A stretch of DNA of 64,000 nucleotides from Thermoanaerobaculia bacterium (GCA_044226625.1 JBGAGQ010000008.1:1-64000); one strand, 5' to 3'; counted from the stretch's first letter, positions 1-64,000 are shown. The notes: generated by a model from the sequence alone, not told the origin. Program-made: numbers and translations.

Positions 1-3000
1 GCAACTCCACGCCCAACGCCTCGCGCACTCGCGACACGATCCGCATCGCCAGCAGCGAGTGGCCTCCCAAGTCGAAGAAGCTCTGGCCGCGACCCACCGA
101 AGGCCGGTGCAGCACCTCCGACCAGATCCCCGCCAAAACCGCCTCGACCGCCCCCCGAGGAGACTCTTCGATCTCGACACCTGCGGCCCCTTCGACGTCC
201 GCCGGCCGCGGCAGCGCGCGTCGGTCTACCTTGCCGCGCGAGGTTCGCGGTAGGGATCGCATCTCGACGAAAGCCGAGGGCACCATGTAATCCGGTAGCA
301 AAGTCGACAGACTGGAACGGAGGTCGAAGGTCCGGACGGCGGCACCTTCCATCGCGACGTAGTACGCGATCAATCGCCACCCCCCTGTTGGATTGGCTAG
401 CGCGACCACCGCGGCTTCAGCGATCGCCGGTAGGCGGCCGAGCGCAGCCTCCACCTCCCCAGGCTCGACGCGAAAGCCACGGATCTTGACCTGTTCATCG
501 ACTCGGCCGACGAAATCGATCTCACCGTTCGCAAGCAGCCGTGCGAGGTCACCCGTCCGGTAGAGCCGGGATCCCTGCCGGCGCGAGTAGGGATCGGGCA
601 CGAAGCGCTCCGCGGTGAGACCCGGTCGTCTCGCATATCCACGCGCCACGCCGTCACCACCGATGAACATCTCGCCGACGACGCCCACTGGCGCGGGTCG
701 GCCGCGGTCGTCGAGGATTCGAATCGAGGCGCCCGGGATCGGCGTACCGATCGACACCTGCCCGGACGCCGAGGTCCGCCCGTTCGAAACCTCTTTCCAA
801 GAGCCCACAATCGTCGTCTCGGTTGGCCCATAGGTGTTCACCAGTCGGATCCGCGGTCCAACCGAGCGGGACCAGGCCGCGAGGGCTCCCGGCAGTGCCC
901 GTTCGCCCCCCAAGATCGTCAAACGGATAGAAGCCGGGGGGGCACATCGCCTCTCGTCGATCGTCGAACAGAGCTCGTGCCAGAGAGCCGTCGGAAGATC
1001 GAGCACCGTGATCTGACGAAGCGCGCAGCCAAGCAGGAACGCCTCCGACGAGGCCAGCATCGCCGGATCGCGAAGCGCAAGCTCGCCGCCGCCAAGGAGA
1101 GCGAGAAAAGTCTCTTCCACGCTGATGTCGAAGCTCGGCGCGGCCAACTGGAGCACCCGGTCGCGAGGTGACCCTTCGTAGACCGCTTCCATCGAGTGGA
1201 AATAGGAACGAAGGCTCGAATGGGACAACGTCGTGCCTTTGGGTCGCCCGGTCGAGCCGGAGGTGAACAGCAGGAACGCGCCGTTTTCCGGGGCGATGGT
1301 TCCCGTTCGACGGTCCGTGATGCCGGCGGGGCGAAGCGCGATCCCGTCCGTTGCCTCTACTCCGGCTTCGAGAACGAACTGGACCCCCGCCTCGACTTGC
1401 AGCTCGACTCGCCGCGCCGCCGGACTTTCCGGGTCGAGCGGAACGCAGATTCCACCCGCCGCGAGTACACCGAGAACCGCGACGATGCGTTCGGGTGTCA
1501 ACTCGAAGACTACGGCGACGGGAGCCTCCGGCCCGACCCCGACGGTCCTCAGGCGCTCGGCAAGCCTTTCGGCCCGGACGCGCAGCTCTCCATAGCTCAA
1601 GACCGAGGTATCGGTCGAAACCGCCGCCGCATCGGGAGCTCCCACGGCTCGAGCCAGGAACGCTTCGATCATAGAGCCCGATCCGGATTCAGATGCGGGC
1701 GTGGCCGTCGCATTGAGGATCTGAGAGATTTCCTCGTCACGAAGCCAGGGCACCTCGGACGACGCCCGCTGGGGGTCGGCCAAAGCCGCTTCCATCAGGG
1801 TCGAGAAGCAACTTGCCCACCGGGGCAAAGTGGACGCTTCAAACAGCTCGATCGGCGCGATCAACCAGCCGGTGGGGCTATCCCCTTCGAGCAGAACGGT
1901 CAGATCGAGGTCGAATTTCGCTTGAGTCGCACCACCGTCGACCGCGGTTTCCCGAGGCGCCGCCGAAGCCGCGGTAGTCAAATCGAAGCTCGCTTGAAAC
2001 AGAGGAGTTCGGGCGAGGCTTCGCTCCGGTCGCAGAAGCTCGACCAGGCGCTCGAAAGGAACCTCAGAGCAGGATTGCGCTTCGAGCGCCGCGCTCCGGA
2101 TCCGCTGGACCAGGTCCTTGAAGCTGGGCTCTCCCGAGAGATCCGCGCGAATCACGAGGGTATTGACGAAGAGACCGATCAGCCCTTCGATCTCGACACG
2201 GTTCCTCCCCGCACTCGGGATACCTACGCAGAGATCCGCCTGCCGCGCCAGACGGGAGAGAAGGAGCGAATAGGCCGCGAGCACGACCAGGAACGGAGTC
2301 GCCTCCATGCTTCGCGCGAGCTCGCGGATCGACCGGCCTAGGTGGTCGCTCCACCGAATCTCCTCGGCCACACCCAGCCCCGAAAGCGCGGCGGGCCGCG
2401 GCCGATCCACCGGAAGATCCAATGTGAACCGAGCCCCGTCGAAGCGCTCGCGCAGAACGGTGAGCTTGCCGGCCAACGCCTCGTCGGTAAAAGTAGCCCG
2501 CTGCCAACTGCAATAGTCGGCGTAGGTGATCGGCAGCCCGGCGAGCGAAGCCGGCGTACCCCGGACGGCGGCTCCATAGAGCAGCTGTAGCTCTTCGCCG
2601 AAGATCTTCATCGACCAGCCGTCGACCGCGATGTGGTGGATCGTCCCTGCGAGTAGGTGATCGTCCTCCGCGAGGTCGACGATTAAGAAGCGCAGGACAG
2701 GTCCCGTACCGAGTCGGAACGGCCGCAGAAACTCGAGGCTGGCAGCGCGATCCGCATCCGGCGACCGTAGATCGTCTGGTAGCGATCGAAGATCGAGTCG
2801 CGCCATCGGCACCCTGCCCGAGGCACCGATCACCTGGACCGGAGAGTGATCGATCATTCGGTAGGAGGTCCGAAGCGTCGGGTGCCTCTCGACCAGCGCC
2901 AGAATCGCGGAACGGCAGGAGGAGGCGGAGAATGCACCGTGAAGGCGTCGCGCAAACGGTACGTGGTAGAGCGCCGAGCCGGGCTCCAAGCGATCGAGAA

Positions 3001-6000
3001 ACCAAAGCCGCTCTTGCGCGAACGAAAGGGGAATAGGACCACTCTGCCTGCTCGCCGGAATGGCGGCCGCACGAGGCTCGGCGCGCCCCTGGACGAGCTC
3101 GTCGAGCGATTTACGCCGCCCCGTCGACAGCTTCGCGCGCCGAGCCTCGAGAGCCTTCCGGCGCGCGGCGATAGGATCCTCGTCGCCCCGGGATTTCCTG
3201 GTGCTTTCAGACGGTGGTCGGTCGCTCTCGGACCTCCCGCTCGCGAGGTACTGCTCTCGATCGAGTCGGCCATCCGCCCGGCGCCTCCCAAAGCCGACCG
3301 GTCCTCCTTCTTTCGCGCTCAACGTACCTCGAACCCCGATCGGCGCCGGCTCGCCATAGCGGTCGAACACCGTTCCGTCCTCCCTCCATTCGAGGAGCAG
3401 TTGGTGCCTTTCCGCCGCCGATAGGGAGGACAGCTGAGACAGCCGGTCGTCAGGCGACCCAGCGAGCGCGACATAGAGGCGCTCCAGATGGCTCACGAGA
3501 CGAAGTGCAGTGCTTCGATCGAACAGATCCGCGTCGAAGCCGAGAGTCACGGAAAGTCCACGAGAGCCTTCCGAAAGCGACAGCACAAGATCGAAGGGCA
3601 CGGAACTGTCACCGCCCGCCGCGCTTTGAATCTCGAGCCCCCTCAGCCGGAGAGGCTCGCTTCCGCTCGCGTTCGTCAGTACGAGAAGTGCACGAAGCAG
3701 CGGCTGCCGATCGTTTTCCGGATCTCGCCCGAGCGCCGCAACGAGCTTTTCGAACGGAAGATCCCGGTGGTCGAACGCCCCCAAGGTAACCTCCCGCACT
3801 CGCGAGACCAGGTCGCCACCGAGAAGATCTCCGCTCAGATCGGTGCACAAAACGAGCGTGTTCACGAAGCACCCGATCAGGCCTTCGAGCTCCGTACGAT
3901 CGCGATTCGCGATCGGAGTACCGACCACGATTCGATCTTGGCCACTCTGCCGGTGTAGGAGCAGTTGGAAACCGGCCAGAGCTACTGTGAACAGGGTCGC
4001 CCCCCGAGCCCGCGCGAGCTCTTTCAAACGATCTCGGGCGGCCGGAGGCAAGCGAACCGACACGGAACCAGGGTGCGCCGACTGCCAGCGCGCGCGAGGG
4101 CGATCCATCGGCAAGTCGAGAATTGGAGGCGGCCCGCCGAGGACCCTTCGAAAAAAGTCGATTTGCTCGTCGAGAACCGCCCCTTGGAGCCAGCTCCGCT
4201 GCCACGCTGCGTAGTCGGGATATTGGAGCGGCAGCGGCGAAAGCGGAGATGGCGCGCGATCGAGCGCAGCGGAATAGAAAAGCGACAGCTCGCGGCCGAA
4301 GATACCTAGAGACCAACCGTCGTATACCGCGTGGTGAAGGCCCAAGAGCAGGACATGGTCGTCCGAGCCCAGTCGAAGCAAACGCGCCTTCAGGAGAGGT
4401 CCCTTCGCGAGCGAGAACCGCCAACGCTCGGGCAAGCCGACGATACGTTCGCCCTCCGCTCGTCTCCGATCGATGCCGCCGAGGTCGACGAGCGGCAGTC
4501 GAAAGACGGACTTCGGCAGGATCCTCTGCTCGAGGCAATGGCTGCCGAGCGCGAACGTCGCTCGAAGCGCCTCATGACGCCCCCAGATTGCTCCCAGCGC
4601 CGCCTGGAGGGCCGCGCGATCGAGAGCTCCGCGCAGTCGAGGAGCAGGCGCGCTGGCGTAGTGGCTATTGCCCGGGTGCAGTTGCTCGACGAGCCACATC
4701 CGCTCTTGAGCGAACGACGCCGGGAGCGGACGGTCCCGGCGGGCGGAGGTCAGCGGCGGCTGAGAGATCCCCGCTCGCTCGGCGCGCGCAAGGTCGATTC
4801 GCGCCGCGAGCCCGGATACGGTCGGCGTCCGAAAAAAGTCGCGCAGGGAAAGGCGCACGAGAAGGGCTTCATGAATTCTCGCGACGGCCCGCGCAGCAAG
4901 TAGAGAATGCCCGCCGAGGTCGAAGAAGTTCGCCTCCGGCGACTGGACCGGTACCGCCAACACCTCCGACCAGATTCCGCCGACGATCTCCTCGAGCGGT
5001 GATCGCCAGGTCTCGCCTTCGACCGAGCGCTCGCTATCCTTCTTGGGTTCGGGGAGGGCCTTGCGATCCAGCTTGCCGCTCGGCGTTTTGGGTAGAGCGG
5101 CGAGAAAAACGAAATCGGCCGGCAGCATGTACTCCGGGAGGACCTTCTGAAGCCCAATCCGGAGCTCCGCCGACGTCGCGTGCGACCCGCTCTCCGCGGT
5201 TGCGACGTAGGCGACGAGGCGAGGCACCCCGCCCGCCCCTGACCGGACCGAGACGGCGGCCTCGACCACACCCGGCTGGCCAGCGAAAGCCGCTTCGATT
5301 TCTCCCAGCTCGATGCGGAATCCTCGCACCTTGACCTGGCGGTCCAAGCGCCCCAGATAATCGAGGCGTCCGTCCGCGCGAAAACGGACCCGATCGCCGG
5401 TCCGATAGAGCCTACCGCCGAGACGGCCGCTCCAAGGATCGGGAATGAAACGCTCGGCCGTCGTTTCGGGGCGCCGCCAGTAGCCGCGCGCGAGACCCGC
5501 TCCCCCCAAGCAGAGCTCGCCGAGCACGCCGATTCCGACCGGCATTCCGGTCCGGTCGAGAACGTATCCTTGGGTGCCTTCGATCGGTCGCCCGAGGGAC
5601 ACCGCGGCGGCAGGGTCGCGCGCGATGACCTCCTCGGTCGAATAGGTCGTGTCCTCGGTCGGGCCGTAGAGGTTCAACAACCGACCGGCGCCCGCCGCGA
5701 AGACTCGATCGGCGAGCCATCGAGGAAGCGGTTCGCCCGCGAGGTTTACCGTGAGGAGGCCTCCCGGAAGATCGCTCGACCGCAGCAGCTCCGCCATGGC
5801 CGAAGGGACCGTGTTGATCAACGTCACCTCTCCGCGTGCCGCAAGTGCCGGTAAGGCCAACGCGTTCTCGGCCAGGATCACTCGGCCGCCGGCGGACAGG
5901 GGGGCGAACAGCTCAAAGACCGAAAGGTCGAAGCAGATGGACGTCGCCGCGAGCACGCCCGAGAGCTCTTCGCGATCGAAGCGGTCGAGCGCCCATCTCA

Positions 6001-9000
6001 GCAGCGCCACGGACGACTCATGAGCGATCGTCACGCCCTTAGGAAGACCCGTCGACCCCGAGGTATAGATGACATACGCGAGATTAGCTCCGGTCGCGCG
6101 AGCTCGAGGCCGCGGTGCGATGGAATCCGACAGGTCCTCGACCTCCAGCCGTGGACCGTGCCAATCGTCGAGAATCTCGCGGTTCGCTCGCGCGCTCACC
6201 AGGAGCGAAGCCTGGGAGTCCTCCAGCATGAAGCGCAAGCGTTGCCGCGGATAGGCAGGGTCCAGCGGGACGTAGGCGGCGCCCGATTTGAGCACCCCCA
6301 AGAGGGCCGCGACCAACGTCGGAGTCCGTTCGAGACAGACCGCGATTCGCGACTCCGGACCGGCGCCCAGCTCGCCCAAACGAGCGGCGATCGCGTTCGC
6401 CCTCCCTTCTAGCTCGCCATAGGTCCAACGTTTGTCGCCCGCGATCAGGGCTTCGGCCCTCGGATCGAGGTCGACTCGCCTTTCGAATCCTTCGTGGAGG
6501 CAACCGGCCACACCTTCGGCCCCGCGATCGTTCCATTCGAACGTGGACTGAAATCGTTCCGCGGCCGAGAAGGCGGGCAACTCGCCGAGAGTTTGGTCAG
6601 GAGCGAGCACGGCGGCTTCGAGCAAGGCGTGGAATCCCAGCTCCCACCGCCGCACCGTTGCCGGATCGAAGAGGTCCGTCGCGTACTCGAAAGCGCCGCG
6701 GAGCCCTCCCTTCCACTCCTCCAGAAACAATGTGAGGTCGAGCTTCGACGTGCCGCTGTCCAGCTCTTCCCAGGACAGCTCCAGATCCGGCAATTTCAGG
6801 GCAGGAAATGGAACGTTCTGAAACGCGAGCGACACCTGAAAGAACGCGTTGCGGCTCGGATCTCGCGGTGGGTTGAGGATCTCCACCAAGCGGTCGTTGG
6901 TGATCCCCTGATTCGCATAGGCGCCGAGCACCGTGCCCCGCACTCCTTCGATCAGTCGTTGGAAAGACTCGCGGGGATCGACGCGCGCCCTCAACATCAG
7001 CGTGTTGACGAAATAGCCGACGACACTTTCGAGCTCAGGGCGGAGCCTTCCAGCAACTGGCGAGCCGACGAGGAAATCGAGCTCCCCTGAGAGGCGATGC
7101 ATCTGGACCTCGAACGCCGCGAGCAGAACCATGAAGAGCGTCGCGCCGTTTCGCGTCCCGAGATCGCGCAATTCAGAAGTCAACCCCGGCCGTACCGCGA
7201 AACGATGATGGCGGCCGGTCATGCTCAGCTCGGCGGGGCGCGGTCGGTCGGCCGGCAACTCAAGCCAGTCGGGCACGCCGGAAAGCTCGCGGCGCCAAAA
7301 CTCGACCTGCTGCTCCTCCTCCGGGGTGGCCAACTGCCAAGCGACGAAGTCGGTGTACTCGACGGAGGGCTCGCGCAACCGAACCGGTGTCCCGGAAGCG
7401 GCGGCCGAATAGACCGCGATGACGTCGGCGAGTACCAATCCGATCGACCAGCCATCGCTCACGATGTGGTGCATGTTGAAGAGTGCCCAAGATCTTCGCG
7501 AGTCGACGAGACAGAGCGCCACGCGCGCCAAAGGCAATTCGTCGAGGCGGATCGGCCGCGACGTCTCCGTTCTTGCGATACGCGTGGATTCGCGGTCCGC
7601 CACGGGCGTGGGGAGCGCTCTGAGGTCTAGGGTTGCGGCGCGTGCCGGGCGGACAGGCGAAAGCTCCTGAAAAGGCACTCCTTCCGCCTCTCCGATCCGC
7701 ATCCAGAATACGACGTGGCGACGGAGCACCGCCTCGAGCGAAGCGATCATCGCGCCAGGCCGCAGAGCGCCGGTGAAACGCATTCGCAGGGGAATGTTGT
7801 AGGCGGCCGAAGCCGGGAATTCGCGCGCCACGACCCACAGGGATCGCTGGGCGAGAGACAACGGCTGGCGGCCTCCTGCCGCAAGCCTGGCGATGGGCCT
7901 TGGCACTTCGGAGGAACCGCCCAAACGATCGATGGCGGCCGCCAGGTCGGCAACGGTCGAAGCCTCCATGAAAGCCGCGAGCGAGACCCGTCTCGCGAGC
8001 TCGAGCCGGATCGTCTCGATGGCGCGAGCGGCGAGCAGCGAATGACCGCCAAGATCGAGAAAGCGGTCGTCGCGACCTACCTCCCGCACCTCGAGCACCT
8101 CGCCGAGGATCCGAGCCAAGGTTTTCTCCGTAGGCGTGTGGAAAATCGCCGGCTCCCTCGTGGCACCCGAGTCGGGCTCGGGCAACGCCGCGCGGTCGAG
8201 CTTGCCGTTTGCCGTTCGAGGGAGCTTCTCCAGCTCGACGAACGACGTCGGCACCATGTACTCCGGAAGCTCCGAGCCCATGAACCGGCGGAGCGCCGAG
8301 AAATCGAGGTCGCTTCCTTCCCGAGCGACGACGTACGCGACCAGACGCTTTGGCCCACCCTTGCCGTCGTCGCGAGCCACGATCGCCTCTTCCTGAACCG
8401 AGGGGTGGCGGGCCAACACGGCGTCGAGCTCGCCGAGCTCGATGCGAAATCCGCGAATTTTGACCTGGTGGTCGGAGCGCCCGAGGAAATCCAACCGACC
8501 GTCGGGCAGCTGGCGGACGACGTCTCCCGTGCGGTAGAGGCGCTCTCCCGAGCCTCCGCCCACGCCGTCGGGCACGAAGCGATCGGCGGTCAACTCGGGT
8601 CGATTCCAATAGCCTCTGCAGAGCCCCTCGCCCCCGAGGAACAGCTCTCCGACGAGACCGGCGACGACGGGATCTCCCCAACGGTCGAGGACGAACGCCC
8701 GCGTTCCGGGAAGGGGCCGCCCGATGGTCACCGGGCATTCGGGATTCCGCTCGACCTCGTCCCAGGTGGAGTAGGTCGTGTCTTCGGACGGCCCATAGAG
8801 GTTGCACAGCCTTGCGACTCCTGCGGCATACACCCGATCGGCGAGCGCGCGCGGCAGCGCCTCTCCCGCGAGGTTGACCGTGAGGACGCCGTTCGGAACG
8901 GCCCCCTGGCGCAGCAGCTCCGCCATCGCCGAGGGCACCGTATTGACCAGTCGAACCTCGGATCGAGCCGGCAGATCGGGTAACGCGAGGGCATTGTCGG

Positions 9001-9700
9001 CTAGAAGGACGCGGCCGCCGAGGGAGAGTGGAACGAACAGCTCGAAGATCGACAGGTCGAAGCAGGTCGAGGTGGCGGCCAGCACACCGCAAAGCTCGGC
9101 GGCATCGAACTCCCGCGCCGCCCAGGCGACAAACGAAACGGCGGAGCGGTGCTCGATCGCGACGCCTTTCGGCTTACCCGTCGAGCCGGAGGTATAGATC
9201 AGATATGCCAAATTTCCGGCCGTGGCGCACCGGGGCGGCCGCGGCGCCGGAGAGCTCGAGGAGAAGATCGCTTCCACCTCGAGACGCTCTCCCTCCCAGC
9301 CGACGAGCTGATCGAGGAGAGAGCCCTGAGTGATCAGAATTCGGGCTCCCGAGTCGTCCAGCATGTAGCGAACCCGCTCCTGCGGATACTTGGGATCGAG
9401 GGGCACGTAGGCCGCTCCAGCCTTGAGAACTCCGAGCAGAGCGGCGACCAGGGCGGCGTTGCGTTCGAGATGGACACCCACCCTCGTGTCCGGACCGGCC
9501 CCTGATGCAATCAAGCGGGAAGCGACCCGATTCGCCGCGTCTTCGAGCGCCCGATAGCTCCAACGTTCCTCGCCGACCACCAGCGCCTCGGCCTGCGGAG
9601 CGAGATCGGTTTGCCGCTCGAAGCTCCAGTGCAGGCAACCTTCGGCATCGAGCGTACCGAGAGCTTCCGCCGAGCTCTTCGGCGCTAGGGTTTCGTTCAT
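1..9700 (-). CDS. NRPS, 3'-truncated by the window edge (>3230 aa): A(Ala)-T-C-A(Ala)-T-C-[vestigial A/linker]-C-A(Lys-like)-T...
   Basis: Not in the ORF track because it has no stop in the window. ATG at 9700 overlaps the upstream TGA (ATGA). Translates MNETLAPKSSAEALGTLDAEGCLHWSFERQ..., with YTSGSTGKPKG, GGHSL, HHIVSDGWS (~7450), YTSGSTGLPKG (~6050), GGHSL (~4905), HHAVYDGWS (~4320), HHIAVDGWS (~2625), FTSGSTGRPKG (~1250) and GGHSLLAMR (~60). Frame checked by hand at 4738, 3478-3058 and 58. Pocket codes: DLFNNALTYK twice (Ala) and DIEDIGTIVK (basic/diamino acid-like). Confidence 0.93.
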   Translation of the reverse strand, partial: MNETLAPKSSAEALGTLDAEGCLHWSFERQTDLAPQAEALVVGEERWSYRALEDAANRVASRLIASGAGPDTRVGVHLERNAALVAALLGVLKAGAAYVPLDPKYPQERVRYMLDDSGARILITQGSLLDQLVGWEGERLEVEAIFSSSSPAPRPPRCATAGNLAYLIYTSGSTGKPKGVAIEHRSAVSFVAWAAREFDAAELCGVLAATSTCFDLSIFELFVPLSLGGRVLLADNALALPDLPARSEVRLVNTVPSAMAELLRQGAVPNGVLTVNLAGEALPRALADRVYAAGVARLCNLYGPSEDTTYSTWDEVERNPECPVTIGRPLPGTRAFVLDRWGDPVVAGLVGELFLGGEGLCRGYWNRPELTADRFVPDGVGGGSGERLYRTGDVVRQLPDGRLDFLGRSDHQVKIRGFRIELGELDAVLARHPSVQEEAIVARDDGKGGPKRLVAYVVAREGSDLDFSALRRFMGSELPEYMVPTSFVELEKLPRTANGKLDRAALPEPDSGATREPAIFHTPTEKTLARILGEVLEVREVGRDDRFLDLGGHSLLAARAIETIRLELARRVSLAAFMEASTVADLAAAIDRLGGSSEVPRPIARLAAGGRQPLSLAQRSLWVVAREFPASAAYNIPLRMRFTGALRPGAMIASLEAVLRRHVVFWMRIGEAEGVPFQELSPVRPARAATLDLRALPTPVADRESTRIARTETSRPIRLDELPLARVALCLVDSRRSWALFNMHHIVSDGWSIGLVLADVIAVYSAAASGTPVRLREPSVEYTDFVAWQLATPEEEQQVEFWRRELSGVPDWLELPADRPRPAELSMTGRHHRFAVRPGLTSELRDLGTRNGATLFMVLLAAFEVQMHRLSGELDFLVGSPVAGRLRPELESVVGYFVNTLMLRARVDPRESFQRLIEGVRGTVLGAYANQGITNDRLVEILNPPRDPSRNAFFQVSLAFQNVPFPALKLPDLELSWEELDSGTSKLDLTLFLEEWKGGLRGAFEYATDLFDPATVRRWELGFHALLEAAVLAPDQTLGELPAFSAAERFQSTFEWNDRGAEGVAGCLHEGFERRVDLDPRAEALIAGDKRWTYGELEGRANAIAARLGELGAGPESRIAVCLERTPTLVAALLGVLKSGAAYVPLDPAYPRQRLRFMLEDSQASLLVSARANREILDDWHGPRLEVEDLSDSIAPRPRARATGANLAYVIYTSGSTGLPKGVTIAHESSVALLRWALDRFDREELSGVLAATSICFDLSVFELFAPLSAGGRVILAENALALPALAARGEVTLINTVPSAMAELLRSSDLPGGLLTVNLAGEPLPRWLADRVFAAGAGRLLNLYGPTEDTTYSTEEVIARDPAAAVSLGRPIEGTQGYVLDRTGMPVGIGVLGELCLGGAGLARGYWRRPETTAERFIPDPWSGRLGGRLYRTGDRVRFRADGRLDYLGRLDRQVKVRGFRIELGEIEAAFAGQPGVVEAAVSVRSGAGGVPRLVAYVATAESGSHATSAELRIGLQKVLPEYMLPADFVFLAALPKTPSGKLDRKALPEPKKDSERSVEGETWRSPLEEIVGGIWSEVLAVPVQSPEANFFDLGGHSLLAARAVARIHEALLVRLSLRDFFRTPTVSGLAARIDLARAERAGISQPPLTSARRDRPLPASFAQERMWLVEQLHPGNSHYASAPAPRLRGALDRAALQAALGAIWGRHEALRATFALGSHCLEQRILPKSVFRLPLVDLGGIDRRRAEGERIVGLPERWRFSLAKGPLLKARLLRLGSDDHVLLLGLHHAVYDGWSLGIFGRELSLFYSAALDRAPSPLSPLPLQYPDYAAWQRSWLQGAVLDEQIDFFRRVLGGPPPILDLPMDRPRARWQSAHPGSVSVRLPPAARDRLKELARARGATLFTVALAGFQLLLHRQSGQDRIVVGTPIANRDRTELEGLIGCFVNTLVLCTDLSGDLLGGDLVSRVREVTLGAFDHRDLPFEKLVAALGRDPENDRQPLLRALLVLTNASGSEPLRLRGLEIQSAAGGDSSVPFDLVLSLSEGSRGLSVTLGFDADLFDRSTALRLVSHLERLYVALAGSPDDRLSQLSSLSAAERHQLLLEWREDGTVFDRYGEPAPIGVRGTLSAKEGGPVGFGRRRADGRLDREQYLASGRSESDRPPSESTRKSRGDEDPIAARRKALEARRAKLSTGRRKSLDELVQGRAEPRAAAIPASRQSGPIPLSFAQERLWFLDRLEPGSALYHVPFARRLHGAFSASSCRSAILALVERHPTLRTSYRMIDHSPVQVIGASGRVPMARLDLRSLPDDLRSPDADRAASLEFLRPFRLGTGPVLRFLIVDLAEDDHLLAGTIHHIAVDGWSMKIFGEELQLLYGAAVRGTPASLAGLPITYADYCSWQRATFTDEALAGKLTVLRERFDGARFTLDLPVDRPRPAALSGLGVAEEIRWSDHLGRSIRELARSMEATPFLVVLAAYSLLLSRLARQADLCVGIPSAGRNRVEIEGLIGLFVNTLVIRADLSGEPSFKDLVQRIRSAALEAQSCSEVPFERLVELLRPERSLARTPLFQASFDLTTAASAAPRETAVDGGATQAKFDLDLTVLLEGDSPTGWLIAPIELFEASTLPRWASCFSTLMEAALADPQRASSEVPWLRDEEISQILNATATPASESGSGSMIEAFLARAVGAPDAAAVSTDTSVLSYGELRVRAERLAERLRTVGVGPEAPVAVVFELTPERIVAVLGVLAAGGICVPLDPESPAARRVELQVEAGVQFVLEAGVEATDGIALRPAGITDRRTGTIAPENGAFLLFTSGSTGRPKGTTLSHSSLRSYFHSMEAVYEGSPRDRVLQLAAPSFDISVEETFLALLGGGELALRDPAMLASSEAFLLGCALRQITVLDLPTALWHELCSTIDERRCAPPASIRLTILGGERALPGALAAWSRSVGPRIRLVNTYGPTETTIVGSWKEVSNGRTSASGQVSIGTPIPGASIRILDDRGRPAPVGVVGEMFIGGDGVARGYARRPGLTAERFVPDPYSRRQGSRLYRTGDLARLLANGEIDFVGRVDEQVKIRGFRVEPGEVEAALGRLPAIAEAAVVALANPTGGWRLIAYYVAMEGAAVRTFDLRSSLSTLLPDYMVPSAFVEMRSLPRTSRGKVDRRALPRPADVEGAAGVEIEESPRGAVEAVLAGIWSEVLHRPSVGRGQSFFDLGGHSLLAMRIVSRVREALGVEL

Positions 9701-12700
9701 TCCTCTTCGGCCTCGAGGCGGTCGAGGAGGATTTCCTCGACCGCGACCGCTTGCACCTCGACCGTCGGCGCCTCGAAGAACGACACGAGAGAAAGCTCGA
9801 CGTCGAGGCGCTCGCGGATCCGCGCCAGAACTTGCGTCGCCAGCAGGGAATGCCCTCCGAGCTCGAAGAAGTTGTCCCGGACTCCAACCCGCGCAAGACC
9901 GAGCACGTCGCTCCAAATCGAAGCTAGCAACTGCTCCATCTCGGTTGCGGGCTCCGAGAAGGAAGCATCGAGCGTCGGGCGCTCGACGTTCGGCGCCGGA
10001 AGGGCTCTCCAATTCACTTTGCCGTTCGCCGTGATCGGCAACGCCGCCAAGAAATCGAAGCTCGCCGGCAGCATGTGCTCCGGTAGGTTCTCGGCGAGAG
10101 ATCGCCGTAGCTCGCTCGCGCTAGGACGGTCGGCCGCGACGAGGTAGGCCGCCAGTCGCAGGTCTCCCGAGCCGCCGGGTACCACTGTGACGACGGCATC
10201 GGTCACGCCTGCCAGCCCTCGAAGAGCGGCTTCGATCTCCCCCAGCTCGATTCGGAAACCGCGGACTTTGACCTGTCGATCGATTCGGCCCAGGAACTCG
10301 AGCGCGCCGTCGGGTCGAATACGCGCAAGATCTCCGGTTCGATAGAGCCGGCCTCCCGGCGTCGTACCGAGCGCGTCGGGAACGAACCGCTCGGCGGTCA
10401 CGTCGGGCCGGTCGAGGTAACCGCGCGCCAGACCGACGCCGCCGATTGCGAGCTCCCCGGGTACCCCGACTGGAACCGGGCCGCCGCCCGGCGCGACCAC
10501 ATCTACTGTGATACCACGAATGGGGCGTCCGATCGGTGGCCCCCAGGGGAACGGACCGGTCTCGCCCGTGAGGTCGATTTCGGTCGCCACAATCGTCGCC
10601 TCGGTCGGACCGTACGTGTTGACCAACCGGACCTTCGTTCCGGCGCCTTGCTGCCAGAGCTGGAGCCTGTCCAGGGTCGCCCGCTCCCCGCCGATGATAA
10701 CCAACCGCAAAGTCTCCGGCAGAAGGGTTTCGCCCGCGGCGAGCACCGCCGCGATCTCGCCCCAGTAGACCGTAGGGAGGTCCAGGACCGTGACGCCGAG
10801 CTCGCCACAACGCCGGAGAAACACGGCGGGAGAATTCAACATTTCGTCGTCGCGCAACACGAGGGCTGCACCGCTCGCGAGGGCCGGGAAGATCTCCTCC
10901 GCCGCCGTGTCGAAACTAATGGAGGCGAACTGCAACACCCGGTCGTCGTCGGTCAAACCGAACCGTTCGATCGCCGAGGCCACGTAAGCGCCGAGTGCCG
11001 AGCGCGACACGCCGACGCTTTTCGGCCGACCGCTCGACCCGGAAGTGTAGATCGCATAGGCGAGGGTCTCCGGGGCCGTCCACACGGGCGCCTCCGCCCC
11101 TTCGTCTTCCACGACTCCGAGAGACAACAGATCATCGAGAAGAAACATCCGCTGCTTGCTGGAATGGATCGTTGGGGCGGACGAGCTCGCGACGATCCAT
11201 GCAACCCCGGCGTCTTCGAGCATGGCCCTCTTCCGCTCGATCGGATAGGTCGGATCGATCGGCAGATACGCTGCCCCAGCCTTCCAAATGCCGAGGAGAG
11301 CCGCGATCAGCTCCGGCGAGCGGGCCGAGGAAACCGCGACAAGATTCTCCGCTCGGACGCCAGCACGAACCAGTCTCGTCGCCAGGAGGTCGGCGGCCCG
11401 GTCGAGATCTCCGTAAGACAGCTCGATGCCGTGAGAACGTAGGGCAGGCGCCCGAGGCCGTCTGCGCGCTTCAGCCTCGAAGCGCGAGAGCGCATCGAAG
11501 TAGGCGGACGGTGGACCTCCCGAACGCTGGCCCAACAGCTCGGCTCGCTCCTCGGCTCCGAGCAGTGGCAGCTCCGAAAGCCTCTGGCCCGGCGCCGCCA
11601 GTGCGCCGGCGAGCAGAACCGCGAAGCGCGAACCCCAGCGCTCGGCCGTCGAATCGTCGAAAAGATCGCGGTTCCAGCCCAGCGAAGCGACCAGTTGGTC
11701 ACCGATCTGCAGGAACCAGAGGGTCAAGTCGAAGTGGGCGCGACCGACCTGGAACGAATCGTCTCCCTCGACGACCGGACGCGGCCCGGAGCCGGCGCCT
11801 CCGGTGTTCTGAAACTCCAACATCACCTGAAACAGGGGCGTGTGCGCGAGGCTGCGCTCGGGTCGGATCTCTTCGAGCAGCTTTTCGAACGGCAGATCCT
11901 CGTGGGCGAACGCACCGAGCGTCACCTCGCGTACTTGCTCCAGGAAACGCCCGAAACCGATGGCACCCGACGGTTTCATTCGTAAAACGAGGGTATTGAC
12001 GAAAAACCCGATCAACCCTTCGATCTCCGGAAGCCCTCGGCCCGCCGTGTAGGTGCCGACGCTGATGTCCTCGTCGTGGGTATGGCGGAAGAGCAGGGCC
12101 ACCCAGGCTCCGAGCAGGACCATGAACTGCGTCATGCCTTCTCGCTGACCGTGGCCGCGTACGGCCGCAAGCAGCTCGGGGCCGAGCCCCAGCCGTCGGC
12201 GCGCGCCCCGATGAGTCTGGATCGGAGGCCGCGGTCGATCGAGCGGCAGATCGAGCACGGGGGGCGCGCCGGCCAGGCGCCCGCGCCAATAGTCCAGGAG
12301 ATCTTCGAGCGCGGGGCCCTCCAACCAGGATCGTTGCCAAGCGGCGAAATCCGCGTACTGCACCGGCAGCGGCGCAAGGCTCGGGGCGACGCATGCCAAC
12401 GCGGCCTGATAGAGGATGGACAGCTCACGGATCAGGAGCGTCATCGACCAACCGTCGGTCACGATGTGGTGAAGCGTTAGGAAGAGTCGACTTTCAGTAG
12501 GACCGAGTACGAGCCAGGCCCTCAGGAGCGGCCCTTGGGCGAGGTCGAACGGAAGACTCTGCTCGCGCATCGCCGCGACGCGCGCCGCGGCATAGGCCAT
12601 GTCACCGGAAAGGCCTCCGCAATCGACCACCGACAATGGCAGCGGCGCGGCAGCCAGGATTTCCTGGTGCGGCTCGCCTCCGTGGCTCGCGAAGCGGGTA

Positions 12701-15700
12701 CGCAGGACTTCGTGGCGGCGCAGCACCTCCGAAAGCGCCGCCGAGATCGCGGCGGCGTTCACACGACCGGGTAAACCGATCGAGGCCGGCAGGTTGTATG
12801 CCGGATTGCCCGGCTCGAGCTGGTCGAGGAACCATTGGCGAGCCTGCGAGAACGAGAGCGGCAGCGGCAGATCCCTCGAGGCTCGTTCGATCCGGGGGAC
12901 CGGAACCCGATTCTCGGACGCCGCTCGGGCCGCGCCGACGACCGCCGCCAATCCGCCGACGGTCGGCAGCTCGAAGAGCTGCGTCAGGGAGACCTCGACC
13001 CCGAACGCGCGGCGGACGCGCGAGGTGATCTGGATCATGCGGAGCGAATGTCCACCCAGCTCGAAGAAATCCTGATCTATCCCGACCCGCTCCAGTCCGA
13101 GCACTTCGCACCAGATGCCGGCGAGGATCTCCTCGATCCCGTTTCTCGGCGCCAGAGGCTCCCGGCTCGGCTGGTCGGACACCACGTCGGGCATCGGCAA
13201 GGCGTTGCGGTCGAGTTTGCCGTTGCGGGTCAACGGCATTGCCTGCAAGGTGACGAATCGGCTCGGTACCATGTAGGCCGGCAGGCGCTCGGCGAGGTAG
13301 GTCTCTATCTCCCCGAGGCTCGGGAAGGTCTCGGTCTCGAACGTCACCAGATAAGCGACCAGATGCAGGTCGCCCGTGGCGAGAGCGCGGATCAGGACGG
13401 CCGCCTCGCTCACCGCCGGATGGCGCGAAAGAACGGACTCGATCTCGCCAAGCTCGATTCGATGCCCCCTGAGCTTCACCTGATGATCGATCCGGCCGAG
13501 GAAATCGAGGTCGCCGCAGGGTTGGCGGCGCGCCAGATCGCCGGTGCGGTACATCCGGGCGCCCGGCCGCCGGGTGAAGGGATCCGGAACGAAGGCCTCG
13601 GCCGTACGACCTGGATCGTTCAGGTAGCCGCGACCGACCCCGGCTCCCGCGACGCACAGCTCTCCGGGAACGCCGATCGGCGTGGGCTCGAAATCCCGGC
13701 CGACCGTCACCAGCGCCATCTCGCGCAACGTTCGGCCGATCGAGATCGACTCAGCGTCCTCGGCTGGAGCACAGACGAGATGGAAATGCGACACGTCGTC
13801 CGAGCATTCGGTCGGCCCGTAGGCGTTGACCAGCGGCACAGACGGGAAGAGAGCGAACCAGCGCCGCGCTAGATCGGGAGGCAACGCCTCTCCGGTTGGG
13901 ATGATCCAGCGCAAGCCAAGAAACTCCTCGCGCTCGACGTCTCCTCGCTCCACCCCCTCTACGACGACCCGGAGCAGTGAGGGTACCAGCTCCGCCACGG
14001 TGATCCCGAGCCTGCGGATCGCATGCGCGAGACGGAGGGGCTCGTGTGAGGTTTCGTCATCGAGGATCACCGTGCGACCCCCAACCAACAACGCGGCCAG
14101 GAACTGCCAAATCGAAATGTCAAAACACTGGGAGGCGGTCTGAGCGATCGCGTCTTCGGGCCCCAGCTGAAGGTCCTCGACCTTCGCGTAGAGGTGGTTG
14201 ACCATACCCCGGTGCTCGAGCATCGCCCCTTTGGGAAGGCCGGTCGAGCCCGATGTGAAGATCACGTAGGCGAGATTGGACGCCAGGGGCGCGAGCGGGA
14301 TCACATCGGGTGATGAGCCGCCGCCCATGACGTCCGCCAGCTGGACGACAGGCGGCGCAGCCTCTCCCAAAGGCTCGACGGCCGCGAGGGCCGCCGCCTC
14401 GAATTCGGCTTCCGCAACGAGAAGACGCACTCCAGCGAGGCGCAAAACTTGAGTCCAGCGAAGCGGCGGGTGCGCCGGGTCGAGCGGGAGGTAGGCCGCG
14501 CCCGCCTTCATGGCACCGAGAATGGCGACGAGGAAATCGGCGCTTCGCTCCGCGACGATCGCGATCAGTGAATCAGGGCCGAGCCCCCGAGCCGCCAAAA
14601 CTCGCGCCGAAATATCGCTCGCCCGGTTCAGTTCGGCATAAGTGAGCTCGCGTCCCCGGTGTAGCACGGCGATTCGTTGAGGGGTGCGCAGCGCTTGAGC
14701 TCGGAATAGGTCCGGCAGGGTGCCCGCCTCGTCGGCCGCCACCGAGGTGTCGTTCCATTCGACGAGAGTTTGATGGCGCTCCGAGGGAGCGAGCTTCGGC
14801 AAGGAGGAGAGGGGTAGTTCGGACCTTCCGCTGAAGGAGACGAGCAAAGTCGCAAGGCCGTCGAGCAAACGCCCCGCGTCTATCACGTCGACACGCGTGG
14901 TGTCGTAGGACAGGCGGAGGGCGAGCTCCGGGCCTGGATAGGCGAACAACGCCAGAGGCTGGTCGGCCTGGTCGAGCCCGCGCGCACCATGGAGCAGCTC
15001 TTGAGATTCGCGACCACGCGCGCTCCGACGCTGCAGGACGACCAGAGACTCGAATAGGGGACGACCGGGAGCGACCTCGCTGGCGAGTCGAACCCGCGAG
15101 AGCGGAACGTGCTCGAATTCTCGGACCGAGCCGACGTTGCGTTGCAGGTCGACGAGCCAGCGGCCGAGCCGTTGGAAAGGCGTTGCGCGCACGCGAAGGG
15201 GAACGGTCGCGATGAACAAGCCCGCAATCGATTCGACCTCCGCGAGGTCGGACGGACGGCCCTGGCTGACCATCCCGAACAGAACGTCCTCGTCGCCGCT
15301 CCAGAGCGAGAGCGCCAACGCCCAGGCGGCAACCACCGCCGTATGAATCGAGATGCCGATCTCCCGGCAGGCCTCGGCCAGCAAGTCGGTCTCGGTCTTC
15401 GAAAGCGCGACGCCGCGTCGCCCTGCCCGGGCTTCTAAGACCGGGTTGGGGGGCGCCAGGAGCGCGGGCGAAGTGGGCGCCTCGAAACCTGCAAGGTACG
15501 AGCGCCAGAAGCCGTCGCCGGCTCCGGGCTCTCGGCGATCGAGCCACGCAAGAAATTCTCGATACTGGGGGGCCGGCTCAGGAACCGGCTCGCGTCCGGC
15601 TCGAAGCTCGGCGTAGAGCGAGGTCCACTCGGTCGACAAGAGATCGACGCTCCAGGCATCGAGCAGGGCATGGTGCCAGCTCCACGCCAAGATCGACCGG

Positions 15701-18700
15701 CCGCCTCCCCGGAATACAAGGGAGAGCCGCGCGATCGGCGCCCGCGCGAGATCGAGGGCCCGACGCTCGGAGATTAGGAGGTCGTTCCAACGCACCTCGG
15801 CCTCGGACGGCTCGAGGTTGCGCCAATCCGCCACGAATAGGGGCACCTCGACTCTCGGCTCGATGATCTGGATCGGCTCGTCATGCCTTTCCCATTCGAA
15901 ACGAGCGCGCAAGATCGAGTGCCGAGCAAAGACCATCTCCCACGCCCGACGGAGGGCGGCGACGTCGATCTCCTCGTCGAACGAGTAGATCTCCTGGTTG
16001 AAATAGACCCCCGAACCCGGATTGAGCAGGTGGAACACGAGCATCGATTCCTGCATCGGCGAAAGGCGCCAGACCGAACCGCCCTCAAAGGTCGCGGCTG
16101 GAACAGAGGTCGGGCGCACTTCCACGACCGACGAAGCGAGCGCGGCGATGGTCGGCGCGGCGAACAGCTCTCGCGGTTCGATCCCGAGACCGAGGCGGCG
16201 CGCGCGGGACACCAGGCGCAGAATCAGAATCGAATCGCCGCCGAGCGAGAAGAAGTTGTCTCGAACGCCGATCCGCTCGTGACCCAGGACCTCGCGCCAA
16301 AGCTCCACCAGCCGTGCTTCGATCGGCGAGGTGGGGGGATCGATCTCGCGCTCGGCTTCGAATGCCGAAGTCGACGTCGGCAAGGCCCGTCGATCCACCT
16401 TGCCGTTCGCCGTCTTGGGCAACTCAGCGAGAACCCCCAACTCGGAGGGCAGCATGTAGTCCGGCAGGCGCTCCCTGAGATGGGCCCAGAGAGCGCCCCG
16501 CGCCGGCTCGCCGCCATGCCGAGGCGCCAACCAGGCGATCAACCGCGGCCCTCGTTCGGCGTGCTGCACCACCACCGCCGCCTCGGCCACCTCGGGGTGC
16601 GCGACGAGCGTCGATTCGATCTCACCGAGCTCGATCCGAAAGCCGCGCACTTTGACCTGGCGGTCCGAGCGACCGAGGAATTCGATTCGGCCGTCATGCC
16701 GGAAACGCGCTAGGTCACCCGTGGCGTAGAGCCTTGCCCCAGGCCGACCGCTCCAGGCGTCCGGGACGAATCGCTCCGCGGTCAAGCCCGGCCGACGGTG
16801 ATAGCCGCGGGCGAGCCCCTCCCCTCCGAGGTGCAGCGCACCGGCGACGCCGACGCCCACCGGGGTTCCCCATGGATCGAACACGAAGGTACGCCCGCCC
16901 GCGATCGCTCGGCCGATGGTGACGTCGGCTGAATCGACGGCGACATCGTCCCCGGTGGAGTAGGTCGTGTCTTCCGTCGGTCCGTAGAGATTGCACAGTC
17001 GCGTCGCTCCGGCTGAAAACACGCGATCCGCCAACGATCTCGGCAAAGCTTCACCGGCTAGGATCACGGTGCGGGCGGAGGGCGGGAGGGGAGCCTTGAA
17101 GAGCAGCTCGCTCATCGCTGAAGGCACCGTGTTCACCAACGTCACCTGATCGCGCGCCGGCAGATCCGGCAGGGCAAGGACGTGATCGGCGAGGACGACG
17201 ACTCCACCGACGGCCAGGGGCGCGAAGAGCTCGAAGATCGAAAGGTCGAAGCAGATCGAGGTCGAGGCGAGCACGCCGGAAAGTTCGCTCGGCGAAAACG
17301 ATCGAACCGCCCACGCGATGAAAGCCGTGGCCGAGCCGTGGGTGATCTCAACGCCCTTGGGGCGGCCGGTCGATCCCGAGGTGTAGATCAAGTAGGCGAG
17401 GCCGGCAGGGTCGATACGACGCGCCCGAACCGGAGGTCCTCCCGAGAGCGCCTTCACGTCGAGCCGCCGTCCGTGCCAATCGCCGATGGCGTCGGCGGTT
17501 TCAGGGTCGGTCAGAAGGACCGCCGCGCCCGAATCATCGAGCATGAAGCGATTCCGGTCCCGCGGATACTTGGGATCGATCGGAACGTACGCCGCTCCCA
17601 CCTGGAGCACCGCGAGGATCGCGGCCACCAGATCTACATCACGCGAGAGGAGGATCCCGATCCGCGCCTCGGCATCGAGGTCTAGATCGGCGAGACGCGA
17701 AGCGATCGCGGCAACCCGCCGGTCGAGCTCGGCATAGGAGACACGCTCGGTCCCGACCACTACGGCAAGGGCCTCGGGAATGCGCCTCGCTGTCGTCGCG
17801 AACACCTCGTAGAGCGAGGGAGATGACGGTAAAACCGCTGCCGTGCCGCTCCACTCGCGGGTCACCTGCGCGAGCTCCGGTGCCGACAGCAACGGCGCGG
17901 CGTCGAACGTCGAATCGGGCCACGCAGCCATTGCCGCGAGTGTCCGCTGGTACCAACCGCCGAGCACTTGCGCCTGATCCCTCCCCGTGCGCGTGGTGTC
18001 GTGCTCCAGACTCAAGGTGATGTGCCGGCCCTCCTCCGCGGGTGCGAACACCACTTGGATCTTGAAGCTCGTTCCCTCTCGGCTCTTGAAACGGAGGACT
18101 TTCAGGTCGCCGCGATCGAGAACGCGATCAACGACATGGAACTGGATGTAGTTGAACACCAGATCGAAGAGCGTATCGACCCCGAGGTCCTTGTGGATCT
18201 GGGCCAGTGGGTAGCGCCGATAGGGGGGCATTCGGCGTTCCGCATCGAAGACCCGGCGCATCAGATCGAGCCAGGAAGAAGGCTCGAGCACCATACGGAA
18301 AGGTAAAGCGTTCAAAAACAGGCCGCGAAGCCGATCGCCGTCCGGAACCTCGGGGCGACCGTTCGCCACGATCCCCGCGAGCACGTCGGCGCTGCCGCTC
18401 GCCAGGGCGAGGACGCGGAGGTGTGCTGCGAGGAGGAGCGACTTGAGCGGTACCGCCGCGCGGCGCGCGACTCGGCGCAGGTCGGAGGCCAGCTCGGTCG
18501 AGATCACGACCCGGTGCGACTGGATACGTCGGCCGGCGGAGGGTACCGGCGTGGGCCAGGACGGCAACGCGGATAAGGTCGCGCCTTCGAGCTGCAGGCG
18601 CCAAAACTCGCGGCATTCCGGTGACGCGATGGTCTCTCGCTCCAGGGCCACGAAATCGCGGTACGTCACGGCCAATGGGGGCTCGGGCGCTCTCGGCTCG

Positions 18701-21700
18701 CCCCCTAGATCGGCCAGGTAATCTTCGAAAAGCTCCGCCAAGGAGCTATGGAGGCTCCAGCCGTCCCAGAGGGCGTGGTTTTCCGTGACCGTGAGCTCGA
18801 ATCGGCGCGCTCCCCGAAGGTGAACCTTGCAGCGCAGCTGCGGAAGATCGGCCGGCCCAAAAACCCGACGCTTCTCCTCCGCGATCCAGGCATCGACAAC
18901 CGCTTCCTGGTCGGCGTCGTCGAGGGATGAGATGTCCTCCATCACGACAGGCAGCGCGGCGGTCTGATGCACCAGCTGGATCGACTCCGAGAACGAAGCC
19001 AGGTCGAAGGAGGTTCGAAGCACCGGATGCCGCGCCACCATCCGATCGACGGCACGCTGAAACGTCGCGCGGTCGAATACCCCTTCAATCAGCCAACTGT
19101 CGACGTTGTGATACGGCGGATCTTCGGGTTTGAGGGCCATGTGATAGAGCATCCCGGCCTGAAGGTAGCTCAGCGGGTAGGCATCCTCGAGGTCCGAAGG
19201 AAGACGGGTACGCTCGCTCACATCGATCAAGGAAAATGGGGCGCTCGGCGCAGGCCGCTCGCTCGTCGCGGCACTGGCGCGGCGGGCGAGCTCGGCGACC
19301 GTCTGGTACTGGAAAATGTCCTGGAGCGAGATGTCGAGACCGCGTTCGCGCGCGAGCACTACCGCCTGAAGGCTGCGCATCGAATCTCCACCCAAGGCGA
19401 AGAAGTTGTCTCGGACACCAACGCGATCGATTCCGATCACCTGCGCCCAGACGCCGACGAGAATCTCTTCCGCATCAGTTTCGGGGTCCACGATTTCCTG
19501 CTCGAGCTGGGGGCGCTCCTTACCGGGAGCCGGCAACTGCTTTCGGTCGAGCTTGCCATTGGGCGACAGAGGAAGTCGGTCGAGGAAGACCCAGGCCGCC
19601 GGCAGCATGAACTCGGGCAACCGCGCCTTGAGGAACTCGCGCAACTCGAAGGACTTCGTCTCCTCCGATACCAAATAAGCGACGAGCCTGGCGTCTCCGG
19701 CGCGTTCCTGCACCGCGAGCACCGCCGCCTCGCCCACCTTCGGATGCTCGAGCAGCGCCGATTCGATCTCGCCGAGCTCAATGCGGAACCCACGCACTTT
19801 CACCTGCAAGTCGATCCGGCCGAGGTACTCGATCGCTCCGTCGACCCGGTAGCGCGCCAGATCGCCCGTGCGATACGCCCGTTCCCCCTCGCTCCTGGCA
19901 AAGGGATTCGGAATGAACCGTTCGGCGGTGAGAGTCGGCCTTTCCAGATAACCGCGACCGAGTCCCACGCCGACGATCAGCAGTTCGCCTGGAACCCCGA
20001 ACGGCAACAGTTGGAGGTATGCGTCGACGATATGGATGCGCAGGTTCGAGATCGGCAACCCAATGGGAACCGAGCGTCGGTCGCCGCTCCGGCATGCCCA
20101 GTAGGTGACGTCGACCGATGCTTCGGTAGGGCCATAGAGGTTGTGCAGAGGAGCAGCCGAGCGCGAGTACCATCGCTCGACCAGGTCGGCGCCGAGCGCC
20201 TCGCCGGAACAGATCACGCGCCGAAGGCTGGGCCAGGCTGCGGCTCCTGGCTCGTCGACGAACGCCCGAAGCATGGACGGCACGAAATGCAGGGTCGTGA
20301 TCCCTTCCCGCTCGATCAGTTCGCTGAGATAGGACGGCTCGCGATGACCTCCGGGTTTGGCCATCACGAGCCGAGCCCCCATCATCAGCGTCCAGAAGAA
20401 CTCCCAGACGGAGACGTCGAAGCTGAAGGGAGTCTTCTGGAGCACCCGATCTTCCGGGCCCAGGCCATATTCCTCCTGCATCCAGAGCAGGCGGTTTGCG
20501 ATTCCGCCGTGAGGCACCATCGCGCCCTTGGGTCGCCCCGTCGATCCCGAGGTGTAGATCACATACGCGAGGTTCGACAGCTCGAGCCCGGGATGGTGAG
20601 GTTGGTCCGAGAAGGTCTCGATCTCCCTCCAAGCCTCGTCGAGCGCCAAGCAGCGGGCCGAGGTCATGAGGTCCGCGCGGAGCTGCTCTTGGATCAAGAG
20701 CACCCGGACGCCCGAGTCCGTAAGCATGAATTCCCGGCGCTCCGCGGGGTAATCCGGGTCGATCGGCACGTAGGCCCCCCCCGCCTTCACCACGCCGACC
20801 AGCGCCAGCACCATTTCGATCGAACGATTCGCGCAGACGCCGACGCGAACGTCCGGTCCGACGCCGAGCGATCCCAGCGCCCGCGCCAGCCGGTTGGTCC
20901 GCCGATCCAGCTCGCCATAGCTCACCCAGAGGTCTTCGGCGACGAGCGCCACGACATCGGGAATTGCCTGCGCCCGGGACCTCAAAAGACTGCCCAGGTC
21001 CGCCGTGTCCGGATAGCCGCGATCGGTCCGGTTCAAGCCGACAACGATCTGATCGCGCTCGCCCGCGTCGAGCATCGCCAGCTCGGACAGCGGTGCCTCC
21101 GGCTCGTCTGTGCAAGCCTTCGCGAGCACGACGTAATGACATGCAAGGCGGTCTATGGTCGCCGGCTCGAAGAGGTCCGCGTTGTACTCGAAGAGACCGG
21201 AAAGACCCAAAGCATCGTCGCCGAAGACGACGTTGAGCTCGACCTTCGCGGTCCGGTCTTCGAGCGATACCGGCGTCGCCTCGAGCCCGGCGAAATCCAG
21301 GCGGCCCGGGTTTGCGTTGCCGAAGGAGAAAATGACCTGGAACAAGGGCGTCTGCGCGAGGCTGCGCTCCGGTTGCAGCTCCTCGACCAACTTTTCGAAG
21401 GGCAGATCGTCGTGTGCGAGCGCATCGGTCACCGCGGCACCCACGGAGGCGAGCAGCTCGCGGAAGGTCTGGGTTCGAGTCGCGTCGAGACGAAGAACGA
21501 GCGTGTTGAGGAAGAAGCCGATGAGCGGCTCGAGCTCGGTCCGTTTGCGGTTCGCGACCGGAGTGCCGATCGGCAAATCGATCTGTCCGGAATAGCGCTC
21601 CAAGAGACTGGCGAAAACCGCGAGCAACGTCATGAACAGCGTCCGGCCCTCACCGCGGGCCAGCGCGCGCAGGGCCTCCGAGAGCTCGGGATCGAGCCTC

Positions 21701-22488
21701 TTCGAAGCGTGCCCACCGTTCGAAGACAGAATCGCGCCTCGCGCTTGATCGGTCGGCAGCTCGAGCCGAGGCAGTCCCGCGAGCCGTTCCCGCCAGTGCT
21801 CCAGCTGCGCGCGGAGCAGGCCGCGATCGAACAGGTCGCGTTGCCAGCGAGCGTAATCGGAATACTGGACCTTCAATACCGGCAAAGGGCTAGGCTGTCC
21901 GGTCCGAAACCCGCGATAGAGCACCGAGAGCTCGCGCAGGAGGATGCCCCGTGACCAGAGGTCCGATGCGATGTGGTGCATCGCGAGCACCAGGAGGTGG
22001 TCGCCTTCCTTGAGGCGAAAGAGCCTCGGGCGCACGAGAACGTCGCGTGCCAGATCGAAGGGCTGACGCACCGCTTCGGTCGCCCGCGCGAGCGCCGTCG
22101 ACCAACGTTCCGCTTCGGGCACCTCTTCCAGACTGTCGAGCGGAATCGCGATCGGATAAGCGTCGAGGATGCGCTGCCGCGCCGAGCCAAGGACCGGCTC
22201 GATCACGGTGCGCAGAGATTCGTGACGGCGGACGATCTCGGAGAGCGCCGCCGAGAGCGCATCTACGTCGAGGTGTCCCACCAGGCGGGCCGCCGCGGGA
22301 ACGTTGTAAGCGGCGGTACCGGGGTCGAGCTGCTGGAGGAACCACAGCCGCTGTTGCGCAAAGGAAAGGGGCTTCTCGCCGCCTGGCTCACGCCGCAGAA
22401 TGGGAGCGGTATCGGCCTCCACGCCTTCCTCTTCGAGAAGAAGGGCAAGCAGGATCTCCCGCTGGCGGGCATCCAGGGTCTCGGTCAT
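9697..22488 (-). CDS. Four-module NRPS (4263 aa): C-A(Ser)-T-C*-A(Ala-like)-T-C(DCL-like)-A(Dab)-T-C-A(Lys-like)-T
   Basis: Four TSGS(T/S)GxPK A3 motifs; T motifs GGDS, GGDS, GGHS, GGHS; C motifs HHIASDLWS, ENHALWDGWS, HHALLDAWS, HHIVTDGWS. Manual codes DVWHISLVDK (Ser), DLFNIALTYK (Ala variant), DIWEITADDK (Dab type), DTEDIGTIVK (Lys/beta-Lys type). Ends in an acidic tail (EEILLDRLEAEEE); no TE. Confidence 0.96.
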   Translation of the reverse strand: MTETLDARQREILLALLLEEEGVEADTAPILRREPGGEKPLSFAQQRLWFLQQLDPGTAAYNVPAAARLVGHLDVDALSAALSEIVRRHESLRTVIEPVLGSARQRILDAYPIAIPLDSLEEVPEAERWSTALARATEAVRQPFDLARDVLVRPRLFRLKEGDHLLVLAMHHIASDLWSRGILLRELSVLYRGFRTGQPSPLPVLKVQYSDYARWQRDLFDRGLLRAQLEHWRERLAGLPRLELPTDQARGAILSSNGGHASKRLDPELSEALRALARGEGRTLFMTLLAVFASLLERYSGQIDLPIGTPVANRKRTELEPLIGFFLNTLVLRLDATRTQTFRELLASVGAAVTDALAHDDLPFEKLVEELQPERSLAQTPLFQVIFSFGNANPGRLDFAGLEATPVSLEDRTAKVELNVVFGDDALGLSGLFEYNADLFEPATIDRLACHYVVLAKACTDEPEAPLSELAMLDAGERDQIVVGLNRTDRGYPDTADLGSLLRSRAQAIPDVVALVAEDLWVSYGELDRRTNRLARALGSLGVGPDVRVGVCANRSIEMVLALVGVVKAGGAYVPIDPDYPAERREFMLTDSGVRVLLIQEQLRADLMTSARCLALDEAWREIETFSDQPHHPGLELSNLAYVIYTSGSTGRPKGAMVPHGGIANRLLWMQEEYGLGPEDRVLQKTPFSFDVSVWEFFWTLMMGARLVMAKPGGHREPSYLSELIEREGITTLHFVPSMLRAFVDEPGAAAWPSLRRVICSGEALGADLVERWYSRSAAPLHNLYGPTEASVDVTYWACRSGDRRSVPIGLPISNLRIHIVDAYLQLLPFGVPGELLIVGVGLGRGYLERPTLTAERFIPNPFARSEGERAYRTGDLARYRVDGAIEYLGRIDLQVKVRGFRIELGEIESALLEHPKVGEAAVLAVQERAGDARLVAYLVSEETKSFELREFLKARLPEFMLPAAWVFLDRLPLSPNGKLDRKQLPAPGKERPQLEQEIVDPETDAEEILVGVWAQVIGIDRVGVRDNFFALGGDSMRSLQAVVLARERGLDISLQDIFQYQTVAELARRASAATSERPAPSAPFSLIDVSERTRLPSDLEDAYPLSYLQAGMLYHMALKPEDPPYHNVDSWLIEGVFDRATFQRAVDRMVARHPVLRTSFDLASFSESIQLVHQTAALPVVMEDISSLDDADQEAVVDAWIAEEKRRVFGPADLPQLRCKVHLRGARRFELTVTENHALWDGWSLHSSLAELFEDYLADLGGEPRAPEPPLAVTYRDFVALERETIASPECREFWRLQLEGATLSALPSWPTPVPSAGRRIQSHRVVISTELASDLRRVARRAAVPLKSLLLAAHLRVLALASGSADVLAGIVANGRPEVPDGDRLRGLFLNALPFRMVLEPSSWLDLMRRVFDAERRMPPYRRYPLAQIHKDLGVDTLFDLVFNYIQFHVVDRVLDRGDLKVLRFKSREGTSFKIQVVFAPAEEGRHITLSLEHDTTRTGRDQAQVLGGWYQRTLAAMAAWPDSTFDAAPLLSAPELAQVTREWSGTAAVLPSSPSLYEVFATTARRIPEALAVVVGTERVSYAELDRRVAAIASRLADLDLDAEARIGILLSRDVDLVAAILAVLQVGAAYVPIDPKYPRDRNRFMLDDSGAAVLLTDPETADAIGDWHGRRLDVKALSGGPPVRARRIDPAGLAYLIYTSGSTGRPKGVEITHGSATAFIAWAVRSFSPSELSGVLASTSICFDLSIFELFAPLAVGGVVVLADHVLALPDLPARDQVTLVNTVPSAMSELLFKAPLPPSARTVILAGEALPRSLADRVFSAGATRLCNLYGPTEDTTYSTGDDVAVDSADVTIGRAIAGGRTFVFDPWGTPVGVGVAGALHLGGEGLARGYHRRPGLTAERFVPDAWSGRPGARLYATGDLARFRHDGRIEFLGRSDRQVKVRGFRIELGEIESTLVAHPEVAEAAVVVQHAERGPRLIAWLAPRHGGEPARGALWAHLRERLPDYMLPSELGVLAELPKTANGKVDRRALPTSTSAFEAEREIDPPTSPIEARLVELWREVLGHERIGVRDNFFSLGGDSILILRLVSRARRLGLGIEPRELFAAPTIAALASSVVEVRPTSVPAATFEGGSVWRLSPMQESMLVFHLLNPGSGVYFNQEIYSFDEEIDVAALRRAWEMVFARHSILRARFEWERHDEPIQIIEPRVEVPLFVADWRNLEPSEAEVRWNDLLISERRALDLARAPIARLSLVFRGGGRSILAWSWHHALLDAWSVDLLSTEWTSLYAELRAGREPVPEPAPQYREFLAWLDRREPGAGDGFWRSYLAGFEAPTSPALLAPPNPVLEARAGRRGVALSKTETDLLAEACREIGISIHTAVVAAWALALSLWSGDEDVLFGMVSQGRPSDLAEVESIAGLFIATVPLRVRATPFQRLGRWLVDLQRNVGSVREFEHVPLSRVRLASEVAPGRPLFESLVVLQRRSARGRESQELLHGARGLDQADQPLALFAYPGPELALRLSYDTTRVDVIDAGRLLDGLATLLVSFSGRSELPLSSLPKLAPSERHQTLVEWNDTSVAADEAGTLPDLFRAQALRTPQRIAVLHRGRELTYAELNRASDISARVLAARGLGPDSLIAIVAERSADFLVAILGAMKAGAAYLPLDPAHPPLRWTQVLRLAGVRLLVAEAEFEAAALAAVEPLGEAAPPVVQLADVMGGGSSPDVIPLAPLASNLAYVIFTSGSTGLPKGAMLEHRGMVNHLYAKVEDLQLGPEDAIAQTASQCFDISIWQFLAALLVGGRTVILDDETSHEPLRLAHAIRRLGITVAELVPSLLRVVVEGVERGDVEREEFLGLRWIIPTGEALPPDLARRWFALFPSVPLVNAYGPTECSDDVSHFHLVCAPAEDAESISIGRTLREMALVTVGRDFEPTPIGVPGELCVAGAGVGRGYLNDPGRTAEAFVPDPFTRRPGARMYRTGDLARRQPCGDLDFLGRIDHQVKLRGHRIELGEIESVLSRHPAVSEAAVLIRALATGDLHLVAYLVTFETETFPSLGEIETYLAERLPAYMVPSRFVTLQAMPLTRNGKLDRNALPMPDVVSDQPSREPLAPRNGIEEILAGIWCEVLGLERVGIDQDFFELGGHSLRMIQITSRVRRAFGVEVSLTQLFELPTVGGLAAVVGAARAASENRVPVPRIERASRDLPLPLSFSQARQWFLDQLEPGNPAYNLPASIGLPGRVNAAAISAALSEVLRRHEVLRTRFASHGGEPHQEILAAAPLPLSVVDCGGLSGDMAYAAARVAAMREQSLPFDLAQGPLLRAWLVLGPTESRLFLTLHHIVTDGWSMTLLIRELSILYQAALACVAPSLAPLPVQYADFAAWQRSWLEGPALEDLLDYWRGRLAGAPPVLDLPLDRPRPPIQTHRGARRRLGLGPELLAAVRGHGQREGMTQFMVLLGAWVALLFRHTHDEDISVGTYTAGRGLPEIEGLIGFFVNTLVLRMKPSGAIGFGRFLEQVREVTLGAFAHEDLPFEKLLEEIRPERSLAHTPLFQVMLEFQNTGGAGSGPRPVVEGDDSFQVGRAHFDLTLWFLQIGDQLVASLGWNRDLFDDSTAERWGSRFAVLLAGALAAPGQRLSELPLLGAEERAELLGQRSGGPPSAYFDALSRFEAEARRRPRAPALRSHGIELSYGDLDRAADLLATRLVRAGVRAENLVAVSSARSPELIAALLGIWKAGAAYLPIDPTYPIERKRAMLEDAGVAWIVASSSAPTIHSSKQRMFLLDDLLSLGVVEDEGAEAPVWTAPETLAYAIYTSGSSGRPKSVGVSRSALGAYVASAIERFGLTDDDRVLQFASISFDTAAEEIFPALASGAALVLRDDEMLNSPAVFLRRCGELGVTVLDLPTVYWGEIAAVLAAGETLLPETLRLVIIGGERATLDRLQLWQQGAGTKVRLVNTYGPTEATIVATEIDLTGETGPFPWGPPIGRPIRGITVDVVAPGGGPVPVGVPGELAIGGVGLARGYLDRPDVTAERFVPDALGTTPGGRLYRTGDLARIRPDGALEFLGRIDRQVKVRGFRIELGEIEAALRGLAGVTDAVVTVVPGGSGDLRLAAYLVAADRPSASELRRSLAENLPEHMLPASFDFLAALPITANGKVNWRALPAPNVERPTLDASFSEPATEMEQLLASIWSDVLGLARVGVRDNFFELGGHSLLATQVLARIRERLDVELSLVSFFEAPTVEVQAVAVEEILLDRLEAEEE

Positions 22489-25400
22489 GTCCCACCTCGT
22501 GAGACCGCGTTGGAGTGCTCTTCGAGCATCGCCAGCGCGTCGGCGCTCGATAGCTCCCGTAACCGCTTTAACGCCCGGGCGATGCGGGCCATCTCACCCG
22601 GACGCTCCTCCAACTCCTGCATCGCGGCGCTGAGCCGATCCACGGTCGGCGCCTGAAAGAGGAGGACCAAAGGCAACTGGGTCCGAAATGCCTCCTGAAG
22701 CCGCGACATGATCTGCATCGCGAGCAGCGAATGGCCGCCGAGGCTGAAGAAATCGTCCTCCACTCCGACGCGATCGAGCTTGAGCACCTCCGCCCAGATC
22801 GACGCCACCTCGGCCTCCAGGGGACTGCGCGGCTCGACGAAGCCGCGATCTTCGGCGGCGGCTCCGAAATTGGGCGCGGGCAGCGCCTGCCGGTCGATCT
22901 TGCCACTTGGCGTTCGCGGTAGGGAGGGCAGCAATGCCAGGGCGGACGGAACCATGAAGTCCGGCAGCCGCGAGGCCAAGAACTCGCGCAATTCGGCCAG
23001 CTTCGGCATCGCGCCTTCCGCGCTGGCGACCACGTAGGCGGCCAGCGACCGATCGCCGCGTGGATCCGGCGCGGAGGTGACCACCGCCATCTTCACGCCC
23101 TCGTGAGCGAGCAACACGTGCTCGATTTCTCCCAGCTCGATACGGAAACCGCGGATCTTCACTTGCTCGTCCTTACGCCCGAGGAACTCCAGGTCGCCGC
23201 CGGCAACTCGGCGCGCGAGGTCTCCGGTGCGGTAGATCCGCTCCCCGGTGCTCGTCGCGTGCGGATTCGGTACGAACCCGGCCGCCGTCGCCGCGGGCCG
23301 GCCGACATACCCTCGTGCCAGGCCAATGCCTCCGATCACGATTTCCCCCGGCACTCCAAGCGGTACCGGTTCGAAAGCCGAATTGACGACCAGGACCTCG
23401 GCTCCGGCCGCCGGCCGGCCGATCGATACCGTCGGTCGCCGATCATGCGGATCGAGCCCGCATGCGGTGGCCGTAATCGTCGTCTCGGTCGGGCCGTAGT
23501 GATTGTGAAGGCTCGCCGGAAGGAGGTCGAAAAAGCGATTCCGCAGGAACAGCGGCAGCGCTTCGCCTCCTGACAGCACACGACGTAACGAACGGAAGTT
23601 GCCTACGTCCGGTTGGTCGAGAAACAGCGCCAGCATGGAGGGCACGAAGTTGGCGACCACCACCTCTCGCCTCGCGATCAGGGACGCGAGATACGCGCTG
23701 TCGCGATGTCCGCCGGGGGCGGCGATCACCATCGTCGCGCCGTAGGACAACGGCCAGAAGATTTCCCGCACCGCCACATCGAAGGAGAGCGGAGTCTTGA
23801 GCAGGTGGTGCTCGCCGGGGGTAACGGGATAGACCGAACCCAGCCAGCGGAGGTATTGGTCCAACGCGGCGTGGCTGATCATCACGCCCTTGGGGCGACC
23901 CGTGGAGCCGGAGGTAAAAAGCACGTACGCCAAGTTGCTGAGGTCAAGGTCGACGCCCGGCGCTTCCGCGCTGTTCGCCGCGATCGCTTCCCGCTGTTCG
24001 TCGATCGCAAAGGCCCTCACCCCTGGACCGAGCGGGAGGCTGTCCAGATGCTTGGAATCGCCGATGACCAGCTTCGCCTCGGACGCTTCCAGGAGGTATT
24101 CGAGCCGCTGTGGTGGATAGTCCGGATCGAGCGGCACGAAAGCGCCCCCAGCCTTGAGGGTGGCGAGCACGGCAACGATCAGCGCGCTCGAACGCTCGAG
24201 CAAAATGCCCACCGGCACTTCGGCGCGAACCCCGAGATCAAGCAGAGAGCGGGCGAGGCGGTTGGCTTCTCGATCGAGCGTCTCGTAGCTCATTTCGCCG
24301 CCGTCCCAGAGCAACGCGGTCAACTGCCCGTGCTCTCGCGCCCAATGCTCGAACCTGCGATGGGCCGGCATCGGCTCGCCCGGAGGGAGCTCGCCGTTCG
24401 CCAATTCGGTCAGCAAGGAAAGGCGTTCGACGGCATCGAACATCCCGAGCAATCCGACCTCTCGTTCCGGGTCTTCGACAGCGCTCGCCAGGAGGTGGAC
24501 GAATCGACTCGAGATCGTCCGCGCCAAGCTCTCCTCCACCTCCGCCGGATCGAAACGGATCTCCATCGCAAGACCTTGCGCGGACTCGGTCGCGACCAGC
24601 GTAACCGCCGCTCGATCCGTCGTGGCGGAGCGCTCTTGGAGGGTGAAGCGAGTGCCCTCGAAGAGGATCGGCTCCGGCAGGATCGAGGCTTCGAATGCGA
24701 ACCGAAAGCGTGGTGCGTCCTCTTCTCGCCCGCCCCACGAAAAATAGGCCTGCCGGCGCCGCACGTCGTTCACCTCCTCGGCGAGCGAGCCGAGCCGAGA
24801 CCGAAACGTGATCCGGTCGTCGACCTCGAAGACCAGCGGCAGGTGCCTCGCGAGCAGACCGAGAGCCTCCCGGACCTCGGCGTAACGTCGACCGTCGCAC
24901 ACCAGCGCGACCGCGAGAGCGGGATGATCGCCGGAACGCGCGAGAACCGCTTGCCAGGCGGCGAGGAGGACCACGTCGAGATCGACCCCTTCGCTTTGCG
25001 CCAGCGCGCGCGCGGAAGCGTAGGTCGAATTCGGGGTGGCGATCGGCAGCGTCCGCTTTTCGAATCGGCCCAAGCTCGGCTTCATCCCCGGAAGGGCGCG
25101 GGCCGAAATCTCGGCGTAGTCGACTTGCGACCAGCCGTCGCGCCCCGCCTGCCCCTCTTCGCCCTCGAGCAACTCGTTCTGCCACTCCGCGAGATCCGGA
25201 TACTGCATCGGCGGCTCGGCGTCGTCGGCTGTCGGCTCGGCAACGTACGCTCGGACCAACTCCCGGAAAAGGTTGTCTAAACCGGCCAGATCCATGCAGA
25301 GGGAGGAGAGCTCCAAGACGAGCTCATGCCGATTCCCGCCCCGAGGCACGAGCAGGCAGCGAAGCGGCAAACCGGCTCCGATCTCCTGCGGCAGCCATTC

Positions 25401-25676
25401 CGCGGGCTCGATCCCTTCTTCGATCGTGGGTCCGACAGGTTCCGCGATCACCTGCACCGGCATGGAAACTCCGGGAAGGAGTCTGAACTCGGTCCGCAGG
25501 ACCTCGAACTTCTCGACGAGCTCCCCCAGAGCTCGGGAGACTCGCGGCCGGTCGAACGGACCGTCGATTGCGACCACCATCCGCGCGCGAAACGCGTTGC
25601 CTCCATCCGAGCACATCCGACGCCACAACCGACGCTGTTGCGGCGAGAGCCGAAAACCTTCATGCAACTCGATCAC
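22485..25676 (-). CDS. NRPS module with an N-terminal inactive C-like interface domain: I-A(unknown, acidic-like)-T plus docking helix (1063 aa)
   Basis: Starts GFRLSPQQRRLW; HHxxxDG is replaced by LSSLCMDLAG (~25281-25310); FTSGSTGRPKG; GGHSL; code DVRNLGHITK. GTG start with GAGG upstream. Confidence 0.92.
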   Translation of the reverse strand: MIELHEGFRLSPQQRRLWRRMCSDGGNAFRARMVVAIDGPFDRPRVSRALGELVEKFEVLRTEFRLLPGVSMPVQVIAEPVGPTIEEGIEPAEWLPQEIGAGLPLRCLLVPRGGNRHELVLELSSLCMDLAGLDNLFRELVRAYVAEPTADDAEPPMQYPDLAEWQNELLEGEEGQAGRDGWSQVDYAEISARALPGMKPSLGRFEKRTLPIATPNSTYASARALAQSEGVDLDVVLLAAWQAVLARSGDHPALAVALVCDGRRYAEVREALGLLARHLPLVFEVDDRITFRSRLGSLAEEVNDVRRRQAYFSWGGREEDAPRFRFAFEASILPEPILFEGTRFTLQERSATTDRAAVTLVATESAQGLAMEIRFDPAEVEESLARTISSRFVHLLASAVEDPEREVGLLGMFDAVERLSLLTELANGELPPGEPMPAHRRFEHWAREHGQLTALLWDGGEMSYETLDREANRLARSLLDLGVRAEVPVGILLERSSALIVAVLATLKAGGAFVPLDPDYPPQRLEYLLEASEAKLVIGDSKHLDSLPLGPGVRAFAIDEQREAIAANSAEAPGVDLDLSNLAYVLFTSGSTGRPKGVMISHAALDQYLRWLGSVYPVTPGEHHLLKTPLSFDVAVREIFWPLSYGATMVIAAPGGHRDSAYLASLIARREVVVANFVPSMLALFLDQPDVGNFRSLRRVLSGGEALPLFLRNRFFDLLPASLHNHYGPTETTITATACGLDPHDRRPTVSIGRPAAGAEVLVVNSAFEPVPLGVPGEIVIGGIGLARGYVGRPAATAAGFVPNPHATSTGERIYRTGDLARRVAGGDLEFLGRKDEQVKIRGFRIELGEIEHVLLAHEGVKMAVVTSAPDPRGDRSLAAYVVASAEGAMPKLAELREFLASRLPDFMVPSALALLPSLPRTPSGKIDRQALPAPNFGAAAEDRGFVEPRSPLEAEVASIWAEVLKLDRVGVEDDFFSLGGHSLLAMQIMSRLQEAFRTQLPLVLLFQAPTVDRLSAAMQELEERPGEMARIARALKRLRELSSADALAMLEEHSNAVSRGGT

Positions 25677-25691
25677 GTCTTGGTACCTCGC

Positions 25692-26741
25692 TCAAAGGTC
25701 GGAGAGGCCCACGGCCTCAGCCATCGCGACGACGACTTTTCTCTCGCCTCGGTACGGCCAACGGCCGTGGCACGCGAGCATGTTGTCGAGCATCAGGAGA
25801 TCGCCCGCCTGCCACGTGAAGGTCACTGTCTCGGCGCGGAACGCCTCCCTCACCTCCTCGAGCATCGCCAAGTCGATCGGCGAGCCGTCGGCATGAAACA
25901 CGTGCTTCGGCAGGTCTTCCTCCCGGTATTGGGAGAGCAACGCTCGCTGCGCTTCCGGAGGCAGGGTCGTGACATGCGAGGAGATCGCGGCGTTGAACCA
26001 GACCCACTCGCCTGTCCGAGGGTGGCGAGCCACCGCGGGCCGCACCGATCGGGTGCGCAATCGGTCTCCCCCCTTCCATTCGATCTCGACCGCGTTGGCC
26101 CGACAGAACTCCTCCATCCGGCCGCGGTCGTCGGTCTGGAACGAGGTCTGCCAGGAGATTCCGAAACCGTCGCCCATGTTGCGTACGTAGCAGAGTCCTC
26201 TCTCAGCGAACGTTCGACGGGTCGGCTCGCTCAGGCGGCCGAGAACCCGGCGACCGTCGGCGATGGGGGTTTCGCCTCCTTCGCGAGACGGTTGAAGGCA
26301 GAGAAAAAAGATCTTGAGCGGCCAGTTCGCCGCATAGGAGGCCTCGTTGTGAAACTCGATCGACTGCTCGGGCGGATATTCGGTCGAAGAATAGACCTTG
26401 GCTTCCAAAGCCCGTCGCGGCTGGACCCGGTCGATGTACTCGAGGAGGTCGCCGTAAAGGCCCCGCACGACCTCTTGCAGCCTTTCTACCGAGCGCAGCC
26501 CGAAGCCTCGGAAGAGGATGCCTCCATGATGGGCAATCTTCTCCTCGATGAGGGATTTGTTCGCGCCGCACCAGGCGACGAGGTCCACACCCTCGACCGT
26601 CGGCTCGACCAGCAGAGGCAACGGGGACGGAGAGTCCGGAAACATCGGTCGCATTTTGACCAGTGCCTCTCCGGAGACGCTCACGGCTCGACGGCGGCCG
26701 ATCTTCAACGGCGGTTCGATGTTCTCATCTCGGTGGTTCAC
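25692..26741 (-). CDS. TauD/TfdA-family Fe(II)/2-oxoglutarate dioxygenase, SyrP-like NRPS beta-hydroxylase (349 aa)
   Basis: HGGILFRGF, FHNEASY (HxE) and LDNMLACHGRWPY motifs. The real start is probably GTG at 26741 (GTGA overlap with the upstream stop, AAGGAGG 5 nt upstream) rather than 27017 as in the track. Confidence 0.93.
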   Translation of the reverse strand: MNHRDENIEPPLKIGRRRAVSVSGEALVKMRPMFPDSPSPLPLLVEPTVEGVDLVAWCGANKSLIEEKIAHHGGILFRGFGLRSVERLQEVVRGLYGDLLEYIDRVQPRRALEAKVYSSTEYPPEQSIEFHNEASYAANWPLKIFFLCLQPSREGGETPIADGRRVLGRLSEPTRRTFAERGLCYVRNMGDGFGISWQTSFQTDDRGRMEEFCRANAVEIEWKGGDRLRTRSVRPAVARHPRTGEWVWFNAAISSHVTTLPPEAQRALLSQYREEDLPKHVFHADGSPIDLAMLEEVREAFRAETVTFTWQAGDLLMLDNMLACHGRWPYRGERKVVVAMAEAVGLSDL

Positions 26742-29700
26742 GAATCCCTCCTTCCGCTGCGAACGGCTGTCGCACTTCTTCTCCCGATCTTGAGTCTCTC
26801 GATTCCGGCGCGCTCGAGGTCCGCCTCGCGTAGCTCGCGCTCTCGACGCTGAGCGGCCCCGACCTCTCCCTTGATTTCCGCTACGGGTGTATCCGGACGT
26901 TCTGCGACCAGCGCCAAGATCCGTCCGAAGCGATCGAGCCAACGGGCGGTGGTCGCCGGTCGCAGCAGGTCGGAGCAATAGCGGAACACCGCGGAGAGGC
27001 CGGTCGAGGTCTCCCACATCACCAGCGCCAGATCGAGGATCGTCGTGTCGACTTCGAGGGCGATCGGCTGGATCCGCACCTCGCCGATCTCAAGTCCCTC
27101 CGTCGGCGCGTTCTCGTAGGTGAAAATGACTTGGAACAGCGGGTTGCGCGCCGCGTCTCGTCCCGGGCGCAGAGCTTCGACCAATTTGCCAAAAGGAACG
27201 TCCTGATTGGCGTAGCCGCCGAGCGCCTCGTTCCTCACGCGACCGAGCAGCTGTCGAAACGTCAGCTCCCCCGAGACCTTGGCGCGCAGCGGCAGGACAT
27301 TGACGAAGAATCCGACGAGCCCTTCGACTCCTTCCCGATTCCGATTGGCGATCGAGGTACCGACCACGAAGTCGGAAGCTCCCGCGAGGTCCCAGAGGAG
27401 CAGCTCGAAAGCTCCGAGGAGGACCATGTAAAGCGTGCTTCCCTCGCGGGCCGCGATCCGGCGCAGCGACGAAGTCAGCTCCAAGTCGTAGGAACGCGAG
27501 ACCGTCGCTCCGCGAAAGCTCTGCACGGGAGCCCGCGGAAGGTCGAAAGGCAGCGCCAACGCCGAGGGCGCTCCCGCCAGATGCCCGCGCCAGTAGGCGA
27601 TCTGTTGTTCGAGCGAACCTCCGGCGAGGAACGCGCGCTGCCAAACCGCGAAGTCGGCGTACTGGATCGGCAGCTCGCGCAACCTCGGCGGCCGACCGGC
27701 GCGATGCGCGGTATAGAGCTCTGCGAGCTCGCGCATCAGTATTCCGTTGGACCAGGCATCGGTTACCGCGTGGTGGCTCGAGACCAGAAGCGCGAGGTCA
27801 CCCGGACCGAGAGCGACGAGAGCGGCGCGAAACAACGGTCCCGCCTCGAGGACGAAGGGTCCGCGGGTCACCCGCCGGGCAACCTCGAGGAGGGTGCCGT
27901 CGCGTTTTTCGATCGGCAGCGCGGAGAGATCGAAACGGGACACGGGCAGCGTTGACGGAGGCGCGATCCTTTGCACCGCCTCGCCGCGCACGCGCGGGAA
28001 AAACGTACGAAGGCTCTCGTGCCGGCGCCAGAGCCCATCCAGTGCGAACCTCAGGGCGGCGAGGTCGACCTCACCATCGAAGCGTAGTGCGGAGCCCAGG
28101 TTGTAGGCATGGCTCCCGGGCTGGAGCCGATCAAGGAAAACCAAGCGCTCCTGGGCGAAGGAAAGGGGTAGGTCGCCGCCGCGGGACGCTCGATCGATCG
28201 AGGGCTCTGCGCTCCGCGCTCCCGCCCCTTCGAGCTCGATCGCGCGCGCCAGGTCCTTTACGACGGGAGCCTCGAAGAGCGTCCTCATCGGCAACTCGAT
28301 GCCGAACGCGGTCCGCAGCCGCGACAACGCCTGGGTCGCGAGCAGCGAATGCCCGCCGAGCTCGAAGAAGTCGTCGTCCCGGCCGATCGGCTCGAGGCCC
28401 AGCACGCTTCGCCAGATGCCGGCGACGATCTCTTCGATTGGCGAAACGAAGGAGGAGGCCTGGGTCGCCCTCGCCGTCTGCACGATTGCGGGTAGCCCCG
28501 CGCGATCGATCTTGCCGTTGGCCAATCTGGGCAGCTCGCCGAGCGCCATGAACGCACTCGGCACCATAGGCTCTGGAAGCGTCCCGGCCAACGCGGTCCG
28601 CAACGCCGCGGGGTCGAGTTCTCGTTCGCCCGGCACGTAGTAGGCGACCAGCCGATCGATGCCTTCCGCGTCGGCCCGCACCACGACCACCGCATCGGAC
28701 ACCCCCGTCCGACGCAGAGCCGTTTCGATCTCGCCAGGTTCGATTCGAACGCCGCGGACCTTCACCTGCTGATCGCTTCGACCGAGGTATTCGAAGCGCC
28801 CGTCGGCGCGGAGTCGCGCGAGGTCTCCCGTCAGGTACAACCTCGACCCGACGCCGAAAGGGCTTGGTACGAAGCGGCCCGCCGTCAGGTCGGGGCGGCC
28901 CAAATAGCCGCGAGCGAGGCCCGCGCCCCCAACCGCAAGCTCGCCGATCGCCCCTGCGGGCATGAGATCGAAGCCGCGCCCTAGGACATAGAGCTGCGCT
29001 CTCGCTATCGCCCGGCCGATCGGCACGATCGCTGTCTCCAGGGGTCCATCAACCCTTTGCGACGAAGCGTCGATCGACACCTCGGTCGGACCATAGAGGT
29101 TGACCAGCTCCACACGGGTCGGCAGCCCACGAACCCGCTCTGCGAGATCGGCGCTCAGCGCTTCGCCGCCGCAGTAGAGGCGCCGAAGGGACAGAGTCGC
29201 GGGAGACTGCAATGCGTCGAGGAACGGCCCGAGGACCGAGGGAACCAGCTGGAGCACCGTGACGTCGAGCTCCTGAATCGCCTTCGCGAGGTAGGCCGGA
29301 TCGCGATGTCCTTCGGGTTCGGCCATAACGACGGTCGCGCCCGAGATCAGCGGGCAGAAGATCTCCCAGATCGATGCATCAAAGGTCACGGCAGTCTTTT
29401 GCAGCACCCGGTCGAACGCGTGGAGGGGATACTCCCGCTGCATCCAGAGCAGGCGGTTGAGGATCGCCGCATGGGAGACCGCGACACCCTTCGGCCGGCC
29501 CGTGGAGCCCGAGGTGTAAATCACATACGCGAGCCCGTCGGGACCCGGCGTCGTTTCGGGCTCGGGCGTCGCCTCCGAAAGAAGCGACTCGATCTCGACC
29601 TCCTCGACCCCGTCGATCCCAGGCAGTCGAGGATCCCGTCGGGATCGGATCGCAAGACGCGCCCCGGCGTCTGAGAGCAACTCGGCGCGACGGACGGCTG

Positions 29701-31252
29701 GATACCGGAGATCGAGAGGCAGGTACGAGGCCCCGGCCTCGAGAATTCCCAGGAGGGCGACGACCAGCTCTATCGAGCGCTCGATCCCGAGGCCCACTCT
29801 TTCGTCGGGGGACACATCCCGGGCGCGCAGAGCGCCGGCCACGCAGCCTGCCCGGTGGGCGAGCTCGGCGAACGAAAGATGAGCGCCATCGGCCACGATC
29901 GCAATTCGATCCGGGAAGCGCCGCTCCGCGGCTCGTACCCGCTCCTCGATCCGTTCCTCGCCGTCGAAACTCGCCGCCGTATCGTTGTACTCGATCACTA
30001 GCCGATGACGTTCCGCCGGAAGCAACAGGGAGTGCTCGGCGAGCGGCGAATCCGGCCGCTCGGCCACAGATCGCAGAAAGGTCTCGAAGCAGCCCGCCAG
30101 CCGCCGCGCGTCGCGCATCGCAATCTTCGCCGCGTCCCACGAAAGCTCGATCGACCAGCCCTTTTCGAGGCGCGCGGCGGTCAGTTGGAGCGCAAAGGGC
30201 TCGATCGTGGCCCGCAGCTCGACGAGGGAGGGCGCGCCGCCGTCACCCGACACCTCGAGCCGTCGATCCACGACGTCGAAGAGGAGCTGGAACTCGGCGG
30301 TCTCCCCGGGTTCCGGCAGCCAGACGAAAAACTCCTGGTGCTCCTCCATGGCTTCCCGACGGTCGCCGAGAGCCCGCGCGAGCGCCGAAGCCGAGGTCGC
30401 CGGATCGACCGAAACCACCAGGGGAAGCGCGCGGGCGAGCGGGCCCACGACGGTTTCCAGCCCCTCCAGGGTCCGCCCCGACGCGACCAGGCCGAAGTGA
30501 ATTTCTTTAGAATCCGTCATGCGCCCGAGAAAAGCGGCCCAGCAGCCGAGCAGAGCGTCGACGGGATCGAGGCCGGCTCCTCGCCACAGGCGGGAAAGCA
30601 AGCCCTCCGGCAGTGCGAGCATCATCGTCCGCGGAGCGAATGCAACGCTCGGCTCGTCGCTTACGAAGGGCACCCGAGCCGTCGAGATCGCCTGCAGATC
30701 GACCCCACTCCAGAACCCGAGTCCGTCAGCCGCGTCCGGGTCGTCGAGCATCTCGGAGAGCGCCGCACCCAGCTCTTCATAGGAGGGGCCTCTCCCGAGC
30801 CCATCACGTCCGGTGAGGTCCTCCACCAGCTCCTCGACCAGGCGTTTGAGACCCGCCGCATCGCAGGCGAACGGAGGAAGGTCGAAGGCGATCGACCGAT
30901 GGTTCTCGCCAGAGGCCAGCCAATAGATCGTTCCCGACGCACCGCTCGCGACGCCATCTTCAGGGGAGGGGGGGCCGCCAACCAGCCGGTCGGACGATCG
31001 AGGAGCCGGCTCCACGGAGAGCCGGAGATCGCCGGAGACGAGAGCACCCTCATCTTGCGGATCGACCGTCAGACGAAGCTCCGGATGCCGTCGCACGAGG
31101 CGAGCGACCGCGGAAGAAGCCGCGTCCGAGGTGACGCCGGCGGGCACGCGAAATACGGCGCGGGCTCGAAGGTTGGGCCGCGATGCTGCGAGTGCAAGCG
31201 CCCGCCGCTGTTGCGGCGAGAGGTTCGAGGCGGTCGACGCCACGGCGATCAT
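26738..31252 (-). CDS. NRPS: interface(I)-A(Gln-like)-T-C (1504 aa)
   Basis: N-terminal LSPQQRR C-like domain with HHxxxDG replaced by LPPFACDAAG (~30851-30880); A code DAWQYGLIDK, one residue from the Gln code DAWQFGLIDK; GGHSL; terminal C with HHAVTDAWS. ATGA overlap with the upstream gene. Confidence 0.93.
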   Translation of the reverse strand: MIAVASTASNLSPQQRRALALAASRPNLRARAVFRVPAGVTSDAASSAVARLVRRHPELRLTVDPQDEGALVSGDLRLSVEPAPRSSDRLVGGPPSPEDGVASGASGTIYWLASGENHRSIAFDLPPFACDAAGLKRLVEELVEDLTGRDGLGRGPSYEELGAALSEMLDDPDAADGLGFWSGVDLQAISTARVPFVSDEPSVAFAPRTMMLALPEGLLSRLWRGAGLDPVDALLGCWAAFLGRMTDSKEIHFGLVASGRTLEGLETVVGPLARALPLVVSVDPATSASALARALGDRREAMEEHQEFFVWLPEPGETAEFQLLFDVVDRRLEVSGDGGAPSLVELRATIEPFALQLTAARLEKGWSIELSWDAAKIAMRDARRLAGCFETFLRSVAERPDSPLAEHSLLLPAERHRLVIEYNDTAASFDGEERIEERVRAAERRFPDRIAIVADGAHLSFAELAHRAGCVAGALRARDVSPDERVGLGIERSIELVVALLGILEAGASYLPLDLRYPAVRRAELLSDAGARLAIRSRRDPRLPGIDGVEEVEIESLLSEATPEPETTPGPDGLAYVIYTSGSTGRPKGVAVSHAAILNRLLWMQREYPLHAFDRVLQKTAVTFDASIWEIFCPLISGATVVMAEPEGHRDPAYLAKAIQELDVTVLQLVPSVLGPFLDALQSPATLSLRRLYCGGEALSADLAERVRGLPTRVELVNLYGPTEVSIDASSQRVDGPLETAIVPIGRAIARAQLYVLGRGFDLMPAGAIGELAVGGAGLARGYLGRPDLTAGRFVPSPFGVGSRLYLTGDLARLRADGRFEYLGRSDQQVKVRGVRIEPGEIETALRRTGVSDAVVVVRADAEGIDRLVAYYVPGERELDPAALRTALAGTLPEPMVPSAFMALGELPRLANGKIDRAGLPAIVQTARATQASSFVSPIEEIVAGIWRSVLGLEPIGRDDDFFELGGHSLLATQALSRLRTAFGIELPMRTLFEAPVVKDLARAIELEGAGARSAEPSIDRASRGGDLPLSFAQERLVFLDRLQPGSHAYNLGSALRFDGEVDLAALRFALDGLWRRHESLRTFFPRVRGEAVQRIAPPSTLPVSRFDLSALPIEKRDGTLLEVARRVTRGPFVLEAGPLFRAALVALGPGDLALLVSSHHAVTDAWSNGILMRELAELYTAHRAGRPPRLRELPIQYADFAVWQRAFLAGGSLEQQIAYWRGHLAGAPSALALPFDLPRAPVQSFRGATVSRSYDLELTSSLRRIAAREGSTLYMVLLGAFELLLWDLAGASDFVVGTSIANRNREGVEGLVGFFVNVLPLRAKVSGELTFRQLLGRVRNEALGGYANQDVPFGKLVEALRPGRDAARNPLFQVIFTYENAPTEGLEIGEVRIQPIALEVDTTILDLALVMWETSTGLSAVFRYCSDLLRPATTARWLDRFGRILALVAERPDTPVAEIKGEVGAAQRRERELREADLERAGIERLKIGRRSATAVRSGRRDS

Positions 31253-34200
31253 GGCTCGCCCCCTTCCGCTACCACCGTTTCGGCGATTCCCGTGGGCGCT
31301 CGTTCGACGGACTGCAAGAGCCGGCCGAGCTTCCGCGCGCGCAGCCCCGCCACCGCGCTCCGCCGCTCGGCCGTGAAACGCTCCTCGATGGAAGCGAGCA
31401 GCGAACCGAGCGTGAAATCGGCGCCCCCCGGCTCGGCAAACTTGTCGAACGTCGAGCTCAAAGCCTGCGCCAGGCGCTCGACGCCCGCGGCGTCGAGACG
31501 CCTCACGTCATAAGCGAAGTAGATCTCCATGGAGCGGCCAGGGCGTACGACCAGACTCAACGGATGGCCACTCGATCTCTGCGCTCCCAGTCCAGGGATC
31601 AGCTCGATGCCGGCGATCTGGCGTCCCGGGAACGGGTTCGCCGGGAAGTTCTCGTACACGAGCAGCGCCTCGAACAGCGGTTCCTTCGCCGGCAGACCGC
31701 TCCACTCCTGGACCGCGACGATCGGCGTGTGCTCGAACTCGCGCAGTCGGCTTTGGCGCTCCTGGAGATCGGTCAAGGTCTCCCGGAGAGAACGGTTTCG
31801 ATCGATTCGAAGCCGCACGGCCACGGCGTTGATGAATACGCCGACCATCTCCTCGATTCCGGCCACCTCGGGGGGGCGACCCGAGACGGTCGCGCCGAAC
31901 ACCAGGTCGTCCTGTCCGGACCCCGCCGCCAGCGTCAGACCGACCGCGCCTTGGACGACCGTGTTCAGCGTCACGCGCAACTGCCGAGCCAATCCCTCGA
32001 GGGTCCGGGTCGTCGCGGTCGAGAGCTCCAGTCGCCGTTCAGCGTACCGTTCGTGCGCGGAGCGATCGAGCGGGCGCGCTCCGGGCAGCGGAACAGATTG
32101 CGAGAACCCGGCCAGCTCCGCGCGCCAGGCCTTTTCGGCCCGGGCGAGATCACGGCTGCCGAGCCAGGCAACGTACGACCGGAACGGTGGCGCCGGGGCC
32201 ATCTCGAGACTTCGGCCCTCGCGGAACGCCGCGTAGGCCGCGAATAGATCGCTCAAGAGGCGCGGGACCGACCAGCCATCCAGAATCAGGTGATGGACCA
32301 GCCAAACCAGATCCAGCTCGGTTTCGGTCCGCCTCACGAGCACCCAACGCAGGAGCGGCGCACGGGCGGGATCGAGGCCGCGCAGGCGCTCCGATTCGAG
32401 CAGATCCAAGAGCCGCAGCTCCTGCTCGGCTTCCGGCACTCCTCGCCAGTCTTCCTCGGCCCACGGCAGCTCGACATGGCGCAAGACCACCTGGAGGGGC
32501 CGCTCCAACCCTTCCCACAGGAACGCGGTGCGCAGGGCCGTGTGGCGCTCGACAACCCAGAGCCAGGCGCGACGAAAGGCGTCGGGGTCGAGAGCTCCTC
32601 GCACGCGGGCGTGAACCGAGTGGACGTAGGTCCGCGACTCCGGGGCGAGCAGGCCCTGAAAGAGCATGCCCTCCTGCAAGGGCGTCAACGGATACGCGTC
32701 TCCGATCTCGGCGGCGATTTCGGCCGGCATCGAGGCGGCAAGCGACTCTAAAGCGGGGGCGCCGAGATCCCGCGTTACCGGGCTCTGTTCGACGTCGCGC
32801 TCCGCCGTGCCACCTCGCGCCGGCTCGAGCAGTTGAGCGATCGTCGGCCGTTCGAACAGCTCGCGAGAGGTGAGCTCGACGCCGATCTCCCGTGCGCGGG
32901 TCGCGATCTGGATCGCCAGCACGGAATCGCCTCCCAGCTCGAAAAAGTCGTCGTCGACCCCCACCTCAGCGATCCTCAGTAGGTCCGCCCAAATCGCCGC
33001 CAGCCGTGCTTCAGATCCTGGTTGGGGACGCCGCAGCGGTGTCGACAGCGCCGGCCGGGCATGTCCAGGAAGCATTGGGCTCGGCGCCTCGGCCGCCGCC
33101 TCTCGTCTCTGCAAACGCACCACCCGGTCGCCGCTCGCAAGGGCCGCTTCGATCGCCGCGACGTCCAGTTCGCCGTCCGTCCGGAGGGCGAGCGCGAGCG
33201 GGCGGGAAAGGCCGTCGGCGAAGTCCTCGACCAGCGTCTCGGCGGCTTCCGCGAAGGCATGGGCGGCCAGCGAAGAACCGATCGTCGCCACCGCCGGCCG
33301 CTCGATGCCTCGGTCGCGACAAGCGCCGAGGAAAGAGGTGGCCACACGCAGAGCCGCCTCTCCTTCGGCGAGCGCGTCCGCCGAGGAGTCGCCCTCGAGG
33401 CGAAGCCCCAGCAAGACCGCCGAACCTTCCACCGCCGCGTTGAGTGCTTCTCCGAAACGAAAGTCGAGCGCGTCGCATTCTCCAGCCGTCGCAACGTGCT
33501 CGCACCGCCACCGTATCGTTCCTCCCTCCGCGGTCGGGAAGTCGCCGAGGTCCGTTCGGCTTTCCAACCACAAAGCGTCCGAGATCGGCGCTTCTGGAGC
33601 GACCGGCTCGGCCCGCGATACCCAGCGCTCGCCGCGGCGCCAGGCCGCGGACTCCTCTCCATCGGCGAGCAACTCGGCGGCGAGAAGCTCGACGGTCGCC
33701 GCGACCTCGCGCGCGCCGCTCGGCCTCGAAGCGAAGTCGACGGTCTTGAAGCCCCGTCCGGCCCGTTCGACCAGAGCCCGAGCCAGTCCCATTCGCAGCG
33801 AGCGTTCGGGCGTCACCCGCGCCTCACCGAGAATCGCCGTGCAGCCAGCGGTGATCGCGACCAACCGCGAACCGCGCGGGGCCTCCGTCCCAAACCGGCC
33901 CGCGAGCTCCACCAGAGAGTCGAGAGGCTCCGCCGGAACGGCGAGTTCCGAGAGGTCGACGAGGCGACAAGCGTCCGGGCCGGCGAGGCGTGACAACCAG
34001 CGACACCGCGGTTCGGCCGCGCCTGCTGTGTCGCCCAAGACCTCCGCGCGAACGCCTGCCTCCCGCAGTCTCTCGGCGAGCCGCAGCGCGACCGCCCCGC
34101 CCCCCACGATCTCGTGTTGCGGCAGTTCCGCCACCGGACGAGGCCGAGCCGAACGACCCCAGGCTCGCGCCTGAACCGCGGCGGCTGCACCGATCGGCGT

Positions 34201-37200
34201 CGACTCCACGAACCGGCCGGCCGCCTCGAGGTGGAATCGGCGGCGCTCGAACGGATAGGTCGGCAACGAGACCTTTCGCCCGGCTCCCTCGAGCACCGCG
34301 TCCCAGGCCAGGGACACGCCCCCGCACCAGAGCTCTCCGAAAGCCCGGAGCCATCGGACCCGCTCGGGACCGGCCTCCTCGCCCGCACGCCCGAGCGCCG
34401 AAGCGAACACGGTCCCGGAGGGGGCCGTCGGGTGTCGGGCGGCAAGGGCGGCCAGCCCTCCGCCCGACCCGACCTCCAGGTACGCTCGGCCGGGCGTCGC
34501 GAAGAGCGTCTCGAGACCCTGCGAAAAACGCACCGGCCGCCGAAGGTGCTCCACCCAGTATCCGGGATCCGTCGCCTGATCGTCGCGAATCCAGGTTCCG
34601 GTCAGGTTCGAGAGGAAGGGCAGGCGCGGCGGTGATAAAGGGAACGTCTCGAGTCGTCGTCGGAAATCGCCCAGGATCGGCTCGGTCGCGGACGAATGGA
34701 AGGCACGCGACGTGCGCAATCGGCGGGTTTCGATCCCCGCCGCTGCCAAACGAGCTTCGAGGTCTTCGATCGCCGGGATCGGCCCGGAGAGCGTGCAGAG
34801 ACCGGGTGAATTGACCGCTGCCAGGTCGATTTCTCCGAACCCCGAAGCGAGCCAGGGAGACAACCCCTCCTCCGCCAACGCCACGGAGATCATCGCTCCC
34901 TCGGGGAGCGACTCCATCAGCCGCGCGCGTTCCGCCACGAGCGAGACCGCGTCGGACTGCGACAGAACACCCGAGAGCGTTGCCGCGACGTATTCGCCAA
35001 GGCTGTGTCCGAGCATCGCCACCGGTTGGCCGGCTCTCGCCACGCACGCGCGGGCGAGCGCCATCTCCAACGCGAAGAGGGCCGGCTGGGCGTTGAGCGT
35101 CCTCTCGAGCGCCGAGGCCGCCTCACCCGACCCCGGATCCGCCAGCAGCCAGGATCGCGGATCGATGGACAGCTCGCGGAGGAATCCTTCGCTCCCCTCG
35201 TCGAGCGCGGCGCGGAAGGCCGGATCGGCCTCATAGAGCTCGCGCCCGGCGCCGGGCCGAAGGGTGCCCTGCCCCGGGAACAGGAAAACGACGTCGGCCG
35301 CCTCGGCCCCGGGCGTGCCCGGGTCGTCACGCCTCAACGAGGCGACGGCTTCTTCGAGATCGGAGGCGACGGCGAACCGGCGATGGGCGAATCGCCGCCT
35401 GCCGCTCGCGAGGGTCCGCGCCACATCCGCGAGCGGCAGATCGGGGCGACGTTCGAGGTACGTCGCAAGGCGCTCGGCAGCGGTGGAGAGCGCCGTGGGC
35501 GTCCGGGCCGACAGAACCAGAAGCCGAGGAACGCCGATGGCCTCCGGCTCCACGGGAGGCTCGGGCGCCTCTTCGAGCACGACGTGGGCGTTCGTTCCGC
35601 CCATCCCGAAGGAGGACACGCCGGCCCGCCTCGGTCCGGATCCCGACTCCCAGCTCTCCAGTTGGCGCGGCGCCCGGAAGGGGCTCGCGGCGAGGTCGAC
35701 CGCAGGGTTGGGCCGCACGAAATGCAGCAAAGGCGGGATCGTCCGCCGCTCGATCGCCAGCGCCGCCTTGATCAGTCCAGTGACCCCGGCCGCCGCGTCG
35801 AGGTGGCCGATGTTGGCCTTGATCCCGCCCAACGCGCAGGCGCCGGGTTTCTCGCCCGATGGGCCAAAAGCCTGCGTGAGCGCGCGGATCTCGATCGGGT
35901 CGCCCAGCGGCGTTCCGGTGCCGTGGGTCTCGACATAGCCGATCGAACCCGGTTCGACCCGGGCCGCCCGAAGGGCCGCGGCGATTACCGCCGCCTGCCC
36001 CTCGATGCTCGGCGCGCTGTAGCCCACTTTGCTCGCGCCGTCGTTGTTGATCGCCGACCCGAGGATCACCGCGCGTACGGGGTCGCCGGCCGCCAGTGCA
36101 TCCTTCAAACGTTTGAGCACGACCACCGCGACGCCGTCGCCGCCGAGGGTTCCATCGGCACCGGCGTCGAACGGTCGGCAGTGACCGGTCGCCGTGCGCG
36201 TGCCGCCAGGCACATAGAGGTAACCCACCCGCTGCGGGAAGGAGATCGAAACGCCGCCCGCGACCGCGACGTCGCACTCGTCGAGTCGCAACGCCTGACA
36301 GGCCAGATGCACGGCGACCAGAGAGCTCGAACAGGCGGTCTGCACGGCTACGGCGGGCCCGTCGAGGTCGAGGCGGTACGAGACCCGGCTGGCCAGGAAA
36401 TCCTTGTCGTTCGACAGCGTCGCGCGTAGCCGATCAATCCCTGACGTGGCGCCGGAGGCGACCAGGTTCATCCAGTACGAGCTCGCCGTCGTTCCCGCGT
36501 AGACGCCGATTCGACCGGTAGCCCGCCGCGGATCGCAACCCGCGTCCTCGAGGCCCGACCAGACGCATTCGAGAAATACCCGCTGCTGCGGATCCATCAG
36601 CTCCGCGTCGGCCGGGCTGTAACCGAAGAACTCGGCATCGAAACCATCGGCGTCGTCCAAGGTCCCGCGCGCCGGAACGTAATCCGAGCGGCGGCTCAAC
36701 GCCTCAGGAACTCCCGCCGAGGCGAGCTCGGCAGCCGAGAAACGGGAGATCGATTCGACCCCCGCGCAAACGTTCGCCCACAGTTCTTCGACATTGGCGG
36801 CGCCCGGGAATCGACCGGCCATCCCGACGATCGCGATCGCCGATTCGACTCCGGCCCCGCCACTCGAGCGCAATCTGCGCTCCGGAACGGGAGCGCCTCC
36901 CAGATGCTCCGCGAGCGCCGCGATGGTCGGATACTCGAAAAGATCCATGATCGAGGGAGGCCGCACCGAGCTGCCTGCCAGGCGCTCGGCGAGGCGGTCT
37001 TCGACCTGGATCAACAGCAGAGAGTGGCCGCCGAGATCGAAGAACGTGTCGCGAATCGCCACGCTCTCGCGCCCGAGAACCTCGCACCAGACCTCGGCGA
37101 TCAGGCTCTCTAGATTTGAGCGGGGCTTCTCGCTCTCGGCGGCGGCTGGCGCCGCATACGCTTCGGGGAGAGCGCGTCGATCGATCTTGCCGTTCGGAGT

Positions 37201-40200
37201 GATCGGCAAGCGCGGCATTTCGAACAGATCGGCCGGGATCATGAACGCCGGCAGGCGCTCGCGCAAGAACGCCCGAAGCGCCGGCCCACCGACGGGCTCC
37301 TCGCCGGTTGCGACGTACGCGACGAGACGGATCTCCCCCGCGCCGTCCCTTCGGGCGACGACCGCCGCAGCACGTACCGAGGGGTGATCGGCGAGCGTTG
37401 CCTCGATCTCTCCGAGCTCGACGCGGAAGCCGCGAATCTTCACTTGAGCGTCACGCCGTCCGAGGAAATCGATCTCTCCGCCAGGCCGGTAGCGGCCGAG
37501 GTCGCCCGTCCGATACATCCGCTCTCCGGAGTGGATCCAGGGCTCGGGCAGGAAGCGCTCGGCGGTGGCGCCGGGCCGGCCGAAGTAGCCCCAAGCGAGA
37601 CCGTCTCCCGCGACGTAGATCTCTCCCATCACACCGACGGGGACGGGCTCGAGGCGCTCGTCCAGCACGAACGCTCGGCTGTTCGCAACCGGGCGACCGA
37701 TGGGAATCGGCGCCTCGACCTCCTCGATCCGTTTCCAAGTGCTGAAGGTTCCGTTCTCCGTGGGGCCGTACCCGTTGTAGACCCTTCCGGGGCCCGCCGC
37801 CATGGCCGCCTCCACCGCCACCGGATCGCATGCCTCGCCGCCGAAGATCAACAACCGAAGCGGGCTGAAAGCCGTTTGCGCCTCGCGGGCGACGCGATGA
37901 AACAAAGCGGTGGTGAGGAACAAGACCGAGATTCGGCGGCCCCGAATCTCTTCCCCCAACCGTCGAGGCGAGAGCACCGCTTCGCGCGGCAGCCCGACGA
38001 GGCAGGCACCGTTGAGCAACGCGCCCCAGATCTCGAAATTGGAGGCGTCGAACGAAACGTTGGCGAGCTGCGCCACGCGATCCGAGGCGGCCACGTCGTC
38101 GCCGGTGCCGCAGACCAGGCGCACCACGGCGCGATGCGGGATCACGTTGCCCTTCGGCGTTCCGGTGGAGCCCGAGGTGAAGATGACGCAGGCCGCGCTC
38201 AGGGCGAAGCTCGCGATCGGCAGCGGTGAAGGATCGACGGCGGCGATCTCGGCGGCGAAGGAATCGAGATCGAACCGGCGAGCGGTCCCGTTCGGTAGCG
38301 GGCGATCCAGACCGCGATGCACGAGCAGCACCCTCGGAGAGACGTCCGCGAGCATGCCCGCGAGCCGCTCGGCGGGATGCGAAGGGTCGAGGGTCACAAC
38401 CGCCGCTCCCGCCTTCACCACACCCAACATGGCCACGATCAGATCGGCCGAGGGCTCGAGCAACAGACCGACGAAGTCTCCGGGACGAACTCCGTGGGTG
38501 GTGAGCCAACGCGCCATCCGGTTCGCCTTTTCGCCGAGTTGCCGGTAGGTCTCGCACCGCCCGTCGAATTCGAGCGCGGGCGCCGCGGGCGCGCGAGCGC
38601 ACCGCTCGTCGAACACCTCCTCGAGAGAGCTTTCGCGCGGATAAGCCCTAGGAGCCGAGCCCCAGGCCGTCAGGATCTCGGCGCGCTCGGCTTCTCCGAG
38701 CCATGGCAGATCCTCGACCGTCGCCTCTTCCGACGCCTCCGCGATCCCCGAGAGGATCGCCTGCAAATGGGCGAGCACCCGGACGGCGGCCGCGCGATCG
38801 ACGCGAGCGATCCCATGTTGGATCCTCAGCTCCAGTCGGTCTCCCGGCGAAACGATCAAGGCCAGCGGAAAACTGGTCCGCTCGGTGGCACCGAAGCCGC
38901 CGATTTCCAGGTCGAGGCGATCGGTCAGGCGGGCGGCGAAGTCCGTTCCTAGCGGATAGTTCTCGAAAACCAACAACGATTCGAACAGCGGCAGAGGCCG
39001 CGGGATCTCGGACAGCGGTTGGATATCAACCAGCGCCATCGCCTCGAACGGCTGAAGGTCGATCAACGCCGCTTGCAAGCTTGAGAGCCAGGTGGCGACC
39101 GCCCTACGAGGCGGCGCCTCACCCCGATACGGAAGGGTATTGATGAACAGGCCCACCATTCCCGCGACCCCGTCGAGCGAAAGCGAGCGGCCGGAGACCG
39201 TGGTCCCAAACAGAACGTCCTTCGATCCCGAGGAACGCGCGAGCAGAAGGGTCCAAGCGCCCAGGAGGAACGTGTTGAGCGTCGTCTGTCGCCGACGAAC
39301 CGAGGCGACGAGCGCCGCAGTCGCGGGCGCCGGCAGACGCACGACGAGCTCCTCGATGGCACCCGGCGGCGCCCCCGGACCCCCTTGGTCCTCGGGCAGC
39401 GCGGTAGTCACGGGAATTCCAGCAAGGCGCTCGCGCCACAGACGCTCTCGGTCCGCACGCCGGTTGGCGGCAAGGGCGGCCTGGTAATCGCGCGTCGGCC
39501 GCGGCGCGTCGATCGGGGCCTCGCCGAGGTCCAGCTCCGAGCGGTAGAACGCGAACAGGTCCGACAGCAGAATCGGCAGGCTCCAACCATCGAGAACGAG
39601 ATGGTGGTGAAGGAAGAGACAGCTCCATCGCCGATCGCCGATACGGGCGAGGAGAACGCGCGCGAGCGGCGCGCGTGCGAGGTCGAAACCCGCGCGCCGC
39701 TCGGCTTCGATCAAGTCGCCCAAGCGAAGCCCGGCCTCGCCCTCCGGCAAACCGCGGAGGTCCGCCGTCCGCCACGACAGCTCGGCGCGTTGGTGGATCA
39801 CCTGATGGGGTTCGGAGAGGTTGCGCCAAGCGAACGAGGTCCGAAGCGCGCCGTGGCGCTCGACCAGCCGAGCGAAGGACCTCCGCAAGGCCGGGGCGTC
39901 GAGGCGGCCGGTCAACGAAAAGCGGAAATCCGTGACGTAGGAGGACCCTCGGCCTTCGGCCAGCGCATGGTACAGGAACCCCTGCTGGAGCGGGCCGAGC
40001 GGCAAGACGTCCTCGACGTCGATCTCGCGGGAGGAGAGGATCTCGAGCTCCCGCACCGACAGACGCGAATACGGCACGTCCGACGGCGACAGGACGCTCG
40101 TCCGGCGCTCGCGGCAATGCGTGATCAGCCGCTCCAGATGTTCGCGGTGTGCCGCGGCCAACCGTTCGATGGTCTCGGCCCGGTGGCAGGTCTCGGCGAA

Positions 40201-43200
40201 GTACCAATCGATCTCGAGCCGCCCCCCGACGACCGCGGCATTGATCTCGATCAGAGCCGGACGGGGCAAGCGGCCATCGTGCTCGACTCCGGGGGCCGCG
40301 GTGATCCAGCCGAAAGGCCCCCCGTCCGGCAGCAGGGCGTCGAGCCGGCCGAGGTAGTTGAACGCGATCTCCGGCTCGCCCAGGGTCGCCAGCTCCCTGC
40401 GAAGATCCGCCGGCCCAAGCTCTCTCAGGAGGCCGAATCCGCCGCCCTCGTGCGGGACCTTGCGCACGGCTTCTTTGACCGCGAGGATCTCGGCCGCGGA
40501 GTCCTCGTCCGGCGGCAGCTCGACCGACAAAGGATGCACGGCCGTGAGCCAGCCGACCGTGCGGGAAAGGTCCAAATCGCCGAGCAGCCCGTCCCGGCCA
40601 TGGCGCTCGAGGGTGACGACAAGCCGGCGCGTGCCGCGCCAAGGCTCCGTCGCCCGCGCCAATGCGGCGAGCAGGATTTCGTCCGGACGCGCCCGGTAGG
40701 CCCGGGGCCCCTCCTTGAGCAAGCTCGCCGTGAATCCTTCGCCGATCGTGACGCGCCGGCGGACCACCGCCCCGCGGAGGTTCGGGCCGGCCCCGTCACG
40801 CGGCACCTTGGGAATTCCCTGGGCGACCACCGAACGCCAGTAGGCGATCTCGCCCTGAAGCGTCGACCCATTCGCAAGGTTGCGAAGGTGAGAGCCGTAC
40901 ACGGCGAGCGAGGTCGGCGTGGGAACCGGCCTGGCCGGCGCTCCCGCCGCGAACCCGAGGGTCGCCTGGACCAACTCGTCCAGAACGATGCGCCACGAAA
41001 CGCCGTCGATCGCGAGGTGGTGGACGGCGAGGAACAGGCGTCGATCCACCGGCCCCCGTACGAGCACCGCCCGTACGATCGGTCCAACTCGCAGGTCGAG
41101 ACTCGCCTGGAGCGAGGTCCATGGCGTCGCTATCGTCTCGTAGCGGTCGGCCTGAAGCGCCGACAAATCGATCTCGGTCAGCCGTTCGAGGCCGGAGGGA
41201 GCTTCGATCCGCTGCTGCCAAGCCCCGGCTTCCTCGACGAAACGAAGGCGGAACGCACCGTGCCGGGCCACGACCTGTGCGAAAGCCTGGCGCATCGCGT
41301 GGGTCGGGACTCCCGCAGCGACCGAAAGAAGGAGCGACTGGTTGTACCAGGCGTATCCCGGGCCCGCGGTGGCGAGAAACCTCCGCTGGATCGGAGAGAG
41401 CTCGACCGGACCGACCTCGATCCCTCCTCCGGTCTCGGCCTGCCGTATCTCCGTGACCCGAGCCAGCTCGGCGATCGTCTGGTGCTGAAAGAGCTGGCGC
41501 GAGGCGAGCCGCAACCCCGCTTCGGCGGCACGCGCGATCACCTGAATGCTCAGAATCGAGTCGCCACCGAGCTCGAAGAAGTTGTCGTCGATTCCGACCT
41601 CCGGAATGCGGAGGAGCTCGCTCCAGATCTCGGCCAGGCGCGCTTCCACCGCCGTTCGAGGAGCTCGAGACGCGCTCCCGCCGGAAAGCCTAGGCGTCGG
41701 CAGCGCGCGCCGATCCAACTTGCCGTTGCGGGTCAGCGGCAGAGTCTCGAGCTCGACGAACGCCTGAGGGACCATGTAGTCCGGGAGCCGAGCGCGCAGG
41801 TGGGACGCCAACTCTTCTGCTTGCGAAGATCGGGCGTCGGCGCGCCGAACGAAGTAGGCGGCGAGCCGTCGGGTCCCGACCTCGTCCTGCCACGGAACCA
41901 CCGCCACGTCCCGGATCGAGGCATGCTCGCCGAGGATCGCTTCGATCTCGCCGGTCTCGATCCGGAAGCCCCGGATCTTCACCTGATGATCGATCCTCCC
42001 AAGCGAGTCGATCGATCCGTCGGGTCGAATGCGCGCCAGATCGCCGCTGTGGTAGAGGCGTGCGCCCGCCACGCCTTCCGGATCGGGACGGAACGAATCG
42101 GCGGTGAGGTCGGCCCGGCCGAGATAGCCTCGGGCGAGGCCCGCGCCGCCGATGCGCAGCTCCCCGACGCCCCCCATTGGGACGAGCCGCCCCTGGCGAT
42201 CGACGATCCGGAGGTGGACGTTGGCAAGCGGCCGGCCCAGCGTCGGGCGGTCCCCCTCGACGCGGGCCGCCGTGGCATCGACCGTACACTCGGTCGGACC
42301 ATAAACGTTGACCAGGTCGACGTCCGCCAGCTCGACGAGCCGATGCCAGAGGGCCGGATCGATCGCTTCGCCCCCGACCAGGAACAGGCCCGGGCGTGCC
42401 GACTGGTCGAGGCCGTTGGCGAGCAGCAGTCGAAGCTGGGAGGGCGTCGTATCGATCGCGTCGATCCGGTGACGTCGAGCCCAGGCGAGCAAGTCGGCGC
42501 CCTCGCGCCGCGCCGCCTCGGGAAGCAGAAAAACGGCGCGGCCGGCCGCGATCTGGAGCCACTGTTTGACCGAAGCGTCGAACACCAAAGGCGCGTTGAG
42601 TCCGACCCGCGCCACTCGGGAGTGCTGGTAGACACCCCGTTCGAGCGCGCGGACGAGGTTCACCGCCGCCGAGTGCCGCAGCATCACGCCCTTCGGCTTG
42701 CCGGTGGAGCCCGACGTGTAGATCACATAGGCCAGGCGTTCGGGCTCGATCTCGACGGCAGGCGGAGTCGAATCCTCGGCGGCGATCACCTCGGCGTCGG
42801 CGTCGGGACGGAGCAGGGCGAACGGCTGATCGGCGAAATCGGCCGTCGCGTTCGCCGCCACCACCAGAACTTTCGCCCCGGAGTCGGCGAGGATTTCGGC
42901 CAAGCGGCGGGTCGGCTGCTCCAGGTCAAGCGGCAAGAATGCGGATCCCGCCTTGAGAATCCCCCAGATCGCGACCACCAGATCGACCGTGCGGCCGAGC
43001 GCGACCCCCACCGGCGAATCCGGTTGCGCCCCCAGGACGATGAGCCGGCGGGCGAATCGGTTCGAAGCGCCTTCGAGCTCCTCGTAGGTGAGGGTTCGAT
43101 CTTCGGCGCCGACGGCGATCGCCCGCGGCGTCGCGCGAACCCGTTCCGCGAGGAGCTCGACGAGGTTCATGGCGCCCGGTCCGGCGGTCGCGGTGTCGTT

Positions 43201-46200
43201 CCACTCCCAAACCAGGGCGTGCAGTTGCGCGGTGCTCAGAGGATCGAGGTCGGAGAACCGCCGAGCAGGATCTTTCGTCGCGGCGGTCAAGAGACGGTCC
43301 AGCTGCCCTACCAATCGTTTGGCCGTCGCCGGATCGAACAGGTCGGTCCGGTATTTGAGGGCCACGGCCAAATCCCCACGGCCGCGCTCGGCGAAGGTCC
43401 ACGTCAGGTCGAACTTCGCTGTCCCGTTGTCGCTTCCCCGCGGGGTGAACGTCAGGCCGCCCGCGGTGACCGGCTCCACCGTCTCGTCGAGGACGATGAG
43501 GGTTTGGAACAATGGGCTCGACGCGAGGCTCCGTTCCGGCGCGAGCTCGTCGACCAAGACCTCGAACGGCAGATGGCGATGGGCGTGGCCGGTGAGAAGC
43601 TCTTCCCGCGCTCGAGCCAGCAGATCGCCGAAGCTCAGGTCGCCGTCGCTGTCGAGGTAGAGGACCAGCGTGTTGACGAAGTAACCGATCAAGCCTTCGG
43701 TCTCGGTCTGCGATCGGTTGGCGATCGGATAGCCGAGCGCGAAATCGTCGCGTCCGGCGTAGCGCGCGAGCAACGCGTGCGTCGCCGCCACCAGCACCAT
43801 GAACAGCGTGGCGCCCTCGCTCTGGGCGAGCGCCCGAAGGTCGACTACCAGGCCGGCCTCGAAGCGGAGCTCCACGACGCTCCCTCGGTCGCCGGCCACG
43901 GCGGAACGCGGCCTGTCGACCGGCAGCTCGACGAGCGCCGGGGCGCCGGCGAGCCGATCGCGCCAGAAGGCGACTTCGCGCTCGCGCTCCAAGGCGATCA
44001 CATCGGCCTGCCAGGCCGCGAAATCTCCGTATTGGAACGGTAGCGGCGCCAGAGCCGAGGGCCGCCGCTCGCGCGCCGCGCGATAGCTCTCGGCCAGATC
44101 TCCGAGCAGGACCGGCATCGAGCCGCCGTCGCAAACGACGTGATGGAGACAGAGCGCCAGGACCCCACGCCGCTCGTCGGTGCGCAACAGGATCGCCCGG
44201 TAGAGAGGCCCGCGCTCGAGGTCGAAGGGGCGCCGAGCCTCGGAGCTCGCGGCCCGCTCCGCCTCCGATTGCCTCCTCGACCCGTTCAGAGCGCGGAGAT
44301 CGACTACGGGCAGGAGGGGCAGGGACGACGCATCCGCGGAACAGAGCCGCGCGACGGGCCTTCCCCTCGTTGGAACGAAAGTGGTCCGCAAGACCTCGTG
44401 CCGCGCGACGACAGCCGCCAGGCTCGCGCGGAGCGCGGCGGGATCGATCGCGCCTTCGAGGTGGATCCCACCCGGCACGTTGTAGGCGGCGCTCTGGGGC
44501 TCGAGCTGGGCGAGAAACCACAGGCTCGCCTGGCCCGCGGAGAGCGCCGTCGGGCGATCTCCCCGAACGCGGCGGATAGGCGGCAGCGCTTTGCGGGTCG
44601 CACGCTCCAGGCGGTGCGACAGGGACCTAACCGTCGGCGCTTCGAAGAACTCCCGCAGGGTGATTTCGCGGCCGAGTGACCTCCGAAGGCGCGACAGCAG
44701 GCGGGAAGCGAGCAGCGAGTGCCCGCCCAGGGCGAAGAAGCTCTCCTCCGGATCCAGGGCGTCCACCCCGAGGACGTCGCAGAATTGGCTCGCCACCAGC
44801 TCTTCGATCGGCGTTCGCGCCGCGCTTCCTGCGTGCCTATCGTCGCCCGCGGCCGGGGCGCTCCCGACCGGTGCGGGCAGGGCGGCCCGGTTTACCTTAC
44901 CGTTGGGGGTAAGCGGTAGCCGTTCGATCGGCACGACCGCCGACGGCACGAGATACGCGGGCAACGAAGCCGCGAGATGCTCGCGCAACCGCGCCGGATC
45001 CGGAAGCGCGCTGCCGGCCGCGGGGGTGACCCAAGCGACCAGACGCCGGTCGCCCGGGCGGTCTTCGCGGACCAGCACCAGCGCCTCGCCCACCGAGGGA
45101 TGCGAAGCGAGCGCCGCTTCGACCTCGCCCGGCTCGATCCGGAAGCCCCGGAGCTTGACCTGGCGGTCCACCCGACCGAGGAACTCCAGTCGTCCGTCGG
45201 TGAGCCGGCGTACCCGGTCTCCCGTGCGATAAGCGCGGGCTCCCGGCTCCGCGGAAAGAGGATCGGGTACGAACCGCACGGCGGTGAGGTCCGGGCGGCG
45301 GTGATAATCGCGAGCGAGTCCGTCGCCTCCGGCCATCAGCTCGCCGACGACGCCGATCGGAGCCGGCTCCCCGTGAAGATCGACGACCCAGGCACGGGTG
45401 TTGGAAATCGGACGACCGATCGGGATCGAGGCCGCGAACGAATCCTCCTTCGCGATCTCGTGAGTGGTCGTAAACGTCGTATTCTCGGTCGGACCGTATC
45501 CGTTAATCAGGCGCAGGCGGGGCGCCGCGGCCAACAGTCGCCGGACATGGGGTGGCGAGAGAGCCTCACCTCCGGCGAGCAATTCTTCCAGGCCGGCGAG
45601 CGCGTCCGGCTTCTCGTCCACGATCTGATGGAATAGCCCCGCGGTCAGCCAAAGCGTGGTGACGCCAAAGCGCTCGATAGCGCCTTCCAGGCTCTCGCTC
45701 GTCGGAAGCTCGGCCGGGAACAGCGCGAGCTTGCCCCCGTTCAAGAGCGGACCCCAGATTTCCAAGGTCGCCGCATCGAACGAGACTGGGGCGAGCTGAA
45801 GGAACGTCCGGTCCGGCCCGAAACGGATGAAACGCGCTCCGCGCACCAATCGGACGATGCTGCGATGGCGGATCGAGCTCCCCTTCGGTCGGCCGGTCGA
45901 ACCCGAGGTATACATCACATAGGCCACGTCGTCGGGACCGCTCGGCGGGTCGGATGCCTCGCCGTCCAGCGCCAACTCGCGGTCGACGGCGAGCGTCCGT
46001 CCCGAGAATCCCGGCCACGAACGGGAGAGGCCGCTTCGGGTCACCAAGACCTTCGTCCCAGCGTCCTCCAACATGTACGCCAGACGTTCCGCCGGATGAT
46101 CGGGGTCGAGCGGCAGGAAGGCGGCACCTGCCTCGAGGATGCCGACGATTCCGGCGATCAGTTCGGGAGAGCGTTCGAGCGCGATGCCGACGAAGTCGCC

Positions 46201-47934
46201 GGCTTCGACGCCGAGGCCGGCGAGCGACGCGGCGATTCGTCGAGCTCTCTCTGCGAGCCCGGCGTAGGACAGACAACCGGCATCCGATTCGACCGCGATG
46301 GCGTCCGGGGTCGCCGCCGCCTGCTGCGCGAGCCGACGGTGGACCGAGATCGCCGGGTCATCGCTCGCCGTGTCGTTCCATTCGCAGATCAGCTGGTGGC
46401 GCTCCGCGGCACCCAGCCAGGGAAGGTCGAAGACGGGCGTCGTGGGAGCGGCGAGCCCGGCGGCCAACAGGCGTCCAAAGGCCGCCCCCCATCGTCGCGG
46501 AGTGATCGCATCGAACAGCTCGGTCGGATATTCGAGCGAGCCTCCCAAACCACGGGAGGTCGTCACCAGGGACAGGCCGAGGTCGAACTTGGCGGTCCCG
46601 GTGTCGACCTCGAACGGCTCGATTTCCAGACCGGCGATCTTCAATGCCTCGCGCGGTTCCTCTTGGAACGCAAGCATCGCCTGGAACAGCGGATTTACGC
46701 CTGGAATCCGCTCCGGCCGCATCTCCTCGACCAACCGATCGAAGGGCAGGTCCTGATGCGCCTGGGCATCGAGGGCGAGCTCGCGAACGCGGCTCACCAG
46801 CTCCGCGAGGCTCGGCCGCCCGTCCAGGCTGATCGCTAACACCTGCATGTTGACGAAGAACCCGATCAGGCCGGCGACCTCAGTACGATTGCGGTTGGCG
46901 ACCGGCGATCCGAGAGCGATCCGCTCCTGGCCGGCCAAGCGCGCCAGCAACGCGGCCCAAGCGGCGGCGAGGAGGTGGAATGAGGTTGCGCCGAGATCGC
47001 GCGCCGCCTCCGCGACCCGCGCGCCGATCCCGGCGGGAAGCTCGATGACCTCGGATCGACCGCTTCGGCTCGGCTGTGCCGGACGAGGTCGATCCGTCGG
47101 CAGCTCGAGTAGCGAGGGCACCTCGGCCAGGCGCTCGCGCCACCAATCGAGTTCCGTGGCGAGCCAGTCGCCGGACCAGGCGCGACGCTGCCAGATCGCG
47201 TAATCGGCGTACTGATACGGGAGGTCGGGCGGCGGCGTGGAACCGACCGACGACGCGCGTTCGAAATGCGCCGCGATCTCGCCGGCGAAGACTCGGAAAG
47301 ACCATCCGTCGTTGACCAGATGGTGCATGTTGAGGAGGAGCCGATGCTCCGCCGCACCCAGCGCGAGGAGGGCCGGGCGCAGGAGTGGCCCGCGCTCTAG
47401 ATCGAAAGGTCGCCGCGCCTCCGCGCTCCCGACGCGCGACGCCTCGCCGCGAGCGGCAGAGGCAAGGGCGGCGAGATCGACTTCGGGCAGCGGCGGCGGC
47501 AGCGGAGGGCCGATGACCTGCACCGGCTCGCCGTCGACCTCGCGGAAGGTGGTGCGCAGTACTTCGTGGCGGCAGACGATCTCCCCGATCGCCCGGCGGA
47601 GCCTCGCGACGTCCAGAGCGCCGCGGAGCGTGAAACCGCCGGCCTCGTTGTAGACCGGGCTCTCCGGTTCGAGCCGGGCGAGGAACCAGAGCCGCCTCTG
47701 GGCGAACGACGCCGGCGGGTCGCCTCGCCCTTGAAAGCGCTCGAACGGCACGTCCGCGGCCGCGGGAACGGCGCGCCGGAGGGTCTCGAGGATCTCGCCC
47801 TTGTTGGCCGCGAGGGCGCCGAGCAGCTCCGGCGTGAGGGCGCCCTCCGGGGCTCGGTAACGCAGCCGGTCCCCCTCCGCCCAGAGTTTTACGTCGAGCG
47901 TCCGCAGGCGAACCAGAAGGTCGAGCAGCTTCAT
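31249..47934 (-). CDS. Hybrid NRPS-PKS (5561 aa): TubC-type docking-C-A(Val)-T-C-A(Glu)-T-E-C-A(Val/Ile)-T-KS-AT-KR(degenerate)-ACP-C
   Basis: Real start is probably ATG 47934 (MKLLDLLVRLRTLDVKLWAEGDRLRYRAPEGAL, beta-hairpin docking domain; ATGA overlap), not 48201. Codes DALWLGGTFK (Val), DAKDLGVVDK (Glu), DAFFIGGTFK (aliphatic). E domain HHLAIDGVSW after a GGDS T. KS TACSSS/HGTGT/NIGH; AT GHSLG and RAFHS; ACP GGDS; terminal C HHLILDGWS. Confidence 0.95.
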   Translation of the reverse strand: MKLLDLLVRLRTLDVKLWAEGDRLRYRAPEGALTPELLGALAANKGEILETLRRAVPAAADVPFERFQGRGDPPASFAQRRLWFLARLEPESPVYNEAGGFTLRGALDVARLRRAIGEIVCRHEVLRTTFREVDGEPVQVIGPPLPPPLPEVDLAALASAARGEASRVGSAEARRPFDLERGPLLRPALLALGAAEHRLLLNMHHLVNDGWSFRVFAGEIAAHFERASSVGSTPPPDLPYQYADYAIWQRRAWSGDWLATELDWWRERLAEVPSLLELPTDRPRPAQPSRSGRSEVIELPAGIGARVAEAARDLGATSFHLLAAAWAALLARLAGQERIALGSPVANRNRTEVAGLIGFFVNMQVLAISLDGRPSLAELVSRVRELALDAQAHQDLPFDRLVEEMRPERIPGVNPLFQAMLAFQEEPREALKIAGLEIEPFEVDTGTAKFDLGLSLVTTSRGLGGSLEYPTELFDAITPRRWGAAFGRLLAAGLAAPTTPVFDLPWLGAAERHQLICEWNDTASDDPAISVHRRLAQQAAATPDAIAVESDAGCLSYAGLAERARRIAASLAGLGVEAGDFVGIALERSPELIAGIVGILEAGAAFLPLDPDHPAERLAYMLEDAGTKVLVTRSGLSRSWPGFSGRTLAVDRELALDGEASDPPSGPDDVAYVMYTSGSTGRPKGSSIRHRSIVRLVRGARFIRFGPDRTFLQLAPVSFDAATLEIWGPLLNGGKLALFPAELPTSESLEGAIERFGVTTLWLTAGLFHQIVDEKPDALAGLEELLAGGEALSPPHVRRLLAAAPRLRLINGYGPTENTTFTTTHEIAKEDSFAASIPIGRPISNTRAWVVDLHGEPAPIGVVGELMAGGDGLARDYHRRPDLTAVRFVPDPLSAEPGARAYRTGDRVRRLTDGRLEFLGRVDRQVKLRGFRIEPGEVEAALASHPSVGEALVLVREDRPGDRRLVAWVTPAAGSALPDPARLREHLAASLPAYLVPSAVVPIERLPLTPNGKVNRAALPAPVGSAPAAGDDRHAGSAARTPIEELVASQFCDVLGVDALDPEESFFALGGHSLLASRLLSRLRRSLGREITLREFFEAPTVRSLSHRLERATRKALPPIRRVRGDRPTALSAGQASLWFLAQLEPQSAAYNVPGGIHLEGAIDPAALRASLAAVVARHEVLRTTFVPTRGRPVARLCSADASSLPLLPVVDLRALNGSRRQSEAERAASSEARRPFDLERGPLYRAILLRTDERRGVLALCLHHVVCDGGSMPVLLGDLAESYRAARERRPSALAPLPFQYGDFAAWQADVIALEREREVAFWRDRLAGAPALVELPVDRPRSAVAGDRGSVVELRFEAGLVVDLRALAQSEGATLFMVLVAATHALLARYAGRDDFALGYPIANRSQTETEGLIGYFVNTLVLYLDSDGDLSFGDLLARAREELLTGHAHRHLPFEVLVDELAPERSLASSPLFQTLIVLDETVEPVTAGGLTFTPRGSDNGTAKFDLTWTFAERGRGDLAVALKYRTDLFDPATAKRLVGQLDRLLTAATKDPARRFSDLDPLSTAQLHALVWEWNDTATAGPGAMNLVELLAERVRATPRAIAVGAEDRTLTYEELEGASNRFARRLIVLGAQPDSPVGVALGRTVDLVVAIWGILKAGSAFLPLDLEQPTRRLAEILADSGAKVLVVAANATADFADQPFALLRPDADAEVIAAEDSTPPAVEIEPERLAYVIYTSGSTGKPKGVMLRHSAAVNLVRALERGVYQHSRVARVGLNAPLVFDASVKQWLQIAAGRAVFLLPEAARREGADLLAWARRHRIDAIDTTPSQLRLLLANGLDQSARPGLFLVGGEAIDPALWHRLVELADVDLVNVYGPTECTVDATAARVEGDRPTLGRPLANVHLRIVDRQGRLVPMGGVGELRIGGAGLARGYLGRADLTADSFRPDPEGVAGARLYHSGDLARIRPDGSIDSLGRIDHQVKIRGFRIETGEIEAILGEHASIRDVAVVPWQDEVGTRRLAAYFVRRADARSSQAEELASHLRARLPDYMVPQAFVELETLPLTRNGKLDRRALPTPRLSGGSASRAPRTAVEARLAEIWSELLRIPEVGIDDNFFELGGDSILSIQVIARAAEAGLRLASRQLFQHQTIAELARVTEIRQAETGGGIEVGPVELSPIQRRFLATAGPGYAWYNQSLLLSVAAGVPTHAMRQAFAQVVARHGAFRLRFVEEAGAWQQRIEAPSGLERLTEIDLSALQADRYETIATPWTSLQASLDLRVGPIVRAVLVRGPVDRRLFLAVHHLAIDGVSWRIVLDELVQATLGFAAGAPARPVPTPTSLAVYGSHLRNLANGSTLQGEIAYWRSVVAQGIPKVPRDGAGPNLRGAVVRRRVTIGEGFTASLLKEGPRAYRARPDEILLAALARATEPWRGTRRLVVTLERHGRDGLLGDLDLSRTVGWLTAVHPLSVELPPDEDSAAEILAVKEAVRKVPHEGGGFGLLRELGPADLRRELATLGEPEIAFNYLGRLDALLPDGGPFGWITAAPGVEHDGRLPRPALIEINAAVVGGRLEIDWYFAETCHRAETIERLAAAHREHLERLITHCRERRTSVLSPSDVPYSRLSVRELEILSSREIDVEDVLPLGPLQQGFLYHALAEGRGSSYVTDFRFSLTGRLDAPALRRSFARLVERHGALRTSFAWRNLSEPHQVIHQRAELSWRTADLRGLPEGEAGLRLGDLIEAERRAGFDLARAPLARVLLARIGDRRWSCLFLHHHLVLDGWSLPILLSDLFAFYRSELDLGEAPIDAPRPTRDYQAALAANRRADRERLWRERLAGIPVTTALPEDQGGPGAPPGAIEELVVRLPAPATAALVASVRRRQTTLNTFLLGAWTLLLARSSGSKDVLFGTTVSGRSLSLDGVAGMVGLFINTLPYRGEAPPRRAVATWLSSLQAALIDLQPFEAMALVDIQPLSEIPRPLPLFESLLVFENYPLGTDFAARLTDRLDLEIGGFGATERTSFPLALIVSPGDRLELRIQHGIARVDRAAAVRVLAHLQAILSGIAEASEEATVEDLPWLGEAERAEILTAWGSAPRAYPRESSLEEVFDERCARAPAAPALEFDGRCETYRQLGEKANRMARWLTTHGVRPGDFVGLLLEPSADLIVAMLGVVKAGAAVVTLDPSHPAERLAGMLADVSPRVLLVHRGLDRPLPNGTARRFDLDSFAAEIAAVDPSPLPIASFALSAACVIFTSGSTGTPKGNVIPHRAVVRLVCGTGDDVAASDRVAQLANVSFDASNFEIWGALLNGACLVGLPREAVLSPRRLGEEIRGRRISVLFLTTALFHRVAREAQTAFSPLRLLIFGGEACDPVAVEAAMAAGPGRVYNGYGPTENGTFSTWKRIEEVEAPIPIGRPVANSRAFVLDERLEPVPVGVMGEIYVAGDGLAWGYFGRPGATAERFLPEPWIHSGERMYRTGDLGRYRPGGEIDFLGRRDAQVKIRGFRVELGEIEATLADHPSVRAAAVVARRDGAGEIRLVAYVATGEEPVGGPALRAFLRERLPAFMIPADLFEMPRLPITPNGKIDRRALPEAYAAPAAAESEKPRSNLESLIAEVWCEVLGRESVAIRDTFFDLGGHSLLLIQVEDRLAERLAGSSVRPPSIMDLFEYPTIAALAEHLGGAPVPERRLRSSGGAGVESAIAIVGMAGRFPGAANVEELWANVCAGVESISRFSAAELASAGVPEALSRRSDYVPARGTLDDADGFDAEFFGYSPADAELMDPQQRVFLECVWSGLEDAGCDPRRATGRIGVYAGTTASSYWMNLVASGATSGIDRLRATLSNDKDFLASRVSYRLDLDGPAVAVQTACSSSLVAVHLACQALRLDECDVAVAGGVSISFPQRVGYLYVPGGTRTATGHCRPFDAGADGTLGGDGVAVVVLKRLKDALAAGDPVRAVILGSAINNDGASKVGYSAPSIEGQAAVIAAALRAARVEPGSIGYVETHGTGTPLGDPIEIRALTQAFGPSGEKPGACALGGIKANIGHLDAAAGVTGLIKAALAIERRTIPPLLHFVRPNPAVDLAASPFRAPRQLESWESGSGPRRAGVSSFGMGGTNAHVVLEEAPEPPVEPEAIGVPRLLVLSARTPTALSTAAERLATYLERRPDLPLADVARTLASGRRRFAHRRFAVASDLEEAVASLRRDDPGTPGAEAADVVFLFPGQGTLRPGAGRELYEADPAFRAALDEGSEGFLRELSIDPRSWLLADPGSGEAASALERTLNAQPALFALEMALARACVARAGQPVAMLGHSLGEYVAATLSGVLSQSDAVSLVAERARLMESLPEGAMISVALAEEGLSPWLASGFGEIDLAAVNSPGLCTLSGPIPAIEDLEARLAAAGIETRRLRTSRAFHSSATEPILGDFRRRLETFPLSPPRLPFLSNLTGTWIRDDQATDPGYWVEHLRRPVRFSQGLETLFATPGRAYLEVGSGGGLAALAARHPTAPSGTVFASALGRAGEEAGPERVRWLRAFGELWCGGVSLAWDAVLEGAGRKVSLPTYPFERRRFHLEAAGRFVESTPIGAAAAVQARAWGRSARPRPVAELPQHEIVGGGAVALRLAERLREAGVRAEVLGDTAGAAEPRCRWLSRLAGPDACRLVDLSELAVPAEPLDSLVELAGRFGTEAPRGSRLVAITAGCTAILGEARVTPERSLRMGLARALVERAGRGFKTVDFASRPSGAREVAATVELLAAELLADGEESAAWRRGERWVSRAEPVAPEAPISDALWLESRTDLGDFPTAEGGTIRWRCEHVATAGECDALDFRFGEALNAAVEGSAVLLGLRLEGDSSADALAEGEAALRVATSFLGACRDRGIERPAVATIGSSLAAHAFAEAAETLVEDFADGLSRPLALALRTDGELDVAAIEAALASGDRVVRLQRREAAAEAPSPMLPGHARPALSTPLRRPQPGSEARLAAIWADLLRIAEVGVDDDFFELGGDSVLAIQIATRAREIGVELTSRELFERPTIAQLLEPARGGTAERDVEQSPVTRDLGAPALESLAASMPAEIAAEIGDAYPLTPLQEGMLFQGLLAPESRTYVHSVHARVRGALDPDAFRRAWLWVVERHTALRTAFLWEGLERPLQVVLRHVELPWAEEDWRGVPEAEQELRLLDLLESERLRGLDPARAPLLRWVLVRRTETELDLVWLVHHLILDGWSVPRLLSDLFAAYAAFREGRSLEMAPAPPFRSYVAWLGSRDLARAEKAWRAELAGFSQSVPLPGARPLDRSAHERYAERRLELSTATTRTLEGLARQLRVTLNTVVQGAVGLTLAAGSGQDDLVFGATVSGRPPEVAGIEEMVGVFINAVAVRLRIDRNRSLRETLTDLQERQSRLREFEHTPIVAVQEWSGLPAKEPLFEALLVYENFPANPFPGRQIAGIELIPGLGAQRSSGHPLSLVVRPGRSMEIYFAYDVRRLDAAGVERLAQALSSTFDKFAEPGGADFTLGSLLASIEERFTAERRSAVAGLRARKLGRLLQSVERAPTGIAETVVAEGGEP

Positions 47935-50900
47935 AGCTCGCCCTCCACCATGGCTCCTGGGAGGGCCCCAGAGAGGGGCGCCGCGGGCTCGTCGCGCAAC
48001 CAGAGGAACGCCTCGATCGCCGCGGCGAGCCGAGCCGGCGTGGGCGCGTCGAACAGGCTGCGCAGACCGAGGTCGACGCCGAAGCGCTCGCGCAGGCGGG
48101 CGAACAGCTGGGTGGCGATCAAGGACTGCCCCCCGAGCTCGAAGAAATCGTCGTCTCGGCCCACTCGCTGGATCCCGAGCAAACGTTGCCAGATTTCGCA
48201 AATCGCGGTTTCGACCTCGCCGCGCGGCTCGGCGAAGGCGGTGGCGAGCGTCGGGCGCTCATGCCGTTCCGGCTCCGCCCCCTCGGTGGTGCGCGTCGTG
48301 GAGAGGCGGATCCACTGGTCGATCCGGCGTTCGAGGTCGCCCACCGAGATCACCAGTCGCGGCCCCTGGAACAGCTGGAGAGCGCGTGAGAACGCCTCTC
48401 GGCCTTCGTCCGCGGCGAGAGCGAGCGACGCGTTGGTCACCCCGGTGATGCGGGAGCCGGCTTCGCCCCGCCAGGTGTCCCAATCGATCGCGAGCCAGCG
48501 CTTGCCGGCCTGGCACTGCGCGGCCGCGAAGGCGTCGAGGAACGAATTCGCGGCGACGTAGGAGGCAAATCCGAGCCCTCCGACCACGGTGGAGATCGAC
48601 GAACAGAGCACCACCCAGTCGGGTTCGTCGGCGCCGAGCGCCTTGGCGAGCGCTCGGGTCCCTCGGACCTTGGACCGGTCGTGGATCGCGCAATCCGCGG
48701 GGCCCAACTCGGCGACGTAGCGTAGCGACTCGACGCTCGTCGTACCGGCCGCGTGGATGACACCGGAGATGGGACCGAGTCGGGAACGAACGTCCGCGAG
48801 AGCCGCGGCGAGCGCGCGCTCGTCGGCGACGTCGACCGCAATCGGCTCCACGCGGGCACCGAGGTGCTCGAGGCGAGCCCAACGAGCCAATCGAGCGAGC
48901 GCCGGATCCCCCGCTTTCGCTTCGGCGAGCCGACGATCCCGTTCCTCAACCGTGGGCATCTCCGTTCGGCCGAGCAGCACCAGCTGCACCGGCCCCGAGG
49001 TTGCGAGCCCCTCGGCCAGCTGGGAACCGACCTCGCCGAGGCCGCCGGTCACGACATAGACGCCCCCCGGCCGAATCGGAAGGTCTTCCGCCGTGGAGGG
49101 AGGGAACCGTATGCGTTCGTGGACCTCCACCCAGCGTTGACCGCCCCGGTAGGCCACCGAGGTCTCCTCCGCGCCGCTTCCGACCTCGCGGGCGAGACGC
49201 CCGACGAGGTCGGCGCTCCCCGAACGATCGATGTCGATCGCCCGCAGCGCGAAACCGAGATATTCCTGCGGCACCACTCGCAACGCCCCTCGGACGGTCG
49301 CCTTGTCGGGATCGGTACGATCGCCGGCCGCGACCGCCTCCACTCCCTCGGTGACGACGACGACCTCCACGCCTTGCGCCCGGCGAGAGCCGAGAGCGCG
49401 TGCCAAGTAAACCAACGCCAGGAATCCCCATTCCTGCGCCCGCGCGAAACGCGCCTCGTCGCCAAGGTAGAGATCGTTGAGATCGTTGAGATCGTTGAGA
49501 TCCCTGCGACCGCCGTGATCGATCGGCTCCGCGAGCCAGAGGTGGACCACCCGCTCCGGTGTCCAAGGCAAAGCTTCGAGCAGCCGCTCGTAACTCGCGG
49601 CCTCCCCCGGGACGACGCCAAGACCTGTTCCGCCAACGCCTTCGAGGCGCGCCTCGGCCAACGCCACCTCGTCGCCCGCCGCGGCCAGCCGGTCCGCGAG
49701 CGAGCGGCCGAAGGGGCCCATGGAGAGCACCAGGGTCCGTTTCGGCCCCGACCTCGGCAACGGCCGCGGGGACTGCTTCCAAACCGGCACCCAGAATCGG
49801 TCGTCGGGCGGATCGGGCCTGCCGGCCTCCCCGACCGGCGCGAGGTTCGGCTGCCGCGCGGTATGCCAATAGCGCTTCCGTTCGAAGGGATAGGTGGGAA
49901 GGGAGACGCGGCCTCGTCGTTCCCCGGCAAACCCGGTTCGTAAATCGACCTCTCCACCGGCGAGCCAGATTCGCCCGAGGGCGCCGAGCAGGAAGTCGCG
50001 GTCCTTTCGGCCGTCCGCGGCGTTCCGCACGGTCGGGATCGCGTCGACCGGGGCGTCTCCCCCCTGGAGCTTGGCGAGCGAGGAGAGGCCGAAGCCCGGC
50101 CCGACCTCGACCAGGATTGGCGAACCTTCCTCGGAGAGCCCGGCCAACCCGTCGGCGAAACGTACGGTCTCGCACATGTGCCGCGCCCAGTATTCGGGAT
50201 CGGTGGCCTCATGGGCCGTGAGACGACGGCCGGTCAGATTCGACAGGATCGGGATCCGCGGCTCCTCGCGCGGCGTCGTCCGGACCAAGGCCGCCAGACG
50301 TTCGGCCGCGGGCACCAGGCTTCGCGAATGGAACGCGTGCGTGGTCGGGATCCGGCTCGAAGAAGTTCCCCGCCGTGTCAACTCGGCCTCGGTCTCCTCG
50401 ATCCCCTCGACCGGCCCGGACAGTACCGAGAGCGCAGGCCCGTTGACCGCGGCGAGGCCGAGCTCCCCCCGGAGCAGCCCGCGCGCCTCCGCTTCCGGCA
50501 GTGGGATCGCCAGCATCGCGCCCATGGGGAGCTCGGCGATCGCTTGCGCCCGCGCCGCCACGAGAGCTACCGCCGCCTCCAGCGAGAACACTCCGGCGAG
50601 GCAAGCCGCCGTGTACTCGCCGAGGCTGTAGCCGAGAACGGCCGCGGGGCGGATTCCCCACGATGCGAGAAGAGCGGCGAGCGCGATCTCGAACGCGAAT
50701 ACCGCGGGCTGCGCAATTTCGGTGCGCGCCAACGGCGAATCGGCGGCGAGCGGCGTGCCGCCGCGCCGGAGCAGGCGGCGCAGGTCCAGCCCTCCCGCCG
50801 CGGCGGTGGGCGCGCCCTCGTCCACGGCGAAGACGACCGCGCGTAAATCGAGCCCGAGGTGCGGCCGAAACAGCTCGGCGCACCGGTCGAAGGAATGGCG

Positions 50901-52643
50901 GAAGACCGGCTCGTCGCGATACAGGCCCGCCCCCATGTTCACGTAATGGTCGCCCAGGCCCGGCAGAAGGAACGCGATCGGCCGAGACCGCGCCACTCCG
51001 AGCCGGGTCGCGACCCGCTCGGGACTCGACCCCAGGAGGGCCTCCGCCGCATCGGCCGCGGTCGACGCGATCAGCGTCTTTCGATGCTGAAAGCGCTGGC
51101 GGCCGACGGTGAGCGTCCAGGCGACGTCGCCTAGATCGCGGTCCGGTCGTGCGGCCAGATCGTTTGCGAGCCTCGCGTGGGTCGCCTCGAGCGCCTCCGG
51201 AGTCGGGGCGGAGAGCACGAGCAGACGCGTCCTCTCGGGCGTCGTTTCGGCCGCGGGCCGCGCGGGGGCGGCCGCCAAGACCACGTGCGCATTGGTGCCG
51301 CCGAAGCCGAAGGAGCTCACCCCCGCATAGGCCGGCCCCGGACGATCCGCCCGCTCCGGCCAGGGAATTCGCCGCGTGACGACCTCGAGCCGCAATTCGT
51401 CGAAAGGAATCAGCGGGCTCGGCGTTTGATAGTTGAGAGTCGGCGGCAGCTCGCCGTGAGCGAGCGAGAGCGCTACCTTGATCAACCCGGCGACGCCCGC
51501 GGCGGTCTCCAGATGGCCGAAGTTGGTCTTGACCGCACCGATCCGGCAGGGGCGTTCCGCCGGGCGTCCCGGCGCCACGACCGCGCCGAGACCCTTGGCC
51601 TCGATCGGATCGCCGACGGCCGTCCCGCTGCCGTGAGCCTCGACGTAATCGACCTCGGAGGGAGCGATCCGGGCGCGCCGATACGCCTCGCGAATCACGG
51701 CCTCCTGGGCGCGCGGATTGGGCGCGGTGAGTCCGTTCGACCGACCGTCCTGGTTGACCGCGCTGCCGCGGATCACGGCGTAGACGCGATCGCCGTCTTC
51801 GAGCGCCCGGGAAAGGAGCTTGAGGGCGACCAGACCGGCGCCCTCGCCACGGACGTAACCGTTCGCCCGTGCGTCGAAGCTCTTGCACCGACCGTCCGGC
51901 GCCATCAGACCGCTCTTGGCCATCTCGATCGTCGGGCCCGGAGTTAGCAGGACGTTGACGCCGCCCGCCAGGGCGAAGGTCGCATCGCCGTCGCGAAGCG
52001 CCTGGCAGGCGAGATGGACCGCTACCAGGGAGGACGAGCAAGCGGTGTCCAGGGCGACGCTCGGGCCATGGAAGTCGAAAAAGTACGACAGGCGGTTCGC
52101 CGCGATCGAGAAGATCGTTCCGGGAGCGACGAAGGCGTCAATCGCGCTTGGATCGGCCATCTGGAGGCGCCGATAGTCGTCCATGAAGATGCCGACGAAA
52201 ATCCCCGCGGCGCTGCCCGCGAGGCTCTCCGGCGCGTATCCGGCGTCTTCGAGCGCCGCCCAGGCGACCTCCAAAAGGAGGCGGTGCTGCGGATCCATCC
52301 CCTCCGCCTCGCGCGGCGAGATCCCGAAGAACGACGCGTCGAACCGATCCACGTCGTCGAGGAATCCGCCCCATCGCGTGTTCATCTTGCCCGGTTTGGC
52401 GGGATCGGGATCGAAGAAGTCGTCGGCGCGCCAGCGCGCTTCGGGGACGACCGAGATCGCCTCCCGCCCTTCGGAAAGTAGGCTCCAGAAGGCCTCGGGG
52501 TCCTTCGCCCCCGGAAATCGACAGCCGATGCCGACGATCGCGACCGGCGCAGGATCGGGCGCTTGCTTTTGCGCGAGACGCTCGCGCAGCAGCGCCCGCT
52601 CTTCGGGCCCGAGGGCTTCCAGCCGAGACGCGAGATCAGCCAT
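47931..52643 (-). CDS. Type I PKS module KS-AT-KR-ACP (1570 aa)
   Basis: Real start is probably ATG 52643 (MADLASRLEALGPEERALLRERL; 8-nt overlap with the upstream stop). KS DTACSSS/HGSGT/KTNFGH; AT GYSLG and HAFHS; KR TGGLGEVG ... SSIS ... YVAAN; ACP GGQSL; C-terminal MVEGEL short docking motif. No DH or ER. Confidence 0.95.
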   Translation of the reverse strand: MADLASRLEALGPEERALLRERLAQKQAPDPAPVAIVGIGCRFPGAKDPEAFWSLLSEGREAISVVPEARWRADDFFDPDPAKPGKMNTRWGGFLDDVDRFDASFFGISPREAEGMDPQHRLLLEVAWAALEDAGYAPESLAGSAAGIFVGIFMDDYRRLQMADPSAIDAFVAPGTIFSIAANRLSYFFDFHGPSVALDTACSSSLVAVHLACQALRDGDATFALAGGVNVLLTPGPTIEMAKSGLMAPDGRCKSFDARANGYVRGEGAGLVALKLLSRALEDGDRVYAVIRGSAVNQDGRSNGLTAPNPRAQEAVIREAYRRARIAPSEVDYVEAHGSGTAVGDPIEAKGLGAVVAPGRPAERPCRIGAVKTNFGHLETAAGVAGLIKVALSLAHGELPPTLNYQTPSPLIPFDELRLEVVTRRIPWPERADRPGPAYAGVSSFGFGGTNAHVVLAAAPARPAAETTPERTRLLVLSAPTPEALEATHARLANDLAARPDRDLGDVAWTLTVGRQRFQHRKTLIASTAADAAEALLGSSPERVATRLGVARSRPIAFLLPGLGDHYVNMGAGLYRDEPVFRHSFDRCAELFRPHLGLDLRAVVFAVDEGAPTAAAGGLDLRRLLRRGGTPLAADSPLARTEIAQPAVFAFEIALAALLASWGIRPAAVLGYSLGEYTAACLAGVFSLEAAVALVAARAQAIAELPMGAMLAIPLPEAEARGLLRGELGLAAVNGPALSVLSGPVEGIEETEAELTRRGTSSSRIPTTHAFHSRSLVPAAERLAALVRTTPREEPRIPILSNLTGRRLTAHEATDPEYWARHMCETVRFADGLAGLSEEGSPILVEVGPGFGLSSLAKLQGGDAPVDAIPTVRNAADGRKDRDFLLGALGRIWLAGGEVDLRTGFAGERRGRVSLPTYPFERKRYWHTARQPNLAPVGEAGRPDPPDDRFWVPVWKQSPRPLPRSGPKRTLVLSMGPFGRSLADRLAAAGDEVALAEARLEGVGGTGLGVVPGEAASYERLLEALPWTPERVVHLWLAEPIDHGGRRDLNDLNDLNDLYLGDEARFARAQEWGFLALVYLARALGSRRAQGVEVVVVTEGVEAVAAGDRTDPDKATVRGALRVVPQEYLGFALRAIDIDRSGSADLVGRLAREVGSGAEETSVAYRGGQRWVEVHERIRFPPSTAEDLPIRPGGVYVVTGGLGEVGSQLAEGLATSGPVQLVLLGRTEMPTVEERDRRLAEAKAGDPALARLARWARLEHLGARVEPIAVDVADERALAAALADVRSRLGPISGVIHAAGTTSVESLRYVAELGPADCAIHDRSKVRGTRALAKALGADEPDWVVLCSSISTVVGGLGFASYVAANSFLDAFAAAQCQAGKRWLAIDWDTWRGEAGSRITGVTNASLALAADEGREAFSRALQLFQGPRLVISVGDLERRIDQWIRLSTTRTTEGAEPERHERPTLATAFAEPRGEVETAICEIWQRLLGIQRVGRDDDFFELGGQSLIATQLFARLRERFGVDLGLRSLFDAPTPARLAAAIEAFLWLRDEPAAPLSGALPGAMVEGEL
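49470..49502. repeat. In-frame 9-bp tandem repeat (gagatcgtt x3.7) encoding DLNDLNDLNDL in the PKS KR structural region
   Basis: Read directly: gagatcgtt gagatcgtt gagatcgtt gagatc. Confidence 0.9.
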
Positions 52644-55600
52644 CGACGTCCCGCGTTTCGCCCTCCGTCGAGAGCAACCGCAACATTTCATGCTCGGGCA
52701 GGGCTTCGAGATCGCGGAGAAGCGCTTCGATCTCGCCGCCAGATTTCGCCGGAGCCTCGGCCACCGCCCGTTCGTCCTCGGCGAGGAAGGAGGCAAGCGC
52801 CTCGATCGTCGGATGCTCCCAAGCCGCGATGCCGTCGACTTTCCTACCCAGCCAGTCAGAAAGCTCCGCGGCGAGCCGTACACCGGTCACCGAATCGAGA
52901 CCGAGCAGGGCGAACGGGCGGCGGACGTCGACTTCCGATCCATACAGACCGACTTCTCGCTCGATCCAGGAGCATAGGTACGCCCGGATCGCCGCCTCGG
53001 ATGCGGCGTTCGCCTTCCGCGGCTCATGTGCGGCCACAGGTGCGGCTTTCGGTGTGGCGCTCCCGCCGGCCGTCGGCCGCTCCCTCGCGAGGAGCGGATC
53101 GAGCGCATGATCCTCGCCGATCCGGCCCCGATCGAGGTCACCGATCGCGTTCGCATAGGCGCCGATTTCCGCGGCGAGCTGCTCGCGATCCATCGCCTCG
53201 CCAGCGCCTGACCGGAGCTTCTCGATCGCCGCAGAGAACCGCCTTTCGGCCCAATCGCGGGCGAGCGGCCCGGCGTTTCGCGCCGCGGCGGCCAGCGCTC
53301 CGAACGCCGCGACCTCGCCCAGGCGGAAATGTCGGAAGCGGAGACTCGAGAGGCGATCGCCGAACGGTCCGGCCTCCGTCGAGCCACCGAGCTCCGCGGC
53401 GACAGCCTCGATGCGCTCCGCGACCGCCTCGCCCTCCGGCAAATCTCGGAGGAAGTCGAGCAGCTCTCGGGAGCCGCTCGCGACCACCGCCCCGAGATGC
53501 ATCGAGAGCGCCTCCGTCGGCCCCTCGAAGATCCGATAGACGCGGGCGTCGCGGAGCAGTTGGGGTGCCTCGTTGGGCTCGACGTAGCCCCGCCCGCCCA
53601 GGATCTGGACCAAACCGTCCGCGGCCTCCCAAAGCAATTCGGGCGCCGTGACCTTGAGCGCGAGGGTGATCTCCTGGAAGAGCGGACGCCCCTGATCGTA
53701 GTGGGCCGCCACCTGCGAGACCCACGCGGAGAGGGCGCCGATCGCGCCGGCGAGATCGGTCAGCCAAACCCGGGCGACCGGGTTGTCGATCAACGCTCCG
53801 GTGGCCACCTCTCGCCGTTCGGCGTAGCGCAACGCGAGCTGTGCCGCCCTCTTCATCCCACCGAGCGACAAGGCCGCAAGGCACAGCCGAGTGAAACCCA
53901 TCGCATCCTCGGCGACCTCGAAGCCTGCGCCCAGCTCGCCGAGCCGTCGGTCCGCCGCCACCGGCGCGCCGGTCAGCGACACGCGCGCCTGCGACATGCC
54001 GCGCAGCCCCAGGGTCAGTGACTCCGGGCCGACCTCGAGCCCTGGCGTCTCCGCCGGCACGGCGAAGCCAGAGATTCCGAGCGACGCTCCGGTCCGATCG
54101 TAGGTACGCGCAAAGACGTAGAGGACGCCGGCCCAGGCCGCCGATCCGATCCACCATTTCTCGCCGGAGAGCAGGAACTCGCCCTTTTCGTTCTCGACCG
54201 CGACCGTCGAAAGCGCCCGCGGATTCGAGCCCGCGCCCGGCTCGGTGAGCGCGAAGGCGGTGAGCATGCGCCCCCTCGCGAGCACGGGTAGGAGCGCCTC
54301 TCGCACTTCGGGGCGAGCGAAGCGCAGCGGCCGCAGGCCGAACGAGTTGTGTCCGACGACGAAGGTCGCCAGGGTGAGGTCGATCGCCGCCAGTTGCTCG
54401 AGCAGGCGCAGGGCTTCGGCCGCGGGAAGTCCAAGGCCGCCGTACCCCGCGTCCACCATCAGACCGAACAGGCCGCGCTCCCCGAGCTCCAGCACCACCG
54501 ACGGTGGAAACGAGCGTCTCTCGTCGATCAGCCGCGAGTCCAGGCGCCGCGGCGCCCAATTCCGCACCCAGGAGATCAACTCGTCGGCACGACGTCGGGC
54601 GACATCCGGCGCCGAGGCGTCGGGGTTTGCCGGAAGCGCCGGCCGCCCCGGCGGTGACGGCGAATCGGCCGCGTTCCACGTGTAGAGGGCTCCGGTGTTG
54701 CCCCCGAGGTGCTTCGCCTTCGCGGCGCCGCGCTGCAATTTTCCGCTCGAGGTCTTGGGCAGCGAGCGCGCCGGGACGAGCGTCAAGGCGTCCAACTGGA
54801 TCTCGTGGTCTTCGAAGACCTCGCGCCGTGCCGCATCGACGATCGCGGGATATTCATCGGGCGAGGTCTCCTGGGAGATCTCGCACATCGCGGCAACGCG
54901 CTCCTCCCCTCCTCGTTCGATCGAGAAGCTCGCGGCGCCGCCGGGCCGAAGGCGGGGATGGGAACGCTCGAGCGACTGCTCCAGATCCTGCGGATAGAGA
55001 TTACGCCCGCGGATGATGATCAGGTCTTTGACGCGTCCTGCCACGTAGAGCTCGCCGTCGGCGAAAAAACCGAGGTCGCCGGTGCGCAGGTAGGGTCCAC
55101 GACCGTCGGCCAAATGAGCTCCGAAAGTGTCTGCGGTCTCGTCAGGGCGCTGCCAATAACCTCGAGCGACCACGGAGCCGCCGATCCAAATCTCACCGAC
55201 ATTTCCCTCCGCCACCAGCTCGCCGCGCTCCGGATCGATCGCCAAGACCTCGATGCCGGCGACCGGCGGCCCGCATCCGACCAGCCGTCGCCCCCCCGGA
55301 AGCGGTCGCGCGGCGCCTCCGCGCTCGAGCGCCTGAGGATCGATCGCGAGCTCCGTGTACCGATGCGCTTCGAGCTTTCGCGTCGTGACCAGGAGCGTCG
55401 CTTCGGCAAGGCCGTAGGAAGGGAAAAACGCGGACGGACGAAACCCCTGGGCTCCGAAGGCCGCTTCGAATCGATTCAGGGTGTCCGCGCGCACCGGCTC
55501 CGCGGCGTTATAGGCTACTTTCCAAGACGAGAGGTCAAGCGACGCCTTCTGTTCGTCGGACACCTTTCGCAAGGCAAGCTCGTAGACGAAATTCGGCCCA

Positions 55601-56355
55601 CCGCTGTGGGTGCCGGAAAACCGCGATATCGCTTCCAACCAGCGGTTCGGCCGCTGCACCACGGCGGCGGCCGGCAACAACATCGAACGAAAACCCGTAT
55701 GGACCGGTTGAATCAACCCATGCACCAAACCATCGTCGTGGAAATGTGGAACCCACATCACCGCTCGACTGTTCTCGTCGTAACCCCAAGCCAATCGAAT
55801 GGCCTCGGATCCGACGACGAGATTGCGATGAGTGACGATGACTCCCTTGGGTTTAGAAGTCGAGCCGGACGTGTACTGCAAGTACGCGATCTCGTCGAGA
55901 TCCGGAAGGGGTTGCGGGTTCGGATCACGGTCCGCCGCTTCGGCGAGAAGGCGATCCGTGGCAAGCCACGACACGCCTGGAGCGATTTCCGACTCCGCTT
56001 CTCCCAAGCGGTCGGCCAAAGAACCCGGAGCGAGCCCGATCGACGGAGTGGCGGCGAGAGCGACCGAGCGGAGACGCGGCAGCGTGCGTTCGAGGCGCCT
56101 CGGATCTGGCGCCGGCAAGGGCACCGCAACGATTCGCGCCATCAAACAGGCGTAAAAAGCCTCGATGAAATCGAGCCCCGGCGGAAACACCAAGAGCGCC
56201 CGCTCGCCCGCAGACACGCGAGCGGTCAAAAGCTCGGCGAGCCGTCGAGCGCGAAGCTCGAGATTCGCGGCGGTGATCTCGGCGTTGACCTCGTTGTCAT
56301 CCCCAAAAAATCGAAAGACAGGCAACTTCGGCGCAATCACACCAAGATTACGCAA
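52636..56355 (-). CDS. Lipoinitiation tridomain: fatty acyl-AMP ligase (FAAL) - acyl-CoA dehydrogenase - ACP (~1239 aa; start uncertain)
   Basis: FAAL motifs YLQYTSGSTSKPKG, HFHDDGL, SGGPNF, YGLAEATL, LRTGDLGF, RGRNLYPQDLE; ACAD motifs FALTEPGAGSN, GEKWWIG, GGRGY, RIFEGPTE; ACP LGLDSV; C-terminal docking helix. Confidence 0.93.
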   Translation of the reverse strand: MRNLGVIAPKLPVFRFFGDDNEVNAEITAANLELRARRLAELLTARVSAGERALLVFPPGLDFIEAFYACLMARIVAVPLPAPDPRRLERTLPRLRSVALAATPSIGLAPGSLADRLGEAESEIAPGVSWLATDRLLAEAADRDPNPQPLPDLDEIAYLQYTSGSTSKPKGVIVTHRNLVVGSEAIRLAWGYDENSRAVMWVPHFHDDGLVHGLIQPVHTGFRSMLLPAAAVVQRPNRWLEAISRFSGTHSGGPNFVYELALRKVSDEQKASLDLSSWKVAYNAAEPVRADTLNRFEAAFGAQGFRPSAFFPSYGLAEATLLVTTRKLEAHRYTELAIDPQALERGGAARPLPGGRRLVGCGPPVAGIEVLAIDPERGELVAEGNVGEIWIGGSVVARGYWQRPDETADTFGAHLADGRGPYLRTGDLGFFADGELYVAGRVKDLIIIRGRNLYPQDLEQSLERSHPRLRPGGAASFSIERGGEERVAAMCEISQETSPDEYPAIVDAARREVFEDHEIQLDALTLVPARSLPKTSSGKLQRGAAKAKHLGGNTGALYTWNAADSPSPPGRPALPANPDASAPDVARRRADELISWVRNWAPRRLDSRLIDERRSFPPSVVLELGERGLFGLMVDAGYGGLGLPAAEALRLLEQLAAIDLTLATFVVGHNSFGLRPLRFARPEVREALLPVLARGRMLTAFALTEPGAGSNPRALSTVAVENEKGEFLLSGEKWWIGSAAWAGVLYVFARTYDRTGASLGISGFAVPAETPGLEVGPESLTLGLRGMSQARVSLTGAPVAADRRLGELGAGFEVAEDAMGFTRLCLAALSLGGMKRAAQLALRYAERREVATGALIDNPVARVWLTDLAGAIGALSAWVSQVAAHYDQGRPLFQEITLALKVTAPELLWEAADGLVQILGGRGYVEPNEAPQLLRDARVYRIFEGPTEALSMHLGAVVASGSRELLDFLRDLPEGEAVAERIEAVAAELGGSTEAGPFGDRLSSLRFRHFRLGEVAAFGALAAAARNAGPLARDWAERRFSAAIEKLRSGAGEAMDREQLAAEIGAYANAIGDLDRGRIGEDHALDPLLARERPTAGGSATPKAAPVAAHEPRKANAASEAAIRAYLCSWIEREVGLYGSEVDVRRPFALLGLDSVTGVRLAAELSDWLGRKVDGIAAWEHPTIEALASFLAEDERAVAEAPAKSGGEIEALLRDLEALPEHEMLRLLSTEGETRDVDG

Positions 56356-56390
56356 GGATTCTATGACGGTGCGCAGAGTACCTTTCTCTC

Positions 56391-56588
56391 AACTAAGTGA
56401 AATTCATTCAAGCAATAGGCAGCACCTGGTTGGTTAGTGCGGTGAATCTGGGAAAGGGGGACAGCTCAGACATGAAGTCCCGATGAACGAACCGTTCCCG
56501 GGATCGTGCGAGGGAAACGAGGAATGGATTTCCAGGTATGATCCTCCGAGTGTCCTTTTGACGATCGTACGAATGGGAGCGCGACGAC
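56391..56588. promoter_or_regulatory. Divergent intergenic region, presumed promoters for the BGC operon (-) and the permease (+)
   Basis: The only sizeable non-coding gap upstream of the coupled operon, and visibly AT-richer (ctctcaactaagtgaaattcattcaagcaatagg). Promoter elements not assigned. Confidence 0.5.
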
Positions 56589-59045
56589 GTGGAATCCATC
56601 CTTAGAGATTTGATCTACGCAGTTCGCGGGTTGGCCAAGAATCGCGGGTTCGCCGTCGCCGCAATTTCTTTGTTGGCCCTGGGGATAGGCGCCAACTCTT
56701 CGATCTTTACAGCAGTAAACGCCTTCGTATTGCGCCCTCTTCCCATCCGAGAGCCGGAACGAATGGTCGAGATCTATACCAGCAACATGGAAGGTAATCC
56801 CCAAGCGACGTCTTCGTTTCTCGACTATCAGGAGATCCGAAAACAGACCCATCTGTTCGAAGGGGTTACCGCTTATAGCCTCGCGATCACGACGCTCACG
56901 GTCGGCGGGCAGCCTCAGGTCATGCTCGGCGAGCTGGTGTCCGGAAATTACTTCGACGTCCTCGGGGTCAAAACGACCCTCGGCCGCCCCTTCCTGCCGC
57001 GTGAGGACGCGACCCCCGGAGCCTTTCCCGTGGCGGTGATCGGCCAAGGCCTCTGGCAGCGCCAGTTCGGTTCGGACCCCGGGGTGATCGGTAAGACCGT
57101 GACGATCGGAGGGATCGGCTTCACGATCGTCGGCGTGGCGCCGCCGCAGTTCAAGGGCATGATCCCCGGGCTGTCGACGGATCTATGGCTGCCGACGATG
57201 ATGCTTCCGCAGATCCGGACCGAGCAGCCGGAGGACCTCGATCGTCGAATGAACCGGGGCTTCTTTATCAAAGCCCGACTTCGCGACGGGGTCGACATCG
57301 AACAGGCTCGAGCCGGGCTGAAGGTCCTCGAGCAGCGTCTCGAGAAAGAGTACCCCGAGACCAACAAAGGCTTCCATTTCAGCGCGCTGCCCACATCCCA
57401 GGTCCATTTCCATCCGCGCGTCGACCGCGTTCTCGGGGCCGTGAGCGCTCTCCTCCTGGTCGTCGTCGGCCTCGTTCTCGTGGTGGCATGCACCAACGTC
57501 GCCAACCTGTTGCTGGCTCGCGCGAGCGCGCGGCAGCGCGAGATGGCGGTCCGGTTGGCGATCGGTGCGAGCCGAGGCCAGATCGTTCGTCAACTGCTCG
57601 TCGAGAGCACCTTGCTGGGCTTGCTCGGCGGCGGAGCCGGCCTGCTCCTCGCGCTCTGGCTCACCCGGATGCTCGCGAGCTTCCGGCCGCCTCTGCCGAT
57701 CCCGCTCTCGATCGACCTCTCGATCGATCTCCGGGTGCTCCTCTATACCTTCGGCCTGGCGCTCGCAACCGGGATCCTGTTCGGCCTGGCCCCGGCCCTT
57801 CGCGCTTCAAAGCCCGATCTGCTGGTGGCGCTCAAGAGCGACGACATCGCCATCGGATCCGGTCGACGCCGGTTCGAGCTACGCCGGATTCTGGTCGTCT
57901 CTCAGATCGCCCTTTCCCTAGCGCTCCTCATCGGAGCCGGCCTGTTCCTGCGCAGCCTGGTGCGCGCGCAGTCGTTGAATCCAGGCTTCACCGTCGACCG
58001 CGCGAGCGTCGCCTGGCTCAACGTCGGTGTCCAGGGCTATCGGGAGGAGAAAGGGCGCGCCTTCTATCTCCAACTGCTCGAACGCGCCAAGGGCCTGCCC
58101 GGCGTTCAGGTCGCGGCCTTGACCGACCGTTTGCCGCTCGACCTCGCCGCGCAGTCGACGGGAATCTACCGAGACGATCAGCCGATCACGGCCGAGACCG
58201 AAGCGATCGCGATCGATTTCGCCCGCACCTCACCCGGTTATTTCTCGGCGCTCGGAATTCCTTTCCAGAGCGGCCGCGACTTCACCATGGCGGATGGCGA
58301 GCGGGCACCGCTCGTCGCGATCGTCAGCCAAGCCGCCGCGCAGAAGCTCTGGCCTGGAGAGGACGTGATCGGCAAGCGCTTTCGCCGATCCGATCCCAGC
58401 GCGCCGCCGATCGAGATCGTGGGCGTCGTAAAGGACACCAAGGTGCGCAGCCTGGGAGAGCCGCTCCGTCCTTACCTATACCTGCCGTTCCTTCAGGCGT
58501 ACGAGCCCGCGATGCAGTTGATCGTGAGCGGACCGGGTGACGCGCGCCAACGACTGGGTCCCTTGAGGGACCTCGTCCACGAGCTCGACTCGAGCCTCAA
58601 TCTGTTCGCCGTCAAGACGTTGCGCGAGCACATGAGCGTGGCGCTCTTCCCGGTTCGGATGGCGGCGGGTCTCCTCGGGGCCTTCGGCGTTCTCGCGCTG
58701 ATCATCGCGTGCGTGGGCGTGTGGGGCGTCACCGCCTATGTCGTCGCCCAGCGCCGGTACGAGTTCAGCATGCGCATGGCCCTCGGCGCCGACCGACCGG
58801 ACATCCTGCGCCTCGTCATGCGTCAGGGCGTCAAGACGGTCGGTGTCGGCATCGCCCTCGGACTGCTCTTCGCCTTGGCCTTGGCGCCTCTCCTCGCCGG
58901 CTTCGTGGTGGGCGTCAGCTACTTCGATCCCCTCACCTTCCTAGTCATCCCGGTCTTGCTCGGAGGCATTGCGGTGCTCGCGGTCTACGTCCCCGGTCGC
59001 CGCGCCGCCGCGGTCGACTCGTCGAGAGTTTTGAGCTCGCACTAG
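56589..59045 (+). CDS. ABC transporter permease, duplicated MacB/FtsX type (ADOP-like, 818 aa)
   Basis: DLIYAVRGL...LALGIGANSSIF start, VSGNYFDVLGV, ACTNVANLLLARA...REMAVRLAIGA, and a second repeat (VAQRRYEFSMRMALGA). No adjacent ATPase gene. Confidence 0.92.
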   Translation: MESILRDLIYAVRGLAKNRGFAVAAISLLALGIGANSSIFTAVNAFVLRPLPIREPERMVEIYTSNMEGNPQATSSFLDYQEIRKQTHLFEGVTAYSLAITTLTVGGQPQVMLGELVSGNYFDVLGVKTTLGRPFLPREDATPGAFPVAVIGQGLWQRQFGSDPGVIGKTVTIGGIGFTIVGVAPPQFKGMIPGLSTDLWLPTMMLPQIRTEQPEDLDRRMNRGFFIKARLRDGVDIEQARAGLKVLEQRLEKEYPETNKGFHFSALPTSQVHFHPRVDRVLGAVSALLLVVVGLVLVVACTNVANLLLARASARQREMAVRLAIGASRGQIVRQLLVESTLLGLLGGGAGLLLALWLTRMLASFRPPLPIPLSIDLSIDLRVLLYTFGLALATGILFGLAPALRASKPDLLVALKSDDIAIGSGRRRFELRRILVVSQIALSLALLIGAGLFLRSLVRAQSLNPGFTVDRASVAWLNVGVQGYREEKGRAFYLQLLERAKGLPGVQVAALTDRLPLDLAAQSTGIYRDDQPITAETEAIAIDFARTSPGYFSALGIPFQSGRDFTMADGERAPLVAIVSQAAAQKLWPGEDVIGKRFRRSDPSAPPIEIVGVVKDTKVRSLGEPLRPYLYLPFLQAYEPAMQLIVSGPGDARQRLGPLRDLVHELDSSLNLFAVKTLREHMSVALFPVRMAAGLLGAFGVLALIIACVGVWGVTAYVVAQRRYEFSMRMALGADRPDILRLVMRQGVKTVGVGIALGLLFALALAPLLAGFVVGVSYFDPLTFLVIPVLLGGIAVLAVYVPGRRAAAVDSSRVLSSH

Positions 59046-59122
59046 ACTCCGGGACAAACATCCCTCGATCGAGGGTACTCGCGGTGGCAATTCGGCAGAA
59101 CGACCGGCCACCTCGAGCACCC

Positions 59123-60136
59123 TCAGGCGCGGTCCGATCGCGACGCTCGGACGGCTTGGGCCTCCGCCGGCTTGCTCCCTCGGGCTCGTTGCACCACGCC
59201 GTGAGCGAGCTCTCCCAAATGGGCGCGGAGCTCCGGCGGTCCGAGCACCTCGATCTCCGGTCCGAGGCCGAGCAACATCAAGGCGGCTTGCTCCAAGGTT
59301 TCGAACGGGAGCTCCAGTCGCGCCCAGCCGTGGGCATCGGGTGCAGTGGCCCTCTCGACGGCGCGCGCCGCATAGTCCCCCAAGGCGGCGAGGCGCGCCT
59401 GGCCCAACACCGACGCGGCGAGGACCGCGCGTCCGGGCCGCAGCCGAACCTCGAAGCGCTCCAGCTCGCTGGCCCAGAAGGCGGGAAGATCGAAGCCCTT
59501 CGGGCGCGCGAAACCCTCCGGCTCGATCGCGAGCTCCAGGATGCTCGCCACCTTGAAGATGCGCGGCTTCCCGGCGCTCGCGGCCACCAGGTACCAGCTC
59601 CCCGCCTTCAGGACCAATCCCAGCGGCTCGATCCGCCACTGCCGGACCTGCGTCCAGCTCCGATAGCGCATCGAGACCACGCGTTGGTCGAGAACGGCAC
59701 GCGCGAGCTCCGGCAGACCCTCGGCCGGATCGGCCGCACGGTACCAGCCGACAGGGTCGAGGTGAAACCGCTCGCTCATCCGACCCGCTCCGTCGCGCTG
59801 CGATGGGGGCAGAGCCGCCATCAGCTTGCGGCGCGCGCTCGTCGCCGCCGGTCCCAGGCCGAGCGCCGCGGCGGTGTCGGGCAAGCCGGTGATGAATACC
59901 GCCTCGGCCTCGAGCGGGACCAGGCCCGTCAACTGTGTCCGATAGCCATCGAGAAGCTGAAAGCCGCCGCCAGGGCCGCGATCCGCCTGGACCGGGATCC
60001 CCGCCGCGCTCAGCTCATCGACGTCCCGGTAGACCGTGCGTTCGGAGACCTCGAGCTCCCTCGCCAGCTCGGCCGCGGTCAGCCGGGTGCGAGTCTGGAG
60101 AATGAGCAGCAGGGAGAGCTGGCGACCGGCGCGCAT
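59123..60136 (-). CDS. HTH-WYL (YafY-like) transcriptional regulator (337 aa)
   Basis: MRAGRQLSLLLILQ...TAAELARELEVSERTVYRDV (HTH_11), RGPGGGF, EPLGLVLKAGSWYLVA (WYL), C-terminal LGPEIEVLGPPELR. Start reassigned to ATG 60136. Confidence 0.93.
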   Translation of the reverse strand: MRAGRQLSLLLILQTRTRLTAAELARELEVSERTVYRDVDELSAAGIPVQADRGPGGGFQLLDGYRTQLTGLVPLEAEAVFITGLPDTAAALGLGPAATSARRKLMAALPPSQRDGAGRMSERFHLDPVGWYRAADPAEGLPELARAVLDQRVVSMRYRSWTQVRQWRIEPLGLVLKAGSWYLVAASAGKPRIFKVASILELAIEPEGFARPKGFDLPAFWASELERFEVRLRPGRAVLAASVLGQARLAALGDYAARAVERATAPDAHGWARLELPFETLEQAALMLLGLGPEIEVLGPPELRAHLGELAHGVVQRARGSKPAEAQAVRASRSDRA

Positions 60137-60154
60137 GCGGGAGGATGCCCGAAG

Positions 60155-60179
60155 ATTCCTGACACGATCTGACAGGAAT
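60155..60179. promoter_or_regulatory. Palindromic operator ATTCCTGACA-N5-TGACAGGAAT, probable site for the WYL regulator
   Basis: 10-bp arms with 9/10 inverted complementarity, in the 95-bp gap between the divergent WYL and DUF1579-like genes. Confidence 0.7.
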
Positions 60180-60231
60180 GGTGGCATACAACTCTCCGAG
60201 GACGAAATGCGGTTCCAATCCTGGAGAGACC

Positions 60232-60813
60232 ATGAGCCACGATGACCTGACCTTCGAACGACGCACCCTGCTCGCCGCCACCGCCGCCCTGATGATGCCT
60301 CGGCTCGCCCATGCGAAGAAGCCCGCGACCCCGCCCCGACGAGCCCCGCGAGGGCGCGCCGGCGAGTTCGATTTTCTCGCGGGCTCCTGGCAGATTCAGC
60401 ACCGCCAACGAAGGAACGACGGCAAAACCTGGGACGAGTTTCCGGGCGAAGCCACCTGCTGGACCGTGCTGGGAGGCGTGGGGAGCATCGAGGAGCTGCG
60501 GATTCCGGCCCGCAACTTCTCCGGCCTTGGGATTCGCCTGCTGGACGTCGAAAACGAGCTCTGGAACGACTTTTGGGTGAACGCCCGGTACGGCGTCCTG
60601 GGCGCGGCCGGACTGACCGGAGGGTTCGAGAACGGTGTGGGCACGTTCACCGCCGAGGATACGGAAGGCGGCAAGGCGATCATCGCGCGCGGGGTGTGGG
60701 ATCAGATCACGCCCACCAGTTGCCGCTGGCACCAGGCCGTCTCCCGCGACGGCGGCAAGACCTGGGATCCGAGCTGGTTCATGAGCTGGACTCGTAGCGG
60801 CGCGCCGCGCTGA
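60232..60813 (+). CDS. DUF1579-like beta-barrel protein with a putative twin-arginine signal peptide (193 aa)
   Basis: ATG 60232 after GGAGAG; N-terminus FERRTLLAATAALMMPRLAHA; family-like motifs FDFLAGSW, WDEFPGEA and RWHQAVSRDGGKTW...W.M.WTR. Confidence 0.72.
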   Translation: MSHDDLTFERRTLLAATAALMMPRLAHAKKPATPPRRAPRGRAGEFDFLAGSWQIQHRQRRNDGKTWDEFPGEATCWTVLGGVGSIEELRIPARNFSGLGIRLLDVENELWNDFWVNARYGVLGAAGLTGGFENGVGTFTAEDTEGGKAIIARGVWDQITPTSCRWHQAVSRDGGKTWDPSWFMSWTRSGAPR

Positions 60814-60904
60814 GGCTCAGCTCCGCCCCGGCGGATGCGCGGTCGGGCCCCGCCGGTTCGCTGGAAGCGAACCCCACTCAAGGCCCGAGTTTTCGATTCC
60901 AAAG

Positions 60905-60977
60905 TGGGCGGTCAGGGGCTCGAACCCTGGACCCACGGATTAAAAGTCCGTTGCTCTACCAGCTGAGCTAACCGCCC
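60905..60977 (-). tRNA. tRNA-Lys (anticodon UUU), CCA not encoded
   Basis: Reverse complement GGGCGGTTAGCTCAGCTGGTAGAGCAACGGACTTTTAATCCGTGGGTCCAGGGTTCGAGCCCCTGACCGCCCA folds as a cloverleaf; anticodon arm ACGGA-CTTTTAA-TCCGT; T-loop TTCGAGC. Confidence 0.97.
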
Positions 60978-61034
60978 GAAAGGGAGGAACTACGAAGCGC
61001 GGAGTATAGAGGATGGCGCCCGGCGCGTCAGTCC

Positions 61035-62366
61035 CTACCGTTCCGCCAGGACCTGCGTCAGACGCTGGCTGGTCAGGCGGTGGAGCGCCGGGTGGTTGCG
61101 GACGATGGTCTCCTCGCGGCGCGGACCGGTCGAGGTGAGCACCACCGGGGCCTCGACCTCCTGCTCGATCAGGTCGACGTAGTCGCGGGCCGCCTGCGGC
61201 AGATCCTCGTGCTCCAGGGTGCCGATGGTCGAGGCCTTCCAGCCGGGGAGGGTCCGATAGACCGGCTCCGCCGCGGCGAGCAGGTGGCGCTCGGCGGGTA
61301 GGGTCCGGACGATCTCGCCACGGACGCGATAGCCGGTGCACACCGGGATCTCGGCCAGAGTGTCGAGGACGTCGAGCTTGGTCAGGGCGATCCCCTCGAT
61401 GCCGTTGAGCATCTTCGCGTAGCGGGCGACCGGAAGGTCGAGCCAGCCGCAGCGGCGCGGTCGGCCCGTGGTGGTGCCGAATTCGTTGCCGCGCTGGCGC
61501 AGGTACTCCCCCGCCTCGTCGTTGAGCTCGGTCGGGAACGGCCCTTCGCCCACCCGGGTCGTGTAGGCCTTGAGGATCCCCATCACGCCGTGGATGCGGG
61601 TCGGCGGCACGCCCGTGCCGGTCGAGGCGCCGCCGGCCGTCGAGTTGGAGCTGGTGACGAACGGGTAGGTGCCGTGGTCGACGTCGAGCAGGGTCCCCTG
61701 CGCTCCTTCGAACAGCAGGCACTTGCCGGCGTCGATCCACTCGTTGAGCAGAACGCTCGTGTCGGTGATGCAGGGGCGCAGCCGCTCGGCCCAGGCGCGG
61801 CACTGGTCGGCGAGGAAGGCGGGCGACGGCAGTGGGTCGCCCCCCAGCTCGGTGATCTCGGTCTGGATGTGCGCGAGCTCGGCGCGGAGCCGGTCCTCGA
61901 GGTCGGGGGCCGCGAGGTCGGCCACCCGGAGACCGATGCGCGCCACCTTCCCCTCATAGGCCGGACCGATGCCGCGCGAGGTCGTGCCGATCTTCTCCCG
62001 GCCCCGCGCGCTCTCGCGCGCCCGGTCGAGCGCGGCGTGCGGCGGCAGGAGGAGCTGGGCGCGGTTCGAGACGAACAGCCGGCCGTCGAAGCGGACCCCC
62101 GCCTCGTAGAGCTTCGCGAGCTCGGCGAGAAACGCGTCGGGCGCGAGCACCATGCCGTTGCCGAGGGCGCAGAGCATCCCCGGATGGAGGACGCCCGACG
62201 GCACCAGATGGAGCGAGAAGTGCTGGTCGCGAAACTTGACCGTGTGGCCGGCGTTGTGCCCCCCCTGGTAGCGGACGACGGCATCGAACGCCGGGCAGAG
62301 CAGATCGACGATCTTCCCCTTCCCTTCGTCCCCCCACTGCATGCCCACGATCACCATGTTCGCCAT
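61035..62366 (-). CDS. purA: Adenylosuccinate synthetase
   Basis: QWGDEGKGKIVD, GGHNAGHT, IGTTSRGIGPAY, EGAQG...DHGTYPFVTSS, EFGTTTGRPRRCGWLD, TKLDVL. Confidence 0.98.
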   Translation of the reverse strand: MANMVIVGMQWGDEGKGKIVDLLCPAFDAVVRYQGGHNAGHTVKFRDQHFSLHLVPSGVLHPGMLCALGNGMVLAPDAFLAELAKLYEAGVRFDGRLFVSNRAQLLLPPHAALDRARESARGREKIGTTSRGIGPAYEGKVARIGLRVADLAAPDLEDRLRAELAHIQTEITELGGDPLPSPAFLADQCRAWAERLRPCITDTSVLLNEWIDAGKCLLFEGAQGTLLDVDHGTYPFVTSSNSTAGGASTGTGVPPTRIHGVMGILKAYTTRVGEGPFPTELNDEAGEYLRQRGNEFGTTTGRPRRCGWLDLPVARYAKMLNGIEGIALTKLDVLDTLAEIPVCTGYRVRGEIVRTLPAERHLLAAAEPVYRTLPGWKASTIGTLEHEDLPQAARDYVDLIEQEVEAPVVLTSTGPRREETIVRNHPALHRLTSQRLTQVLAER

Positions 62367-62592
62367 CGCGCACCACCCTCGGAGTCGTTCGGAAAAAGAA
62401 ATCCTTCGGCGGGCCCCCTTCGCCGCCGACGGAAGCGAGTGAGGCTAGCAGATGCCGCGCGGCTCCCGCCAGCCGAGCCGCCGCTCGAGGGTTCGCCCGG
62501 CCCCGGGTCGGAGGTCTGACCGGAGAGCTACCCAAGCGGGTGGTTTCCGGCGGCGGCCGTGGCCGGGAATGCTACGATCCTCCCCGAGACGC

Positions 62593-63420
62593 ATGGAAAC
62601 GTTCCTGTCCGTCGGAGTGATCCTCCTCCCGATCGCCTATCTGGTGGTGGCCGCCGCCTACGGCGTCCTGTTTTTCTCCAGTACCTCCGTCCAGGCGCGC
62701 CGGTGGGCGACGCCCGCCCTGCTCGGGACGCTCGCCTTCCATCTGGTCTATCTGGTGGTCTTGGCCTATCGCTGGCACCAGTTCCCGGCGGCGACCGTCT
62801 CCCAGGCGCTTTCGATCATCGCGTTCGCGATCGCCGGGGTCTACGCGTTGGTCGAACGGTTCGGCCGCGAGCGGTCGACCGGCTTCTGGCTGGTCGGGCT
62901 GGTCTTCTTCTTCCAGCTCTTCTCCTCGCTGCTCCACCGGCCGGTGCCGCCCGACCTCGCCCGTTTCAAGGACGGCCTGATCGCCATCCACATCTCGCTC
63001 GCCCTGCTCGGCTATACCGCCTTCGCCATCGCCGCGGGCTACGCCTTCCTCTTCCTCCAGCTCTATCGGGACTTGAAGGGAGGCCGCTTCTCGACGTTCT
63101 TCGGCAAGCTGCCACCGCTCGAGGCGCTCGAACGGATGATGCTCGGCTCGCTCGGGACCGGCTTCATCGCCCTCACCGGAGCGGTCCTCTCCGGCGTCCT
63201 CTTCGCCCAGAGGGAGTTCCCCACCGTCTGGCATCACGATCCGAAAATTCTCGCGACCGGCGCGATCTGGATCCTCTACGCCGCCGCGCTGGCGCTCCAC
63301 CGGCTGCGCCGGTGGCAGGGCCAGCAGACCGCGATCGTCGCGCTCACCGGGCTCGGCGCGATCCTGTTTTCGCTCTTCGCGGTGAATTTCTTCTTCACCG
63401 ACTTCCACGGGTTCCTCTGA
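62593..63420 (+). CDS. Cytochrome c assembly (CcsA/HemX-like) membrane protein (~275 aa)
   Basis: Multiple hydrophobic helices, IHISLALLGY, LPPLEALERM, WHHDPK motif; directly upstream of hemA. Start reassigned to ATG 62593 (62569 is an alternative). Confidence 0.85.
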   Translation: METFLSVGVILLPIAYLVVAAAYGVLFFSSTSVQARRWATPALLGTLAFHLVYLVVLAYRWHQFPAATVSQALSIIAFAIAGVYALVERFGRERSTGFWLVGLVFFFQLFSSLLHRPVPPDLARFKDGLIAIHISLALLGYTAFAIAAGYAFLFLQLYRDLKGGRFSTFFGKLPPLEALERMMLGSLGTGFIALTGAVLSGVLFAQREFPTVWHHDPKILATGAIWILYAAALALHRLRRWQGQQTAIVALTGLGAILFSLFAVNFFFTDFHGFL

Positions 63421-63423
63421 GGC

Positions 63424-64000
63424 ATGGCGCGACCCGAAGGCCCGCCGCTCCTCCTGGTCGGAACCGATTTCCGCATCGCGCCGCTCGAGCTCCGCGAGCG
63501 GGTCTCGCTCTCGGCGGGAGAGACCGAGGCGCTCCTGGTGGCGCTCCTCGCCCGGCCGGCGATCGGCGAGGCATTCGCGCTCTCGACCTGCAACCGGACC
63601 GAGGTCTACCTCTCGCCGCGACATGAGAACGACGAGGAAGTTGCCTACCGGGAGCTGCTCGACCTCCTGTTCCTCGCCCGCGCGCCGGAGCTCGGCCAGC
63701 CGGGTCGGCTCTACGTCCAGCGCAACCGCGAGGCCGCCCATCACCTGCTGGCCGTCGCCTCCGGGCTCGAGTCGATGGTGCTCGGCGAACCGGAAATCCT
63801 CGGCCAGGTGAAGCAGGCGGCGGGCATCTCCGAACAGGTCGGGTCCGGCGGCCCGGTCATCCAACACCTCCTGCGCGCGGCGATCGAGGCCGGCGGGCGG
63901 GCGCGGCGCGAAACCGGCATCGCGACCGGCGCGGTCTCGCTCGGCTACGCGACGGTCGAGCTGGCGAAGAACATCTTCCGCGACCTCGAGCAGTGTCGCG
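63424..64000 (+). CDS. hemA: Glutamyl-tRNA reductase, 3'-truncated by the window edge
   Basis: Not in the ORF track. ATG 63424 gives MARPEGPPLLLVGTDFRIAPLELRER...LSTCNRTEVY...HLLAVASGLESMVLGEPEILGQVK...ARRETGIATGAVS. Confidence 0.95.
   Translation, partial: MARPEGPPLLLVGTDFRIAPLELRERVSLSAGETEALLVALLARPAIGEAFALSTCNRTEVYLSPRHENDEEVAYRELLDLLFLARAPELGQPGRLYVQRNREAAHHLLAVASGLESMVLGEPEILGQVKQAAGISEQVGSGGPVIQHLLRAAIEAGGRARRETGIATGAVSLGYATVELAKNIFRDLEQCR

Follow-up and report, generated by a model that had tools for sequence, protein, structure and literature searches.

A possible meeting point of two peptide chains: tandem condensation domains in an NRPS of a Thermoanaerobaculia bacterium

An NRPS gene at the edge of a Thermoanaerobaculia contig (GCA_044226625.1 JBGAGQ010000008.1:1-64000; the whole stretch of 64,000 nucleotides is referred to here as the window) raises the question of where the peptide chain made by the preceding synthetase goes. 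This gene, g1, starts with a bare adenylation (A) domain behind a gene that ends in a carrier (T) domain and, further downstream, carries two condensation (C) domains before a single A-T pair. The upstream neighbor, g2, occupies positions 9697 to 22488 of the minus strand, and the ATG of g1 at position 9700 overlaps the TGA stop of g2 as ATGA, in the same style as the overlaps at g6/g5 and g3/g2. Domain and motif searches find neither a TE nor a C domain behind T4, the last T domain of g2. A preliminary description, made from the sequence, had stated that the upstream NRPS ends in T without a TE and that g1 is coupled to it; the ATGA overlap and the LGGHSL motif of T4 bear this out. The eight genes, g1 to g8, run in one direction as a single operon with one lipid-loading start, and co-directional, overlapping ORFs remain intact over about 56 kb of the window. 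By simple counting, with an E domain and two C-like domains that lack the His left out, the window contains 12 A-T pairs and 12 C domains, with one C domain out of place.

In g1, Pfam searches find three Condensation, three AMP-binding, three AMP-binding_C, and three PP-binding stretches, and every core motif of a modular NRPS is there (A domains, T domains with the GGxS serine, and C domains with HHxxxDG). The bare A start and the order A-T-C-A-T-C-C-A-T, noticed previously, are confirmed by Pfam and by the motif order, and the features in Table 1 are present in the sequence at the places listed. Only 46 residues precede the first A-domain core motif, and a C domain is absent there. No docking element is recognized, as far as sequence can tell. 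The gene, genuine and intact up to the contig end, departs from the linear colinear (type A) NRPS scheme in two respects, as it is A-first after a T-ending gene and as C2 is followed by C3.

Table 1. Domains and other features of g1 and of the end of g2 (positions in the window)
Feature	Position	Strand	Evidence
End of g2: T4 (LGGHSL), acidic tail of ~10 aa (...EAEEE), TGA stop	9697..9996	-	sequence, translation
Last A domain of g2, pocket DTEDIGTIVK, same Lys-like type as A3	9994..11391	-	code
g1 NRPS, A1-T1-C1-A2-T2-C2-spacer-C3-A3-T3(partial), cut by contig end	2..9700	-	ORF, translation, Pfam
A1, bare adenylation domain at gene start, code DLFNNALTYK	8171..9700	-	motifs, code, N-terminal alignment with A2
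T1, carrier domain (LGGHSL)	7871..8170	-	Pfam, motifs
C1, condensation domain (HHIVSDG), predicted elongation type	6551..7870	-	motifs, tree
A2, adenylation domain, code DLFNNALTYK, 61% identity to A1	5042..6550	-	alignment, code
T2, carrier domain (LGGHSL), normal T-C linker into C2	4736..5041	-	translation, motifs
C2, first tandem C domain (HHAVYDG), without own A or T	3395..4735	-	Pfam, tree, PDB matches
Spacer between C2 and C3, 123 aa (aa 2103-2225)	3026..3394	-	translation, profile searches
A-domain relic (TVFDRYGEPAPIGVRGTLSA), directly behind C-A linker	3314..3373	-	profile search
C3, second tandem C domain (HHIAVDG), normal C-A linker into A3	1661..3025	-	translation, motifs, tree
A3, adenylation domain, pocket DIEDIGTIV(K), Lys-like	206..1660	-	code comparison
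T3, carrier domain, N-terminal part only (LGGHSL)	2..205	-	translation

Either the T-to-A boundary or the C-C junction might have come from mis-joined NRPS repeats, as this metagenome-assembled genome has many similar NRPS domains and the contig breaks at positions 1 to 214, inside a repeat within T3. These positions are found on a separate 254-bp Logan contig with a depth of 58, versus 19.9 for the rest. Such a chimera is very hard to credit, since a single 15,647-bp Logan contig (run X1) spans positions 185 to 12000 without gaps and differs at 2 letters; as X1 is probably the source sample, the comparison amounts to a second assembler on the same reads and not to independent reads. Three further runs contribute short contigs that match parts of the region, among these parts 3312-3557 and 2886-3037 at the spacer borders. 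With no paralogue closer than 61%, neither junction offers a repeat that could have been mis-joined. To the extent that this can be verified, an assembly artefact does not account for the arrangement.

The HHxxxDG motifs of C2 (aa 1789-1795, nt 4336-4316) and C3 (aa 2355-2361, nt 2638-2618) are both intact and match the positions given earlier, ~4320 and ~2625. The two domains do follow each other with no A or T domain in between, but they are not contiguous, as the 123-aa spacer between them had gone unmentioned. Of the three Pfam Condensation stretches of g1, that of C2 (aa 1659-2102, profile positions 5-456 of 456) scores best. C2 keeps all its motifs and shows no sign of decay, in contrast to the neighboring relic, which is almost unrecognizable. 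In a tree of the 84 C-like domains of the genome, C2 and C3 are placed in the main elongation clade, and C3 lies apart from the genome's N-terminal starter-like clade. The best solved relatives of both in the PDB are Txo1, Txo2, and the TycC PCP-C didomain, and the surfactin starter C domain is not among the PDB matches of C3 at E ≤ 1e-20. With typing by the genome's own tree and by PDB matches, C1, C2, and C3 are predicted to be ordinary elongation-type domains, none of them starter-type. A C-domain phylogeny, the check proposed for the convergent reading, thus places neither tandem C domain in a special or starter clade.

The spacer contains a C-A linker, an A-domain relic, and an Arg/Lys-rich stretch. 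The relic consists of 20 residues that match positions 351-370 of a profile of the cluster's 12 A domains, with an hmmsearch score of 7.1 bits that none of 1000 shuffles attains (best, 4.6). The match is found in the reading frame only, and no hidden T or A domain is found in the other spacer frames. A degenerate T domain was also considered and rejected: a profile of the 79 T domains of the genome gives -1.2 bits, GGxS is absent, and the alignment with the genome's C-T-C units is poor. The spacer has no usable look-alike in the ESM Atlas and no paralogue in the genome. Derivation of its second half from the former N-terminal leader of a C3-first protein, by gene fusion, is unsupported (0.9 bits with a profile of 8 leaders); 135 of 500 shuffles score equal or better, internal T-C linkers outscore the spacer, and the BLAST matches that hinted at a leader are inflated by Arg-rich out-of-frame sequence.

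At the other end of the gene, the first 14 residues of A1 match, in an alignment, the front half of a C-A linker. A relic directly behind a C-A linker and half of a C-A linker in front of A1 indicate that both oddities derive from ordinary C-A-T modules. The C domain once located in front of A1 is gone, and the tandem is explained, as a reconstruction from these remnants, by the loss of a former module's A and T domains behind C2. Neither a recent duplication of the Ala module nor a donor copy in the genome fits the data, as A1 and A2 show 61% identity with saturated dS and have no closer paralogue.

The chains involved are predicted from the A-domain pockets. In an alignment of the 12 A domains, with pocket positions placed from the GrsA-PheA anchors, A1 and A2 share one code, DLFNNALTYK, presumably an Ala code, and A3 has DIEDIGTIV(K), exactly the DIEDIGTIVK of the preliminary description. 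A literature search finds no match of the full codes, and the only relevant match of their six-letter stems is a preprint on isonitrile lipopeptides. There, enzymes with the codes DIEDVGSVVK and DTEDVGTVVK (ScoA and MmaA) are described as preferring L-Lys in ATP-PPi assays (bioRxiv 10.1101/121228). Read at these positions, A3 agrees with each published Lys code at 7 of 10 positions, Orn or other diamino acids being possible as well, and the last A domain of g2 (A4) agrees with DTEDVGTVVK at 8 of 10. The diamino-acid specificity previously proposed for the last module is retained as a prediction by code, with both A3 and A4 close to assayed L-Lys pockets. The Ala identity and the pocket positions are presumed, and the argument from the C-domain tally is one of simple counting.

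The segment A1-T1-C1-A2-T2 forms a complete arm of two modules that share the same pocket code. A normal T-C linker connects T2 to C2, and a normal C-A linker connects C3 to A3-T3; this cis wiring, as read from the linkers, favors a scheme with two donors and one acceptor. T2 would feed the donor side of C2 in cis, so that Ala-Ala would reach the Lys on T3 through C2. The lipopeptide assembled from g8 to g2 would reach the same Lys through C3, whose free donor side would be fed in trans by T4 of g2. Both chains would arrive at Lys-T3 because T2-C2 and C3-A3-T3 are wired in cis and the T domain of g2 lacks a C domain of its own. The product might be a branched one, with Lys acylated on both amines, or there might be two alternative products with a common downstream end.

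For g1, the most economical working model, adopted tentatively, is that two chains converge on the Lys module. Its full chemical version, in which two elongation-type C domains attach a lipid/polyketide-primed peptide and an Ala-Ala arm to the alpha and epsilon amines of one carrier-bound Lys, is doubtful; this version includes the idea that nothing more than the deletion of one C domain and one A-T pair from a colinear synthetase created the branching device. The model draws on the architecture, the translational coupling, the C2 motifs, the Lys-like pockets, and the icosalide and Lys double-acylation precedents discussed below. Against it stand the singleton status of the locus, the lack of a special C clade, the failed leader test, and the missing end of g1. 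Of the convergent reading put forward in the preliminary description, the architecture holds up, and the predicted Lys-like pocket and the cis wiring favor it, whereas the C domains look ordinary and the tandem is accounted for by domain loss.

One C domain per aminoacyl carrier fits the 12:12 tally only if both tandem C domains work. The same tally, together with the single operon and the coupling of g2 and g1, would also suit a linear colinear product, with one tandem C domain coupling the chain on T4 to Ala-T1 and the other coupling Ala-Ala-T2 to Lys-T3. However, the donor side of C2 is tethered to T2 and the acceptor side of C3 to A3-T3, and T1 is not the cis acceptor of any C domain; we know of no precedent for out-of-place coupling of this kind, and a linear product is improbable.

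The relic and the missing T domain, which show a destroyed module, might also mean that the tandem is only a deletion scar. One tandem C domain, most likely C2, would then be a silent leftover of the lost module with no new function; g1 would start its own short Ala-Ala-Lys-... peptide, and the lipopeptide of g8 to g2 would be released otherwise, or the line would be decaying. A gene that begins with A-T has the usual layout of an initiation module, and this genome encodes at least one more protein with such a start (on contig C6, first domain at residue 64). The functionless scar is somewhat unlikely as such and nearly as likely as convergence. It sits poorly with the well-preserved C2, the intact ~56 kb of overlapping ORFs, the equal tallies of C domains and A-T pairs, and the absence of a TE or other exit for g2 in the window.

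The phyletic distribution is in line with a scar. No orthologous locus is found in 40 relatives (best, 37%), in 91 other genomes of the family (best, 38%, with the C-like domain of g3 as the query), in a one-genome-per-species collection without the source genome (best segment, 53%), or among the proteins of 1778 to 5658 aa in a collection of 5.8 billion proteins. In nearly all of the 120 protein matches listed, the colinear alignment breaks off at 64-66% of the query, where C2 ends. For the check suggested earlier, conservation of T / A-T-C-A-T-C-C-A-T in homologous clusters, the collections searched offer no orthologue and no related cluster; the arrangement is therefore a singleton, and nothing indicates its retention over time.

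Variants in other samples differ between the parts of g1. From A1 to T2, 13 of 22 are synonymous versus 27% expected (p = 0.0015), which suggests purifying selection on the Ala-Ala arm. In C2 and the spacer, 1 of 6 is synonymous, a difference from the rest of the gene that is not significant (Fisher p = 0.08); this pattern is compatible with neutrality and a relaxed, leftover C2, as expected of a scar.

The end of g1 is missing because contig C113, whose first base is also the first base of the window, starts inside T3. Among the 133 contigs of the genome, many of them with open NRPS ends, only C45 begins with a T-domain tail, which makes it the sole candidate continuation. The downstream end of the line is probably the Cy-A(Cys-like)-T-TE found there; the join is tentative, since C95 ends in a Cy domain near-identical to that of C45. 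With g1 cut inside a repeat of about three-fold depth and so many open ends, the chain of g2 might be taken by a partner out of view, be it a docking protein, a C domain encoded on its own, or additional modules located on DNA that is not in the assembly. C28 does encode a stand-alone leader-plus-C protein, but it belongs to another NRPS cluster. No partner is found in the 16 kb of C45, and a stand-alone C gene elsewhere in the cluster, raised earlier as an objection to convergence, is absent upstream of g1 within the window. A hidden partner is quite improbable.

If both tandem C domains work, g1 would produce side-chain-branched lipopeptides by a new route, with neither a starter-type C domain nor a stand-alone transferase, and a few domain deletions would suffice to make a convergent line out of a linear one, a lesson that would be of direct use in NRPS engineering. 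If the tandem is a scar, it offers a clear snapshot of module loss, with the relic still located behind its C-A linker, the cutting site in exchange-unit engineering. In both cases, the product expected from the locus is a cationic lipopeptide, made by an uncultured bacterium of a bioreactor.

The closest known architecture is that of module 3 of the icosalide synthetase IcoA from Burkholderia gladioli, described as an elongation C domain followed by a chain-initiating C domain and a single A-PCP (PMC6553374, PMC10510592). As far as these sources describe it, IcoA shares with g1 two C domains before a single A-T, an embedded second chain start, and, in the convergent model of g1, two acyl donors that meet on one carrier-bound residue. 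However, the A-proximal C domain of IcoA is of the starter type and accepts a fatty acyl thioester, whereas both tandem C domains of g1 appear to be of the elongation type. Also in contrast to IcoA, g1 would make its second chain, a dipeptide, on two full modules within one protein and would use the side-chain amine of Lys, instead of a hydroxyl, as the second nucleophile; its two C domains are separated by a 123-aa relic spacer.

For the double acylation, the parallel is provided by the isonitrile lipopeptide NRPSs ScoA, MmaA, and Rv0101, in which both amines of a carrier-bound Lys are reported to be acylated (bioRxiv 10.1101/121228). The Lys pockets of ScoA and MmaA (DIEDVGSVVK and DTEDVGTVVK) are close to DIEDIGTIVK and DTEDIGTIVK here. 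In those enzymes, as described, one C domain adds the same acyl chain twice, whereas in g1 two different C domains would add two different chains.

C domains without an A domain of their own, like C2, are also found in A-less C-T modules, as in the non-linear (type C) mannopeptimycin NRPS, for which the order C-A-T-E-C-A-T-C-T-E is given (PMC8949500). Such modules are common in this genome and family; the C-C spacing in the C-T-C units on contigs C31 and C6 is 570-599 aa, compared with 565 aa in g1, and, at the place that matches the g1 tandem, protein P0158 carries C-(Arg-rich spacer)-T-C-A-T. However, these modules keep a carrier domain with its serine, whereas the g1 spacer does not. Finally, the fungal PKS-NRPS PfaA has a tandem C1-C2, and mutagenesis suggested that both domains are needed (PMC11731387). 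Like g1, it has two C domains before one A-T when a single amide bond would need just one, but, as described, it is a fungal hybrid without a second chain start.

The genome comprises 6.6 Mb in 133 contigs, one of which (C113) begins with the 64 kb of the window. Genes g1 to g8, numbered from the contig end, form one operon in which all genes are co-directional, on the minus strand, from position 56355 down to 2. The start of the cluster is placed at g8 because a divergent MacB-type permease gene, a WYL regulator gene and purA lie 5' of it.

Domain organization of the operon and of the contig proposed to continue it (positions are those of the window, for C45 those of the contig)
Feature	Position	Strand	Content
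MacB-type permease	56589-59045		Divergent from g8
g8	52636-56355	minus	Fatty-acyl-AMP-ligase-like domain, acyl-CoA dehydrogenase, ACP
g7		minus	KS-AT-KR-ACP
g6		minus	TubC-type docking domain + C-A-T-C-A-T-E-C-A-T-KS-AT-ACP-C
g5		minus	His-less C-like domain + A-T-C
g5 N terminus	29573-31252	minus	C-like domain with PPFACDAAG in place of HHxxxDG
g4		minus	TauD-family oxygenase
g3		minus	His-less C-like domain + A-T
g3 N terminus	24357-25676	minus	C-like domain with SSLCMDLAG in place of HHxxxDG
g2	9697-22488	minus	C-A-T-C-A-T-C-A-T-C-A-T
g2, second C-like domain	17809-19371	minus	NHALWDG for HHxxxDG, after a GGDS-type carrier
g1	2-9700	minus	A1-T1-C1-A2-T2-C2-C3-A3-T3, T3 cut by the contig end
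C45 (locus L097)	1-9026		T-tail-Cy-A-T-TE (1352 aa), then SDR, MacB-type permease, ABC ATPase

The acyl-CoA dehydrogenase of the loading protein g8 is complete (N, M and C domains) and fused with the ligase-like domain and the ACP; this domain makeup suggests that the lipid starter is desaturated. Proteins g3 and g5 each come after a protein ending in a complete C domain, with the g4 oxygenase gene between g5 and g3. Their His-less C-like domain is found in 74 of the 92 genomes of the family (this one counted), often in many copies per genome, and typically opens ORFs ~1000-2000 aa long. It may be the "interface" domain of beta-hydroxylase partners, a kind of domain for which antiSMASH 8 mentions profiles. 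The second C-like domain of g2 falls in a separate clade of the C-domain tree with similar domains from four other contigs of this genome (C28, C109, C95, and C67). The pocket codes of the g6, g5, g3, and g2 A domains (9697-48201), read on an A-domain alignment, are DALWLGGTFK, DAKDLGVVDK, DAFFIGGTFK, DAWQYGLIDK, DVRNLGHITK, DVWHISLVDK, DLFNIALTYK, DIWEITADDK, and DTEDIGTIVK. Several of them presumably resemble Val, Glu, Ile/Val, Gln, Ser, and Dab pockets, which would make the product a lipopeptide that contains several diamino acids and is cationic.

The g2 protein ends in a carrier domain followed by ~10 acidic residues, and its TGA codon overlaps the ATG of g1 (ATGA, 9700-9697). In g1, 46 residues precede the first A-domain motif, with no C domain there. 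Translation and motifs thus agree with the preliminary description, in which g2 ends in a T domain and the coupled g1 opens with a bare A domain. The HHxxxDG motifs of both tandem C domains, C2 and C3, are intact as described, and an alignment of all 12 A domains in the cluster, read at GrsA-PheA anchor positions, returns the same codes, DLFNNALTYK (A1, A2) and DIEDIGTIV(K) (A3). We take DLFNNALTYK to be an Ala code; a literature text search gave no paper matching it. The order C2-C3 without an A or T domain between them also holds, but a spacer of 123 residues from the end of C2 (Pfam stretch 1659-2102) to C3 had been missed. No other protein of the genome has two C domains with no T or E domain between them.

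That the arrangement is an assembly chimera is very improbable. A single 15,647-bp Logan contig from sequencing run X1, labeled as a bioreactor metagenome, spans window positions 185-12000 with 2 differences and 0 gaps; since X1, in which every sampled word is present, is probably the source run, this contig is the product of another assembler working on the same read set. Three further runs (X10, X2, and X3) gave short contigs that match pieces of the g1 region at 97-99.7%, including 3312-3557 and 2886-3037, the two borders of the spacer. The closest paralogue of any g1 domain shows ≤61% identity, so neither odd junction offers a repeat to mis-join. The end of the window's contig does lie within a repeat: positions 1-214 are on a separate 254-bp contig with a depth of 58 versus 19.9.

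The spacer opens with a normal C-A linker, LSAAERHQLLLEW, followed directly by TVFDRYGEPAPIGVRGTL, which matches a profile of the 12 A domains of the cluster at positions 351-370. Against this profile the spacer scores 7.1 bits, a value reached by 0 of 1000 shuffles (best, 4.6). A later stretch resembles, by eye, the A-domain segment preceding the KIRGFRIE motif. The spacer contains no carrier domain, as judged by a profile of 79 T domains from this genome (-1.2 bits) and by the lack of GGxS; its other two frames contain nothing, and the ESM Atlas has no look-alike. C2 is thus what is left of a C-A-T module that lost its T domain and, by an in-frame deletion, nearly all of its A domain. Similarly, residues 1-14 of g1 can be aligned with the opening half of the C-A linker before A2, so A1 formerly had a C domain ahead of it. 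Ordinary modules are therefore the origin of both peculiarities of g1.

Searches for a g1 orthologue found none in 40 relatives (best, 37%), in 91 other genomes of the family queried with the C-like domain of g3 (best, 38%), in a one-genome-per-species collection with the own genome left out (best segment, 53%), or among the 120 matches listed, 1778-5658 aa long, from a collection of 5.8 billion proteins. The T / A-T-C-A-T-C-C-A-T order, for which the preliminary description proposed a test of conservation, therefore has no orthologous cluster in these collections. For nearly all of the 120 protein matches listed, local alignment extends at best over 64-66% of g1, from residue 1 to ~2100, the end of C2. 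The clear exceptions are P0158 (38% identity, 99% coverage), P0164 (81% coverage), and one protein with 51% coverage; P0158 has the order C-(Arg-rich spacer)-T-C-A-T, with the carrier kept. A C2-spacer-C3 query of relatives gave full-length matches to C-T-C units in 4 of 4 translated loci (L002 to L005), at ≤37% identity. C-T-C units with A-less modules also occur on two other contigs of this genome, C31 and C6, with a C-to-C spacing of 570-599 aa versus 565 aa in g1. This genome and its relatives often carry A-less C-T modules in runs, up to C-T-C-T-C, and L003 contains near-identical repeats of the C-T unit.

In a tree of 84 near-full-length C-like domains, all from this genome and without external references, C1, C2, and C3 belong to a large clade of domains behind GGHS-type carriers, with four groups lying outside it: the post-E/GGDS clade, N-terminal starter-like domains, the His-less type of g3, and E domains. 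Among solved structures, C2 and C3 both match best, over their full length, to Txo1, Txo2, 5U89, and the TycC PCP-C didomain, and C2 is the highest-scoring Condensation stretch within the g1 protein (Pfam). Judged by sequence, neither C2 nor C3 is of the starter type.

The A3 code DIEDIGTIVK and the code of the last A domain of g2, DTEDIGTIVK, closely resemble two codes that bioRxiv 10.1101/121228 gives for Rv0101/MmaA and ScoA, DIEDVGSVVK and DTEDVGTVVK; MmaA and ScoA preferred L-Lys in ATP-PPi exchange. Given these similar pockets, Lys is the best guess for the A3 substrate, with Orn or another diamino acid as the alternative. T2 and C2 are joined by a normal T-C linker, and the C-A linker between C3 and A3-T3 is likewise normal; there is no C domain behind the last T of g2 or ahead of A1-T1. 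A complete line needs one C domain per aminoacyl carrier. The window encodes 12 A-T pairs and 12 C domains (counting the second C of g2, with its NHxxxDG motif, but neither the E domain nor the two His-less ones), a tally that works out only when C2 and C3 are both active. In a convergent scheme, every domain would be used with its cis partner: C2 would transfer Ala-Ala from T2 to Lys-T3, and C3 would transfer the lipopeptide from T4 of g2, docked in trans, to the same Lys-T3, yielding a Lys with two acyl groups or else two products made as alternatives. Such convergence of two chains is possible, and we favor it tentatively; it is in essence what the preliminary description had proposed, reached here from cis wiring and the domain tally. 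A linear product made via an out-of-place C domain would bridge the missing C ahead of A1; set beside the normal cis linkers, this lesser reading is improbable.

The main rival, nearly as probable, is that the tandem is a scar: one C domain would be silent, g1 would initiate a separate short peptide, and the chain of the upstream genes would be released by another route, unless that line is broken. The intact C2 motifs and the tally speak against this rival. Variation among samples hints at purifying selection on the Ala-Ala arm. Contigs from other runs show 36 single-letter differences in g1, 19 synonymous and 17 nonsynonymous, with ~27% synonymous expected for random changes; this set is small, 2 differences come from X1 itself, and a few fall at conserved motifs and perhaps represent other organisms' contigs. 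From A1 to T2, 13/22 are synonymous (P = 0.0015). C2 plus the spacer has 1/6, which fits neutrality, although the difference from the rest of g1 is not significant (Fisher P = 0.08).

A partner might also be hidden in unassembled DNA, a still less probable reading. Of the open contig ends with NRPS motifs, only that of C45 begins with a T-domain tail. Its A-domain pocket, read by eye, is Cys-like, and a near-identical Cy domain ends C95. Thus, g1 probably continues into C45, a candidate end of the cluster, with the Cy domain of C95 being the competing match. MacB-type permeases are encoded at both ends, on C45 and 5' of g8.

We class the g1 locus, from its predicted domain order, as a nonlinear NRPS that is not colinear. 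Literature searches for tandem or consecutive condensation domains found, among the main texts of NRPS papers, only the icosalide, PfaA, and poly-amino-acid synthetase cases. C2 is similar to the A-less C-T modules but is without the carrier that those modules have. The convergent scheme has two precedents. Acylation of both Lys amines is described for an isonitrile lipopeptide NRPS (bioRxiv 10.1101/121228). In the icosalide synthetase (PMC6553374, PMC10510592), module 3 has the order LCL-CI-A-PCP and two chains meet on one residue. The tandem-C layout is common to icosalide and g1, whereas the starter-type second C domain that defines the icosalide system is absent from g1.
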